Assembly: GCA_001662655.1 (NCBI GenBank)
Contig: KV460217.1
DNA length: 64,000 nucleotides
DNA from: Pseudogymnoascus verrucosus
Taxonomy: Eukaryota
Direction: 5' to 3' (one strand)
Shown: piece after piece, positions 1 to 64,000 of the stretch
Layout of the letters: every line of letters starts with the position of its first letter
Numbering within the stretch: the first letter of the stretch is position 1
Program-made: the position numbers and the translations under genes
Notes under the pieces: model-generated
Seen by the model: the letters and a program-made list of their open reading frames with translations, nothing else
Told to the model about the DNA's origin: nothing
The model's database searches: none

Positions 1-177
1 AGTAGTACTCGGGCAACACTGAGTTTTATAAGGCTTAATAATATTATGTATAAACTATCTTTACTTTTATTAGCTTACTTCCCCTCCTAGTTCTACTTGT
101 TACCTAAGTCTCTATCTTTGTCTTAAAGCATTTTAGATATCTATATATACTTTACTAACATTAAATCCTAGGGCTAT

Positions 178-476
178 TGTAAGGATGCCTCCTTACTCGG
201 GGTAGTTACGGCCGTCACGTGGCGCCATCGAGACTCGGGGCCGTTACGGGTCAGTCGCGACTAACAGCCTTAGGCACATAACGTAAGGAAGCCTTAGGCA
301 AACAGGGAGCTAGCTGAGTCGGAGCGGTTTCGGGTATTTTAAGGGAACAGCCATACAGGGTTACACCTTCATCTTTTTTGTATCCTTCGTAGTAGACCTA
401 TAGGATTGCACCGACTTCTATCCGACTCGCACTCCCATATGCAACTTCTCGTGATACGGTGCCCTGTGTCCTTACA
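178..476 (+). repeat. 5' LTR
   Basis: TG...CA ends with an 8-bp terminal inverted repeat; matches 7675-7973 except for 4 transitions seen by eye. Confidence 0.97.
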
Positions 477-478
477 TT

Positions 479-491
479 ATACAAAAAAGAT
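479..491 (+). other. Self-priming primer-binding site
   Basis: ATACAAAAAAGAT, 2 nt downstream of the 5' LTR, is the exact reverse complement of LTR 371-383 (ATCTTTTTTGTAT). Confidence 0.8.
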
Positions 492-842
492 CACGCCTGC
501 CGGGGACGGCCGTACGTAAATAATATCCCACAACTAGAACGACTCAGGAGAACTGTCGAAACACCACCGACCGCGACTCAGTGACATTTCGAAGTAGAGA
601 CCTGACGACTTCAAATAGCCGTGACCCTAGAGAACTCACGGATAACCAGTGGATCAGGGTTTGATCCTGCAGAGCAAGCTGGTAAAGTCGCCGACGCGTT
701 GGCGCCGAATAGGATACGAGATCCTTAAGAACCCCCTTAAGCACAGAGGCAATTGTGAACAAGAGTGTTGATAGCTACGAGCTACCGGAAGTCAAACTCT
801 TTCGTATCGACACCGATACACCCCCGAACCAATATGAGGAAA

Positions 843-2096
843 ATGACCTCAAACATCCCCCAAGACAATGATAGTCAACCGTCACGAATGTCAACGAGAC
901 AAACCACTGCTGCAGCTACGACCGCTGCACCCACCGATGACATACCGGATCGAATGGCAAACCTCGAGATCTAGATGCAAGAGATCAAGGAAATGATAGC
1001 CAACCTAGCGGCAACCTAGACCAGAATTCCGTCCACGCTACTAGTGGACACCGTCGAAGTTGCGGAGCGACGAACTTCCCCTATGCGAAACACCCCCGAG
1101 ACAGTTTAGTTGCCGCCTCTTCGAAACACTCGTTCTCCATCGATTCCGAGGATGTATTCCGAAGACCCTCCGAATCGCTACAAGAAATCCACTATCTCTA
1201 AGAAGATTACGCCGCTCAGCGATGGGATAGAACATACCTTTATGCAATGGAGCGCGTCCATTCAGGACCGCCTCATAGTCAATGAGGATCACTACCCTAC
1301 CGACGTCTCGAGAAGAGCGTTGATATAGGGGACTACGACTGGCCTAGCAAAGAAATACCTCGAACCCTAATACCTATCCGCGACCCACGGGTTTCGGAGT
1401 GCCGACGAGATGATGGACCTGTTAGGTTCATATTACCTTACTAGTAACGAAACGGAACAGGCCCGGAACCTCTTCGACGACCTCTAAATAGGAGAGAAAG
1501 GACATACAAACGAGACTTTCTTAGAGTTTAAAGCTCGCTTCCAAAGTGCAGCTATTATAGGACAGGTCACCGAGTCGGAATGGTTTCGGTACATGTGGAA
1601 CAAGTTGACCCCTCAATTCCATAGCCGCGTAGCGGTTATCAAAAGTCAATGGAAGGGAGACTACCACACCATGGTCCGAGAACTCACCGCCTTCGATTAG
1701 GAGCGGCGCCAGAACAACGAGTTGAGCTTCCCGTCTAAGAGCGGCGAGTCGAGCTCCCGAGGACCCGCCCGCCTAAGCTCATCTAGGTTCACGCCCATGG
1801 ACCCCGGAAAGGCCCAGCCACTAAGGCAGACAAGAAACCCTCTAGTTTCCTTCTAGAGGACTCCCTTTACGCCCACGGCCCCTAAGCCGGACATTACAGG
1901 CCGCATGCGGACCGCCGTGCCGGCTACGTCCAGGAACTGTTTCAAGTGCGGCAAGCCGGGCCATTTCTAAGACAAATGCCCGCTTAACCCCACCGTTAAG
2001 GAGATTGATCGCGAAGCCCCTAAGGACGAAGAGCAGTGGGAGGAAGCAGTCGCCTACTAGTCGGATGCGTCCCTAGAGGAAAACGACGAGGCCTAG
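843..2096 (+). pseudogene. gag: Retrotransposon gag with in-frame stops
   Basis: One frame shared by ORF fragments 765.. and 1110..; zinc knuckle CFKCGKPGHF*DKC at 1938-1979 (CAA>TAA). Start codon approximate. Confidence 0.85.
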
Positions 2097-5000
2097 GGAA
2101 AGGCTCCTTCCTAGGTCTACGCAAATGTAATCTGTAAGGACTAGATTTACGAGAGCTCTTAGGAGGCTCCTAATTTCTCGTTGATACAACCCTAAGTATG
2201 AACGGACTCGGGGTGCAAACGAAGTCACTCGTAGACATAGGAGCAAATGGCTACCTCGTCATTAATAAGCCTTTTGCGCAACGGTTGTCGAAAGCGCTCT
2301 AGAGCCCTATACGGAAACTGCCCTACTCTGTACCCATACGTGGATTTTAGCGAAATATCCAAAGCTACGTGTCGGAGTATATTCGGTTACACTTAACAGT
2401 CGAAGGACGCCGAATCTATAACTGCCCCTTTGTGCTCCTAGATCTCGGAGCGCAAGATGTGATAATTGGGAAGAAGCTTTTTAGCCGCTTCCGAATCCTA
2501 CTTAACTCTGCAAAGAGCCGGCTAGTATGGCTAAAGGAGTACCCGCCTACTCCTAGCTGGAGCAAAGAGATCACCTTAGCCTACCACTCGCGTGAACTGT
2601 CTATACGTCACCCCGCCCATCAATCGGATGCGAACCAGCGGGACGATGCCATCGACCATGACGACAGACGACGTAAGGGCGGACGCTCGATACTAATGAA
2701 AGTGATAACGGCCCATCGTGACGCTATTATGATTACCCCACTGAGCTTGGTGCGAGACGAGGGAACGACCCACCCGCACCCCAAAACCCTAAGGACACGA
2801 GCCTCGCCCGTGGAAACCTATAAAGACAGACCCTTAGGACAAGTAGAGGCGAAACCTCTAAGAAACGGACCATCCGCATATGAAAGAAAGAACCATGGGA
2901 GGAGCGGAGTTGTCTCTCCCTCCCGACGCTAGACCCTGTTACGCAGCTTTACGCCGGTCTAAATTTGCGAGATTAGCGCAAACGCTTTCCACTATGAGAT
3001 GATGCGAAGCGACTCCGAGTTCTTTACGACAAGCATCTACGAGATCGACTAGATCATCCAGGAGAGGGAAGCGGCCGAGGACGAAGAAACGCTCTGCCTT
3101 ATTCGGGACAAGCTTCTGCATACGCACCGCAACTATTCCGATGTCTTCTCAAAGTCGGAATCTAATCAGCTTCCCCCACATCGCATATACGATCACAAGA
3201 TACAACTAGAAGCCCCTTTACCAAATGCCTTTTCGCCACTATACCGACAAAGCACCGAAGAGCTTAAGGCGACTAAGCAATACCTATTAGAGAACCTTGA
3301 GAAGGGCTTTATAGTTAATAGCAATAGCCTGTTTGCCTCCCCTATACTGTTCATGAAGAAGGCAGATGGCAAACTGAGATTTTGTATCGACTACCAGAAG
3401 TTGAACGGACTTACCCATAACGACCCCTACCCTATCCCGCGTATCGACGAACTACTAGGACGGGTGTCGAAAGCAAAAATCTTCACGAAGCTAGACATTA
3501 GGCAAGCCTTCTATCGTATACGAATGGACCCCGACTCCGAAGAGTACACGACCTTCCGAACTCGATATAGATCCTACAAATGCAAAGTGCTGCCGTTTAG
3601 TCTAACGAACAGCCCCGCAACCTATTAGAGGTATATGAACGACGTTCTTATGTAATACTTAGACGACTTCTGTACTGCCTACCTAGACGACATCCTAATC
3701 TACTCTAAGGACCCTACGGAACACATGGACCACGTATATAAGGTCCTATAACGGCTTCGAGAAGCAGGACTACAAGCCGACATTAAGAAATGCGAGTTCA
3801 ACGTAACCCGGACAAAGTATTTAGGCTATATCCTGACTACTACCGGTGTCGAAGCGGATCCTAAGAAGATCGAACCCCTCCGGAATTGGATCTAGCCAAC
3901 AACTGTCACAGGCGTGAAGTCTTACCTTGGATTCTGCGGCTCCTACCGCTAATTTATCAGAAATTTCGGGAAAATAGCCAAGCCTCTCACCACTATCACC
4001 AGCCCCTCGGAACCGTTTCTATGGACTGACGAATGTGAGAACGCTTTTGAAGAAATGCACCGACAGCTTTTAGCCGTGTAGGCGCTCCACCACTTTAACC
4101 CCGAATTGCCTACGAAGCTGGAAACAGACTCCTCTAACGGAGTCGTAGCTGGTGTTCTTTCTCAGGAACACCTAGACAAGCGATGGTATCCCGTAAGCTT
4201 CTACAGTCACGTCCTATCCGGGCACGAGATCAATTGGGAGATCCACGACAAGGAACTGTTCGCTATCGTGAAAGCGTTCGCAAAATGGAGGCTAGAATTG
4301 ACATCGGTACGCTACCGAATCGACGTTTACACCGATCACCGATCGCTAGAATACTTCATGACGACGAAGGTTCTCACGGCGAAGCAGGTTCGGTGGATGG
4401 AGCTACTCTCTGACTTCAACTTCTGTATTACATATATAGCTGGCAAGAACAATTAGAAGGCAGATATACTGAGCCGAAGAGAGCAAGACCTAATTACACA
4501 GCAGAAGGTCAAACTAGACAGCCGTGCAAGGGTGCTTTTAGGCCTAGCCTAACTACACCCCCGAATTAGTGCCGAATTAGCACAAACGTACGTGGCCTCG
4601 ATCAATGCGATGGACGCCCTAAACACCTAGGTCCCCTTTGACCTAATAGAAGCGCTCTGCGCGGATAATAGGAGGTCGTTTACCGACACTCGCACGAAAG
4701 ACCCCCTACCTAATGGGTTTACAATGAAGGACCAACTATTGTTATATAAGGGTCGACTGTGCGTAACCCGGCACACTAAGTTATGTATGAAACTCATACA
4801 GGAAGCACACGATCAAGTATCAGTAGCCCACCCTAGTGGCAGAAAAACTTATCAGTTACTCGCCCCGAAGTATCATTAGGTCGGAATGGAAGCGGGTTGT
4901 CTCCGATACGTACGTAACTACGTGACGTGCCGACTCACTCACACTAACGTCACGAAGCAGCAAGGCTTCTTACACCCCCTACTAGTACTAGAATACCCCA

Positions 5001-6205
5001 TGCAACACCTAACGATGGACTTTAAGGAATTCCCAAAGGATAAACACGGATTCGACAGCATCCTTGTGTTCATGGACCGACTCGGTAAGGGTTCGGTGTC
5101 CATACCGTGTCATAAGACCACCGATGCCCGCTAAATGGCGCAGCTATTCATCAAATGGATATATCGATTCAGACACACCCTAGAGTCGATCATTAGTAAT
5201 CGCGGACCCCAATTCATATCAGCTTTCTGGCGAGAGTTCTGCCGAATTATAGGGGTTAAGATTAAGCTGTCGACAGCCTATCACAAGTAGACTGACGGGC
5301 AGACGGAAATCATGAATCGGTATATCGATTAGAGACTGAGGCCCTTCGTATCACATTACTAGGATAACTAGAGCAAGCTCATTCCTATCATGGATCGGGT
5401 GCAAATGACCCTTCCCCATGCCTCGATCGGAATGACCCCCTACCGACTTAAGTACAGAACTGATCTGCGCACTAGTTGGGACTAGGAAACCCCGAAAGCC
5501 ACGACCCCTAGGGAAATCATGAACTAGAAGGAAGCTAAAGCAGTAGCAAACCGCATGCACTCCGCATGGATTTACGCAAAGGAGAACATGGCTAAAGCAC
5601 AAGAGGATATGTCTAAATACGCGAATCGATACCGACAAGCCATTGACTGGGACGTAGGAGACAAGGTTTACCTATCGACTAAGAATCTGAAAAATCACCG
5701 CCCTAGCCGTAAGCTGGGGCAACAATGGGTCAGACCCTATACGGTACTGGAACAAATCGGACACGCCTTCCGACTAGACCTACTGAAGGGTTCCCAAATA
5801 CACGGTGTCTTCTCTCTAGACGTACTCATTAAGGCTCCGAATAACCCGCTGCCCGGTCAAGTAGCGCCTAAGCTAAGCAGCGAAGTCGTAGACGGCCTAG
5901 AGGAGTGGGAGGTCGAAAAGATCCTCGCTGTAAGGATCTAGCGAAAACAACTTTAATACTAGGTATCCTAGGTCGGATACGATCCGGACCCGGAATGGTA
6001 CCCCGCCTCAAACTTTAAGAACTCCCCCTACAAAATCCGGGAGTTCCACGCGGAGTACCTAAACCTGCCAGGACCGCCGTAGGACCTACCCGGCTGGATT
6101 ACGGAATGGGAGATAGGCAAACTAAGCTACGATCACGAGAGGCACGGCAAAGCAGAGGAAAACAGCGTCGTTGCTACCTACGACACTAAACTAAACACCC
6201 TCTAA
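2078..6205 (+). pseudogene. pol: Retrotransposon pol (protease, RT, RNase H, integrase, chromodomain) with many TAA/TAG stops
   Basis: All in one frame, -1 relative to gag: LVDIGA (degenerate DTGA) near 2227, [22 protein letters not shown] near 3677, ETDSS..IHDKEL..YTDH (RNase H), H..H..C zinc finger, MDF..D..TE integrase core, and EEWEVEKIL chromodomain near 5900. Confidence 0.93.
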
Positions 6206-6359
6206 GCCAGGGCACCCTTAGAGCCGTAGCCCTTGCGGAAGCCACCCTTCCCAAACGTCTTACTAGCGTCGCAACAAGCGGCTACTACCATGAGAGACGA
6301 AGGGTCGAAGTGACCCTACGCGAAAGACTACGCCTGAGTTCCCTCCGACACAGGGCCTA

Positions 6360-7106
6360 TCACCTAAGGTCGACGGCCACCCCCTCCTCCTCCACCTCCT
6401 CCGCCCCCCTCTTCCTCTTCTTCCCCCTACCACCGCCCACCTTCGCTGCCGCAGCGAGGGCGTCGGGGATCCTCTCTACCAACTCCCCTACCGCATCTAC
6501 CGCAGAAGCCACCCCATTAAGGGCAGCGATCTCCTTCTCCTAGTTTACTAGGATTAGGGCCGATTTCTGGCCCACGACGGCCACGGCCTAGCGGACCCGC
6601 TACGGTCGTCAGCGCGAGAACCAAAAACACACAAGGGAAATGGAAAACTTACCTCTAGACCGTCCTTGACGGCAGCGCAGAGGGCGCAACTCTCCATATA
6701 GGCTGAAAGCTCGGCCGGGGAGCGGAACTTCGGCATATTGGCGGTGGCTAATGTGACCACACGCCCAATCTCCGCCGCAGCGGCCTTAATGGCAGCGGGG
6801 ACGGGAGGGGTTGCTGCCTCAGCAGCTAGGAGCTTCTAGTACTCCGGGCCAGCAAACCAGGAGATCTATCTCTAGAGGTCAGCGACGGGCAGACAGACAA
6901 ACCACAAAACCGAAAGCTAAACGAGAACCTACTAGAACACACGTTGCGTGTTAGGCCACGTAGCGCTCACACTTAGAGCTTTCTAAGCTCTACACACACG
7001 AGACGGCGGGATCTCCGTCCTTCTTGCGGCCTTTGGCGCGTACGCAGCGCATACACTGCTGGCGGAAAGCCACAGTGAGGGCGCTGGGAGGAGGGGGAAC
7101 CGGCAT
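6360..7106 (-). pseudogene. Antisense, two-intron accessory gene inside the retrotransposon; Cys-cluster N-terminus and basic NLS-like tail
   Basis: Exons 7106-6933, 6865-6653 and 6599-6360. Introns GTAGGT..GCTGAC..TAG and GTAAGT..GCTGAC..TAG, both phase 0. Reads MPVPPPPSALTVAFRQQCMRC-x15-C-x8-CER(Y)-x6-C ... GKKRKR. Internal stops are all TAG/TAA (RIP-type). The 3' end is uncertain. Confidence 0.7.
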
Positions 7107-7660
7107 CTTCAAATTGGAAATCTGCGATTTCCCGTCAGCCCAACCCAAGTTATCACCACCGCGCTAGCGCGGTTCCGTCACCTACCAAATCGTTGGTTGT
7201 GTTTTTGTATCTAAAAACAACCTGTTAGCATCTAGCTGTACCATCAGAAGGGCCACTTACTAGTCTTAGGAGGGGGGGTTAGCGTCGTTGTTGTGAAGAA
7301 AACAACAAGTTGTGGGCGAAGCTCGAATTCATATTCTGGCTTATAACAAAGCCGTCCGAATCGGGTTAGCGCTGAATTTCCCCTTTACATTGAAATTCTA
7401 CGACGACACACATACCACGCGGACTCTATTCGATACCAATACGGACCCTCGCCTACTAATCGCCGCGCACACAACAAAGATGCGACTTTGCGCAAACGGA
7501 TTCAGACCACTTCCAGTGCCTATACGGCCGCCTACCATTAGCCTTCTAGACAAACAAAGGGCATTCTAGTCTTAGCGCCCGCACCTCACCTACCAACCCG
7601 ACCAAGGGCTCGTCGCGGCAGCTACTCGGCTTGCGTGCTTTGAGGACAAAGCACCTTCTC

Positions 7661-7674
7661 AAGGCGGGGGGTAG
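7661..7674 (+). other. Polypurine tract
   Basis: AAGGCGGGGGGTAG immediately before the 3' LTR. Confidence 0.8.
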
Positions 7675-7973
7675 TGTAAGGATGCCTCCTTACTCGGGGT
7701 AGTTACGGCCGTCACGTGGCGCCATCGAGACTCAGGGCCGTTACGGGTCAGTCGCGACTAACAGCCTTAGGCACATAACGTAAGGAAGCCTTAGGTAAAC
7801 AGGGAGCTAGCTGAGTCGGAGCGGTTTCGGGTATTTTAAGGGAACAGCTATACAGGGTTACACCTTCATCTTTTTTGTATCCTTCGTAGTAGACCTATAG
7901 GATTGCACCGACTTCTATCCGACTCGCACTCCCATATGCAACTTCTCGTGATACAGTGCCCTGTGTCCTTACA
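7675..7973 (+). repeat. 3' LTR
   Basis: Copy of 178-476, followed by TSD GCTAT. Confidence 0.97.
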
Positions 7974-8013
7974 GCTATAGACTTAGGTAGGCGTTATTAT
8001 ATAGCTAGCCTAC

Positions 8014-8288
8014 TATAAGGATACCTCCTTACTTAGGTTAGTTATAGTTGTTATATAGCACCCTTAAGACTTAGGGCTATTATAGTTTAATTATAACTAT
8101 AAGCCTTAGGTAAATAGGGAGTTAGCTAAGTTAAAGGGGTTTTAGGTATTTAAGGGAATAGGAATAGAGGGTTACACCTTTATCTTATTTATATCCTTTA
8201 TAGTAGACCTATAGGATATAATATAGCATTACCTCTAACTCGTACTCCTATATGCTACTATAGAGAGCTATATCCCTATGTCCTTATA
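8014..8288 (+). mobile_element. Heavily RIP-mutated LTR (probably solo) of a related family
   Basis: TATAAGGATACCTCCTTACTTAGGTTAG...TCCTTATA is a C>T/G>A version of TGTAAGGATGCCTCCTTACTCGGGGTAG...TCCTTACA. It shares the internal GGGTTACACCTT and TAGTAGACCTATAGGAT motifs. Confidence 0.85.
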
Positions 8289-9111
8289 CTAGAAGGATCC
8301 TCCTAGGTGCTTATATAACTAAGGAGTATGCTCTAGGTTCGTCTCTACTCTATAGACAAAGCTCTTTAGAGACTCTCTCCCCTAAGAGGACACTCCCTAG
8401 AGGGCTTAACCCCTGTGAGTCCAACGCCCCTATAAGCTTTCTCTATAGTGTAGTGTTTCCTTATAAGGTCTTACGTAATGCCCGCTTATGCATGAAGAGA
8501 GTTAGAAGGCGAAAGGTCTAAGATGCTAAGTGTTCTAAGTGACGCCTCCCTGTAATTTGCATTACTAAATAGGACTGTTCATTATTGTCTATTTAAGCTT
8601 CCTACCTGTGAGTGGCAGTATCGATTGCTAATGCTGATATGCGTGGAAATAACCTAGTAGACCAGCTCACTAGTGGCTCCACCTCCATTCATAAGTGTGT
8701 AAGTGTAAGGTGGATGAAATCGACAAAGTTTCAAGTGTAGCGCACGGACAGCAGCAACCCATCCGGGCTAACACGTGAGACTATGAGAAACAGGAGGGTT
8801 GAATTAAGTGGACAGAAAAAACACACCAAGCACAGATTATATTTACACCGATCTGTAAGAAACAATACAGATTATATTTCCACCGATTTGTAAGAGACCA
8901 CGGAACCATGTTCAGAAAAGCGCCAAGACTGGATCGAAGTATCGCTGAAGCGCCCGCCTCTCTTCTTATCAAACGAAGAACCTCCTTATTTTAACCTTTG
9001 GTCAAAATTTTCGAAGGCATATTCATTAAGAAAAAAAAGCGACGGTTAGGGAGCTAGTGATAGACTTAATAGTCCGTATTACTAGAATGTAGGTCCTAAT
9101 TTTTCAGATTT

Positions 9112-11392
9112 TTACCAAGAGTCTAGGAAGAAATTGGGGCTGAGTAGATCCAGTTCCCTAATTTCCGAATTCATATCCACCGCCCAGTCGAATTCTACTT
9201 CTCCCGGAGGTAGAGCGTCTTGTCCATTTAATGAATCTGTTTTGCGATATAAGTACCATTACTTTCCTTATGTATAGGTATTTGAGATAGATCCATACCT
9301 GCTGTTAGTTTCATAGCAGACCGTAGTCTTTCTCGACAACCCTCCAGCACTTCGACCGCCCGAAATGAAGCGTGGAGTTGCACTTTATTGTGCTTTAAGG
9401 TGTGAATCGCCTTCCGCCAGGAGGCCTTGTAAGGTTCGGATTCTAGATCCACACTGCTATCAGGACGTATAGCCGCAGCCAAAAGGATGCTAGCAGCTGC
9501 ATATGAGACTGTAGAAGTCAGCATCATGTGAATTTAGAAGGGCGATAGATAATGGTCAGAGTTTAGAGGTGAAAGGGGCCCTTGCAGTAGACGGCATGCC
9601 AGCTAGAACTTTGGCTAGAGTTCAACTCATCTTCGTACAGCGTGTCTATGATTAGTTGTGCCGTGGAGACACAGAGAGTTCTGATCTCTTGTGTAGTGTT
9701 TTGGCCCAGCGTTGAAGAATTCATTGTTCTAGATGAAACAATATTCCCCCCTGCAGGGTGAACCCCCTCAAGAAGCCAAGGTCTAAGGATAAGAAGCCGG
9801 ACATACAGGATCCTAGAGTATTAGTAAGGCGCACATATTTATTCAGACAGGGCAAGCTACAAACCTGCAATTCAGGGTCTTCGTTTGTACCTGAAAACAT
9901 CTCTTCATCTGGCTAGCGTTATTTGTGAAATCCTCCTGCAACTTCAAGTGTGTTGGGATGTTCTTGAGTAGGTCGTCAAGTTGCGAGTTCAGCGTGAATG
10001 TGCTGACCAGTCTCTTCGTGAATGTCAAATGAGGTTTCTCTTGTGAGGGGTGTTCGATTTTGTCATTCGAAGAAGAATAGATGGTAGATAAGACGTTGTC
10101 GAGGATATCGAAAAGACTTATGGAGTACACAAATCCATCCATTTTGGAGTGAAGACCTGGTGGCTGGCAGCCTTTACCAACATGCTGGAGAAATTCATCG
10201 TCAATCGCTTGAGGCGGCTCGACATTCCAAAATCTGGATAGGGTTACAGGCCGTCCAAAAGTCGTCGCTGTCATTCTGCTATTTATCAACGGCCAATCAT
10301 GGAGGCCCGAGTCTGGTGAAGTACTTATCAAGGATGACGCAGCAATACCAGATCCTACGCCGCATTTCTCGTTTCAGTTGAGATTCATTGCTATGAAGAA
10401 AATTGTTCTCTTGGTGTAGGCCAAGACTTTGAGCAAGTCGGAGCCCAGCACCGACCATGTCCCAGCACCGATTGGCATATGCTGTAGAATGCAGATAGAT
10501 TGCTGTTAGGAGAAACAGCTGGACGTGTGACTGGGTCGGAACGTCTATTGCATCTAGAGAAAAAAAGGTGCGAGACCTTTCGTAGAATTCAGCCGCAGAA
10601 GTAGTGCGCTGCTCAAAAGGGAGGTGGTTGTCATATTGACAGCCAAGGGCGAATATAATGTTCAAGGTTGCTTGAAGGAGATCCCTTTCAAGTACATCTC
10701 TCCCCACATCAGCTTCACAAGGTTGGCAAATAAGGCTGTATGAGCGCTGGACGCTTGGACGATGCAGGATTGGAAATATAGGTTGGATGTTGTCCCAGAA
10801 GCATTCCATCAACGCGACCGAATCTTCTGGACTCGGAAATGGAAAATTCAGTTCCGGAGCGATGCGAGACTGGAGGGGTAGGGAGCTTTCTGCACCCCGA
10901 GATTGTGCGGTATTTGGCCACTCTTGCTGAGCCTTATTTGCTGTGTCCATGACAGCGGTGACTTGGTTGATAAAAGAATCATTGGAGGAAGATCCGTGAA
11001 TTGACTGGTCAACAAGAATTGTTTCTTGTCCTAGCTGCTTAACTTCTACATGCTCATCACGCAACTCGTGCAAAGCATTAGCCAGTGGGTTTGAGGAGCA
11101 CTGGGATGCTTCAAAGCTGTCTGGACGTTCTGAGCTGGTTCGGCTCTGCTCAAGTAACCTCAAGCGGCCTTCTATCTCGGAAATTGACCTAGAGGGCATT
11201 TCAATGAGATGAGCACGGAGATCTCCTTAAACCGACTTACGAAGACGACTTTGGCAAGCTTTGTTCGTACTGACACTTCAATCCTCTTTCTTGACAAGAT
11301 CTGCAGATTGGTCGATCCCCATTACAACGCGTCTTACGATTTCGACACTGGCTGCAAGCAAGTAGAATCTTGCGACGCTTTTGAGGCAGCAT
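9112..11392 (-). CDS. Zn(II)2Cys6 transcription factor with fungal-specific TF middle-homology region
   Basis: Exon 1 reads [40 protein letters not shown]. Later motifs [27 protein letters not shown] and TFGRP. Multi-exon; 3' end approximate. Confidence 0.9.
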
Positions 11393-12080
11393 AGTTATTG
11401 TCTTTTAGAAAACTGATATGGGTAAGAATGTCAGATCGCCCATCGATTTACAGCGGAATGAACGTGGAACCCAGCTAGCTAGATGACAATTAGATCTAGC
11501 ATAGGGTTTATTATAAATGTACACTGACTCGCAACAGAAGTGGAAACCTCCAACCCGTCGACTTCAATTAATATGACGCAAAGTTCGGGTGCCAAGCCGC
11601 GGAGATCGGGATCGGAATATAAAAACTCCGAACTCCGCGGGTAGGTGCCGTACACTTGGGTGCTTATGAACGAGTTACGCTTTGGTGTCTTTTCATATTC
11701 GCTGCTACATCCTGTTACGTTTTGTTTCGGTATTGTTGTTGCTGTACCGGTTCAGCTAGAGTCTATCGCTGTGTACACCTAATTCACTTGCATACACCCC
11801 ATTATATCTTTGTAGTATGGTTTTGCTACTATAACAACTAATTCACCATCGCGGTAGTTGAGCTTCATGTCATATCATCCATTAGGTCGTCGCGCTCCTC
11901 CGATCTCCCCGAACATGTCTTAGTCTAATCAAACTTAATTTCCATTGTCTTTTGCTATAAAGTCACAGCTCGTTCTTGAGGAGTACTAAATCATAATTCC
12001 ATCCTTTCACAGCATCCTTTCGCAGCAATCCATCAACCCATTTCCAAAGCACATCATCAATCTTCGACACAGCTACAACA

Positions 12081-12905
12081 ATGCCAGACTTGCACGTTAA
12101 TGGCGCAAAATTATACTATGAGACCTTTGGCAGTGGGCCTCTTCTGCTCCTGATTCCAGGTGCGGATGGTCGGGGAGCAGTATTCCACGACACTGCTAAA
12201 TATCTTTCGATACACTTCACAGTTGCCTGTTGGGACCGGCGGGGATTTTCCCAAAGTCTCCTTATCGGTGCACAAGACTTCGCTGATCGTCTGTCAGTTG
12301 ATGCCGATGATGCATGCGCCCTAATCCAGCACTTGTCCGACCAGCCTGCCTTTGTCTTTGGCACGTCATCAGGAGCCATTGTGGCCATGCAATTGCTCAT
12401 TCGCCACCCAGAGTGTGTGCGCGCTCTTGTTGCACACGAGCCACCAGCCTTTGCATTGCTACCTGAGGAATATCGAGCAAAAGCTGCTGGGCTTGTTGAG
12501 CACATTTACAGCCTGTATCGCGCCAAAGGTGTTCAAGCTGCCATGGAAGTTTTCTCGGGTGGACTTTCAGCGGGCGAGGATGGCGTAAGGATGCGCTATT
12601 GCATGGATACCACGCGTGGGGACGAAATCCGGGCCAACTCGATGTACTGGTTTGAGTTTGAGCTGAGGCAATACACAAGCGCGGCATTGGATGTGGAGGT
12701 TATTGTCGCAGAGAAGGAGAAGTATATCCCGGCTGCAGGAGCTACTTCCGGAGACGGACCGGGAGTTGGACCTATTGCACTGCTGGCTGGCAAGGTTGGA
12801 AAGGAGGTTGTAAGACTTCCTGGGGGTCACATTTCGTATATGGTGGAGCCAGAGATCTTCGCTGATGCATTATGGGTTTTGTTTGAGAAGGTGATCAAGA
12901 GCTAG
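12081..12905 (+). CDS. Alpha/beta-fold hydrolase (esterase-like)
   Basis: Intronless 274 aa; GPLLLLIPG, DRRGFS, nucleophile motif GTSSG, HEPP and LPGGH. Confidence 0.9.
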   Translation: MPDLHVNGAKLYYETFGSGPLLLLIPGADGRGAVFHDTAKYLSIHFTVACWDRRGFSQSLLIGAQDFADRLSVDADDACALIQHLSDQPAFVFGTSSGAIVAMQLLIRHPECVRALVAHEPPAFALLPEEYRAKAAGLVEHIYSLYRAKGVQAAMEVFSGGLSAGEDGVRMRYCMDTTRGDEIRANSMYWFEFELRQYTSAALDVEVIVAEKEKYIPAAGATSGDGPGVGPIALLAGKVGKEVVRLPGGHISYMVEPEIFADALWVLFEKVIKS

Positions 12906-12936
12906 AGAACTAAAAGCATCTTTTCTCTAATAACTT

Positions 12937-14120
12937 CTACCGTCTTATGATCACTCTCATACCCAGGCTCCCTTCTCTCACGTACGGTGTCACATGGTCT
13001 GCGACCATTTCCACATCATCCTTGGTAGTCTCGAAAAGCTCGAATGTTGAACCTGTCTGTTTTCCCGTTCCATCATAACTGTCGTATTTCCTGAAGATAC
13101 TAGCGAGTATTGTAAACAGCTCGGAATATGCCAATGGCATCTGCGAACAATCAGCGAGAACCACGTATGATGAAAATGTGACCTACACCTAGACATCTTG
13201 GAGACCCACGTGAGAAGGCAAGTTGATATCTATCGAGCCTTAGGTTGTTGAGGAATCTTTCAGGTCGGAAGACGGAAGGTAAAGGGTAGATGTCCTCGTT
13301 CCTACTTAGTAGAGGTGCAGTCACTCCCACGGGTATCTTGTTTTGTCAGCGAATTTGTACCCCGTACCTTGAACAAACCTTGACTCACTCCTTTAGGAAT
13401 CAACCATTTCATCCCAGTCTTCCTATCTTCATACAGCAGGTCCTCATCTAGCGCAACTCTTTCTTGGCGAATACTAGCGCCGGGATGCAGACGAATTCCT
13501 AATTTGACTATGGCTGTCAAGAAGGGCAGTGCTTCTAACTTATTTAACGGGGGCATATCTTGAGGGTCTGGAATTGCGCTGATCAACTCATCTCTGAGTT
13601 TCTTCAATATCCTTGGGTTTGAAAGCAGGTGGTAAGTAGTGTAAGCAAGGGTACTTGCAGTTGTGTCTGTCCTACCACCTAGGAGAACGCTCGCCTGGTC
13701 CGCTAACCGCTTGTCGCTCTTTTCTGCTTCGGGAAGATTTTGGTTCCGAATGAGACTATGGAATATGGTTTTGCTCAGACTATCGGTTTTCAACTCGTTC
13801 TTTGTCTCTTCACGGACAACTGAAATTCTGCTGTCAATGGTCTATGTAATTTAATTTAGTGCTGAGATTATTGTTTAAAGGAAGTGGTGCTGACTTTCAT
13901 GAGGGTCAGAAAGACCTCGATTTCTGGCATAAGCATTACAACAAGCCGTTGCGGAAGTGCAGTAATGGTTGGAATTAGCCATGGATTCCAGGACGCGAAA
14001 TGATATCCCTTCCCTAAGTCATGTTGGGCCGAGAAAAATGGCTCATTGAGATCTTCTTCATCCAGATTGTTATAACTTTCGCCAAAACAGTAGCCCAAGA
14101 TAATGTCGGAGGTCGTGGCA
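12937..14120 (-). pseudogene. 5'-truncated cytochrome P450
   Basis: FRPERF and heme motif FSRGSPRCLG are present. ExxR reads KLGIR and the I-helix reads GGRTDTT. The N-terminal exons are absent, replaced by an AT-rich tract from about 14120. Confidence 0.8.
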
Positions 14121-14350
14121 CAATTTTTACAAAGGTAGGGTTTTAGGGAGTACCTCCTAATTTTAACAATTATGCTAAACAGTACATAAACGTTTATAAA
14201 TCTTCTGGTAAATAATTATATACTATGGTGTAATAAACACGATATAAACGTTTATTATTAAAAGCGAACTACTTACTAATCTGTATCTAATGCAAAATAA
14301 CAACAGGGGTTACAGCTCTTTATAGGTTAGTGTACTACGCTACAACAGTT
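14121..14350. other. AT/TpA-rich tract, probable RIP-decayed repeat relic
   Basis: Abrupt switch to TpA-rich, GC-poor sequence at the P450 breakpoint; no recognisable domain. Confidence 0.4.
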
Positions 14351-14492
14351 ACTGGGATGTTGTGCTCACTGCCTTTTAAGATCGGAGTTTCGGAACTATG
14401 TCGCTACTTTCAACGACATCTCACCCTTTCAAGCTAGACGCAGCAAATGGAAATGCTGACAATTTCCATTTTCTCATGGCTAAATCTATAAA

Positions 14493-15938
14493 ATGGAGAA
14501 TACTTCGCGCAGGGAAGGCACTGGGAAAGCGCCGATAAAACCAGGACGCCGAAACCACAAAAAATCGAGAGGTGGATGTGGCAATTGTAAACTCCGAAGT
14601 GTCAAAGTGAGACTTGTGGGGACGCCGCCCTATCCTTCAATCCTGCTGACATTGATCTCCAGTGTGATGAGACCAAACCGGGCTGCAAGAGATGCAGTGC
14701 GTACGGGGTATCATGCAGCTACAATCCCAATGCTGCGGATCTGCAGCCCTTGTTTGTTGGTACCACGACCATGAAACAGGGCTCTCCAAAGGCACAACAC
14801 CCAATCATCCAGGCCGCCCAACCAAACCATAATCACCTTTCAATGGTTCACGCCCCCCCACGTCTTACCAATGCTACACCTATCCTCTCAGATGGCTATG
14901 CGGGCATTGAGATGGACACACAGAGCCTCGAGCGCTTACGGCGCTTTCATCTTAGAACCGTACCAACCATGGGAGGCCCCGAGGCGGCGGAATTCTACCA
15001 GAGCCACGCCCTTAAAATGGCCTGCTCCGTAAGTGCTCACACGACCCATTATCACGTCGACGCTAACACGTGCTCACAACTAGGCTCCGTACGTGATGCA
15101 CCTTGTACAGGCCCTAACATCCCTGCACGATCGACACTTCTCAGGCCAGCCCAACAAGCGACAGATTGCTGCGGAATCCTACCACCTCTCACGCGCCGCC
15201 GCACAGTTTAACCGGAAGCTATCCGAACCACTCGCACGTGCCGACCGTGACGCCGTATGGGCAGCCGGCTGCCTTATAGGCTGGATAGTCTTCTGCTCGA
15301 TCGACGCGAAACAGGCATCAGAGGCGTGGCCACTCGCACCATCAAAGCCATCGGATCTGGAGTGGATACGCATGAATGATGCCAAAGCCTTGCTATGGGG
15401 TATTACAGATCCAATGCGGGCCGATAGCATGTTCAGTATAATGTCCACCGAGTATGCTGCCGGGATGCACAAGACATCCGCGGCCGATATAGGTATCCCG
15501 CCCGCATTCTCACGATTATATGGGCTTGATGACCCCGAGTCCGAGAGTGGCCCGTATGCCGTTGCCGTGCGAGCACTAGTAGCGTTGCTGCCAGTCGAAT
15601 GCGACTGCCAAAACTACGTGACCTTTTTTCTCTTCCAGGGGCACATGCAGCCGGCCTTCAGGGAGCTGTTGGCACAGAGGGACGCCCGTGCTCTGCTGTT
15701 GCTAGCGTATTGGTATGCGAAGATCTGCCAGTCGGTGTGGTGGCTAGAGCGGCGCGCGACGCTCGAGTGCCAGGCTATTTGTGTGTACCTCGAGCGGTAT
15801 CATGGCGGAGATACTGAGATTCAGGAGCTGTTGCATTACCCACGAATGCGATGTGGGATGTTGGCACAGGATGGTCCGCAGTATAAGACCGGGGTTGCTG
15901 TTGATGGCCATGGTACTACTTATCTTATGTACCCATAA
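14493..15938 (+). CDS. Zn(II)2Cys6 transcription factor, Upc2/sterol-uptake-control-like architecture
   Basis: RRNHKKSRGGCGNCKLRSVK|CDETKPGCKRC..GVSC spans an intron. C-terminal motifs MHLVQALTSLH, DAVWAA and ALLLLAYWY. Confidence 0.88.
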
Positions 15939-16849
15939 GGATGTTATCTGTTGTCACAAAATATCTAACTAAATGCATACATTTGGCTCATGCGCTTGGA
16001 AACAACATCTATAATGGACCGACATCCACAGCCCTCTGCTACTGCCCTATCCTCGTGCTCCAGGTGGACAGTGACACGTAAGAAGCGTAGCGCCAATATG
16101 AAAATAGAGGATCAACTGCGGCATGGCCGCAGCACTACGACCCTCTACAGTATCAACCAATGGCATACCCTTTCGCGGCGGTCACCCGGATCTACGCAGG
16201 TCCCTTAACCCCTAAGCTGTGAAACATATACCCCACAAGTGACAACCCCACAATTGCAGTGGCTATGGTTAATGCCTCTCTGCTTATGGCATAGGATGTA
16301 ATTGCGGCTGGCGATTAAGTTTGCAGATCAAATATTAGCCGGAACGCCATGTTATTACCGTATTTAATTATTATTACCTCACACTGCGTTTCCCTACGAG
16401 GCAATATTCATGTCCTGCAGTCTATGCGCCTCCCTGAGATAAAAATGACATGCTTGCTTGATACGACAAGAAGCAACCTCCGATAAAGATATGTATGTAA
16501 GCGGTGAGGGACTGTGCAAGTGGAGAGCTGAGAAAAGAGGGGAGTGGACTGTGGTGATGGTGGTTGGTTACAATCAATATATATCATATTTACACTGCAT
16601 GCTTGTCTTGAACGTCGATCCAATTAGCATCCTTACTTTGCAGGAATTCTTCAAATGGCAACAAGCAACAACTAGACGTATGCTGAACTAAAACATGACT
16701 ATCATTAACCAATTTGTACACGTCTACTTCTACTTATGGGAGACTAATATATATCTATAAGTATAAGGCTCCTAGATGTAAGTTTCAAACAAAATCATCA
16801 ACAAGCCAATTAAACAAATAAACCCAATCACTATATTCGAAACGCAACC

Positions 16850-17231
16850 ATGGAGCCAACTACCCAGCAAGCGTACGTACAACTCAATTGCCAAAACCAC
16901 GAAGATGACCTTGTTAATGGATTATTTCAATTATAGTTCTTCTGCCCCACAGGTCCCAGCACCTGGTGTTAAGGTTAGTTGCTCATTTCTTCACTCACGA
17001 TTAGCCGCTTACAGGTCCCCAAGGCTGTATCTTGGTGCAACAATAACAGAGATACGGATTGCTAGTGGATTATCACACGCATATATACACAAGGTAAGAT
17101 TTTCAACTCGCATTTTCCGGAATTCATTACTAAATAATTATTAGGCAAAATTGGCATATAAAGACGCAGTATTCGGGGGGAGTCGAGATGCTCATTATCA
17201 ACTTTCGGATACTATGAAGGTGAAAGGATAG
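16850..17231 (+). CDS. Possible small spliced orphan gene (~88 aa)
   Basis: TATA-like sequence near 16756 and ATG in CAACCATGG context. GTACGT..TAG and GTAAGA..TAG introns join an open frame (MEPTTQQASSAPQ...MKVKG*). No recognisable domain. Confidence 0.25.
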
Positions 17232-18710
17232 ATAGTACTCTAGGCGTGGTTTTTGCTACGGGTTTCCCACGCCGCATGCGCAAATGCGGGAGTTGTCCTT
17301 ATTCAGAAAAAAACCCCAAAAACCCAGTTGAAATGCTATTATCCACGTCCCTTTGTGATTTTACTATGGCAATGTGATCAATTCCGACCTTGTCATCATA
17401 TGCCCTAAATTGAATATATATTTGATGCCCATGCCGTCTTCCTCCGAACGCACAACATCAAAGGCTCTCTATCACTAGATTTAACCTAGCAAACAAGACA
17501 AAAACAGCTCCCACCCATCCAAGACAGGTACTATCAAATCCTCCCCAAGATCCACCCAAACTACCCCGTCTTACATCGTACAACCCCTACGCTCAACGCC
17601 GATCTTTGCCCTTACCTATATAAAACGGTCATCTCCCGCATTACCACCAAGAATCAGCCTCCAATGCCTCATCGGCATTGTGATAGATCACCAGCGAGAT
17701 CCGAGACATTACCGTCATAGTATTTCAGCCGCCATCCGCTCCAAACAAGACTGTCATAGCCCCATGTTTTCCTCGTCGCACCGCCAACTAGAGCTAATTC
17801 CTGTTGGCTTTGCGGCTTGTGTTGTGACCGAGATGGATATAGTAAAATATTTAACTCACCCACAGCGTTTTCAAACCCCCAATCAAAACGTAGGAACTTA
17901 ATGGCTTAGGGCAATAATTAATAAGCTATTTACTTAAAAATAAAACAAGAGAAATAAATCCTATCGCGGTAAATTCCCGGTATCAACCCCCAGGTATCCA
18001 TACCCCCCCCCCCCCCCCAAAAAAAAAGACACCTAGGTAGCACCAGTCTCATCAACCCCGTGTAATACAAGCTTTCAACCCCACGACAATATCCACACCT
18101 TCACCCCCCTCCTCGCCCAAAACCACACCATCCCCCATCAAACCCAGGCACCACGATCTCAACCCCCCCCCCGATCCCGATCACCCCACACCCACCCACA
18201 CCGTCATCCTCCTACAAACCCGGCTCAAAAAACCAACCCCAAAGCAACGAATGAAGTGCTTAATTCTTAGATTGTACTATATCTCAACCAGCTTGCTTCG
18301 TTATAGAGAAAGTGCTAATATGGAATGAAAAGTGTGGTGCAGGAATAAAACAGATTCCACCATTATGTAGGGAGGGACAGGGAAATGGGGGAGTACAAAG
18401 AAGGAAGAGATGCCGGCAGTTATATACTTCTGCCATCTTTCTCCTTCATTGAAAACCAACAGTAAAGATTACAATCCGCGAATTCCAAAGCACAAAATCC
18501 CCTCTTCAAATAAACACCACCGTACGCCCCCCTCCCCTCCTTTACCACCCCGCAAGCAACCCCTATAGCCCCCCAACTAACAGCCCTCACCCCAGACCAC
18601 CACCCAAAAATTAANNTTAACACTCACCGGATTCGGCCCCTTCGGCTGCCCATCAACCTTCTTCTTCTTCACCTCCCCCACCCCCTCCTCCCCCTCCTCC
18701 CTCTGCCTCT

Positions 18711-18935
18711 CTCATCCCCACCCTCCTCCTCGCCCTCCTCCCCCTCCCCACCCTCGCCAACGCCTGCATCCCTAACGACGACTGCGTAAGCAGCTGCGTC
18801 GGGTACGACTGCTCCAACGAAGGGGACCGGGAGGCCTTCGAGCGGAATAAGAAGAATGCCGGGGTTAACTTCTGGAATGGGCTGGGGCTGGGGGTGGGGT
18901 GTAATAATGCTTGTGAGAGGTGTCCTTGTTCGTAG
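18711..18935 (+). CDS. Small cysteine-rich, probably secreted protein (start codon not visible)
   Basis: Reads LIPTLLLALLPLPTLA-NACIPNDDCVSSCVGYDCSNEG...GCNNACERCPCS*: a hydrophobic signal-like stretch followed by 8 Cys. No in-frame ATG back to the NN ambiguity at 18615-18616. Confidence 0.55.
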   Translation, partial: LIPTLLLALLPLPTLANACIPNDDCVSSCVGYDCSNEGDREAFERNKKNAGVNFWNGLGLGVGCNNACERCPCS

Positions 18936-19151
18936 GTGTTGGGGAGGAGGGTAGTGTGTTGGGGGGGGAGGTGAAATGGGGTTGGAGGTCAGTTAGGGTT
19001 TTGATGGATGGTTTTGTGGTGGGGATTGTTGTGGTTAAGGGGGTTCATTTATATTGACATTCGTATCCTTGGATTGTCAAGTAAGGTCGGTATATTCGTG
19101 AACGAGATATCCATTAGAAGCAGAACAGATCTTGAGTGAAATATGACAATG

Positions 19152-21305
19152 TTATGCGACTAAAATCATATGACATTTTCTCTTGGCTGCCTCCTCATAG
19201 GCACAATTCAGACAGCAATCCGCCTGTAATAGTGTAGGTCGGCCACGGCAACAGGCAAACAGCTGCGCAACTGGGTTTCGCGAAACCTGCACAATCGCAA
19301 GCTTCCCCTTGCTTGCCAGGGGGGATGCGACAGACGTCGTGAACACGGCATCTTCGTGCTGTGATTCCAAGGGCGTATCTGGTGGGTGATCGCATGGCTC
19401 TGTCTCGCGAACTGCCCATGAAGCAATGATTGTATGCCCAAGTACGAGATGCGCAATTTCGCCTCCTACACGAATAGTCGAGGTTAATTCAAGGGAGGAA
19501 ATACTCTCTACTATGGTCATCTCCAAACTAGAGTGTTCTCCAATACTAGACGGGGTTATTTGCTGGCCCTGGTGTATATTATTTTCCGCATCTGGCCTAA
19601 CTGGCCCAACGGCCTTGAGCGACGCGTGGTATCGACCATTAAAAACAAGCTGGCCTTCCATTAAAATAAATGGGGCATTCATTTTATTTGGAAGTTGAGG
19701 CGTTTGAAGTGCTGCCATGTAGACTGTGCTCGAATTCGAACTACCAGCAACATAATTACCAGCAAAATCCCGGTTCGTCCTGGTACAGGTCGTCATTATA
19801 TAGCGGTGGATGACTTCGCAATAGTCATACTTATTATTTTCAGCATTCTTAGCATAAAAATCTTGCGTCTGATCCAGAAGATCTAGTATAATGTTTAGAT
19901 ATGCCGATCGAAACGTGAGCGCAATTGGATTTGGAATGGTTGCACAATCGTCTGCATCAACAAATAAACAAGCGAATCCACAACTAATAGCCATTCCAAC
20001 CGCACTCCACAATCGATAGAGTGAGCAAGACCAATTCCTGCTGAGATGGTCATGAAACTGCCAGCCAAGTTCCGTAGAACATCGCGTCTGTGTTATGCAA
20101 CTGCAGGAGACTGTGGGTGTCGCCTCATCGAATGCCAGTACTAAATCATGGAATGCGCTCTCCACAGATGATGGAGGCTTAGCCCAACCTGGTGGTATTC
20201 TCCAGAGCTTCTGGCAGATTTTGTCTATACGCTCATGAGGATAGGGCCCCAATAATTTGATGGCACCATGACCTCTTCGGAAGCCCGTTGTATCAGATCG
20301 ATGGTCAACACCGTCCAATTTTTTGGCCAACGGCTCTAGCGTGGCGCAACACGCAATCCGGAGAGGCTCGGGGCATATCATTCCGTCTTCCATAAACATA
20401 ACTTGCAGCATATCCGCCATGCATCCAGTCCATTTGTAGCAGTACCCCTCATTGGGAGGTGTCTTGATGCCTTCTACTATCGGGAGAATGGGGACTGTTT
20501 TGTGGATCTGTAGTTTCGACTCTATTTGAAAGTTTACGAACCCATCGGAGTCCGTAAACTCAACCAGTATTGACTTCCGTAGCCCCTCAAAGACTATCAC
20601 ATTCTCCATGGTGACAAACGCATCTTCGGGAAACATTATCGTGACAATCGCCAAGATAAGCCCCATCGACTGAGAGCCACGAATACGAACAATGATGGAT
20701 TCTTCTCGGATGGCCCGTGTAATGGCATGCAACAGTTCCGCCATGGATTCTGGTGTAATCTTGTCCAAAAAGTTACCTGGTACAGGTTTTCCAAAGTGTT
20801 TGTAGGCGTCATAAACCCTTACGACCTGGGAGGCGAGAATGTTGCCGAATCCCAGCACTTCAAGTTTAGAACTGAGAGTCCTGGCGACCTTGACGAGCTG
20901 TGATGGGCTTGATATTGCAACGGTTTGGGACAGCATGGCTTTGCTCAGCCCAGAAAGTAGTCGTCCTGTATTAAACTCATCGTAGAGATTTAGTATGCAC
21001 ATTGAAAGTAGTGAAATAGCCTGACCTCCCGCAGACTGGGCCATCAACGACGCCGAATCGCCTTTCCGCCAGCCAACGAGTAGACCGAGCCGATCCAGCC
21101 GAGTGCTTTTGCATCGCTGAAGGAGATCTGGGACCTGGAGAGCGTATTGCCCGTTGATATGAAAAAGAGAGCCCAAGTTCTCCATCTGAACCATGGCCAG
21201 TGGTGTCACGTCGTCAGCAGACAGGGCTGAGAGGACTGGTGCGAATGCTGCGAGTCCATTGAGCGTGAGACCGCCGACGTCAACTTGTGGCGCGACTTGA
21301 GACAT
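19152..21305 (-). CDS. Hypothetical protein, 717 aa, intronless, Cys-rich C-terminus (CCLNC)
   Basis: Long uninterrupted ORF with globular-protein composition; no family recognised. Confidence 0.8.
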   Translation of the reverse strand: MSQVAPQVDVGGLTLNGLAAFAPVLSALSADDVTPLAMVQMENLGSLFHINGQYALQVPDLLQRCKSTRLDRLGLLVGWRKGDSASLMAQSAGGQAISLLSMCILNLYDEFNTGRLLSGLSKAMLSQTVAISSPSQLVKVARTLSSKLEVLGFGNILASQVVRVYDAYKHFGKPVPGNFLDKITPESMAELLHAITRAIREESIIVRIRGSQSMGLILAIVTIMFPEDAFVTMENVIVFEGLRKSILVEFTDSDGFVNFQIESKLQIHKTVPILPIVEGIKTPPNEGYCYKWTGCMADMLQVMFMEDGMICPEPLRIACCATLEPLAKKLDGVDHRSDTTGFRRGHGAIKLLGPYPHERIDKICQKLWRIPPGWAKPPSSVESAFHDLVLAFDEATPTVSCSCITQTRCSTELGWQFHDHLSRNWSCSLYRLWSAVGMAISCGFACLFVDADDCATIPNPIALTFRSAYLNIILDLLDQTQDFYAKNAENNKYDYCEVIHRYIMTTCTRTNRDFAGNYVAGSSNSSTVYMAALQTPQLPNKMNAPFILMEGQLVFNGRYHASLKAVGPVRPDAENNIHQGQQITPSSIGEHSSLEMTIVESISSLELTSTIRVGGEIAHLVLGHTIIASWAVRETEPCDHPPDTPLESQHEDAVFTTSVASPLASKGKLAIVQVSRNPVAQLFACCRGRPTLLQADCCLNCAYEEAAKRKCHMILVA

Positions 21306-22161
21306 TGTTGAGGTCTGAAGCTGAGACTTCGGCGTCGGCAGTTTTGTGGTTATCGTTCGACGATGCTGGAGACTGAACTCATGGATGTTAACCAGAGAAG
21401 GCTTGGCGATGCGAGGCTATGCACAATCGTCAAACATCAAGATGATTCGCTAGGTGGTGATATAGCCAAGCACTGGACTGTATATGCAGGTATGCCCAAC
21501 AGGGGCTCATCAGGCACTCCGCGGCTGTTGCCATCATACCAGGGGTGGCATCGTCAAGTAAATGGAAATTACAGAGGTGAACAGAGTGAGAAAGAAATCT
21601 GGGACTTCACCGTGTCCACGACAGCTGTCGACATTTGTGTAGTTGGCAAGTTTGTGAATGGAGAATATGGCGGGAAAGGCGAAGTTAAATGCCGTTCATA
21701 TGGCTATGGCAGGCACGGCTTCGTTCTTGCTGTGACAGGAGCACAGTTGAAGCCTCAGCCTCGCTCTTGCCATGAATGGTAGTAGTTTTGGCTTTGGTTG
21801 GGAAGGAGCGGTTGATATACGACACGACAACTTACTGTGGCAGGAGCGGGTTTACACCCTCGCGCTTGCTATAGATGGAAGGCAAGAGCGCCTGATACAC
21901 GACAGCCTACAGCGGCAGGAGCGCTTGACACCAGTCTAGCAGCGGCTATCTCATAGTCGCCTCATAGTGGTTCTATGTTGATGATGACAGATACCATCTG
22001 CGACTTACCTTATCTATTCTAGGAAAAACATGCTGTACTGTACAAAGTAGATATGTAAGTGGCACTCACTTGGGGGAGTATACCGTGAGAATCACGTGTT
22101 GTGTTGAGTGTATGGTGAAAATCACGTGTTGAACATAACACCTCGCCGAAAGGAAAGAACG

Positions 22162-22205
22162 GCCGGTGTCCAGTGTCCGGTGTCCGGTGTGTTGTCCGGT
22201 GTCGG
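22162..22205. repeat. Short degenerate tandem repeat (CCGGTGT-like units)
   Basis: gccggtgtccagtgtccggtgtccggtgtgttgtccggtgtcgg. Confidence 0.6.
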
Positions 22206-24440
22206 AAGTGATAAGCCGGGGAGAAGCCGGGGAAGGAGTGGGGTGGGGTGGGTACAAAGGGACCAAACAAAAAAGGTACACAGCACACACGGACACACAC
22301 TTATCAAGGTACTTCTAGTAATCATGATCAGGTACAAACAAGATGTGCGGGACGATGCAGATAACCCCCCCGCAGCCCTGCAGAGGTACATGCGATCACA
22401 GGTATTCTGCCGTGCATATCGTATGTACCCTCAGCTGTGTTTCATCCCTGGGCGTGTGTGTGTGTGTTCTGCATGTTCTGCATCTTCCGTCTTCCGCATC
22501 TGATTTTATCTCCCCATGGCAACAACAGGCGGCCGGCAGCGGGTAGTCACGGGATCACACTACGGAGGGAGTGACATGCTGCCGCCTGTTCCTCCCTCCT
22601 TCCCTATGTCTTATAGCAGGTACGCGTAGTAGTTCGGTCGCACCTGCCGTTTTCTACTGTATCTCTTCCCGGGGAGATACCGAAGAGATAGCCCATCACG
22701 TGTCTCACCCTCCCTCTCCCTCACTGACACCACTCCAACCCGCCTCTCAACCTCGGCGAACCCCTCATTTCGCACATCCCGCCCACCCCGGCGCACACAC
22801 CACAGACACACACCACATACCATACACCATACACACGTACACACCACACACCCCCTCTTCTTCCCTCACCCCCTCTCTCCCATCACCTCCCAATCCCAAT
22901 CTCGGCACACCGCAACCAACCCGCCCACACGCACGCACTCACCTCTCAGCCCGCAGCCCGCGTAGCCCGCGCAGCCCGGCAACGCACGCCACGCCGCACC
23001 GCACCCCACAGCACAGCACAGCGCATTCCCCCACCCGGCCACCCGGCCACCACCCACCCGGCCACCTCCGAGGAGACCGAACACGCTGGGTGGAGGGGAG
23101 GAGGGCACACCAATCAAGGCGGGCATTCCGCCGCGACCGAGCAGAGGGACACCAGTAATATGGGCTCCTGCCGGTCTGGTGTTTGTAGGGATGGGTTTCC
23201 GGTGTGTGTACGCGGCGTGGTGGGAGTGAGTACAGTACAGCACAGGATGAACAGAATGAACAGCACATCATACACCACTACTTACAGGATAGGCCGACAG
23301 ACAGACACCCACTGTGCCGCCCAGCCCACAGATCACCCACACCCACATGTTGCAGTACATATTCCGCGCGTAGACACACCCTCGGCCATTCTCCCCCGCC
23401 CCGGACCCCATTAATTGGTGTGAAATGGGACCAATTTTATCGCGGGGGGGGCGGGGGAATGGGGGAGAAAAGTGTGATGATGGGGGATGGGGCGGCTCAG
23501 CCACGCCAGACACGGGCGGAGGTAGGCCGAAGATAATGTACACTTCGGTATTACGAAGTATGAGAGAGTACATCCACCGTTAGTCTTCTTCACCGTGCGA
23601 TAACGTGCAGCTCGGTCGGAGAATGAGACGCCATGGGATTTCCATAGTATGTATGTACACCACCATACAAAATAGTATGATAAGGTACATCCACCCTAAG
23701 GCTAGACACGGGCGGGGAACGGAAGGGGTCCAGAGGTCCAGAGATCTAGACATCTAGAGGGTCCAGAGGGGTCCAGCTGAAAAAGAAGTAGAAGACACAG
23801 GCACAAGGGAGACATTTATTTGAAGCCCTGCCAGCTCCTAACGCCCATCAGTCAGCGTGCCTCCGTAACTCTGTGCCGTACTGTACTGTGCCATACTGTA
23901 CACATTTCCCCCCGTCCCTCCCGCTTCATTTTTCATCCGCCTCTTCCCCCCCGCCTCCTCCCCTACCCCCCGGTCTCTCTCCCCTCAGCTCTCTCTGCCG
24001 ACCACCGCCCGACCGACAGGCCGACGCTGCTCGCCGCGCACACCACCACACCGCGCACCCCGCCCCGCACTCATCACCCACCCACCACCACAGGACAGGA
24101 CAGGCCAGGCCAGCCCGCGACGACACCTGCCCGTCGGTCGGGTCGGCGTGACTTTTGTTTCCTTTCTTTTCCCGCTTCTGTCTTTCCTCTCTTTTCTACC
24201 TTACACTTACACCTTTACTACAATCTGCGATCGATCGATCGACCTTTTGTCTCCACGATCCTTACTACCGCGATTCTTTGATCTGCTGCTGGATATCCGC
24301 TCTTTCGCCTCTGGACTGCTGGGCCTGCCTCACCGAGGGAGGAGTACTACTACTATTATACCGTATTGGGAAGTACATACATACGTACAGACGCACACCG
24401 AGGATATTCTTCACGTATACTGTACTATCTACCTCTCTTC

Positions 24441-24530
24441 CACGCAAACAAATCCACGCCGGACAACACACACACATACCACGCCGAACAACACGCAAAC
24501 AAATCCACGCCGAACGACACACGCCGAACA
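24441..24530 (+). repeat. Tandem duplication upstream of the TF gene
   Basis: CACGCAAACAAATCCACGCCG occurs twice (near 24441 and 24492), with further CACGCCGAAC units. Confidence 0.65.
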
Positions 24531-24622
24531 CCACTCACCACACATCACTCACACCGAACCACCACCCATCATCCAACTAACCCACCAAATCAACGCCGTA
24601 TCTCACACCCATCCACCACGCC

Positions 24623-27600
24623 ATGGTCACCACGGCGCGTCGTCGCGACCCCCGCGACGGCCGCACCCTGCGCATAGTAGATGAGTCCTTCTGGTCGCGG
24701 GAGCGGGACATGCTATCTTTGAGGCTGTCGCTGCTGCACGACTTTCTCTCTGCGAAAGGTAATGTAAAAAATCAGCGCCTTTCATTCATTCATCACTACT
24801 ATTCACATCTATCTACATCTGCGCTCCTCTCTTTCACTTCTGGTCCCGTGACTTGCTCCCTTATTGCACCCTTGTTACACCTCCTACCACTGAGAGGGGA
24901 TATATATATAGATCAAGCTAACCCCAGACAGGTCTTACAAGCGATATCCAGCTCCACGCCGAGGAGTGCAGATATCTAGAGTATCAGATCCAGAGTATCC
25001 ACGCCTCGCTCGCTCGCACTGGTACATCCCTCCCGTCTCCCCTACCCTTCTCACCAGCTCAGTCGACAAGATCGATCACGTGACTTCCATCACCCACCCC
25101 CTTGACCATCACCAGTAACTGATACATTGATACTAACACCCCCTCCAGGCGACGACACCGAAGCCCGGGACGCCCTCGACCACCGCCTCCAATCCGAGCC
25201 CTCCACCGACCGCACCGAGCGCTTCAAAGACTGGCTCGCCAACAACCAAGAATTCAAAACCCTCATGCTCTCCCACCAGACCGAAGGCGCGCGGGATGGG
25301 GACGCAGTGGACGGCGACGGAGCAGCAGCAGTTGTGGTGGGGGGGAAGTACAAGTGCTGTGAGTTGGGGTGTAAACATTACGTTTATGGGTTTGAGACTG
25401 TGGAGGCGCTGAGACGGCATATGGGACTGCATGAGGATGCGGAGGAGGCGAGGAGGGAGGATGTGGTGAGGAGGAGGACGTCGGGGATGAGTCTTGAGGA
25501 TGTTACTTCTGGGGGACTTGGGAGTAGGGAGGGCTCGAGTGAGGGGGAGAGGATGGGGGTTAATGGACGCAAGGGCAGTGTGGTGGGGATGGGGAATGGG
25601 AATGGGTTTGGGGTGATGCCGCCAAGTCCGTTTTCGAAGAGGACGTCGTTATTGCCGACCCCGGAGGCGGAGGGGAGGAGGAGAGGGGGAGGGAGGTTGA
25701 GTTTGCCGGGGGGGCAAGGAGGGGTTGGGGGGGTGAGGACGGCGGGGCCGTGTTTGAGGTGTAAGGTTTTGAAGAAGAAGGTATGTTTTGTGATTCGAGG
25801 GGTTGGTGGGAGTGGGTGGGAGTGTGAAAAGGATGGGAGTGGGAAATGGATGAGAGTAGGATGGTTGCTGACTTGGACTTGCGTAGTGCGATTGCCAGAA
25901 CCCTTGTAAAGAGTGTCCGCAACAGGATGTCATGGCACCTGATCTGTGGAAAGCACTGGGTTGTTTCCACGGCCCGCTGACGGAGATGGTGAGGAAGTGC
26001 CTCCACGGTTCGTGCCCTTTTACACTCATCCCCCCCCCCCAAAAAAAAACTCTAAACCAACCCCACCAGGCTTCGAACAACCCTCCCACCCCTCAACCGG
26101 GCCCCCCACCACCACCGACGTCTTCTGGGCCGCCGAGCTCGACTACCTCCTAGCCTCCCACCCCGGCTTCGTCTCCCTCGACGACGAGTTCTGGGACTCG
26201 CGCCACAAGCTGTCGTCCCTCAATAGCGCGGATATCATGGATACGACGCCTGATCTGACCGATGCGGCGTATAAGCGGTTACTGCAGGAGTATGGGCCTG
26301 CAGTGGGGTTGTTGAAGACGACGGTGTTGGATAGGGCGTATTTGGGACGGACGGCTTATAATCCGTTTGCGCTGTTGAGGGTGGGGAGAGATGCTATGGA
26401 TGCTTGTGTATGTCCCCCTTTTTCCCCTTTTCCCCTTTTCACGTCACACTACCACCACCCCCCCCCCCCCCCCAAACTATAAAATACATCCCAACTAACA
26501 CACCCCCAGAACGACCCCTCAAGCTGGCACCTCTACACCCTCGCCACCACCCTCCTCCTAACCTCCATCCGCTACCGCCTCGCCCTCTCCTCTACCCCCC
26601 CCACCAACCCCCCCTCCCTCACAACCCCCCTAACAGCCTTCCTCCTCGCGTTCGACACCCGCTTCACGAACCGCAAAGAACTACCCCCCTCCGCCTGGCT
26701 CGCCGCCTTCCACAGCCTCTGTCTCTTCTCTATCACCAAGACGCTCCTGATCGACACCCCCGTCCCGCACCAATCGTCCCCTCATGACGCGGCGGCGAGA
26801 TTGGCGACCGCGCATAAAATTTTGGTGTCTGTGTTCGCGTGGTCTGCTAAGCTGTCTGCGTGGTGCCCGAAGGAGCCGCTTGAGCTCCGCGATCCGCTTC
26901 TGAGGGACTGGTCGCGCGATGCGAATCCGGCTGTGCAACCACCTATCCGTGATGCGCTGGTGGCAACGCAGAGGCTGGTTAACCGCGACGGCTGGGCAAA
27001 GAGCTGTATCCGCCACACCAAAGATTTCCTTCTCGGTCTCGGGGCGGGGAATGTAGAGGGCGGGTTCAATGGGTTCCTCGCTATGAGGTACGGTGGTGCT
27101 GAGGCGGGGTATAGAGGCGGAGATGGGTTTGCGCCGCCCGCGCAGAGGAGGAGAACGGATAGTGGTGCTGTTGCGACGGATAGTCCACCTGTTAAGTCGC
27201 CGTTGGCGGAGGATGTGGGACCGACTACTACTACGACGACGACGACGACGAGTGCCACGCCCGGACGGAGAGCGCCGTTGCCGCCGTATCCGCCTCCGGC
27301 TGCGTCGGCGGCGTGGAGGGTCGCGAGTCCGCCGAGTAGTGGGAAGAGTGAGGAGGAGAGGGAGAGGGAGTTGGCGAGTTATTATCGCAGGCCTCTTGCT
27401 GTTGGGGGTGTTGGGGAGGGAGGAGCGGGGGGAGGCGTAGTTACGGTTGCGGCGAGGATGCCATTACCCAGCGTAGCAGCGCGCGTTGGCAGTTCCGACG
27501 ACGGACGCGGCGCAGCGGGTGGTAGTCCAGCGAGCTCAGTGGATAAGCGACCCAAGAGGAGGGAGTTAAGCAAGGAGCAGCGCGAGCATGCTGCTGCGGT

Positions 27601-27820
27601 GCGTAGGCTGGGGGCGTGCGGGGAGTGCAAGGCGAGGAAGGTGAAGTGTAGTCCTAGTCATCATCGGGGGAGTCCGGGGGTGGGGGGAGGGGGGAGGAGG
27701 AGTGGGAGTCCGGGGCCGACGAGCCCGAGGACGACGGGGTCGGGGGGGAGTAGTAGTAGTCCTGGCAGGGGGGGTGGGGGGAGTGTTGGGCCGATTGTGA
27801 GGAAGAGGAAGTCTGAGTGA
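24623..27820 (+). CDS. Multi-zinc-domain transcription factor (C2H2-like + Zn2Cys6-like + C-terminal CxxC-x6-C motif)
   Basis: The first exons join in phase (AAA G|GT CTT; ACT G|GC GAC). Motifs: YKCCELGC..GF...EALRRHMGLH; CLRCKVLKKK|CDCQNPCKEC..LWKALGC; RRLGACGECKARKVKC; terminal RKRK. Confidence 0.8.
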
Positions 27821-28436
27821 GTTTTGCTTTCCGCCTTTTTTTTTTTAGGGAGCATTGAAACTAATGTGTTTTTAGGAGTCCTGCACCGGTTATGCATATG
27901 GGAATGAGCATGCTCGCGCGCCGCGCAAGTCCCGATGCTGCAGATGACGATGATGGTGTGGGCGGGGAAGTACTCGTTGTGGCTGTTGAGGAGTGAAAGA
28001 AGGCCGTGTAACAATGACACGAACCGTCGTATGGAGGAGGAGTTGGTTGCTTCACTGTTCTGCCAATTATGGCTTGGCTTTCGGCGCCGTGTGTGTTGTG
28101 TTGAGCTTACCGCTAGCGTTAGCGATGCATTATGATGATGATGATATAGATGCGTGGAAGGGGGTGTATGAGCCACGTCACGGCCACAGATGAGGTGTTA
28201 CGATACGTTTTAGCTTTATTAGCTAGGTCTTGCTATTTGCTCTATGCCTTGCGATGATGGGCTTGGGAGCGCAATTTGGGGGGGGATACAGGGCGAGGAG
28301 AGGGATAGCCAGCCAAAGCAGACCCAAAATAACGAATAAATACATTCCAAACATGACTTACCTTCCCCTAAAACCGAACAATTTAATCATAAAATCTCCC
28401 TTCTCCATGCTCCCAAAACTCGTACACCTCAACCCC

Positions 28437-29749
28437 CTAAACCAACCCCCCATAAACCCCCTCCTCAAACCTCCTAAACCCATCCAACACCCCCTTATCA
28501 CTCGTCGGCATAATCTGACTCCCCCAAAACAGCGCCACCCCCCTCACCCTATCAACACTCCAATAACAATTCGCCAACCCCGCCCACATCAGCGTCCCCT
28601 TCCTCCTCCTCCCCTCCACATCAGCTTGACACACCGCACCCCCCAACGCCTGCGTAAGTCTCGCCTCCCGCGGCAGAGACTGCGATAAGACCTCCGCGCC
28701 CTCGGCGTACACCGCGGCGTTGAAATATGGCTGTACCTCGGGGCTTAACTGCGGTTCAAACAACATCGCCATCGTCTCCGGCCTCAGCAGCGCCCCGTCA
28801 TCCCGCAAGATAGCAGCAAGGAGCTTCCCATACGCGCTCGGCGCAGCGAAAATTCCCGCGCCACCGGACTCGAATTCCGCGCCCTCGTGGTAAAAGTGGT
28901 TAGGCGCCGGCAAGAAGGTGTTGTCTGGCCCGCGGAGTGTGGCGTCGGCGAGGGATGACGCGATGGCGGGGTCGGAGGGGGAGAAGGATATGGGGGACAT
29001 GGAGAGGGGGTGCCAGATGTGGGTTTGCATGTATGAACCTAGGGAGGTGTGGGTTAGGCGCTCGAGGAGGCGGCCGAGGAGCTCGTAGGAGGAGCCGTAG
29101 GTCCATTGGGTGCTGGGTTGGGCGAGGAGGGGGTTGAGTTGGGATTCCTGGGCGGCGGGTTAGAAGGGGTGGGGAAAGAGGGAGGGGGTTAACGCAACGC
29201 ACCCATGTGAGTTTGGAGGGAACGGCGTCGCCTGCTTTTTCCTTGAAGTCGCGGATTTGCTGGATATACGGGTGGAAGAAGTTGTATCCCATGCCGCTCT
29301 GATGGGTTAGGAGCATTCGGATGGTGATTTTCTTGATGGCTTTCTCGTAGGTTGGTTCGCCCTCGTCGTTGAACTTTATGAACACGTCGGGGTTTGCGAA
29401 CTCGGGTAGCACGGAAGAGACATCTGCGTCGAGGTCAACGAGACCTTTCTCGAAGAGCTGGAGGATGGAGATGGAGGTCATAAGTTTAGTGGCGGAGGCG
29501 ATCCATATTGAGTTGTCCGGGGAGAGGGGCTTGTCAAATAGCGGAGAGGCCGGGTCTTCTGACTGAGTGCCGGCGGAGTGGGAGTATATAATTCCTTAGA
29601 AGGTCAACTTGGAACAATTTATCATTTTATAGTCAATACATGGAGATGGACATACCATCTTTAGTCACCGCGATGGCGGCGGAGCTCGGAATCACACGGT
29701 CAGGGCCGCGGGTTGCGGCTTTGTCTAACCATTGCTCGAAAGCAGACAT
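28437..29749 (-). CDS. Beta-lactamase-family (class C/LovD-like) esterase or transesterase
   Basis: SxxK motif in WIASATKLMT, plus LLTHQSGMGY, GGAGIF and WAGLAN; spliced gene starting MSAFEQWLD. Confidence 0.9.
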
Positions 29750-30440
29750 ATTGCTTAATGAGGCCATAGTTATCAGAGCTACAGGAGCACATACCTACAT
29801 GTAGTGGCATGTGTCTTCCTTATATATGGATGATACTATACCCCGCCACCAGCTACTGTCGATCCCTGCCTATTACCCACTATCACGATGATCTCGTCAT
29901 CACCACTTCTCACCTCGAGTTCCAGCTGAAGCCTACCTTTCTAGGTCCTCCTCGTCATGTTACCAGATCATGCATCCATATATCTACTTGTGGAGGAATC
30001 TGGATCTCAATCCCAGCGCCTACAGCGTCTGTGATACGTCTGTGATACGCGGATCCGCACACATTCCGTCGCAGGAAGCTTCTCCTCAGTGCCTGCCGCT
30101 AGTGCTAACGTAAGCCGCCGGCATCTGGTGTGGCTTATAGCCTACTCCAGCAAGCAGTTGAATGATCTGTAGTAGGCACTTATATAATCGTCCGTTCAGC
30201 TCCGGGTCAGGCCAATTCATAGGTTGTGCATTCGAGTTAGCGGGGTAATTCTCACTTTCAAACGCCTATCACTGCACACGGACAACCACGACGTCATGTA
30301 ATGGTTCGCTATCATTGTCATCAATAAGGGACTTTTCCCATCCGGATACCATAACTATACAGAGCAGCTTCCAGTCTCCTCGAGTACGTACAAAGTTCCG
30401 TTTCCACCCGCACAGGACTACCCGCGTCCACCCCAATTCC

Positions 30441-32008
30441 CTACAGGAACCATCTGAACTCCGGAGCCCCCGGCCCCTCTCGTAACCTCTCCGTCGCCAC
30501 CGCGCCAACCCCACCAACCGTCCTGCGGATACCCTCCTTAGAATCTCTCCTCTTATTATCCCATGCCATCCACAGACCCAGCAACACTGTGCAGACAAAC
30601 CCCAAACCACCGAATGCCGCCGTTGTGGCGAGCGCCGGGATGTATTTGGGCGCGTCTTGCTCGCGGAAGATGTTGGAGGCGACAATTCCCATGAGGTTTG
30701 CAAGCGGGACGGCGACCGAGGTAAGGAGCAGACGGCGCGAGGGATGCGGCGTGTTGTTATTGTACCAGACATCGAGGATGACCGATGGAGCCGAGGTTCC
30801 CCCTATAGTTTGTTAGCGGGGAGATTCTTAGTTAAAGGGGGAAAAAGTAGGGAAAGCATACAGGTCATCATGAAACTGGCGAAGTAAGCAACGTTCAACT
30901 TCTCCTCGACATCGATCCCAGCATAGATCACCATGCCAACAAACGTGAACATGAATCCCAGCGCAATAAATACCCATCGATTTTTCGTCAGATCACTAGC
31001 GAAACCCAGGATTAATAGCATTACAGCCCCCGACACATTGGGAGCCACGGTGTACAGGTTCGTCTTGACTGCGTCGTAGCCGAGACGCCCAATGATTTGT
31101 GGCAGAAAGAGCTGGACGGCCTGAAGTGGGACACCGAGACAGATCTCGATGACAAGGATGGCCCAGGTGGTCGGGTGTTGGAAGATGACTGCAGCATCAC
31201 GCAGGTTGAAGACTCCATCGTCGTCCTCGGACGCAGAGGAATCAAGCAGCATACGTGCCTCAGCGAGGATCTTCTCGTCGTCGTTCAGGAAGTGCGCCGT
31301 CGCGGCATTGCGCGGGAGGTAGAAATAGGCAAAGATGGAGAAGAGGACGGTGCCGGCACCTTCAATCAATGGGAGAAAGCGCCAGCTCTCCAAGACGTCG
31401 GACTTGATGCGGAAGACGCCAAAGGCGAGGAGGCCACCAAAGGCAGAGGCGATGGACTGGCCAGCGTAGAAGATGGCAAGGCGGCGGGCCAGCTCCATGC
31501 GTCTGTAGAAGGTCGTCTGGTAGTAGATGACGAGAGGGAAGAAGGCGGATTCGGCCATGCCTAGGAACCAGCGGATGGTCATGAGGCCGGCAAAGTTCTC
31601 GGCGGCAGCGACGCACATTGTGCACGTCCCGAAGACGACCATCATCGCTGGCAACACACGGTTGGGACCATACTTCTTGCCCAGAATGGCAAGGAACGGT
31701 GCCGTCAACACGTATGGGATGAAGAAAATAGACAGGACGAGACTGTATTGGTTTGTGCCTTCCATGCCAAGGGATTTCTCGAGGCCGGCAGTTTTGGCGT
31801 TGCCGAGGTTCGTCTTATCGAGGGTATTGAAGAGGTACATGACGGCGAGGGTAGGGAGGATGCGAAGATCGAATTTCCAGACAAGGCGGCGCTCGGCGGC
31901 CTTGTCAAGGACCACTGGCGGCGTCTCATCTTCAATCTCGTCGACTTTTTCGAGAGAGTGGCGGGGCGACGACGGGTCGTTGGCCTGCTTCTCTGTGTCT
32001 TGCACCAT
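30441..32008 (-). CDS. MFS transporter, anion:cation symporter (allantoate/nicotinate permease-like) family
   Basis: ERRLVWKFDLRILP, LDKTNLGNA, RWFLGMAES, FYRRMELARR, WRFLPLIEG and terminal FRWFL; one intron near 30800-30860. Confidence 0.92.
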
Positions 32009-32325
32009 GATGGTGAGGGGTAAAGAGGAGAGGAGAGAGACAGGAAATTTTACCGGCTCTTTTACAGGTAGGTAGGAAGAATTGAGGAAAAATTGATGAG
32101 AAGAGGGGGAGGGAGGAAGAGATGAAGAAAGAGATAAGAGATGCCGAGAGAGGCGGACAAACCTACTGTTATAAGCCCTCTACGAGGGTGTGTGGAGTCC
32201 ACATATCTGCTCTACTAAAAGAAGTATCGTCACATTAGTCGTTATCTTTCCTGGCCGTTGACCCGCAAAAGAATCCGATATCTGTTGTGAGAATCACCAG
32301 TCGACGACTCCGAATTTGCGGGGAA

Positions 32326-32391
32326 AGGGGTCGATCTTTCCTTATCTTAGGGTTATGGAGACAACCCTAGGATAAGGAAAGATCGACCCCT
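32326..32391. repeat. 29-bp inverted repeat (1 mismatch) with 8-nt loop
   Basis: AGGGGTCGATCTTTCCTTATCTTAGGGTT-atggagac-AACCCTAGGATAAGGAAAGATCGACCCCT. Confidence 0.9.
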
Positions 32392-33491
32392 GGACGGGTG
32401 AAATAACACGTGAGACGGCTCGTTGAAGGCTCTCGGCGACTCTCGGTGGTGCTTGATACTTTGAAGCTAACCTAAACTATTCCACCACTAAGAAAAAAAA
32501 AGGTTAATAATAAGATTTCGGTGGCAAACAATTAAATTTCATTCGTAGGGCTAGTTTGCCCAGTAGCCAAGTAAAACCTAACCTCCGGTCAATGTCTAGA
32601 CATGGCTAGGTCTTACCCCGCGTTTCGAGCTTCATTAAGCTTCCATGAAGCTGTGCATCTGCGGACTTGATAACCCGTCGACCGTCGACCACCAAATCTC
32701 ACCGCGGTCTGTGACGCCGCATCGTCATCAATCGACGCCTCCATGCGCTTATTATGTAGGATACATCAATAATGAGTTGGGATAGTCGAGGATAAGTTGA
32801 GGGTAAGCCAAGGGAAAGTTGAGGATAAATTGAAAAGGAAAAAACAAAATAGAAAAAAGAGGCTCGGAAAGAAGCCGGACAAGTCTCATAAGTTGTATGC
32901 ATTCCCCGCACTCCAATATGTACATGTCGTCACCACGGCGATACTCGTGCATCCCCATCAACCCCAAGTTAAGTCTAGAGCTATATAAGAGTCGGAAGTA
33001 TCATACAAGGTACAGTTTTCCTTTTTCCCGCGACGTCGTATTGTATATCTACAGTAGGCCAACCATGGTTGTGCCTGCTTCGACATGCCGTTATGCATCA
33101 ACTCAGACCTAGCGATAGAAATTTCTGTTTCGAAGATCTCTTTGCGCCTCGTAGGCTGGTAAGAATATCACCGGCATATTACTCGTAGGTGTCTTCCCGA
33201 TTCATTATCTTGATATTTTCCAAGAGTGATGTAAGTCGCGGCCCATCACCATATCTTGCCGTGCGGACACGTAGCAGGGACCGTCAAGAGCCCCCTGTCA
33301 TTTCAGGAGATGGTGGAAATAACACCTCTGCCGTGCGGACATGCAGCAATACCTCACTGGTGATATCCATGCATCAGTTCCTTCCTGTTCTGCGAAACTA
33401 GGATCTCAACCCCAACATTATTAGGGCGATCCCTAGATGCACCAGCGCATAACAGGCATTGAAATACGAATCCCATACCAGTTCCCCGGAG

Positions 33492-34783
33492 TTACAACTC
33501 CACCTCCTCCACCTCCATCCCACACTCCACACACGCTCTGACCGTCCTCCCCGCATCCTCCACCGTAGCTCCCCACTCATGCTCATGCCTCCCTCCGCCA
33601 ACCTTATCCCCAAACGTGCCCCCCGCTCCCCCTTCCCTCGCCGCCCGCCTATAATGCTCCGCCCTCGTCTTCCGCTTCAGTTCTGTGAGCTTCGACTTAA
33701 ACTTCTCCTCCTTGCGCTTCTTCTTATCCGCCTCACGCTTCGCAAACTCGGCGTCGAGAGCTTCTGCCGAACCCCATTTCGAGGGCCCGAGCGCATACTC
33801 CTCAACCTGGTACCGCAGGAAGAGCATCATGTCGTGCCAGTGAGATTTATGCGGGTTGGGCTTGGACAGGTGCGGGAGGAGTTCGGGATCCTTGAGTTCC
33901 GCTGCGCCTTGTTAGTTCATCATTGATCTCGGTAGTCCAAGTCCGCAGGTACCAAGGGGTATGCGAGCAACTGCCAGCAACCGCCAAGGATATCGAGGGA
34001 AAGGGGGGAACTCACGATCGGTCAGGAGATAATCATCCTTCACCTCCGTCTTGGTCAACAAGCTGTATTTCTCCGGGAACTTCTCTTTACACCTCGCGCA
34101 AACTTCCGTCCCAAACACCTCCTCCCACACCCAATCTATCTCCCAACTCCCGCATTCCCTACACTTCTTCCTCTCTCCTCCCTCCAACACACTCAGCCCC
34201 GGCTCAAACGGTCCTTCCTTCCTGCGCTGCAGCGACTTTTTCAATTGCAACCTCTCCCACTCTGCCAGCGTCATATGCGCAGGTCTCCCTCCATCCCCTC
34301 CATCACCGCCCATATTCCCCCTCCCCGCGCTTCCCACCCCTCCATCTTCCTCCGCCAGAAAACCTCCCTTCGTATCCACCACAGTGCTGAAATCATGATC
34401 TACGAACTTCCTAAACTTCCTCGCTGCCTCTATCCTCGGTTCCCCCGCTGTATCTGCGCGCGCATCGCGCGACGTCGAAGGGACGGACGAGGCGTATGCG
34501 CTGGTTGAGATAGCGGCGGCGGGGCGTTTGAGTGGGGAGGCAAGGAAGCCGGAGGGAGTTGTTGTGGTTGTTGTTGAAGGGTCTGAGCCTGCGGAGGCGG
34601 CGGCGAGACGGCGGCGGTCATAGAGAGACTTGGCTTTGAGTCTCTGTTCTTCCTGGGAGAGGGTTAGAGGGGTTATTCAGAATGGGGCGGCGGGCTTACC
34701 AGGCGGCGGGCTGCTTCTGGGGTGCGTTGGGGAGGGTTAGAGGAGGCGGGCGGAGGAGTTGAAGGGCGCGATGGGTCGGCCAT
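33492..34783 (-). CDS. RAD14: DNA repair protein Rad14/XPA
   Basis: VDTKGGFL, zinc finger CREC-x17-CARC, YSLLTKTEVKDDYLLTD, KPNPHKSHW, MMLFLRYQVE..KWGS..LDAE, and HEHEW..CVECG. Confidence 0.95.
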
Positions 34784-35263
34784 GGCGGGGTTGATATATG
34801 CGGTGTTTATGGCGTTATGTTCAGTGTTGTGAAGCTGAGAAGTTAAAGTTAAGGTTGTGGTTCGGGGTTCATGTTTCGGCGAGGCTGACGGTGGTGGCGG
34901 CACATTGACTCACGCGGCTGAGAGCGGATGCCGACCATGCCGAAGGCAACATAGTGGTAGGCAATAGGCTAACTATCAGCCTTGGGACAAGTATCATAAT
35001 ATAGTAATATAATATTTCTATATTACATTGTAAGAGCATATTGCATTATTTCACTTGATCATATGCCTGCAGTACATGTGTTTCAACTCAAGACAAGTCA
35101 TGATGATTGGCGTTAGAAAGACACTTAGTATTATCTAGTTCACAGTAATCGTTAAAGTTTTATGACATCGTACTGTACAATTGCTACTGTGAAAGCCCCT
35201 AAACCATTATGAGCTTCTCAACTTCAATGCAAGTCTATTCCCAATCCCCACGTCTACAACCCC

Positions 35264-35988
35264 CTACTCCTCCTTGGCACCACCACGGCCAGCCCTCTCA
35301 GCAGCCTCGACAGCCTTCTTGTCGCTGGCAACCTCACCACCCTGCTGAAGCGCGCTCATGAAGGATGCGGCGGCCTTGAAGGGTCTCTTGAGATCTCCCT
35401 CAGCTGGCTGTCCAAAGAGGTGGATCTTGACGAGGTTGCCCTCGAAGGCGCCCTTGAGAGGGATGATGGACTGGATCAGGAGCGGGTTGGTGTACTTCAT
35501 GTACAAGTGCATCACGGCCATCATGCCGACACCCATAAGCTGCGACTTGAACAGAGCGCGGAGTTGCTGGATATCGTAGGCGTGGACGGTCGTGGTGACG
35601 AGCTTGGGCTCCTCGGTCGATCCCATGGCGGAGGGCTCAACGTACTTGAGAGTCTTAAGGTCTGCGCGATAGGGTCAGCAAGGGTATCCTCTTGATATTG
35701 TGCTACACATATGGTATGTAGAGCATAGGACACACGCAACGTACCCTTCTTCTTGTTGATCTGCGACTGGACGTACAAGTACACCATGGCGATGATCACA
35801 TTGGATGCAACATACAGTCCACGGACAATGTTGAGGACATCTGGGTTCTCAAAATCGACCTTCTTGGAGACCTGCATCATCCCGAGGATGATGACCAGGT
35901 TGGAACTAGATGGCACGCCGTCAGCATTTACGCACGGCGCATTGAGGGGGAAAATTGGTGTGCCCTACATTTGCGGACTGATACCCAT
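35264..35988 (-). CDS. PHO88: Pho88/Snd3 ER membrane protein
   Basis: NLVIILGMMQVSKK, LKYVEP, TTTVHAYD, MHLYMKYTNPLLIQSI and DLKRPFKA; 3 exons. Confidence 0.93.
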
Positions 35989-36752
35989 GGTGACGAGTGC
36001 TACGGATGAACCGGAAGAGAGTCAAAAGATATATTTATCTGATGAAGGAGATAGTCGGCGACGGCGTAGAGGGATGCGACGGCGATGATGGGGTTGGTAA
36101 GAGCTCGGGGTTGGAATTAAGGAGTTGGAGAAGTCGAGATATGGAAATGTATCCACAGAAACGCTTCGCACCAGGTAGACGTAGAATTAACGCGGCGCAT
36201 CACGTGCTCACTCAGCCCATTGGGCCTTTTTTTCCACGGTACGCGTGTTTTTGTACTTTTGTGTTTCAAATGTCACGTGCCCCTCAGGGCAACTTGTACT
36301 TTTGTGGTTGCTTCTATAAATTGCAGCTGTCACGTGCTCAGACAAAAGGCCATCCAGTCCAGTCGAGGACAACGCAACGTCGCCTCAGGCATCAAGATCA
36401 TCACCCAAACCAAACGATCATCTCCCGTACTGGAAGCTCAACAACGCCTTGGAAGAATCTCGAACATCAGGGCGCCAACGAAACTTTTCTTTGAACGACA
36501 GATATCCACGCCCAAGACAAATTCTCTGGGCGTCGAAATACCAATTTATATCTCAACATTTCTCATTCTCTCGGCCACTATGCGCTGAGAGAAATTGGGG
36601 GCCGACGACAACCAGCTTTCCGTCCCCTGACGCACGAAGCTGTGATTTTCCGCGTTTCGCAGCTGATGATTGACGATTCGACTCGCATATAAGGTGTCTA
36701 ATAGTGTTAGCAGCTTCTTCGAAGCGCGTTTAAGGCGTAGAGCTGCAGTGTG

Positions 36753-39358
36753 ATGGCGTGGCAGGGCCCCCAAGGCTTGGGAGGCAATGGCAGCAGTGGA
36801 GATGGCACCAGCCAGTCCAACCAGCCCCAGGGCACCGAATATACTCTGCAAGGTAGGAGCTGCAGAAATTGCTAAAGCACAGGACTTCAGCTGACTGAAG
36901 GCATCTAGGTGTTATGCGATTCCTACAGACCGAATGGCATCGCCACGAGAGAGACCGCAACGGATGGGAGATTGAGCGCCAGGAGATGAGGGTGCGCATT
37001 GCGGCGTTAGAGGGAAATGGACGGAGATCAGATGTACAACAGAAGGGGCTGAGGAAATATGTCAAGATGTTAGAAAAGGCACTTGCAGCCGAGCGCAAGA
37101 AGGACAAGACAGCCAATGGCGTCGCAGAAGAAGTGAAGGACGGTGAACTCGCTGAAGCTTCGAAATTGAAGCCTCATACTAGGAGTACGTCTTCTAAGTC
37201 ACAGACCACTAGACAATTTGCTGACGTTTCTGAAGCTGCACCTGAGAAGCCGACCACGTCATTCGCAGTCCAGCAACCGGGCGATGCCGACAAAGAGGAA
37301 GACCCAGACCGATCAGGTCTGAAGACCTACCTCGACGGGTGTGCGAACGAGTTCACATATCTCATGGTCTCGCCATCCAACCCACAACCCCCACGCGAGC
37401 CCCAAGCGCAACATAACTTGGCCCTGGAGGAAATTGGCCAGGCAGAGCAGGCGGCACAGAGCCAACAAGCGCTAGAGGAGATGTATCTACCAAAGCAGAG
37501 CATGCGCGATATCGCCCGGCAGTCTCAACAAGCCAACCAGCAGGCTCCGCAGCAGGCCCAGCAAAACCTGCCCTTACGGAATAATGACGCCCAAGCCATT
37601 CCAATGGTTCGCGATCAATATCAACAGGAACCAGTGCGGGAGCAATACCAGAACCAATTTCAACAAAGTCAACCTGTCGAGGAGGACCAAGCTGCCCAAG
37701 TCAACCATACCTTCGACAACTACAGCAGGCCAGCCGAAAACGAGACAGTAGTAGAGCCTCGAAAGGAGGCCCAAACAGAGGCTGACGGCTGGGATTTTGG
37801 CGAAACCTCTGAATTCCCTGCCCCTGAGGTCAAGGTCATGCCGTCGAGGCCCGACACCGACGTTTTCCCAATCGCGCCACAGGAGCTACCAAAGTCGCCA
37901 AAGAGAAACGCGCAAAGGAGGCGAAGCTCGGGGTCGCGCAGGAAGAGTGCAGATGGCGAACAACTGAGTCTTGGGGTTGCGCAGAAGGTAGACGGCAACT
38001 TCAAGGTCCGCTTCGGCCTTAGAGGTCACCTGGATGTTGTGCGATCGGTGATATTTACCGGCGGTGGCAGCCCAGGTGAGCCAGAACTATGCACGGCCGG
38101 TGATGACGGAGTCGTAAAGCGATGGATCATCCCAGCACGCTACGAAAATGGAATCCACAGCGGCGCAAACGACCTCGACATCCAGCCCTACTTCACTCAC
38201 CGTGGCCACAACGGCTCGGTCATGTGCCTCACATCCTACTTCCCATCCGCAAACTTTGCGAGCGGTGGACGAGCCCAAGGTGACGGCTGGGTCTTTTCTG
38301 GTGGTCAGGATGCATCCATTCGCGTGTGGGAGCGTGGTCGCGTAGACCCCAAAGCCGTTCTTGATGGTCATACTGACGCCGTCTGGGCCGTCTGCGTCCT
38401 CCCTACCACGTGCGGCGCTATCTTTGGGCAGAACACCGCCTACGGCCCAGCCGACCGCATTCTACTTGCCTCCGGATCCGCAGATGGCACCGTGAAGGTG
38501 TGGTCCGTCTCCGCCCCACCTACGTTGATGTCGCCATCCGGCAGCACCGGGCGCCGCACTGGCCGCCAACGTGGTAACTCGATGAGTTCCGGCTCTGCAT
38601 TCCCCACCTCACCGCAGCCAAGCGTTGCCTCTACCACCCCATTCAATTATACTCTTGTCCACAGCATCTCTCGCGAAAACAGCACGGCGAGCCCGACGTC
38701 CATTGCTAGCCTAGGGCCGCGCGGCGAGAGCTTCTGCGTCTCGTATAGTGATGCGGCAGTTCTGGTGTATGACACGCGCACAGGAGAGGAAATGGCTGCC
38801 ATGGCAAGCCTAGAGACATACGATGGTACCACAGCTACTGGTGTTAATGCCGTTGTGGCTACAACCACCGGGCTCGACTCCTCCCTCACCTTTGACGCGT
38901 CGCGCGGGCTGTCGGAGGAAGACGTGGTCGTTGGTGGTGCAACAGGATCACAGGCTGGTATCGAGGGGACAGTCATTAGCGGACATGAAGACCGGTATAT
39001 CCGATTCTTCGATGCTAACAGCGGTATGTTCTCCATTCCCTTTTCCTCATCTCTTCGTCTTTCTACCCCTTTATGTGACCCGTACTAACGTTAGACAGGC
39101 CAATGTACATACAATATGCTGGCACACCCAGCTGCGATCTCGTGCCTCTCGATGTCGCCCGATGGACGCGAACTTGTATCAGGCGGTCACGATGCGTCGC
39201 TGAGATTCTGGTCATTGGAGAAGCGTGCCTGTGCCCAGGAAATGACGAGTCACAGACTCATGCGCGGTGAGGGTGTTTGCAGCGTGGTGTGGAGCCAGGA
39301 CGGACGGTGGGTTGTGAGTGGCGGGGGTGATGGCGTCGTGAAGGTTTTTGCTAGGTAG
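36753..39358 (+). CDS. pro11: Striatin (PRO11/HAM-3/Far8; STRIPAK scaffold)
   Basis: [32 protein letters not shown] striatin coiled-coil, followed by C-terminal WD40 repeats. Confidence 0.95.
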
Positions 39359-39869
39359 TGGAGGGCGGTATACCCGGTGGGCGATGTATATGGTATATGA
39401 TTTCTTGTGTAGTAGGAGCATTTCCGTTGCTTACGGCGCGTGCATGGGGTGTGGTAATTCGGGAGCGACGGTGGTTTGGAGCGGGTGTCGTAGGGGGTAG
39501 AATCTGTGGTGTTGTGTTGATCGAGGAAGTGAGGTGTATATTAGCACATTTGACTGGCTAGAGGAAGAATGAAGTTAAGTGGATGGTCATTCTGAATCAT
39601 TGCAAACGTCGTGTCTACGAACTATGGCCTGTTTATTATAGCTAAAGGCAACTCTCGAAAGTAGGTCCACACAGGATTCTACCATTAGTCGCGGAATTCC
39701 ATCACAGAAGATAAGTGCAATTCTAGTAGTAAGGAAACTTTTCTAATTGATATTAGGTAGTATGTATATGCATATGTTCTGACAACCCTTTCCAAAACAT
39801 CACCTCAAAAGACATTAAACTATTTTCAAAAAAAAAATCACTCCAAAACAAAAGAAAACTGTTTTTTTC

Positions 39870-42800
39870 TCAAGCCCTTGGCTCGGCCACAACCTCCTTA
39901 GTTCCATTCTCCACACCCGCATCAATGTGCTTAACCTGCTCAACCTTCTCCCCCTTATCTTTCTTGCCTCCCACCATCCCCTTAACCTTCTCAATAAGCC
40001 TCGCTGTCCTGCCACTACTCCTCCGCACGCGGAACAAATAATACAGGGCGACAGCTCCGAAGATATTGAATATGATGTAGGCCCACACGATCCCAAAATT
40101 CCTCCAGCGCTGACTCCACTCAATCCCGTTCACGCTCAGCTGCTGATCCGCCACGGTAAGTGGGCAGTACTCGCAGTTCGCCATCGCCGACGGGTTCATG
40201 ATTTGGCCTCCGGCCGCCGTGGCGTATTGCTGAAGATAGGCACCACATGACGTGCCGGGCAGCGGCTGCATGACGGCCAGCTCATTGTCAGAGCAGACTA
40301 TCTTGCGTTCGTGGAGGCCGGTGGAGACGATACCCGAGACGAGATACGTGAGCGGGGAGACGCGATACATAAAGATCCAGAAGCCTGGAAGGGCCTGCGG
40401 GGGTTGGAAGACACCGTTGAAGGTGAGGATGAGGGAGAAGAGAAGGGTTGAGATGCGAGCTGCGGTTTCGGCGTCGGGGAGAGCAGCAATGAGCAGATGC
40501 GCGTAAGTGCTCGAGAATATGAAGAGCTGGATGCAGAAGAGTAGAATAAGACCCTGGCGCTCGGATGACTGGAATCCGCCCAGAGTGTAGATGGGGTAGT
40601 AGTAGCTGGCGAAGACCATGATACCGAGGAGAATCTGGTAGGGGATCTCGACGAGGATGTTGGCAGTGATGAAGGCAACCCAAGAGTAGGCCTTGCTGGG
40701 CCGCTCGCGCACCTCGTACAAGTCACGCTGGAGGATGAAGCGCGGCATGATCTGCTGCACCATACTTGACAGAATGGCCGTCAACATGAAGATAGAGAAG
40801 ATAATATCCTGCATGCCCTGTATCGACGCATCTGCATGGAAAAACGAGAATCCGATGAAAAGCGCCGAGACGACTCCGAGCACGAACTTACTGTACACGT
40901 AGCCTGGCGTGCGCCAGTACTGCGCAAAGACTCGAATAGTTACGTGATACAGCTGCGTCGAGAATGGCATAGCAAATTCGCCATGCGAATTCTCAGCATC
41001 ATGCGAAGGCCGAGAGCCCATCTCTGTCTTGATGCGTGCAAGCTCGCGTTGGACACCGACAGACTCCTCGCTGTTTTTCCAGACTTCGTGCCAGTCTTGC
41101 GTTGCACGTCCGGAGGCACCTGCACCAACCATTGTGAGCATGTACTCGGCAGGGTTCTCCTCTGGGTCACACTGCGGCGCGCCGTTTCTCTCAAAGTAGC
41201 TAAGCAGAGTTTCCGAGTTCTTTCCAATATTACCAAAGTAGACTGTCTTCCCGCCCTTCGCGAGGAACAAGAGCCTGTCGAACTCTTGGAAGAGAATTGC
41301 AGAAGGCTGATGGATAGTCGCCAGAACAGCTTGTCCGTTATCCGCGAGCTTGCGCAGGAACGCTATAATGGCCCATGAAGACTGAGAATCGAGGCCCGAT
41401 GTTGGCTCATCCAAGAATAGAAGCAGTGCCGGCTTTGCAGCGAGCTCGACTCCAATAGTCAGCAACTTGCGCTGCTCGACATTTAATCCCTCACCGGGCA
41501 CACCAACGACGGCCTCAGCGAAGTCCTCCATATTAAGCATCTTGATGACGTCTTCCACGAAGTCTTCCTTCTCCTTATTTGACACGCTCTTCGGCTGGCG
41601 CAGGTAAGCAGAGAAACGAAGAGCCTCGCGCACGGTAGAAGTTTCCAAGTGAAGATCCTGCTGCTGCACATATCCGGTCTTGCGCTGGAATGATGCGTCG
41701 CGCGCCTTGCCAGATACCAGCATGTCGCCCGTAATGACGCCCATGGTCACGCGGCCTGCCAGAACGTCAAGGAGCGTCGTCTTACCCGCGCCCGACACAC
41801 CCATCAGTGCCGTCAGGGTGCCGGGCTTGACCCAGCCACTGACGTGGTCGAGAAGGCGGCGCTCACCGCCCTTGACAGGAACATCGTAGCATACATCTTT
41901 CCAGCTGAAGACGTCGGTTTGGGGTTCGAGAACCTTAACAGTTTCATCCTGTTGCCTCTCAGCAGCTTCGTCGTTACGGCCAACCGCGAGTGCCTCGCCG
42001 TTCTGGACCTCCTCATCGGTGTTGCCTCCTTTCTCACCCTCCACGATCTGCCTCGGCGCGTGTCCGCGACGGAACACAAGGACCTCGGCCGCGCTCTCAG
42101 TGGCGCTGTTGAACTCGGTGGCCAGCATGTACGTGAAGAAGAAGAAGATAGTGAAAGCCATCAGGATACCAAAGTTGCGCCACAGATGGCTGATGTGGTA
42201 ATCGTACGCAGCGGCGAGGAAACTGTCGCCATTGACGGTGGTCTCGCCTGCAACGGCGCCTGCGGTTGCGCAAACGAAGGTTGGGCCCGAGAGACCAGGG
42301 TAGGCGGGAACGAGCTGCGAGCAGGCAAAGTTCTGACCGTGTAGCTCGTTGACGAGGAGCGCTTCGAAGGTATACTGAATCGGATTGAGATACATGATCC
42401 ATTTGAACCAGGGGTGCATCAGCGGGCTTGGGATGACGTAGCCGGTATAGATGACGATGGCGAGAACCAGGACACCGGCAATCGCATGGGCTTGTGCTTC
42501 GGTTTTCGTGGTGGCTGCGATGGTACGGAAGATCATACTCATCGTAAAAATGGCGACGAAGTTGAACAGGAAGAATATGAAGAATTGCCCTGGCGTCCGC
42601 CTGAGTCCAGCGAGGAAGTACAGTATAACGTTGAAGGCCGTGGAAATGAGAAACTTGACTGGTAAATCTGACACCACGCCAGCCATTGCTTCAGCAAACG
42701 GATGATAGAAGGCATATGATGCCTGTTTAGACACGATCGGACGCTGCTCATAAAGCTTATTAATCTCCGTGACAGCCATCAGTGCATTAAGCAGGACCGC

Positions 42801-44519
42801 GAAGAACAGCACGCCGCCCTTCTGAAAGAAGCTCTGCGTATTATTCGGTGTGTTATAGAAAATACTCCCAATAATCAGCGCCATGATGGTCTGCCCAAAG
42901 ATGGCCGTCATTGTCGATGCCTTGTCGTTCCACAGCCGCTGATACGCGCGCTTCGTGCAGTACTTGACCTGCATCGGCACGCTGACCGTGTACGGCGACT
43001 TGGGACGCTGGTGCTTCGACTGCATCTCCTTGCGGCTGTCGTAGAACTCCTGCAGCGTAGGCCCACCAATCGGGTGGGCCGCCTCGTGCTGCTTGATCTC
43101 AGCCTGTAGCGTAGCATAGGCGGCGCTGCCGCGCCAGTACTTCTCGAAGTCCTCGGGCGTGCGGGGCACGCGATCCTCGAATCCGGGGCGCGCGCGACGC
43201 TCAACGGGGTTCGTGACCGAGGTCAGGAAATCACCCGTGGTCTGTCGTGGCGGACACTCGTAGCCCATGTCGAGGAAGTACTGCTTAGCGTTCTCGCAAG
43301 CTCCGAAGTAGATCTGTCTTCCCTCGTACAGGACAACCGCCTTGTCGAATTCATCATAGATGGCCTGACTGGCCTGGTAAATCGCAAGCAGATGTGCCGC
43401 GCCAGTCAGATTGCTGCTCATACGCAGGGCGCGCGTGAACTCGAGCGCAGTGGCGGCGTCAAGGCCGCGGGTGGAGTTATCCCAGGCAGCGATGGGGGCA
43501 CGGGAGAGGGCCATCTCGGCGATGGAAACACGCTTGCGCTCACCACCCGAGACACCGCGGACATACTCGTTGCCGACCATGGTGTCGTACGTGTGTGACA
43601 GACCGAAGACGGCCATCATAACGCGGGCCATGTGGTCGGCGCGTTCCTCGCGGGACAGGTCCGTAACGTGGGCCTGGGAAGTGCGGACGCGGGAGGCAAA
43701 TGTGAGCGTCTCGCCGACGGTAAGATGGGGGAAGTGCTTGTCGACTTCTTGGTTGTAGCAGAGCTCTCCCTTGAAGTGCTTGGTCATGAGGTTTTGCGGG
43801 ATGCCGTCGTAATGGATTACCGAGCCCGAATCGACTTTTAAGCCTTTCGTCTCCCCCATCAACGTCTTAAGCAGCGTGGAGCACCCGCTTCCGGGTCGTC
43901 CAAGCACAACCAACAACTCTCCTGGTTTGACAACACCCTCAAAGTTATTAAGAATGACCTTCTCCTTGCCCCTTCCAAATACCTCCCCCAACCTAAATGG
44001 CATCGCCAGTGTCGACCCAACAGTGTTTTGCAGCATCAGCCCCTTCCCCGCTCCTGTCACCCTCAGGTTCTTAAATACAATTCCGGCCTTGCGTTGGGCA
44101 ATCCCCTTCTCGGTGCTCAACCGCACCATCACGCGCGCCCATTTATACGCATCGAAGTTTGAGGAGGAAGGGTCCAATGCCGGATCCCCAGGCCCTAGCT
44201 CAGCATATGTGTCCCGACGAGACAGCGTCGAAGCAAGACGGTGAAGCTCGTCACGGTCAGTTGGTCGAACGGAGTCGACAAAGCCGCTCTGGCGACGTTC
44301 GCGTGCGGTGGCGGTTGTGGCAGTGGGCCGCAGTGGCGCATACTGGGTGCCTTCGCCGTCATCCTCGATGTCTACTTCATCAAGGTCGGCCTCCTCATAT
44401 GCGAGGGGAGTAGGCGTATGCTCTGCGTCTGTATATACGCTCGAGTGGCCGGGACTGACCCCTTCAGCCTTTGCGTCATCGAGCCCGTGGTGAGGCGATG
44501 AGAGGCCGTTGGAAGCCAT
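39870..44519 (-). CDS. Full-size PDR (ABCG) multidrug ABC transporter
   Basis: GRPGSGCST Walker A1, [37 protein letters not shown] and [15 protein letters not shown] x2; single 1549-aa ORF. Confidence 0.97.
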
Positions 44520-46064
44520 TACGGCAGTGTTATATAATTGCTCTCAAAACGCTCAATGTGTTCTGAATTCTGTATTCAAAGCTCAAAAAAGATCCCGTTA
44601 TAGCTTCTTTTGTAGTTGGAGATGGTAAGATACGTTAGAGAACTGAGCTTTCTCCTCTTTCTCCTCCCCAAGGGGGGGGGACCATCAACCCTATATCATA
44701 AGCCAGAGACAGTTTTCCAATTCCGTTCTAAACAATGCCGATCCCCACCATTGACGGCATTGGATTGGCCCCTGGCCGCCCTGGATCCTAGGTTCGCCCG
44801 GCGCGGACACTGTGATGGGCTTTAACTATAAAGCATGTCGTCATAGAACGGCCCGCCACCACCCACGGATGTCTTGACGGCCGTCTCACACCGATGTTAT
44901 GCAGGCGTTCGGAAGCATAATTCGTCCATAATCGATGAATAAACACATCATCCAGGAACGACGCTATAAGGAACACCGGGAGGACGAAAATCTGGTGGAA
45001 AATAGTGAAATAATACTGGAGCTCGAACTGGGATGTTGTGGTTCCGACAAGCTATTTTCTATTTTTGCGACTTTCGGTGCCTCGGCCATGTAAACCCCCG
45101 GCTCCGATCGCCGACAGGACCATCCAGTTGGCTCAGCCTTAAGAGATGGATTTGCTTGTGAGAGCATAATATCCATAATAAATGAGAAAATCCCGCCCGT
45201 AAACAAAAAGCTTATAAAACCTCCGTAAACAAACCCTTCACTCTGCGTAAGAAAAGCCGCGCAATCCCTTCACGGCCCCATTTATATCTCCAATAATTCC
45301 AATATTCCAGCTCTTGGCCGACACATGATACGAGGTGAGACGAAGGAAGACGGAATAAGACGAAAGAAGATGAAATAAGATTAACTTCGACCGTTGGGCC
45401 GCTGACCGTTGCCTCAAAGACCCGATCCCCTACGATGTTTCAGTGGCAAAAGTGGCGAATGCAGGTGCAGATCATGAGCTATGGCGCTATTATAACATTA
45501 CAGTGGAACACTTCTAACCCTGCTCTCACTACCAAGACTCTTGAGATAGCACTAGCATCGCGATTAGCACTAAACTCGCCGGCTGGACCGGGCTGGGCTC
45601 GACGGAGGAACAATGCGCCTAGATCACGGTGACCACGGTGGTTGAGTGCCGGTCGGAGAAGGCGGCGAAAGTGCCGATGTGGGGGAGTCGGGGTCGGGGC
45701 CGGGATGGATAGCTGAAGGTCGGGGGGATTTTCTCCGAGCCTTGGGGGTAAGGCTGAGGCTGAGTTGTGGATTTACATGGAAAGATATAGAGATGGGAGA
45801 GATACGTCGTGCGATGGATTGATGAGAAACCGGTGGTATTATACAGCAGGATTAAAATGGTCATTAGATCGATCGGTGATGGATACAGACGGGCGAATGG
45901 AAGTATATTAAAACAGGCCCATCTTTCTTCCCCCTACCCCCTTTTTTACGCCTTGCCCGTCGCTCCTTCCTTTTCATCCTTGGCCTGTTCGCACCTTCCC
46001 TTTCACTCGCACTTTCCACTTATTCCCATCGCTCCTTCCCTTACACCTACACCCGCTCCTTCCT

Positions 46065-47463
46065 TCAGTGGAAGACGGTCTTTGTCACCACTGGTGCTTG
46101 CCACCACTGTCCGACATGGCAACGGCAAGCGCGCTCGATCTCGTCGTCCTGGAAGTCCTTGAGCTTCGGCCACTTGGGCAGGTACGTCTGGCAGCGCGAG
46201 TTACCAAGTCTGCCGCCGTAGTTGCCGAAGGGTCCCTTGTCGCCGAGGCTGCGGGCGGCCCAGCGGTTCTTGATGGTCGTTGTGGTCGTGATGGCACTGG
46301 ATGCGTTAGTACGCGTCTCTCCATACCGCATCTTCGCGACGCATATCGACATAGGGGGAGGGAGATCGTCAAGGGGAAAGGGACACTCACTTAACCTGCT
46401 TAACCTTCAACCAATCGTAGCAGAACGCCAGGCTATCCGTCTTCCTGTTCCCAAAGCACCCGTGGAAGTCAAACACCAACCTCGGCGGGCAAGGGGGCGA
46501 AGTTGGCGCTACCGTCACCACTGGTGGTGCGGTTCCAGAAGGAGTCGGGTATTGGCAGTCGTACACGTTGATGCGGTCCTTGCCTCCACACTTCTGGCTT
46601 GGGTTGCCTGCACAAGGCATATCGCACTGCTCGTTTCCATCGGGCGCGGGCACACCAGTCGAAGCAAGGGAATCCGCACACCAGCACTCCTGACCATACT
46701 CTGTTCCAGCGAAGCGGAAGCCAAGGGCGATACAGGCAGCGGTGCATGTCTCGTGGGATTGATTGGCATCACCGCCCTCGACGGAGGTCTTCAGTGTGCG
46801 GCCAGAGGTGGAATCCGTGTAGCATCCAAGAGGCTTGCAGCCGTTGACGTCCGGTGGTGTGGGGATGGCGGCAGAGCAGTCCCAGAGATCGAGATACTCC
46901 TGACCACCGCAGGTCTTTGAGGAGTCGCCAGAGCAGGGGAAGGTGCACTTGGATGCGTCAATGACCGGAGGCGAGACGTTGTGAAGGACATCACCACACC
47001 AGCACTCGAAGCTGTATTCGAGGCCGGCATACTTGAGACCAGCGGCAAGGCAGATGGCGCGGCAAGACTCGGGGGTCTGGGCACCCTCGTTAATCTGGGA
47101 GTTGAAAGTCAGGACGCGCGAGGGGAGACCGATGGGGTCGGCGTAGCAGCCGAGGTTGACGCAGGAGGTTGCTGTGGAAGTTGGGGCCGCGGTAGTGGTA
47201 GTGGGTTTCTTGGTCGTGGAGGTGGTGCAGGGCGGCTCTGGGTTTCCGCCGCCGCCTCCACCACCGCCATGGTTGCCACCGAGGCCAAGGAGGCCGCCGA
47301 TGCCTCCAATGATGCCGCCGAGGAGGCCACCGAGTCCGCCGACGTTGACTCCCACACCCACGCCTACTCCCACGCCTGCACTACCAGGGTTTGGGTCTGG
47401 GTTCGCTTTCGCGTTGGCTAGGACGACGAGGCCCGCGGCCACAAAAGAAGCAGAGATCTTCAT
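46065..47463 (-). CDS. Secreted protein with Gly-rich/Thr-rich linker, two WSC domains and a small Cys-containing C-terminal domain
   Basis: Signal peptide MKISASFVAAGLVVLANA; two LGCY.D...C...C...AG.EY..ECWC...C..PC.G....CGG repeats; intron near 46282-46390. Confidence 0.9.
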
Positions 47464-50085
47464 TGTGAAGGTAGGTTCGAGGTGTCTCGAGAATAAATAA
47501 GACAGATGTGGGTGGATAGAAGACAAGGAGGTGGGATCCTAACAGCAGATCCCCCGCTCTAAATACCCCTTCCCTCCCTCACTCACGATGCCTCACCTCG
47601 CAACCATGTGCCGTTCATCTCCCAGCATTCTCGCAGTTGACAAACACAGCTTCGGCCTGCATCCCCTGGTCTTTCCGGCAGGCTACGCCTTACTCCGTGC
47701 ATTCCCCGCGCGCTCTGTCACTTATTCCTCACTCTCGTAGCCTTTTTCAGCCCCGCTCCTGTCCGTCTGCAGGTCCCCAATAAAGCCTGCAGCCGTAATA
47801 TTGCCACCTTGCTCCATATTAATATTCCATGGGTGGCTATCCGCATCTGGATGGGCTGGCCCCTACAGACCGTGCATGGTCCCCGTCTTCCTATCTGGGC
47901 ATCGATGGTCGCTGCCAACGCGCTTTCGGGCCCGGCATGGTCAATGCCGGCGCCTTGTTGAGAACATACTGGTCACTTATCCCGCGATAGATGAGGGTAT
48001 ATCAGGGTGGTATTGAGGTATAAGCGCCTGGATGGGGCTCGGACGGGACTACCAACCAACAATACCTAGCACTGTCTTTCCCTCGGCCGTTCCCCTTTCT
48101 GTGGCTGCCCTGGAAAGAGAAAGACGGAAATGAAATAAATGGGAAGGCTCGGCAAGGGACAGTAACGAGGGGGAGGCGCGAGCTGAATCGACTGATCGGA
48201 TCGTGCATTTATCAGTCAGCAAGGTGTGAATGTGTTGTTCGTGGTTGATACTTCCGTGTCTATTGTTAGAACAAGAGTTTATACTTCATTGACCACGCAC
48301 CACATCGAGTATTATGTGCAGAGTATGCAAGGTATGCACCGCATACAATCATATACCCCATGTCTCGCAAAGAATATATCGAATGGTATGTATCAAATAG
48401 GATATGTGGTCAGTCATCGTACCCCGTATTCGAACACACAAAGCGATATACTCGCCTGTAGGCAATATGCGAGTGGTCGCATCGCATCACAGCCGCACTA
48501 TATCCCACATATCCTTCCCGTGCCACCAATACTTTCCCCTGAGACTTGCGGCGGTCAAGGCACACAGTGCCACACAGTGCCACAGTGCATATATCGTGCA
48601 TACCCCGTACATAACTGCATATTCTTCCTGCTTCGCATCTCATCCATACCACGCACTACAGGCGAGCCCTGGACAGCCAGCGCACACAGCATAGTGTCGC
48701 ACAAAATCGAGCATTCTCCTCGCTTCCGACGAGCTCGATATAAGACAAGTCTGATATACGACGGACCCTTTCCGATGCAAGGCAGCGCACCTTACCCAGG
48801 CGATGTGTGGCAATGATCTAGACCAAACAGTGCAGCACAAGTGCACTATCGAAGCGCTAACCCTGTCTACTCCCCAAATCCGTGCCTGTCTGTGCGCCGG
48901 GCTTGTCGCCTGCGGGTCTAGCCTGGGCCGCGGTCAACCAGGTCAGCGTGTTTATATTAGTGGCGATATGCTTGTGTTGCTATGGCGGCGGGGTATGTGA
49001 ACTGGGAGTGTAGGTATGAGCAGGAAAAGTAGGTGCTATGTACACATTCACTGGCGGGTCCGAGAGTCAATCAAAGCGATGAGGACGCCTTAGGAGTGGG
49101 TTGGATCAAGAAGGGGGGTTGAGATTCATTGGGGGAGATAGGCTTGGAATGCTTGGTGATGCTTGTGTTACATGGTAGCTGCACGTGAGAGAGGGGGAAT
49201 AGAGAGGCGCATCCAGAGGATAGTTCGGGAGAGACACATGGGACGATGGTTGGTGGATGCATTGAGTTCAGGGGATAAGTTCCTCGCTAACTTTGTCCTG
49301 TTCCACCGCTGAGCAGCCGCCTGGTGCGGCTTCAGGGTCCGAGGTCCACCACCGGCACGAAGTTTCGTGTCCAGCTCCAAGGCTACGCGCCCATATCTTG
49401 TGCGCTACAGCGCGTGCCCGACCCGATGGAGAATCTGCACATGAAAGATGATCCCTCGTGTCTCAGGGAGTTCCAATGCACCACAACATGGCAGTCACGG
49501 GGAAGTCTCGCAAACCCACTCGCCAAGTTGAACACAGCAAGGGACCCTGCAGCTTCGTCCGCATAGTTCTCCGAAAAGGCAAGAGGCAGCTCAGAAGTGC
49601 AGGTATATTAGGGAACAGACAGAACCGACAGCCGTGAGACACTGTATGTACTGTAATGGGCGGTGTGTATGCATTCGGTTGAGCACCGAACGCGAGAGCA
49701 ACACGCGGTACGAAGTCATAGCTCTGACAACGAAAAGTGAGACACCAACCCACGTTCCGTACGTATGCTATCACAGCGCTCGGTGAAGTATGATAACCTC
49801 CAGACTGCTGTACTTGCAGCTGCCTTAGCTTCGCGCCATTGGCCGGCTGGATGTGTCCATAGTGCTTTATTGCATTAAGCACACATGGAGTAGTATGGGT
49901 GATGTGGCACATATATCCACTCTTGACCTATTCCAAGAATTCCATTGGTGTGTATGGGCGCCGCCATCGTTGTCCAGATCTCGGGAGTTGGCCGCTGGGC
50001 TCGGTCTAGTTTCTCTTTGACGCTGGTCCTCGTTCTTCTTTAACCATTCAAATGCGCCGCACTCCGGCAGTTGCGGCATCCTCTC

Positions 50086-50919
50086 TCAACCTCCACCCTC
50101 AATATCACCTCCGTCCAGCCACTCATCCTCCGGGTCCATATCCCTATCCTCCCCATACAACACCTCGCAAACGCCGCCCAACGGCACATCCAAGCACGCA
50201 TCCGTTCCCACGCTCCACACAGCCTTCCAATCCTTCTCCTGCCTCAAGCTCTTCATCCTCTTCTTCTCCAATTTCTCCTTCCTCCTCACCTCCTTCCCCT
50301 TCTCCACCACCCCTGCGTGCTTCCCCTCCGGATTACTCCTCTTCAAGCTCCCCTTCCCATCCAACGTCGCCACATTCGCCGCCTGATCAATAATCGTCTC
50401 AATGCTACTCATTGGCAGCGTCAGGTACCCCGTATTGTATGCCGCAAGCGCGACGTAGATGTACACAATACACATGACCAGCCAGGACGGGATCGCCAAC
50501 GACCACCAGCGGTTGGGGTAGTAGTAAATCCCCAGCGCGTGTAGGAATGGGCTGGGTAGATAGCTCCACAGGATATACATGAGGAACGCGAGCGACGAGA
50601 ACAGGTATAGCACAAAACCGTAGTATTCGTAGGTCGGGACCTTAGGGCTGGCGCGTGGGACGGGTTCGAAGTCATCGTTGTCGGAGGCGTCGGGAGTGGT
50701 AGGGCGGGAGGGTCGGAGGAGGGAGGTTAGAGAAGGCGAGGGCGGAAGGGGAGTCGGCGGCCGGTTGTAGAAAGGGGGCGCGAAGAAGTTGTGGTGGACG
50801 AGAGGAGGGGAGGGAGATGGTGATGGCTCTGGCGAGGAGGAGCTGGGGGATCCGTTGTAGTGGGATTGGAAAGCGGATTCGTCGTCGTCGTCATCGTCGC
50901 CAGAGGAGTAGGACGTCAT
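50086..50919 (-). CDS. GPI19: PIG-P/Gpi19 subunit of GPI-GlcNAc transferase
   Basis: EYYGFVLY, YILWSYLP, LGIYYYPNRWWSLAIP and DVPLGGVCEVLY. Confidence 0.9.
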   Translation of the reverse strand: MTSYSSGDDDDDDESAFQSHYNGSPSSSSPEPSPSPSPPLVHHNFFAPPFYNRPPTPLPPSPSLTSLLRPSRPTTPDASDNDDFEPVPRASPKVPTYEYYGFVLYLFSSLAFLMYILWSYLPSPFLHALGIYYYPNRWWSLAIPSWLVMCIVYIYVALAAYNTGYLTLPMSSIETIIDQAANVATLDGKGSLKRSNPEGKHAGVVEKGKEVRRKEKLEKKRMKSLRQEKDWKAVWSVGTDACLDVPLGGVCEVLYGEDRDMDPEDEWLDGGDIEGGG

Positions 50920-51486
50920 TTCTGCGACACGTGCACGAATCTGGAGACGCCTTGTTGTTATGTTGTGCTTGTCGTTGTCGTGGTCAAGTGCTGGCGTGCG
51001 GATTGAAGTTAGGAGATTATGGTAGATTCACGCGAGGCTGTGGCTATGCAAGGCTGACAATACTCCACAGTCAACTCGGCGAGTTTATGACAACATCGAG
51101 GTAATTTCTTGACAAACATACATAAATTATATATAAATCAGATGGGAAGTGGTATCTTTTCTCTTCTTTCAATTCCAATATATACCAGTATTTTGAACTA
51201 GATATCATTATGGATGAAGCGATGAGCCAACCTACTGTGAAATAGGCAAATCATCTTCATTATTTCATACCCAGGATATCTTCCATCTAAACCGAAATTA
51301 TACAAACGCCTGACAATGCTACTCTTCCTTAAAAAAAGGCCCCCCGCCCGCTAAAATGCGAATTGCTCGATACCGTCGTCGTCGTATGCAGCCTGTAAGC
51401 TTAAGATATTTCCCTTTCGTTTCTCCGCCCTAAGCCAGTGCTGAGACATGTCTAGAAGCACAGGTATTGTCTCTCAGGCGCATATA

Positions 51487-53467
51487 TCAAACCTCTACAT
51501 TCCGTTCCTTCCGTTCTTCCTTCACTTCTACCACCTCCGTCTCAACCCCCGAATGCACTTTCATCCTCTCCATCCCAACCGCATTCCTCTCCCACGACGC
51601 ACATGCAACCAGCACCCCTAGCCCAGCAACCCCAGTAAGCGCCGTCATCTGCACCCTAAACACTTTTGCATACACCGCCCGCACCATAGCCAGCACATCG
51701 GGTTCAAATGTCAACGCTCCTAACGGACTTCGATGCAGCGCCTCCATCTGCGCATCCGAGAGAAAACCCCCTAAAGCAGACTCGGAACGGGCGTTAAACA
51801 GCGCTGTAGCAATAGTGAGTCCGATGAAGCCACCCAGTGGACGCAGTTGCGCCGTTGCGCCCTGCGTGGCCGCGATCTCGCCTACCTCCGAGTTTAGGGT
51901 GACTATTAGCGTACCGGCTGAGAGGCACATTCCAACGCCGATTCCGAGGAGAACTTCTACGCCGTACAGGTAATGTGGGATGCTCAATGTGTCGGGGATG
52001 GTGGTTAGGAGGCCGAGGGCAAGGAGTTGGAGACTAGAGCCGCCTATGAGGGTTGGGGAGGTGAGGTTGCGGCCGGAGGAGATTGCGCCGCCGACGAAGG
52101 AGCCAAGGCCGGTGGCGGCGGCGAGGGGGAGGAGAGAGAGTCCTGCCTGTAGTGGGGAGGACCCGTTGACGAGCTGGAAGCGTTCGGGGAGGAGGATGGT
52201 GGCTGTTATCAAGGGGAAGCCGGTGCAGAATATGGAGCTGGTGGTATCTGGTTAGTTCATGGCAATGCCAGAGTAAAAAGGAGTGGGAGATGAGCATACC
52301 AGAAAGCGGCAGCCATGACGCGGCGCTTGAGAATGTGCATTGGGAATATGGGTTCGATATTCGACCAGGAACGCGTGCCAAGGAAGCCTTCCCACGAAAA
52401 AAATGCGACCCAGAACACGCCCGACAGTACGAGGCAGGTGACAATAACCGCCTCTCCCCAGGAACGTCCTCCCGTCGTCGCCCTCTGCAGGCCATATACT
52501 AAGCATACCGAGCCTCCCATCATGAACAGTACACCGACAAAGTCGATACTCAGAAACGTACGCCATTTGCCGCTATCAGAAGTCTTCGCGCTAGCCGGCC
52601 AGATGAAGAAGATAGACGCCATGGCGATTACGGAAAATGGTAGGTTCATATAGAAAATCCACCTCCAAGTCGATTGATTCGATATCGCACCACCCAATAT
52701 AGGACCTAGCACTCCCGACCCGCCGACAGTGAGTCCGATCCACGCCGCGCCGGCCGCGAACTTCGATGGATTCAGAACCTCAGCGATCATGACCATTCCC
52801 ATGGAGTAAAGTCCCGCGCCGCCGAGGCCCTGGAAGGCACGGAAAACGATGAGCTGGCGGATCGTGTGTGAGAGGGCGCAGGCGAGCGAGAAGACCATGA
52901 AGAGCGCCCAGGAGACAAGCATAATGGTTTTACGGCCGTATATATCGCTTAGTCGCGCGATGGCCATTGCGAAACCTGGAAGTGTTAGGGGGCACGAGAC
53001 AATGATGGGAGGGCGACTTACTCATATATGTCAAGAGATAGGCCAGGACGATCCATGGCGATAGCCAAAAGCTTCCGAGCTCCTCTACGATACTGACCAG
53101 CGCCGTCCCTATGATAGTTGTGTCCAGAGTCGAGAAAAACACCCCAACAAAGATACTAGGGCATAAGGTTAGCAGTGAAGAAGATTTGAGTTATCCTGGC
53201 GCGAGGAACGTACCCTGCCAGTGCAACATTCCTCCTCCATGGTTCCACATGAGGCCATGGCACAGCATGTTTGTTAGCCGTACTCGTGGCCACGACGTGA
53301 CTCTGGATGTCTTTCTCGGGTTCGGATCCGACGCAAGGGACCACTGTCACAGACGTTGCCGTAATATCCATTTCGGGGCTCTTGGGTGCTTGGAGGTCAA
53401 TATTGCTCGCCCTTTGCGACTCGAATTCCTTGGGGGAAACGAGACTATCCGGGTTGCTACTAGACAT
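51487..53467 (-). CDS. MFS drug:H+ antiporter (14-TMS, DHA2-type)
   Basis: LDTTIIGTAL, WIVLAYLL, LSDIYGRK, RAFQGLGGAG, GPILGGAI..WRWIFYMNLP and LPERFQLV; multi-exon. Confidence 0.9.
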
Positions 53468-54935
53468 TGCGGCGGCGAGTTGGGGTGCCGATATAAGGTT
53501 TGCCCTCTACTATGTGGCTCTACGCCTGGGAAAGGGACAGGATCCTCGAGCGGAGCTGGGTGATGTGGTAATATATGCGAACAGGAGATCGGTCCCTAAA
53601 TATCAACTCCAGTCACTGACAAAGACTCGGTGAACGTCTCTGGTAGCATCAATGGCTTCCCAGGATATGTAAGGGCTGGCTTCTCCTTTCCTCATACAGC
53701 AAGCGCAGTTCATTGGTATTACGGCCGTAGCTCGAAGTTTATATGCCAGGGCGAGTCCAACGCACGTATAGTCTGCTCCAACGTACGTATAGCCTGCATG
53801 CCGATCAAGCTGCCCGCCAGTCGATTTCAAACAGTGGGGAATACAGCACGGAAAAAGAAGTGGAAGCTGCCTTACTTCCACATATATATTTGATGGAGTA
53901 GTCGAATCGTCGACGACGTTGAAAAAAGGTCAACCTGTCCCCCTAACCGAAACTAGAGGGCACACTCTAAGTAATAACCGACCTCTAGCACTATACCATC
54001 GGGCCACACTATCCCGTCGTCCTTTGTACTGGGATGAAGCAGCGGGCACTATCGAGGCCGCTGTGGGGCTGTCAGAAAGTGACATTTGCGTCACCTCCTA
54101 GGGTATTGGCTTGCGTCGACCAAACGGCCTCCAGGAACCCTTACTTCAGGCTTCAGTCCCTAGCTTGTTGCGGCTATATTAGACCATCCAGAAGTCCAAT
54201 CAAAGTCCTAAAGTAGACACGCGGCGAGCCAAGAAGGAAGAGAAGGATTGCAAGCCTAGAGATCCAAGTATAGGGCGTCGTCTGTGGCCTAATCCATCTG
54301 GCCCCAAATTACACTCTGCCCATCCATCCCGTGGCCTTCCCCAACGGCCATCCAAAAGCTTTCCCCCGCAGAGAATCACACATTAACCAGCCTCGGTCAT
54401 ATCTCCTAAAACAACACTGTCTGCCCTGGTCGTCTACAGAGCACATTTAGCCTCTTCACCGCGTACGCCACGGCCACGCCACGCCGGCGCGCAACCGAAC
54501 AGACGGAACGCGCGATTGGCCTTGTGGATGAAGAACATCAAAACGACGCCGATCCTCGGTTGCAGCGCTCAATCAAACGGACTGGGAAGCGAGATGACAG
54601 TCCTACGCGGTCAAGCGCGCTCCATTGGGGGATAAATGCTAGGGCCGGTGGCGCATGAGGCGCATGAGACGGGTGGAAACCGTCAAAGCATGATGGACAG
54701 TGCTTGACGCAGGTGAGTGGGGTTGACGAAGAGGCCAGAAGGGGAACTGGTAAGCGATGTGGTGAAGGTAAAGACGCCGGAGTGATGCCGGCGTATTACT
54801 GTGTTGTGCTTTCCCGCTGTAAATTACTCGTATTGTCACGTGAAATCCGACCGTTCCGATATAACACTAGGATTGTCATCTTTTCCCCGATGGGCTGACT
54901 TGTACCACATATACTGCACTGTATAACCCCAGAAC

Positions 54936-55867
54936 ATGTTGGCGCCAAGCACTGTGAAGACGCCGGTGAGGGCCAAGGTCGATCTGATAGCCTGGGATCC
55001 GGATTCCCCAGCCCATACCGAGAGGATGGTTCAGCATCGGATTGCATGCGGGTGGAAACAGGACTATATCGAAGGGTGGCGGGGTTTGCAGAGAGAGGGG
55101 AAGATGGGTCTTCAGTGGGTTGTGAGTTTCTCATTTTGTTTACGATGGGGTTTATAAGACCTAAAAAAAGCAATGCTTCTTCCGATTTTTACTTTTCGCC
55201 TGTTGAGATTGTAGCTATACAAATGCGAATATTGCGAGTGGTTGTATTTATGATATATAATTCTAACTACCAACGCAGGTTCTAGCAGAGGACGACCCAG
55301 AGAAGGAAACCAAGCTCGCCCAGCACCTACTGAAGTACCCCGAAGACGCCACACCCATTCTTGACACCGCCACCTCCCTGGCTGGTAAGCCACGATTACC
55401 CTCTTCGCGTTCATTCGTCCCCGTGGGCCATATCTCTCTCGACTCAGAAAGCCCCAATCCTGGCCAAGCAGATGCCTCACAAGGACTCTACTGCATCACT
55501 ACTCTCTACATCTCCCGCGCTATTCATGGAGGTGGGTTAGGCCGTGCTGCCCTGGACGCCGTCGAGAGCCAGGCCATCAACGAGCCGTTGTGTGCGAAGA
55601 TATTGTCTCTTGATACTCTGGCAAACAGCAGTTGGAATAGAACAGATATATGGGAGGAGATGGGCCAGAAGAAGCCTGAGGTATTTGAGCTACCCTCAAT
55701 GAAATCGAAAGTGGTGAGCTAATTGCAGACAGATGTCGGCTGAGGATTGGTATGAGAGATGTGGATATAAGGCCTGGAGATACAACGAAGGCCATATCCA
55801 GCACCGGACCGACGATGGTAGAGTTTGGCCCCTAGACGGCGTCTTTATGAAGAAAACGGTTGTATGA
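54936..55867 (+). CDS. GNAT-fold acetyltransferase-like protein
   Basis: 3 exons; VGHISLD, LYISRAIHGGGLGRAALDAVE (acetyl-CoA motif A-like), WYERCGY and VFMKK*. Confidence 0.75.
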
Positions 55868-56091
55868 ATTTGAATTACGATCTCTTAATTCTAACTCATG
55901 CGATTGTTTGGCTTTGTGAAGTAGAAGGCGAATACATTTACCTCTATCATGTAGGTTCTCAAAGGGCAGATTTTGTGACGTGACGATATAGAAGCCAACC
56001 GATACAGTGCAGTCATCTGCGCGAATTTCACAGATTAAGATATCAATATGTTCGCCTCTGGCAAGTAATAAACTAACGCCTATCATACAAC

Positions 56092-57072
56092 CTACATAAG
56101 ACAAGTGTCATCTTTCACCCGATGCGCCGCCGCAAAATCAAATATCGCCTCATAACTCCGACACTCGTGTACATCGCCCCATCCATCGAAACCAGGTATT
56201 ACATCGCCATCCGCGTTTACCAGTGCCGTTTCCAGCGTTGTATCGCCCGTACACATGATCGCCTGACGCAGATAGTCGAAGCAGTGACCCAAGTTATTTT
56301 CCGCCGCTTGGTTTTCGCTCACGTCTCTGTCGCGACCGAAGGCGTCCCTGAGTATTGACTGTTCCGGTATTTAGTAAAATGTGGGAAACTGATAGACAGT
56401 ATAGCTAGGGGTGCGTTGAAGGGGAAGGAGGATTTGCCTTACCAGACAGTAGAGCTGGTGAAACATTGAGATGGAGTATATCTCTGTCGCCACTTCGGTG
56501 TTTGGGACCGGGAACCCCCCCCTTAAACCGTAGTTCCACGGTTTCTGAACCTCTACGAACCCTGCGCCAACTATAAGTCCAGTGTCGTTAGCACAAGCCC
56601 CTGAGCACCTCAAGACTACACCAGAGAATAGATCCCCACAGAGAGATACGCAACGAGAGAAAATCAATAGCATACGGGGAAACAACATGTCCCACACTGA
56701 CCGGTTCCCTGGTGTCCCCGACCCTGCATTGACAAACGCCTCATCCAGCCTGAATTTGACCATCTCCTTCGGTACTGGAGGTGTTTGTTAGCCTCTTTCC
56801 AACTCTTTTATGCACTTCACCGAGTGCCTTCAACCGTCGACAATGAACGAGAACACACTATTTCCAAAATAAGCCTCCGAGCGGACTGCCCCAGTTTCTA
56901 GGCTATCAGACATTGGGATATATGCCACGACGAGAAGGACGGTGAAGATGTAGAGGGCTGCTAAGGTGTAGTATCTCCGTTTCCATTTCGCGAGGGCGAT
57001 GCGGACGTCATCGGCGGATGCGAGGTAGTATTCTGTCTCATCATCTGCAGATGACAAAGGAACCTCTTTCAT
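56092..57072 (-). CDS. DUF3328/UstYa-family membrane-anchored oxidase with variant metal motifs
   Basis: 4 exons splice into an open frame: N-terminal TM helix, then YSISMFHQLYCL, NLGHCFDYLRQAIMCTGDTTLE and GWGDVHECRSY. Confidence 0.92.
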
Positions 57073-57430
57073 TTTGATTCGAGGATGTTAATGATATCTG
57101 ATGTGAACATATAAGTGTCAAATGTCCATGTGGTGGTCTGGACCATTAAATACTAAGCACTCTATATTTAGCCCGTTGTGGGGTTACCGTTTCTTTACGC
57201 CGCATGAGTCCTCGTATTCACCCGTCCCGTCTCAAACCAACAACGGTATTTTCGATGCATAATTTTTTCGTATTCAGCCGCTCTCAAAACAGTAATGGCA
57301 TCTGCGCCTTTTGCTATATCTAATGGCCTGTACAGGATAAGTCTACAATTTGTGTGCAGAAACGGACAACAAAATTGCTGCTGATCCGGCCCCTTGGTTC
57401 AGTCTTGAGGCATCACCAGGTAATACCACT

Positions 57431-59483
57431 TCACTTCAAAAGAAAGGTCTTTATCGCAACCCCTCTATCCCTCAGAGCATCGGCATCCAGCCTCAGATCC
57501 CAGTGAACCACCTCCCCCGTCATCACGTTCTGGAAATGCTCCACGAAAATCGGCTGCGAATGCTGCCACTCGCCCTGAACCCGAATCCAGCCCGGCGGCA
57601 GCGGGCCTAAGCGGGGATCTTCGCGAGTTGTTTCATTTGTAGCGTTGTTGGTGTAGTGCGGCTGAGGTTGAGGGTGATCACGGTCGTCTATCAACTTTAT
57701 CTTCCATCCGTCGGGAAGAGGGCTAAGGATAGATACAGAGTCACAGAGACTTGGTACCAAAGCACCTGTGATGACAACATAGGCGTCGTCACCGGCCGGC
57801 CGGAGGATCAATGAGGAGTTGCGTCCCAGTACAGTGGTGATCATATCGCCTGTCTCGTATTAATATATGGTGAGCAAGTTGGGAAGTTACACATGTTACG
57901 GAGCATTAAAACATACCAGCTCGGACCATCTCGCGGCCATCCCCGACCTTCCCAATCAGTCCGTTGTGGCTGACAATAAGGCTGTGGCCCTGGTTTCTTA
58001 CCTTAAGCCGTGTCCATAGGTTAACATCGAAGGGGCCATTCGAGTCTCCACCTCCTAATGCGGCGTCGAGCAGGTTGCGAACCTCTTGCTGGTCCCACAC
58101 GCTCGCATCGTCCGGGAGCCGGTCCTTGGTGAAGCAGTCGCACAGTATGGAGACAAGCTCATCGATCAAGTCTATATTGCAATCTTGTAGCCGTTTGGCA
58201 ACTGGCTTTAAATCTCTCAGCATCTGCAATAGCGCCGACAGCCTTGAAATGTCCTCGGGAATCCAGCCAGGCGTAAATATGCTTTCAACACTGCCACAGA
58301 CCAATCCATGCACTTCTAACATACCACCACCGAAGCATCGTGTCACTATTGATTGTTCTATGGGATTGTTCTATGGCGAGAATAGTATCCACGTCAAAGG
58401 CCGCTTTTATATTGGCTAACCAGTAACACTCATCGATCAACCCGACCACAGTAAGGGGAGCGATTTACGTCCGTACAGAGCCATAATTGCCCTGCGAACC
58501 GTTGCCCACGACCTCGCGGACTCCCCGCATATCATAACGCGATTTCGGTTCCCAAGCTGGATTTCCTGCCAAGACCAACGCTGTTGAAACCAAGCAAGCC
58601 TAAGCAAATCGACTACTCCGATCCATTCGACAATGGTAAATGGCGGTGCTGTGTTCTCCTTGACCCACTCCGGGTAAGTGGTCTGAGGGGTAGGGAAGCA
58701 GAAGTCATCCATAGTGTACTGGATCTCGCCCCCAAGCTTCGCCAGGGTCTCGAGACCAAGAGCAGCGCTGTCTCCTCGGTGGCTGAGCCACACGATGACG
58801 ACCGATGCTAGCGCATAAACTCGCCCAATACACTTAGCCTGCATGGCCTTCTCACTTTTGTTATTGTGGTCTATGCATATCATGTCGACCCAAAGCGTGC
58901 GTGTCCTATCTGTGAGGCGGAGTTGTCTGATGGCGTCAGCGAGGTCAAATTGCATCTCAATTTTACTGTGCTCTTCAAGAGCATTGGCTGCATTGACCAC
59001 CGTTATTTCAGCCTGCTGAGTTTTATCGCCCCACGTGGATGACAGCACCTCATATTCAGGCATGAATGTATCGTCTGGATAGTTTGGCAGTGGCGCATAC
59101 AGCATACGACTGACTCGGGGGTTTGGATGATGCCATGATGTTTCTCCCGTGCGAATTCCCCAGAACAGATACTTGCAATCTATCGTCTCAAAAACTCGCC
59201 ATCCGTCCAGCAACGTTTCTTGCAACTGGTTGATGGGCAACCTTTGGGTAGGAGCCGCGTCAGGCAGTTGTAACAAGGCGTGGTGGATCTCGATCTGGAG
59301 ATCGTCCTCGAACTGGCCTGGAAGTATTGTGAGAAGTCTTATTTCTTCTACGGTTTCCAGAGACTTATACTCGTACAGCTTCATCGCTGACAGTATCCCA
59401 CGAGTATTGGCCATGATGTGTGGTGTATATGTGAATATGCCGGATGATGCCTCTGCCTCGAGAAGCCAGAAGGCAGAAGCCAC
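57431..59483 (-). pseudogene. HET-domain protein with WW-like modules, probably disrupted
   Basis: EIRLL, YEVLSSTWG, LWVDMICID, RVYALASVVIVWL and WFQQRWSWQEI. The frame breaks at about 58437 near a 13-bp tandem duplication, and the usual DxRD/PSWVPDW segment is not seen. Confidence 0.75.
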
Positions 59484-60078
59484 AAGCCGCTACTCGTAAC
59501 TAATATGCATCAGTACTAATAATACTCGTAGCCAATAGTCTATATTGGGGAGCTTACACTATCTCGCCTTCAAATTAATAGACCGAGGTCGGATGTTGGA
59601 GCTTTTATTAGCACGAAGTTGCAAACACAAAACAAGTGAGACCCGAATACATTTATCAATTACCGTAGCTGTTGCAAGCTAAATTGTGCCCGCCTAACCT
59701 GCAACACTTAATAGTAAGATTTATCCATGTGATTTACTCGAGTGGTAGTAATAAAGTTTGTGGCTAACAACGTCCAGGGCCTTATAGGTTCTCAAACAGT
59801 GATTAAGCATTAAGTCTAGGCCTGGCAGTAGAGTCTTCACCTTCAGACTCACAGTCGCTGCCATAATTAAGTATACTAAGCTCCTAGGGCCTCGTCACAG
59901 ACTGCGGCTAGCAGATTAATTAGAGTCGTAGCTGTGAGCGCATTTGGCATCAAGCCCAGTCTCATGGCTTATGTAAGTTACCATAACCAATAGTTACAAA
60001 TATCGCTACAATGCCATCATCATGGAACACATGACAAAGAACATGGGAACTTAGAATCGTGGCAACTAAATCAATAAC

Positions 60079-61242
60079 ATGAAAAGCTTCTATACTGCCG
60101 TTTACCTCTTCACTGGTATCACTGCCGCTATCGCTACCCAGAAGAAGAACCTCATAATCGAAACAGACCTCTTCAGTGATGTCGAGTGAGCACCTGGGGC
60201 AATTCCCATATGTCCTTGAATACACCTCTGACAATCAAACAGTGATGCTGGTGCCCTGTTGCTTGCAGCAACTTCCCTGAACATAAATCTATTAGCTGTG
60301 AACATCAATCACCCATCGACCTACTCCGCCCTCGCCGCTTCAGCAATCTTAGCACACTATGGACATCCCAAGATCCCAATCGGAATCCGGCATCCGCTAA
60401 CAAATGCCACCTTCTTCGATAGCTGGTACTTTGCTCTTGGCGAGTACACCAGCAAAGTCGCCTTCCACTGGTCTGGCGGGTCCTTGCCCTGGGGACATGT
60501 CGAGGAGGCCTGGGATCCGGTGGCGCTGTACCGGAAGGTGCTGAGCGAGGCTGAGGATGGCAGCGTGACTATTGCATCAATTGGCTTCCTTGATAATGTG
60601 AGTTTTACGGCCTTATACAGCAGCCATGGTCTTCTAATTAGATGGCAGCTCTCAGGACTGCTGAACTCGACCGCTGACTCCTATTCCGACCTTAGCGGCC
60701 GTGATCTCATTGCCCACAAGGTTGCCGAGCTAGTCATTATGGGCGGCGGCTACCCGTCGGGGTACAGTTGGAACTTCTGGGGCTCGAATGGTAGTCTCGC
60801 CGCGCACGTTGTTAATACGTGGGAGGGACAGATGGTGTTTGTCGGCGACGACGTTGGCAAGGATGTCAAGTCGGGTGGGGAGCTTATGTCTGCAGGGCCA
60901 AAGACGGATCCAGTGCGGATGGCGTATATTTACTACTCATACTATGAACCGACGTCTTCGTGGGATCCGCTGGCTACTCTGTATGCCATTGGTGGGCTGG
61001 GGGAGTTGTTCAAATATGGAAATGAGTATGGATACAACCATGTCAACGCCAATGGGGCGAATCGATGGGTGTGGGATCGGAAAGTGCAGAACCAGTTCTT
61101 TCTGAGGTTGAAGGTTAGCAATGAAACAGCTGCGCAGGAGCTAGATCGGTTGTTTCTCAAAGGGGCATTGTCAGTCGTGGAACAGCATACAGCAGAAGCA
61201 CCACGAAGAAAGCATGTAGGTTCGGCACATACAGAGTTATAA
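60079..61242 (+). CDS. Inosine/uridine-preferring nucleoside hydrolase family protein, with signal peptide and C-terminal HTEL
   Basis: MKSFYTAVYLFTGITAAIA, IIETDLFSDVD|DAGAL, IASIGFLDN, LVIMGG..P...WNF and SWDP. Confidence 0.88.
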
Positions 61243-61493
61243 CTTTTTAGATAAAATTCTCTCTACAGATATATTTAACTAACACCTGAAACGCCCCCCA
61301 AGCTATCAATTTCAACCGGATCCCATCGTATGGTTACATCCAAAATACAAATCATATCTCGTCACTCCCTCCAAACCAAAGCATATATATAAAAGGGGCA
61401 CGAGTTCGGTTTCTTGCCAGATTACATACATTTAAAACTACTATGGTATCGCAGTGTAAACAATCCTAGACCCGCTGCATTCCTCGACTCTCT

Positions 61494-62665
61494 TTAACAC
61501 GCCGCGTTGGCGGCCGCGGTGGCAGGTGCGGCGGCGGCCGCCTTGTTGCCCTTGTGGTGAGGCTCGCGGGTCTCAATGTCACGGGCACAGGCAACATTGG
61601 CGTTGGTGGCAGCAGTAGCAGCAGCGCCGTTCTGTGCAGCAGCGCCGTTTGCAGCGGCGGCCTTGTTGCCCTTGTGATGGGGCTCGCGAGCCTCGATGTC
61701 GCGAGCACAAGCAACATTGGCGTTTGTGGCGGCAGCGGCGGCACCGTTGTTGCCCTTGTGGTGACGGGCCTCAATATCCTGGACGTCGCGAGCACAGGCT
61801 ACATTGGCGTTGGTGGCGGTGGTAGCGGCAGTGGCATCTTGAGCAGCAGCGCCATTTCCAGCGGCCGCCTTGTTGCCCTTGTGATGCGGCTCTGGGGAAC
61901 GGTCTTCAAGCTCGTCCTCATGGCGCGCAGCCGCCTGGACCTTCTTCCCTTTGTGATGCGGCTCGGGAGAACGGTCTTGAATGTCCTGGACCTTCTTCCC
62001 CTTGTGGTGCGGCTCTGGGGAGCGGTCTTGGATGTCCTGGACCTTCTTTCCCTTGTGATGCGGTTCGGGAGAGCGGTCTTGAATGTCCTGGACCTTCTTT
62101 CCCTTGTGATGAGGCTCGGGAGAGCGGTCTTCAAGCTCCTCTTCGTGGCGCGCGGCTGCCTGGACCTTCTTTCCCTTATGATGCGGTTCTGGGGAGCGGT
62201 CTTGGACTGCCTGGACCTTCTTTCCCTTGTGGTGAGGCTCGGGAGAGCGGTCTTGAATGTCCTGGGCCTTCTTTCCCTTGTGATGCGGNNNNNNNNNNNN
62301 NNNNNNNNNNNNNNNNNNNNNNNNNNNNNNNNNNNNNNNNNNNNNNNNNNNNNNNNNNNNNNCCTTCTTTCCCTTGTGATGCGGTTCTGGGGAGCGGTCT
62401 TGAACTGCTTGGACCTTCTTTCCCTTGTGGTGACGGGCCTCCAAGTCAATGGCTACACCGCGAGCGATAACTGCACCACCGCCCTGTGAGGTGTTAGTAT
62501 TTGTTGGATGAATGAGATCAAGTTCAGTTGTAGATGAGGTAATTATGAAGGATGAAGAAGACATACAATATGACGTCTAGCTAAGCCACCGCTAGCCACA
62601 TCCTGTCCGTTGATGAGAGGGGCAAGCGCCAAAAGGCCAAATGCCAAAAGAGTCGAGGTATGCAT
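61494..62665 (-). CDS. Secreted tandem-repeat peptide precursor (KEX2-processed repeat protein / RiPP-precursor-like) with HHKG cores
   Basis: Exon 1 (62665-62567) reads MHTSTLLAFGLLALAPLINGQDVASGGLARRHI; intron GTATGT..CTAAC..CAG (62566-62484). Exon 2 has 13 visible HHKG[KN][KN] repeats and a 74-N gap (62289-62362). Confidence 0.9.
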
Positions 62666-64000
62666 GCTGAATAAATATAAACGAAAGGCTGGCCAGCAGC
62701 TTTGAGCGAATAAGAAGAGAGGGAATGGAAGGGAAAAGAGAAGCGAAAAGAACAAAGCACAAGCGTCAAGCTGATGGAGAGAGAATTCAGATGAGAGCAC
62801 GAATACAAGAGCAGATTTGAGTCCTTTATGACTGATTCCTTGGCCCGCGTAGACTGGATGTCGATGGGATGAGAAAACACGCTAAGTCTTCGCGAGGCGC
62901 TCTGGGGAAGGGGAAAGGGAGGTTGTTCGGGCCATGGTGGAGTTCATGATAGTCTCAGAAGGTGTTCCAAGACCGTTGCACCAGGTGCCCAAGCGTTGAT
63001 GTCTCTTTTTGAGAGTATTCCCAGTATGTTCGTAGTGGCATTCTCGCATGGGTGAGAAATGCCGCAGTCTATCATGGCCCGTCGAGGAAAGATGAGCCGC
63101 AAGCGACAGACCTCGCCTGTGTTCCAGGCCAGGGCGGGTTTCGCCATGGCGTCGAGAAAGCTTGAGTGCCCTATAAACAGCAGTCACGAGTGATACAGAT
63201 CGGCCAGACCCCACTGTCTGCCGCCAGCCGTTGGTGGGATAAATGATGGGGTTCAAACAAACCAGCGCCGAGACAACTCACGTCGGCGCGTGGTGCCAAG
63301 ATGCCATCCAATGGAGGGTTATCTGCTGGCTGGAGCAGTTTCACAGTCCGGGGAAAGTTTCCTGGGTCTGTATAGAGAATAGCCCGTATGGGAGAGCCCG
63401 TATGTGGAGCGATGTACGAAGTAGCATGGTTTGGTGATGTTTGAGCCCGCCGCGCATAGACTTTCCCCACCCTTCTCCACCAAGTGTCGGAGTTCCAGTA
63501 TCAGAATCCCAGGGCGACGGTGATTGAGGCTCTCATAAAGATAAAAAATGGATTTTTGTGCTCTTTGTGCTTTTTATGAATTTTGCGATTGGTGGAAAAG
63601 GAGACATTGCAAGGTAGCTGCGACGCGACTTGTCTTGGTATCGCTTAATTGTGAGGAAAGGGGATCTCCAAGGGACTTGGCTCCGAAACATCTGGAGCAT
63701 CATCGACCACAACGTCAAACCAAGAGGCGACGCAATTGCTCAAATAGGACAATTTCCGATGCGCAAAGGGCCTATTGTGGTTCTACTCTGATATATTTCG
63801 GTATATTCTGGTATATACTCCAACGAACATGATACAGGACTCCCCTGGAACTCGGTGCCGTCGTAACCGCCATCCCTGATGCTTGAGCAGTGGCATCACG
63901 AGGTAGGCGTCTGAGTGCTAAGCATCTGCGATTTCCCTTGACCATGTCCAATCCCCCCCGCTGGAAATATTGAATATCTCCAAGTTGACCTTCATTTCTA

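What the first reader, a model, noticed from the sequence alone, without database searches (positions are those of the whole stretch)
51487..62665. Candidate new fungal RiPP/KEP locus: His/Lys-core repeat precursor near DUF3328 oxidase, GNAT and MFS exporter
Seen: a signal-peptide repeat precursor (61494-62665) lies about 4.4 kb from an intact DUF3328 gene on the same strand. That gene is next to a GNAT-like gene, which is divergent from a DHA2-type exporter; a signal-peptide nucleoside-hydrolase-fold gene is next to the precursor. Established: a repeat precursor plus DUF3328/UstYa, often with a transporter and tailoring enzymes, is the signature of dikaritin clusters (ustiloxin, phomopsin, asperipin-2a, victorin). 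Inference: the core has no Tyr/Phe/Trp, so any product would differ from the Tyr-ether dikaritins, for example a His/Lys-modified, acetylated or metal-binding peptide. Caveats: a HET pseudogene interrupts the group, the DUF3328 motifs are atypical, and linkage may be chance.
Basis: partly seen in the sequence, partly recalled or inferred. Interest (0 to 1): 0.85.

Follow-up and report, generated by a model that had tools for sequence, protein, structure and literature searches.

The report
Catalogued His-His repeat-peptide gene near DUF3328

Summary
A two-exon gene (61494-62665, minus) encodes a signal peptide and at least 13 HHKG units. It has no Tyr, Phe or Trp, and a 74-N assembly gap lies inside the repeats. 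An intact UstYa/DUF3328 gene lies 4.4 kb away on the same strand. A damaged HET gene and a weakly nucleoside-hydrolase-like gene lie between them, and a GNAT and an MFS gene lie beyond.

It is not new. The 98% identical Pseudogymnoascus ortholog (OBT59642.1) is in Umemura 2020 Table S2 as a Kex2-processed repeat protein (KEP) with "DUF3328 in vicinity". A Colletotrichum incanum relative belongs to that paper's di-histidine type G-8 (#15), where 45 of 49 members have a DUF3328 neighbour. Linkage is therefore probably ancestral, not chance.

Across 11 family proteins, all 55 readable HH motifs follow Arg plus zero to two X-Pro dipeptides. This suggests Kex2-like and Ste13-like trimming to peptides that begin His-His.

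Against an active RiPP pathway here: the DUF3328 reads HQLYC and NLGHC instead of two HxxHC motifs, and these histidines are essential copper ligands in CctR. Also, 15 of 16 Pseudogymnoascus strains with this DUF3328 have no catalogued KEP beside it. The product is unknown.

The parts
61494..62665 (-). HH-type repeat precursor (KEP). Exon 1 is 62665-62567 (signal peptide plus an ARR site), the intron is 62566-62484, and exon 2 is 62483-61494. At least 13 HHKG units are visible.
   Evidence: Sequence and translation; tandem repeats; 98% identical to P0001/OBT59642.1, which is listed as a KEP in Umemura 2020 Table S2.
62289..62362 (.). 74-N assembly gap inside the repeat array. Copy number and reading frame across it are unknown.
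   Evidence: visible
61868..62483 (-). Main repeat block. The 17-aa units read VQDIQDR-SP-EP-HHKGKK (51-nt period), with two longer VQAAARHE(E/D)ELEDR spacers.
   Evidence: HHKG is invariant in 12 of 12 readable units despite synonymous codon changes (CAC/CAT, AAG/AAA, GGA/GGG/GGC).
61494..61867 (-). C-terminal Ala-rich units (HHKGN[KN]-Ala/Asn/Thr-rich-NANVACARD-[IV]E[AT]R). This unit type is shared with the Mytilinidion and Lophium homologs.
56092..57072 (-). Intact UstYa/DUF3328 gene with 4 exons and an N-terminal transmembrane helix. Its motifs are HQLYC and NLGHC instead of two HxxHC motifs.
   Evidence: Pfam PF11807 at E 6.3e-16 for the last exon and 2.6e-23 for P0008; exact mapping of P0008; alignment A2.
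57431..59414 (-). HET-domain gene, probably a pseudogene. It lacks about 125 residues and has an in-frame stop relative to the homolog inside P0011.
   Evidence: Pfam PF06985; tblastn of P0011
60079..61242 (+). Secreted-looking gene with weak nucleoside-hydrolase similarity, tail to tail with the precursor (252 bp apart).
   Evidence: IU_nuc_hydro at E 7.1e-5, below the gathering cutoff; no PDB sequence match; frames.
54936..55867 (+). GNAT-like acetyltransferase gene with 3 exons, tail to tail with the DUF3328 gene.
   Evidence: Acetyltransf_1 at E 1.9e-4, 22.1 bits against a 20.7 cutoff; frames.
51487..53467 (-). MFS transporter (TRI12-like), divergent from the GNAT gene.
   Evidence: MFS_1 at E 7.5e-24 and TRI12 at 2.6e-8; frames.

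Best explanation
The gene at 61494-62665 is a member of a small, widely scattered ascomycete family of secreted di-histidine repeat proteins. These are related to the KEP type G-8/#15 of Umemura 2020, whose linkage to a DUF3328 gene is ancestral.

**Shown**
- The protein has a signal peptide followed by tandem units.
- HH-x-G is invariant in those units.
- Every HH is preceded by Arg plus 0-2 X-Pro dipeptides.
- An aliphatic residue usually sits four positions before the Arg.

**Inferred processing**
- In the secretory pathway a Kex2-type protease cuts after the LxxR-like Arg, and possibly after KK.
- A Ste13-type dipeptidyl aminopeptidase removes the X-Pro pairs.
- A Kex1-type carboxypeptidase trims the C-terminal Lys.
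- This releases ten or more short peptides with a free His-His N-terminus (HHKG or HHKGKK), plus a few longer Ala-rich HHKGN peptides.

**Inferred link to DUF3328**
- In the wider family these peptides are the likely substrate or partner of the neighbouring membrane-bound copper enzyme.
- In this genus that enzyme has lost two of its four copper-ligand histidines.
- Oxidative modification is therefore probably lost or altered here, and the peptides are most likely secreted linear.
For: - **Family.** phmmer against 1.84 billion representatives gave 15 hits, about 9 of them true relatives. They come from Mytilinidion, Lophium, Colletotrichum, Gaeumannomyces, Sporothrix, Truncatella, Neocucurbitaria and Pseudogymnoascus.
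- **Processing signature.** 43 of 43 HH motifs in 10 relatives, and 12 of 12 readable ones in the window, follow R-(X-P)0-2. The position four before the Arg is L/I/V/M in 35 of the 43.
- **Protease rules.** Kex2 accepts an expanded LxxR motif (passages of PMC8528282). Ste13 removes XA/XP dipeptides after the Kex2 cut (passages of PMC6339444).
- **Selection on the peptide.** HHKG is invariant in 12 of 12 units while its codons vary synonymously.
- **Linkage.** C. incanum KZL67495.1/OHW91178.1 are type 15 with the DUF3328 flag. G. tritici EJT81738.1 and the ortholog OBT59642.1 are also flagged. Type #15/G-8 has 45 members with and 4 without DUF3328.
- **Enzyme state.** Alignment A2 shows HQLYC and NLGHC here, while the Trichoderma and Phaeosphaeriaceae homologs keep both HxxHC motifs. 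The four His form the binuclear copper site, and His/Cys-to-Ala mutants of CctR are inactive.
Against: - No peptide has been observed, so the processing scheme is inferred from sequence only.
- The window's precursor has no KR or RR between its repeats, only KK.
- In the main repeats the residue just before the Arg is Asp (QDR, EDR). Asp is not among the alternative residues listed for that position in PMC8528282.
- Similarity to the type-15 member is short and motif-centred: pairwise BLASTP E 5e-5. Umemura's own BLASTP clustering left the ortholog stand-alone, type 0.
- I could not fetch any fungal genome context. I therefore do not know whether the DUF3328 genes beside G-8 KEPs are orthologs of this one.
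- The paralog P0041 carries the HH region ahead of a Cys-containing Thr/Gly-rich repeat domain and has no DUF3328 flag. This fits a pro-domain or structural role as well.
- Tyr at the first motif is conserved in 6 of 8 ortholog clusters and the protein is 68-98% identical across the genus. An altered but functional metal site is therefore not excluded.
Confidence: 0.5

Rival explanations
1. This is an active RiPP cluster. The DUF3328 protein, perhaps with the GNAT and the MFS exporter, modifies and exports a His/Lys core peptide, giving a new non-Tyr dikaritin-like product.
For: - The family-level linkage is strong: 45 of 49 G-8 KEPs have a DUF3328 within 15 genes.
- 3 of 4 distinct family members found in Table S2 carry the flag.
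- The DUF3328 gene is intact and conserved at 68-98% identity in 16 strains.
- The precursor and the DUF3328 gene are on the same strand, with three annotated loci between them in the sister strain (VE04_00152 and VE04_00156).
Against: - Both HxxHC motifs are broken (HQLYC, NLGHC). The two-motif rule is the proposed marker of RiPP-related DUF3328 proteins, and the His residues are essential in CctR.
- The motif residues drift within the genus: Y/H/N at the first motif, H/Q at the second.
- A HET pseudogene lies inside the group.
- 15 of 16 strains show no catalogued KEP beside the ortholog.
- No evidence of any kind ties in the GNAT or the MFS.
Confidence: 0.2
2. The repeat protein is not cut into peptides. 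It is a secreted, intrinsically disordered His/Lys-rich protein, or a pro-region, that binds metal or the cell wall. Its DUF3328 neighbour in this genome is a relic or a coincidence.
For: - There are no canonical KR/RR sites between the repeats.
- The paralog P0041 joins the same HH region to a Cys-containing Thr/Gly-rich repeat domain and has no DUF3328 flag.
- 30.1% of all Ascomycota KEPs have a DUF3328 within 15 genes anyway.
- The DUF3328 ortholog persists in 15 strains without a catalogued KEP neighbour.
Against: - The strict R-(X-P)0-2-HH rule in 55 of 55 motifs across at least 8 genera is what a trimmed N-terminus predicts. A mere metal-binding repeat does not predict it.
- The 45 of 49 linkage in type G-8 is far above the base rate.
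Confidence: 0.25
3. The gene is broken or mis-assembled, and the open frame is an artefact of a collapsed tandem array.
For: - A 74-N gap lies within the array.
- The sister-strain model P0001 is shorter (176 aa) and has a different C-terminus.
Against: - The frame is open on both sides of the gap and in phase with the same repeat.
- The signal peptide, the intron with consensus ends and the stop codon are all in place.
- The synonymous-only variation in HHKG argues for a selected coding sequence.
Confidence: 0.05

Closest known systems
Di-histidine KEP type G-8 (#15) of Umemura 2020 (PMC7329392; sections 6, 7 and 13 and Table S2 read)
   Same: - It has a signal peptide and tandem repeats with an HH motif next to Pro.
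- It has a DUF3328 gene within 15 genes.
- The genera overlap (Pseudogymnoascus, Colletotrichum, Sporothrix).
- A C. incanum type-15 member matches the window's protein at E 2.6e-7 library-wide.
   Different: - The ortholog OBT59642.1 was left as stand-alone type 0 by that paper's BLASTP clustering.
- The window's units use KK, not KR.
- The window's protein has an Ala-rich C-terminal unit type.
- No product is known for either.
Dikaritin clusters (ustiloxin, phomopsin, asperipin-2a, victorin)
   Same: - There is a repeat precursor with a signal peptide.
- There is a UstYa/DUF3328 gene nearby.
- A short unit ending in Gly sits just before a dibasic site. This resemblance to YAIG is recalled, not tested.
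   Different: - The core has no Tyr, Phe or Trp.
- There are no KR sites.
- The DUF3328 lacks both canonical HxxHC motifs.
- The Pfam scans of the window found no tyrosinase or methyltransferase.
Alpha-factor-type pheromone precursors processed by Kex2, Ste13 and Kex1 (as described in PMC6339444, passages read)
   Same: There is a cleavage Arg followed by X-Pro/X-Ala dipeptides that would be trimmed to expose the mature N-terminus, and the peptide is present in many copies.
   Different: - The cut site is LxxR-like, not KR.
- The released unit would be only 4-6 residues and very basic.
- The family is linked to DUF3328, whereas pheromone KEPs almost never are (abstract of PMC7329392).
CctR and other DUF3328 binuclear copper enzymes (PMC12435403, passages read)
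   Same: - It is a member of Pfam UstYa.
- It has an N-terminal transmembrane helix followed by a C-terminal domain.
- Invariant Cys columns and the CFDYLRQAIMC block are present.
   Different: Two of the four copper-ligand His are replaced (His to Tyr in motif 1, His to Asn in motif 2).
X-His copper(II)-binding peptides such as Gly-His-Lys (recalled chemistry, no call)
   Same: A trimmed HHKG peptide would have a free amine and a His at position 2, followed by Lys.
   Different: This is purely inferential. No binding data exist, and residue 3 varies (K/R/Q/A) across the family.

Membership tests
KEP, computational definition of Umemura 2020 | N-terminal signal peptide | tested here: met
   Exon 1 has a hydrophobic core with mean Kyte-Doolittle 1.96. 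I did not run SignalP. The 98% identical ortholog passed that paper's SignalP-4.1 filter, because it appears in Table S2.
KEP, computational definition of Umemura 2020 | At least 3 tandem repeats of at least 8 aa between KR, KK, RK or RR sites, none longer than 100 aa | tested here: met
   There are 9 KK sites, with 17-aa and 24-aa units between them. The definition was read.
KEP in the stricter sense (KR/RR Kex2 sites, KK to a lesser extent; PMC6339444) | Canonical KR or RR between repeats | tested here: not met
   Exon 2 has 0 KR and 0 RR. The only RR is in the pro-region of exon 1.
Di-histidine KEP type G-8 (#15) | HH motif in the repeat unit | tested here: met
   13 HH motifs are visible. 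The HH feature of G-8 is stated in the passages read.
Di-histidine KEP type G-8 (#15) | Sequence similarity to type-15 members | tested here: inconclusive
   C. incanum P0047 (type 15) matches at E 2.6e-7, and pairwise BLASTP gives 5e-5 over 50 residues. Umemura's clustering nevertheless scored the ortholog as type 0.
Di-histidine KEP type G-8 (#15) | DUF3328 gene within 15 genes | tested here: met
   The UstYa gene is 4.4 kb away. The ortholog is flagged 'x' in Table S2.
Dikaritin (ustiloxin-type) RiPP cluster | DUF3328/UstYa protein with two HxxHC motifs | tested here: not met
   The UstYa domain is present, but the motifs read HQLYC and NLGHC. The two-motif criterion is described and its copper-ligand role.
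Dikaritin (ustiloxin-type) RiPP cluster | Aromatic (Tyr) residue in the core for the ether cross-link | tested here: not met
   Exon 2 has 0 Tyr/Phe/Trp.
Dikaritin (ustiloxin-type) RiPP cluster | A modified cyclic peptide product | not testable with these tools
   This needs LC-MS and genetics.
DUF3328 binuclear copper enzymes (CctR type) | Four His of HxxHC(x)nHxxHC that bind two coppers | tested here: not met
   Two of the four His are retained in the window's protein. None of the 8 Pseudogymnoascus ortholog clusters has both motifs intact, whereas the Trichoderma and Phaeosphaeriaceae homologs do.

The most novel reading that the evidence does not exclude
The HH-type KEPs, including this one, are precursors of an undescribed class of fungal peptides. 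Kex2/Ste13 trimming exposes an N-terminal His-His tetrapeptide (HH-x-G). The linked DUF3328 copper enzyme then cross-links or oxidises that peptide, or the peptide itself serves as a secreted copper-binding peptide that co-evolved with a copper enzyme. The Tyr/Asn-substituted enzyme of this genus would be a variant metal site, not a dead one.
Probability: 0.2. Interest if true: 0.75.

Novelty: new member of a known kind. Interest (0 to 1): 0.4.

Why it matters
Di-histidine KEPs with DUF3328 neighbours occur in at least 18 genera (G-8 alone), yet I found no described product in two full-text searches. DUF3328 proteins have only recently been shown to be binuclear copper enzymes.

The rule found here is that every HH follows Arg plus 0-2 X-Pro dipeptides. 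It gives a concrete, testable prediction of the mature N-terminus and a set of masses to look for.

This particular locus is a weak place to start, because its enzyme has lost half of its copper ligands. It could still serve as a natural comparison for what happens to the peptides when the enzyme degenerates.

Tried and rejected
- **Whole genome.** None is held for this window, so I could not count DUF3328 genes genome-wide.
- **Synteny in other fungi.** The contig collections are prokaryotic or metagenomic. The single metagenome scan returned one 1540-bp contig (L001) carrying a paralog and no neighbours. As a substitute I used locus tags, accession adjacency and the DUF3328 flag in Table S2. 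This is indirect and depends on annotation.
- **Precursor orthologs in the genus.** Two word-index searches (145-462 aa and 96-308 aa) found annotated homologs only in strains 24MN13 and WSF 3629. Tandem repeats are often unassembled or unannotated, so this is weak evidence of absence.
- **Solved structures.** There were no useful sequence matches for the DUF3328, the nucleoside-hydrolase-like gene or the GNAT gene.
- **ESM Atlas look-up of P0047.** The best score was 0.83, below the level that means anything.
- **Earlier findings of this scan.** Five look-ups gave nothing relevant.
- **Pfam on the stretch beyond the precursor.** Five ORFs between 62885 and 63999 gave no family.
- **My first reading.** I began at 75% for chance linkage and dropped this.
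- **Not attempted.** I did not predict structures or complexes. Neither would have separated the hypotheses.

Full report
**What is there**

The last 12.5 kb of the window carries six genes.
- The precursor gene runs on the minus strand. Exon 1 is 62665-62567, the intron is 83 nt (62566-62484, GTATGT...CAG), and exon 2 is 62483-61494.
- Exon 1 encodes MH, then a hydrophobic stretch, then an ARR site. Exon 2 is almost entirely repeats.
- Tandem Repeats Finder reports 51-nt arrays with 86-90% matches and an 87-nt array.
- At the protein level 13 HHKG motifs are visible. Most sit in 17-residue units that read VQDIQDR-SP-EP-HHKGKK. Four are in Ala-rich C-terminal units.
- Exon 2 has no Tyr, Phe or Trp, 9 KK, no KR and no RR.
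- A run of 74 N (62289-62362) sits inside the array, so copy number and frame across it are unverified.
- HHKG is invariant in 12 of 12 readable units while its codons vary synonymously. This argues for selection on the peptide.

**The neighbours**

- The DUF3328 gene (57072-56092, minus) is intact. The 235-aa model P0008 maps exactly onto four exons and scores UstYa PF11807 at E 2.6e-23.
- Between it and the precursor lies a HET-domain gene. Relative to a homolog it lacks about 125 residues and ends in an in-frame stop.
- Also between them is a gene with only a sub-threshold nucleoside-hydrolase hit and no PDB sequence match.
- On the other side are a weak GNAT hit and a TRI12-like MFS transporter.
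- Upstream of 51 kb the window holds ordinary genes: PIG-P, WSC, a PDR-type ABC transporter, striatin and XPA.
- Pfam found nothing in five ORFs between the precursor and the window's end.
Only the nucleoside-hydrolase fold stays weakly supported.

**It is already catalogued**

- The closest protein is 98% identical: VE04_00156 of Pseudogymnoascus sp. 24MN13, accession OBT59642.1.
- That accession is in Table S2 of Umemura 2020 (PMC7329392) as a KEP of type 0 (stand-alone) with "DUF3328 in vicinity" marked.
- The DUF3328 ortholog in that strain is VE04_00152.
- The paper defines a KEP as a signal peptide plus at least 3 repeats of at least 8 aa between KR, KK, RK or RR. The window's gene meets this through its KK sites.

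**The family and its linkage**

- A search of 1.84 billion representative proteins gave 15 hits, about 9 of them real relatives.
- By the names the tool printed, they come from Mytilinidion, Lophium, Colletotrichum, Gaeumannomyces, Sporothrix, Truncatella and Neocucurbitaria, plus a Pseudogymnoascus paralog.
- I looked up six accessions in Table S2 and found four.
  - C. incanum KZL67495.1 and OHW91178.1 (one protein, two assemblies) are type 15 and flagged.
  - G. tritici EJT81738.1 is type 0 and flagged.
  - The paralog OBT41320.1 is type 0 and not flagged.
- Type 15 is the paper's G-8: 49 KEPs in 18 genera, 45 with and 4 without a DUF3328 within 15 genes, noted for a di-histidine motif.
- The base rate is 30.1% for Ascomycota KEPs.
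- This overturned my first reading of chance linkage. At family level the pairing is conserved.

**A processing rule**

- In 10 relatives, 43 of 43 HH motifs are preceded by Arg plus zero (7), one (29) or two (7) X-Pro dipeptides. The residue four before the Arg is L/I/V/M in 35 of the 43.
- In the window 12 of 12 readable motifs obey the same rule. The thirteenth is cut by the gap.
- Kex2 accepts an expanded LxxR site. Ste13 removes X-Pro or X-Ala dipeptides after the cut.
- The simplest reading is trimming to a free His-His N-terminus. KK or KR cleavage and Kex1 trimming would then give HH-x-G(KK).
- This is inference. No peptide has been seen, and the Asp just before the Arg in the window's main units is not a listed favourable residue.

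**The enzyme looks impaired**

- Passages of PMC12435403 show that CctR is a binuclear copper enzyme, that the four His of HxxHC(x)nHxxHC hold the coppers, and that His or Cys to Ala mutants are inactive.
- Two HxxHC motifs have been proposed as the marker of RiPP-related DUF3328 proteins.
- The window's protein reads HQLYC and NLGHC.
- Across 8 Pseudogymnoascus ortholog clusters, motif 1 has Tyr in 6, His in 1 and Asn in 1. In motif 2 the first His is Asn in all 8, and the second His is Gln in 1.
- The Trichoderma and Phaeosphaeriaceae homologs keep both motifs.
- The rest of the protein is well conserved, at 68-98% identity. A changed rather than dead site cannot be excluded.

**Genus-level evidence against coupling**

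- The DUF3328 ortholog is annotated in 16 strains.
- I compared their accessions with all 82 Pseudogymnoascus rows of Table S2. Only 24MN13 has a KEP with an adjacent accession.
- Two protein searches found annotated homologs of the precursor only in 24MN13 and WSF 3629, and the latter is a paralog on another contig.
- This evidence is indirect. Repeat genes are often unassembled, as the N gap here shows.

**Verdict**

- This is a real, already listed KEP-plus-DUF3328 locus of the di-histidine kind, not a new class.
- The new content is its tie to G-8, the R-(X-P)n-HH rule, and the degenerate copper site.
- No product is described for this family in the searches I ran.
- I could not see Figure 5 of PMC7329392, which holds the G-8 sequence logo. 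The identity of the G-8 motif with EPHH-x-GK therefore rests on the one type-15 member I retrieved.

Noticed in passing
P0041 (Pseudogymnoascus sp. WSF 3629 VE00_08512); similar proteins P0003, P0004 and L001:535-1239: A paralog carries the same signal peptide and EPHHKGKK units. These are followed by two copies of a Cys-containing Thr/Gly-rich domain (AAITITGTGATSLPAKPDGCATITP...). In this lineage the HH region may act as a pro-domain of a larger secreted protein.
   Followed up: partly
P0011 and P0036 (966 and 1032 aa); window 56092-59414: Two Pseudogymnoascus strains have gene models that fuse the HET gene and the UstYa gene. HET-DUF3328 adjacency is therefore conserved in the genus. The window's HET copy is shortened by about 125 residues.
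   Followed up: partly
window 2351-5941: Retroelement remnants are present: reverse transcriptase RVT_1 at E 2.1e-14 and a Tf2-1-type SH3 domain at E 5.5e-9.
   Followed up: no
window 9846-13841: A fungal-specific transcription factor domain, an alpha/beta hydrolase and a cytochrome P450 fragment lie side by side. They may form a small separate metabolic gene group.
   Followed up: no
window 19155-21416: A 754-aa open frame on the minus strand has no Pfam family at E 0.001 or better.
   Followed up: no
window 28440-29595 and 30806-32179: A beta-lactamase-family gene lies next to a second MFS transporter.
   Followed up: no
window 18615-18616: There is a second, 2-N gap in the assembly.
   Followed up: no

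Follow-up and report, generated by a model that had tools for sequence, protein, structure and literature searches.

The closest published counterparts of the locus described here are fungal KEPs with paired histidines. In the passages of Umemura 2020 (PMC7329392) that concern them, two abundant types, G-3 and G-8, carry a di-histidine motif "accompanied by P" and have DUF3328 neighbors. Type G-8 (type ID 15) comprises 45 members with DUF3328 and 4 without it (45/49). The same source gives a mean KEP-to-DUF3328 distance of 3.09 genes and reports that pheromone KEPs almost never have DUF3328 neighbors. Repeats were delimited in its pipeline by KR, KK, RK, or RR, that is, by dibasic sites only, and membership of a type was assigned by reciprocal BlastP with E < 1e-30 and > 70% coverage.

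The sections of Huang et al. 2025 (PMC12435403) considered here describe DUF3328 proteins, also called UstYa, as lumenal, membrane-anchored, binuclear copper oxygenases that depend on O2. Copper is held by the four histidines of HxxHC...HxxHC, and substitution of a conserved His or Cys by Ala abolishes activity in CctR (PMC12435403). Tyr is stated to be mandatory for cyclization in ustiloxin, phomopsin, and asperipin-2a (Umemura 2020, PMC7329392). For the epichloecyclins, the relevant part of PMC10540207 proposes GigB, a DUF3328 protein, as the enzyme that joins Tyr to the residue left at the N-terminus by kexin cleavage.

Two further systems bear on proteolytic processing. Precursors of yeast alpha-factor and fungal alpha-pheromones combine a signal peptide, a pro-region, and tandem copies with kexin and Kex1 processing and Ste13 removal of X-A or X-P; the Ste13 signatures X-A and X-P follow Kex2 sites in the passages used from Le Marquer 2019 (PMC6339444). 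In the K2PP effectors of Outram et al. (bioRxiv 10.1101/2020.05.27.120113), Kex2 cuts LxxR junctions of effector pro-domains in vitro, and the Kex2 pattern given in that preprint has a basic P2. An earlier note on the DNA analyzed here had called Kex2 cleavage at LxxR in effector pro-domains and Ste13 removal of X-P or X-A established, and both are in print in these portions of the two papers.

The window, by which we mean the whole analyzed stretch of 64,000 nucleotides from Pseudogymnoascus verrucosus (contig KV460217.1), carries a minus-strand gene of two exons at 61494-62665. Its product begins with a signal peptide and a short pro-region, after which come at least 13 units with an HHKG head (Table 1). 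By sequence reading, exon 1 specifies a hydrophobic signal peptide up to ...LING, followed by QDVASGGLARR-HI. The best protein match is OBT59642.1 (P0003) of Pseudogymnoascus sp. 24MN13, with 98% identity overall and complete identity over the first 56 residues of the spliced product. OBT59642.1 appears in Table S2 of Umemura 2020 and therefore passed SignalP-4.1 in that study; its identity to our product, together with the hydrophobic N-terminus, indicates an N-terminal ER signal peptide. The layout of the pro-region is kept among relatives (alignment A1).

Table 1 Features of the precursor gene, its repeat array, and the UstYa gene in the window
Feature	Position	Strand	Description	Basis
5' untranslated region	62666..62914	-	at least 249 bases	spliced contig 7, run X1
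Exon 1	62567..62665	-	ATG at 62663-62665, signal peptide, first part of the pro-region to ARR plus H-I	sequence reading; end fixed by RNA contigs
Intron	62484..62566	-	83 bases, GTATGT...TACTAAC...CAG, phase 0	RNA contigs
Exon 2	61494..62483	-	remaining pro-region, all repeat units, stop codon 61494-61496	open frame, 329 codons plus stop
Second part of the pro-region, GGGAVIARGVAIDLEAR	62433..62483	-	ends in the first [LIV]xxR site	
Short units	61887..62432	-	HHKGKK + 6-7 residues + DR + SPEP (17 residues); at least 9 visible, including two longer ones	
Two 24-residue units of the short array	within 61887..62432	-	HHKGKKVQAAAR + HE[ED]ELEDR + SPEP	
Long units (n = 4)	61497..61886	-	HHKGN[KN] + Ala/Thr/Asn-rich stretch with one Cys (NANVACAR) + D[IV]..E[AT]R (+EP)	
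Run of N within the repeat array	62289..62362	.	74 bases; equal frame on either side	
UstYa/DUF3328 gene	56092..57072	-	exons about 57072-56859, 56774-56676, 56570-56443, 56358-56092	PF11807

The precursor gene is expressed and spliced as predicted. In runs X1 and X2, one contig apiece links 62482/3 to 62566/7 and skips the 83 intervening bases, which are bounded by GT..AG on the minus strand. These spliced joints establish that runs X1 and X2 contain the transcript; the RNA label of the runs was otherwise a guess made by a program. The minimum length of the 5' untranslated region follows from the reach of the spliced X1 contig. One contig of run X20 retains the intron unspliced, and the intron sits at the identical codon position in an orthologous gene on a metagenome contig, L002, described below. 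Where runs among X5 to X23 that had small word shares gave any pieces, these were repeat-derived, and nothing was inferred from them. The earlier note had placed its feature at 61494..62483; this is a real coding stretch, but it covers exon 2 only, and the start codon and signal peptide lie outside it in exon 1.

The frame of exon 2 is free of stops and contains 13 HHKG heads. Two directly follow Arg (LEAR, 62421-62432; IEAR, 61752-61763), two follow EP (IEAR-EP and IETR-EP), and eight follow SPEP (VQDR twice, IQDR four times, LEDR twice). The thirteenth stands right behind the 74-N gap with only its P visible upstream. The rule proposed in the earlier note, that visible HHKG heads follow [LIV]xxR either directly or through SP-EP or EP, holds in all 12 readable units, and the six site types that it listed are correct. 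The conserved sites are of the monobasic [LIV]xxR form, with dibasic sites confined to KK within 10 of the 13 units and a single ARR; KR is absent. The invariant residues carry synonymous variation (7 nucleotide versions for the 13 HHKG and 6 for the 8 R-SPEP, with no amino-acid change), so the pattern reflects more than fresh copying of DNA. Tandem Repeats Finder gave periods of 51, 87, and 225 bases, and the array contains at least three tandem repeats of at least eight residues, as KEPs do. RNA and DNA contigs have loose ends inside the array and branch to different continuations; because of this branching and the 74-N gap, the copy number is uncertain. The last long unit stops at ...NAAC, and units of the long type also occur in Mytilinidion and Lophium proteins. 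Exon 2 encodes no Tyr, Trp, or Phe. Pfam searches with the precursor and four relatives gave no family above the cut-off, MF_alpha and pheromone families included, and precomputed Pfam entries were absent for all matches from the profile search and databases. A GPI-anchored wall protein was also considered and was rejected, as a hydrophobic C-terminal tail is absent.

Searching with a profile and scanning metagenome contigs brought in relatives. They come from Mytilinidion, Lophium, Didymella, Pyrenophora, Colletotrichum (four species), Sporothrix, Cytospora (two), Pestalotiopsis, Seiridium, Truncatella, a Xylariaceae species, Pyricularia, and Phyllachora. The family spans three classes of Pezizomycotina that were checked, Leotiomycetes, Dothideomycetes, and Sordariomycetes; the remaining genera are placed by their usual classification. 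A phmmer search with a short-unit query against 1.84 billion representatives gave 12 matches, 4 of them family members (P0004, P0005, P0021, and P0022). The 8 others (P0013-P0020) are unrelated repeat proteins that matched on composition and were dropped.

The processing grammar was counted in 26 sequences: the one in the window, 21 proteins from databases, and 4 loci from metagenomes. Besides the 8 unrelated phmmer matches, this set leaves out the same gene from another strain (P0003), paralogue copies or fragments (P0005, P0006, and P0031), an entry with exon 1 only (P0041), cluster members (P0008-P0010 and P0042-P0046), and contig L003, which has the same sequence as L002. The set contains 120 His-His pairs, of which 118 are assessable; one is masked and one lies at a contig start. 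Every one of the 118 is preceded by Arg plus zero (18 pairs), one (85), or two (15) X-Pro dipeptides, and a spacer of odd length or lacking Pro occurs before none of them. Across the family, this supports the proposal of the earlier note that the spacer types all converge on a single N-terminus. P4 of the Arg site is Ile, Leu, or Val in 105 of 117 cases. Within the peptide, position 3 is Lys (77), Arg (16), Ala (16), or Gln (11), and 112 of 120 have Gly at position 4. A dibasic pair occupies positions 5-6 in 58 of 118 units; the precursor in the window itself has HHKGNK and HHKGNN. The general plan of a unit is a basic or neutral HH-peptide, an Arg, an acidic spacer ending in [LIV]xxR, and then (X-Pro)n; spacers are variable and acidic, heads conserved.

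The ends of the proteins are equally regular. Those that finish in an HH-peptide stop at, or just before, the position of the Arg in internal units. The L002 orthologue ends in HHKGKKQQ-stop, compared with HHKGKKQQR-D internally, and the Mytilinidion and Lophium proteins end in ...KACA-stop, compared with ...KACAR-D; several other relatives terminate in ...GN or ...NN. In the alpha-factor precursor, the final copy stops at the mature C-terminus. The pattern seen here is alpha-factor-type precursor logic, and it would mark the HH-peptide rather than the spacer as the product.

We consider it likely that the gene product is a polyprotein precursor. The best explanation of the whole, a secreted polyprotein precursor that is a KEP of the di-histidine type, is probable, and His-His is probably the N-terminus of the mature peptides. 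The pattern of sites supports processing by kexin, a carboxypeptidase, and a Ste13-type enzyme to a free His-His-x-Gly head. Signal peptidase would cut after ...LING. Golgi kexin would then cut after ARR and after each [LIV]xxR, and also behind the terminal Arg of the basic peptide where one is present (AAAR, ACAR). A Kex1-type carboxypeptidase would take off the C-terminal Arg, and a Ste13-type dipeptidyl aminopeptidase would take off SP-EP or EP stepwise. The predicted products are short peptides, all with a free His-His-Lys-Gly start: 12-mers such as HHKGKKVQDIQD, 11-mers (HHKGKKVQAAA), and Ala-rich peptides of 20-32 residues with one Cys. Small acidic spacer peptides would be by-products. 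The short units in the window lack an inner Arg, so their predicted products would keep a short acidic tail. The register is testable, as it predicts exact masses for peptides with a free His-His-x-Gly N-terminus and defined C-termini.

The main sites have Asp, Ala, Thr, or Glu at P2 and not Lys or Arg. Kexin is expected to cut poorly where P2 is acidic, as in IQDR, LEDR, and VQDR. With acidic or small residues at P2, kexin may be inefficient at the main sites, and a protease other than kexin may do the cutting. Two suggestions of the earlier note did not survive the family comparison. A cut at KK that yields an HHKG tetrapeptide is at odds with the limited share of units that are dibasic at positions 5-6 and with the HHKGNK and HHKGNN heads of this very protein. 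G-K-K, read as a signal for C-terminal amidation, is not conserved, and the amidating enzyme is not known from fungi; amidation was rejected.

The resemblance to alpha-factor precursors has limits. Sites are monobasic [LIV]xxR rather than KR, trimming would remove X-Pro rather than X-Ala, MF_alpha is not matched, and the peptides are basic and His-headed rather than Trp-containing. LxxR junctions and disordered pro-regions are shared with the K2PP effectors as described in the preprint; however, those have one pro-domain before a folded effector, whereas the gene in the window encodes a polyprotein of short peptides.

In Umemura 2020 (PMC7329392), OBT59642.1 is entered under type 0 (stand-alone KEPs), and a DUF3328 gene lies within the 15 genes closest to it. 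The earlier note had overlooked both the listing of this orthologue as a KEP and its tie to DUF3328/UstYa. In Table S2 of that study, the Colletotrichum incanum relatives KZL67495.1 and OHW91178.1 (P0023) are type 15 (G-8) and DUF3328-flagged, those from C. orbiculare and Cytospora leucostoma carry the flag under type 0, and OBT41320.1, the Pseudogymnoascus paralogue, lacks it; accessions KUI60763 and ETS85740 are absent from that table. The flag for DUF3328 in the vicinity is carried by 5 of the 6 family rows, as against 22% of all KEPs. OBT59642.1 falls outside type 15 by the reciprocal-BLAST rule, and its relatedness is visible at the profile level only. P0023 matches the family profile with E 2.7e-48; its Atlas look-up gave scores of 0.77-0.83, under the level counted meaningful. 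Aside from the assigned type, the precursor resembles G-8 as described in that paper in its signal peptide, tandem repeats, His-His motif with Pro, and nearby DUF3328 gene. The genus lists of G-8 and of our family overlap in Pseudogymnoascus, Sporothrix, Colletotrichum, Pyricularia, and Pyrenophora.

The precursor belongs to a catalogued but chemically uncharacterized kind, the di-histidine KEPs linked to UstYa. The monobasic [LIV]xxR plus X-Pro register goes beyond what the passages of Umemura 2020 describe. None of the strings HHKG, PHHK, or HHRG occurs in the searched supplements of Le Marquer 2019 and Umemura 2020. Among the papers searched, none reports a product for the di-His KEP family.

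The association with UstYa can be followed at the locus itself. The only UstYa gene found by a Pfam scan of window ORFs of at least 80 residues matches PF11807 at 56095-56370 (E 6.5e-16). It lies 4.4 kb from the 3' end of the precursor and three genes away, so the peptides may carry modifications and not be plain. Between the two are a HET-domain gene and a nucleoside-hydrolase-like gene. The copper motifs of this UstYa are degenerate, HQLYC and NLGHC in place of an intact HxxHC...HxxHC; because the motif histidines are required according to the relevant part of PMC12435403, the protein lacks two of the four copper ligands.

The metagenome contig L002 presents a different arrangement. It carries a positional orthologue of the precursor with eight HHKGKKQQR units in the gene order ABC transporter, WSC, UstYa, precursor, MFS, and PIG-P. 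Its UstYa, at 7202-8510 of the contig, is canonical (HQLHC and, after splicing, HLDHC) and lies upstream of the precursor in divergent transcription, with 1.3 kb between the start codons. The order in the window is ABC, WSC, PIG-P, MFS, an 8.5-kb stretch (GNAT, the degenerate UstYa, HET, and hydrolase-like genes), and the precursor; the 8.5-kb stretch is missing from L002. The two orders differ in the manner expected if the UstYa-to-PIG-P block had been inverted, and on this reading the gene corresponding to the canonical UstYa would begin near position 63,990, at the end of the window. Support for this comes from blastn with the L002 intergenic region, which aligned a stretch of 275 bases at exon 1 and the 5' untranslated region (70.5% identity); farther upstream, two weak collinear matches (E 0.001 and 0.47) amount to no more than a hint of kept spacing. 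A tblastn search of the window with the L002 UstYa exons found the degenerate UstYa only (about 56.1-56.5 kb, 33% identity) and nothing convincing upstream of the precursor. The last exon of the window UstYa likewise has 33% identity to the L002 UstYa, compared with 68% between the neighboring WSC proteins.

Relatives of the precursor are nearly always linked to DUF3328/UstYa, and at the level of the family the balance therefore tips toward the His-His-x-Gly head being the part that the UstYa enzyme recognizes or modifies. A UstYa copper oxidase would act on the head in the secretory pathway, and the precursor would then be a dikaritin-like RiPP rather than a plain alpha-factor-like one. At this locus, UstYa modification is possible, with a chance that we place somewhat short of even. 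The gene resembles the dikaritin precursors (UstA of ustiloxin, PhomA, and AprA) and GigA in being a KEP with short cores and a UstYa/DUF3328 oxidase a few genes off. The ustiloxin core is a tetrapeptide that ends in Gly. The exposed N-terminus predicted here also recalls the proposal for epichloecyclins that a DUF3328 enzyme acts on the N-terminal residue (PMC10540207). It differs from these precursors in that KR sites are absent and no tyrosinase or methyltransferase was found among window ORFs of at least 80 amino acids. Against a modification speak the core without the Tyr that known dikaritin cyclizations need, the local UstYa without two copper ligands, the two unrelated genes between it and the precursor, its low identity to the L002 UstYa, and the missing DUF3328 flag of OBT41320.1.

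The same degenerate motifs, and the two unrelated genes between UstYa and precursor, would fit plain linear peptides that escape UstYa modification here, the nearby UstYa being decayed or unrelated and the peptides serving a cationic antimicrobial or metal-binding role, as the earlier note had suggested. Multi-copy antimicrobial peptide precursors such as apidaecin have a comparable layout of basic peptide plus acidic spacer. A free N-terminal Xaa-His, as in Gly-His-Lys, is a known Cu(II) site; by analogy, it is chemically reasonable that the free His-His end may bind metal, although this seems doubtful to us as the function of these peptides. We regard plain peptides as unlikely in view of the canonical UstYa that adjoins the positional orthologue in L002, the UstYa counterpart that synteny predicts just past the window end, and the DUF3328 association across the family in Table S2. 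If the products were only plain peptides, the gene would be an ordinary, though neat, alpha-factor-like polyprotein. Another reading shifts the register: kexin would cut at KK, giving a core ...DRSPEPHHKG in which an internal Pro-His-His is modified by UstYa, and [LIV]xxR plus X-Pro would serve as enzyme recognition. The pipeline of Umemura 2020 splits at KR/KK/RK/RR and caught OBT59642.1 in this way, the di-His motifs are described there as "accompanied by P", and KK follows HHKG in most units of the window. However, about half of the family units have no dibasic pair at positions 5-6, the four long units have NK or NN there, Pro is missing before HH in 18 of 118 units, and the C-terminal ends of relatives match Arg sites and not KK, all of which makes this register improbable. 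Most remote is an unprocessed, secreted or wall-associated disordered repeat protein, such as a His/Lys-rich metal-binding or adhesive coat in which the motifs serve for binding. The low complexity, the lack of a Pfam domain, and the Ala/Thr-rich long units with a single Cys able to form intermolecular disulfides are compatible with such a protein. It is very improbable given the strictly even-numbered X-Pro spacers, the aliphatic P4 and Arg P1 at 105 of 117 sites, conserved heads beside variable acidic spacers, protein ends that match Arg sites, and the absence of a GPI-type hydrophobic tail.

Genome mining had flagged di-histidine KEPs with DUF3328 neighbors in 2020, according to the passages of Umemura 2020 noted above. 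DUF3328 proteins have since 2025 been known as copper oxidases, and the only invariant feature of the putative substrates is the exposed His-His; the family is therefore a good starting point for studying either UstYa chemistry that does not need Tyr or a peptide that serves fungi as a copper ligand. A bolder proposal, to which we give a low probability, is that His-His-x-Gly is the core of a histidine-based, UstYa-dependent class of fungal RiPPs spread over at least three classes of Pezizomycotina, with the freed His-His modified by the copper oxidase or itself delivering or binding copper. The enzyme could, for example, form a cross-link between the residue-3 side chain and either an imidazole or the amine at the N-terminus. 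If such a class existed, it would represent the first Tyr-independent chemistry of the dikaritin pathway.

A further point against a role of the degenerate UstYa is that P. destructans keeps an orthologue of it (P0052), yet in Table S2 of Umemura 2020 the DUF3328 flag is carried by 0 of the 7 KEP rows of that species. The last exon of the window UstYa is 100% identical to P0047, a Pseudogymnoascus protein of 235 amino acids, and a search with this exon matched 11 of 97 candidates, which are Pseudogymnoascus orthologues and three distant proteins.

Comparison of the window with L002, a metagenome contig that carries a positional orthologue of the HHKG-repeat precursor gene, revealed that approximately 8.5 kb of the window (53000–61400), containing the GNAT, UstYa, HET and nucleoside-hydrolase-like genes, has no counterpart in L002. 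The two sequences are otherwise syntenic apart from an inverted block: PIG-P, MFS and the precursor lie in inverted orientation relative to the ABC transporter and WSC genes when the window is compared with L002.

The degenerate UstYa gene is directly adjoined by the GNAT acetyltransferase open frame, whose Pfam match falls just above the cut-off. Clusters that combine UstY with GNAT (Clan R2) were described in lichen fungi in a 2025 survey, and a precursor peptide was not found for them. The HET-domain gene separates UstYa from the precursor. In another Pseudogymnoascus strain, HET and UstYa are joined in the annotation as a single 966-residue protein (P0050), a fusion that is probably a gene-model error.

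The Pseudogymnoascus paralogue of the precursor (P0022/P0005) retains the signal peptide, the pro-region and the first EP-HHKGKK unit, after which a duplicated Thr/Gly/Cys-rich domain takes the place of further units headed by His-His. This paralogue lacks the "DUF3328 in vicinity" entry in Table S2 of Umemura 2020.

Additional features of the window and their positions
Feature	Position	Strand	Remarks
LTR retrotransposon fragments	3053–5938	+	Divided among several frames; reverse transcriptase, RNase H, Tf2-type SH3 domain
Second N run	18615–18616		2 bases
Long open frame	19155–21416	-	754 residues
Long open frame	26483–27817	+	445 residues
GNAT acetyltransferase ORF	55267–55722	+	Pfam E 1.9e-4
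HET-domain gene	57431–59489	-	

At a threshold of E ≤ 1e-4, neither of the two long open frames matched any Pfam family. Three features sit near one another at 10300–13841 and possibly represent a small metabolic cluster: a P450 fragment, an alpha/beta-hydrolase and a fungal transcription-factor domain.
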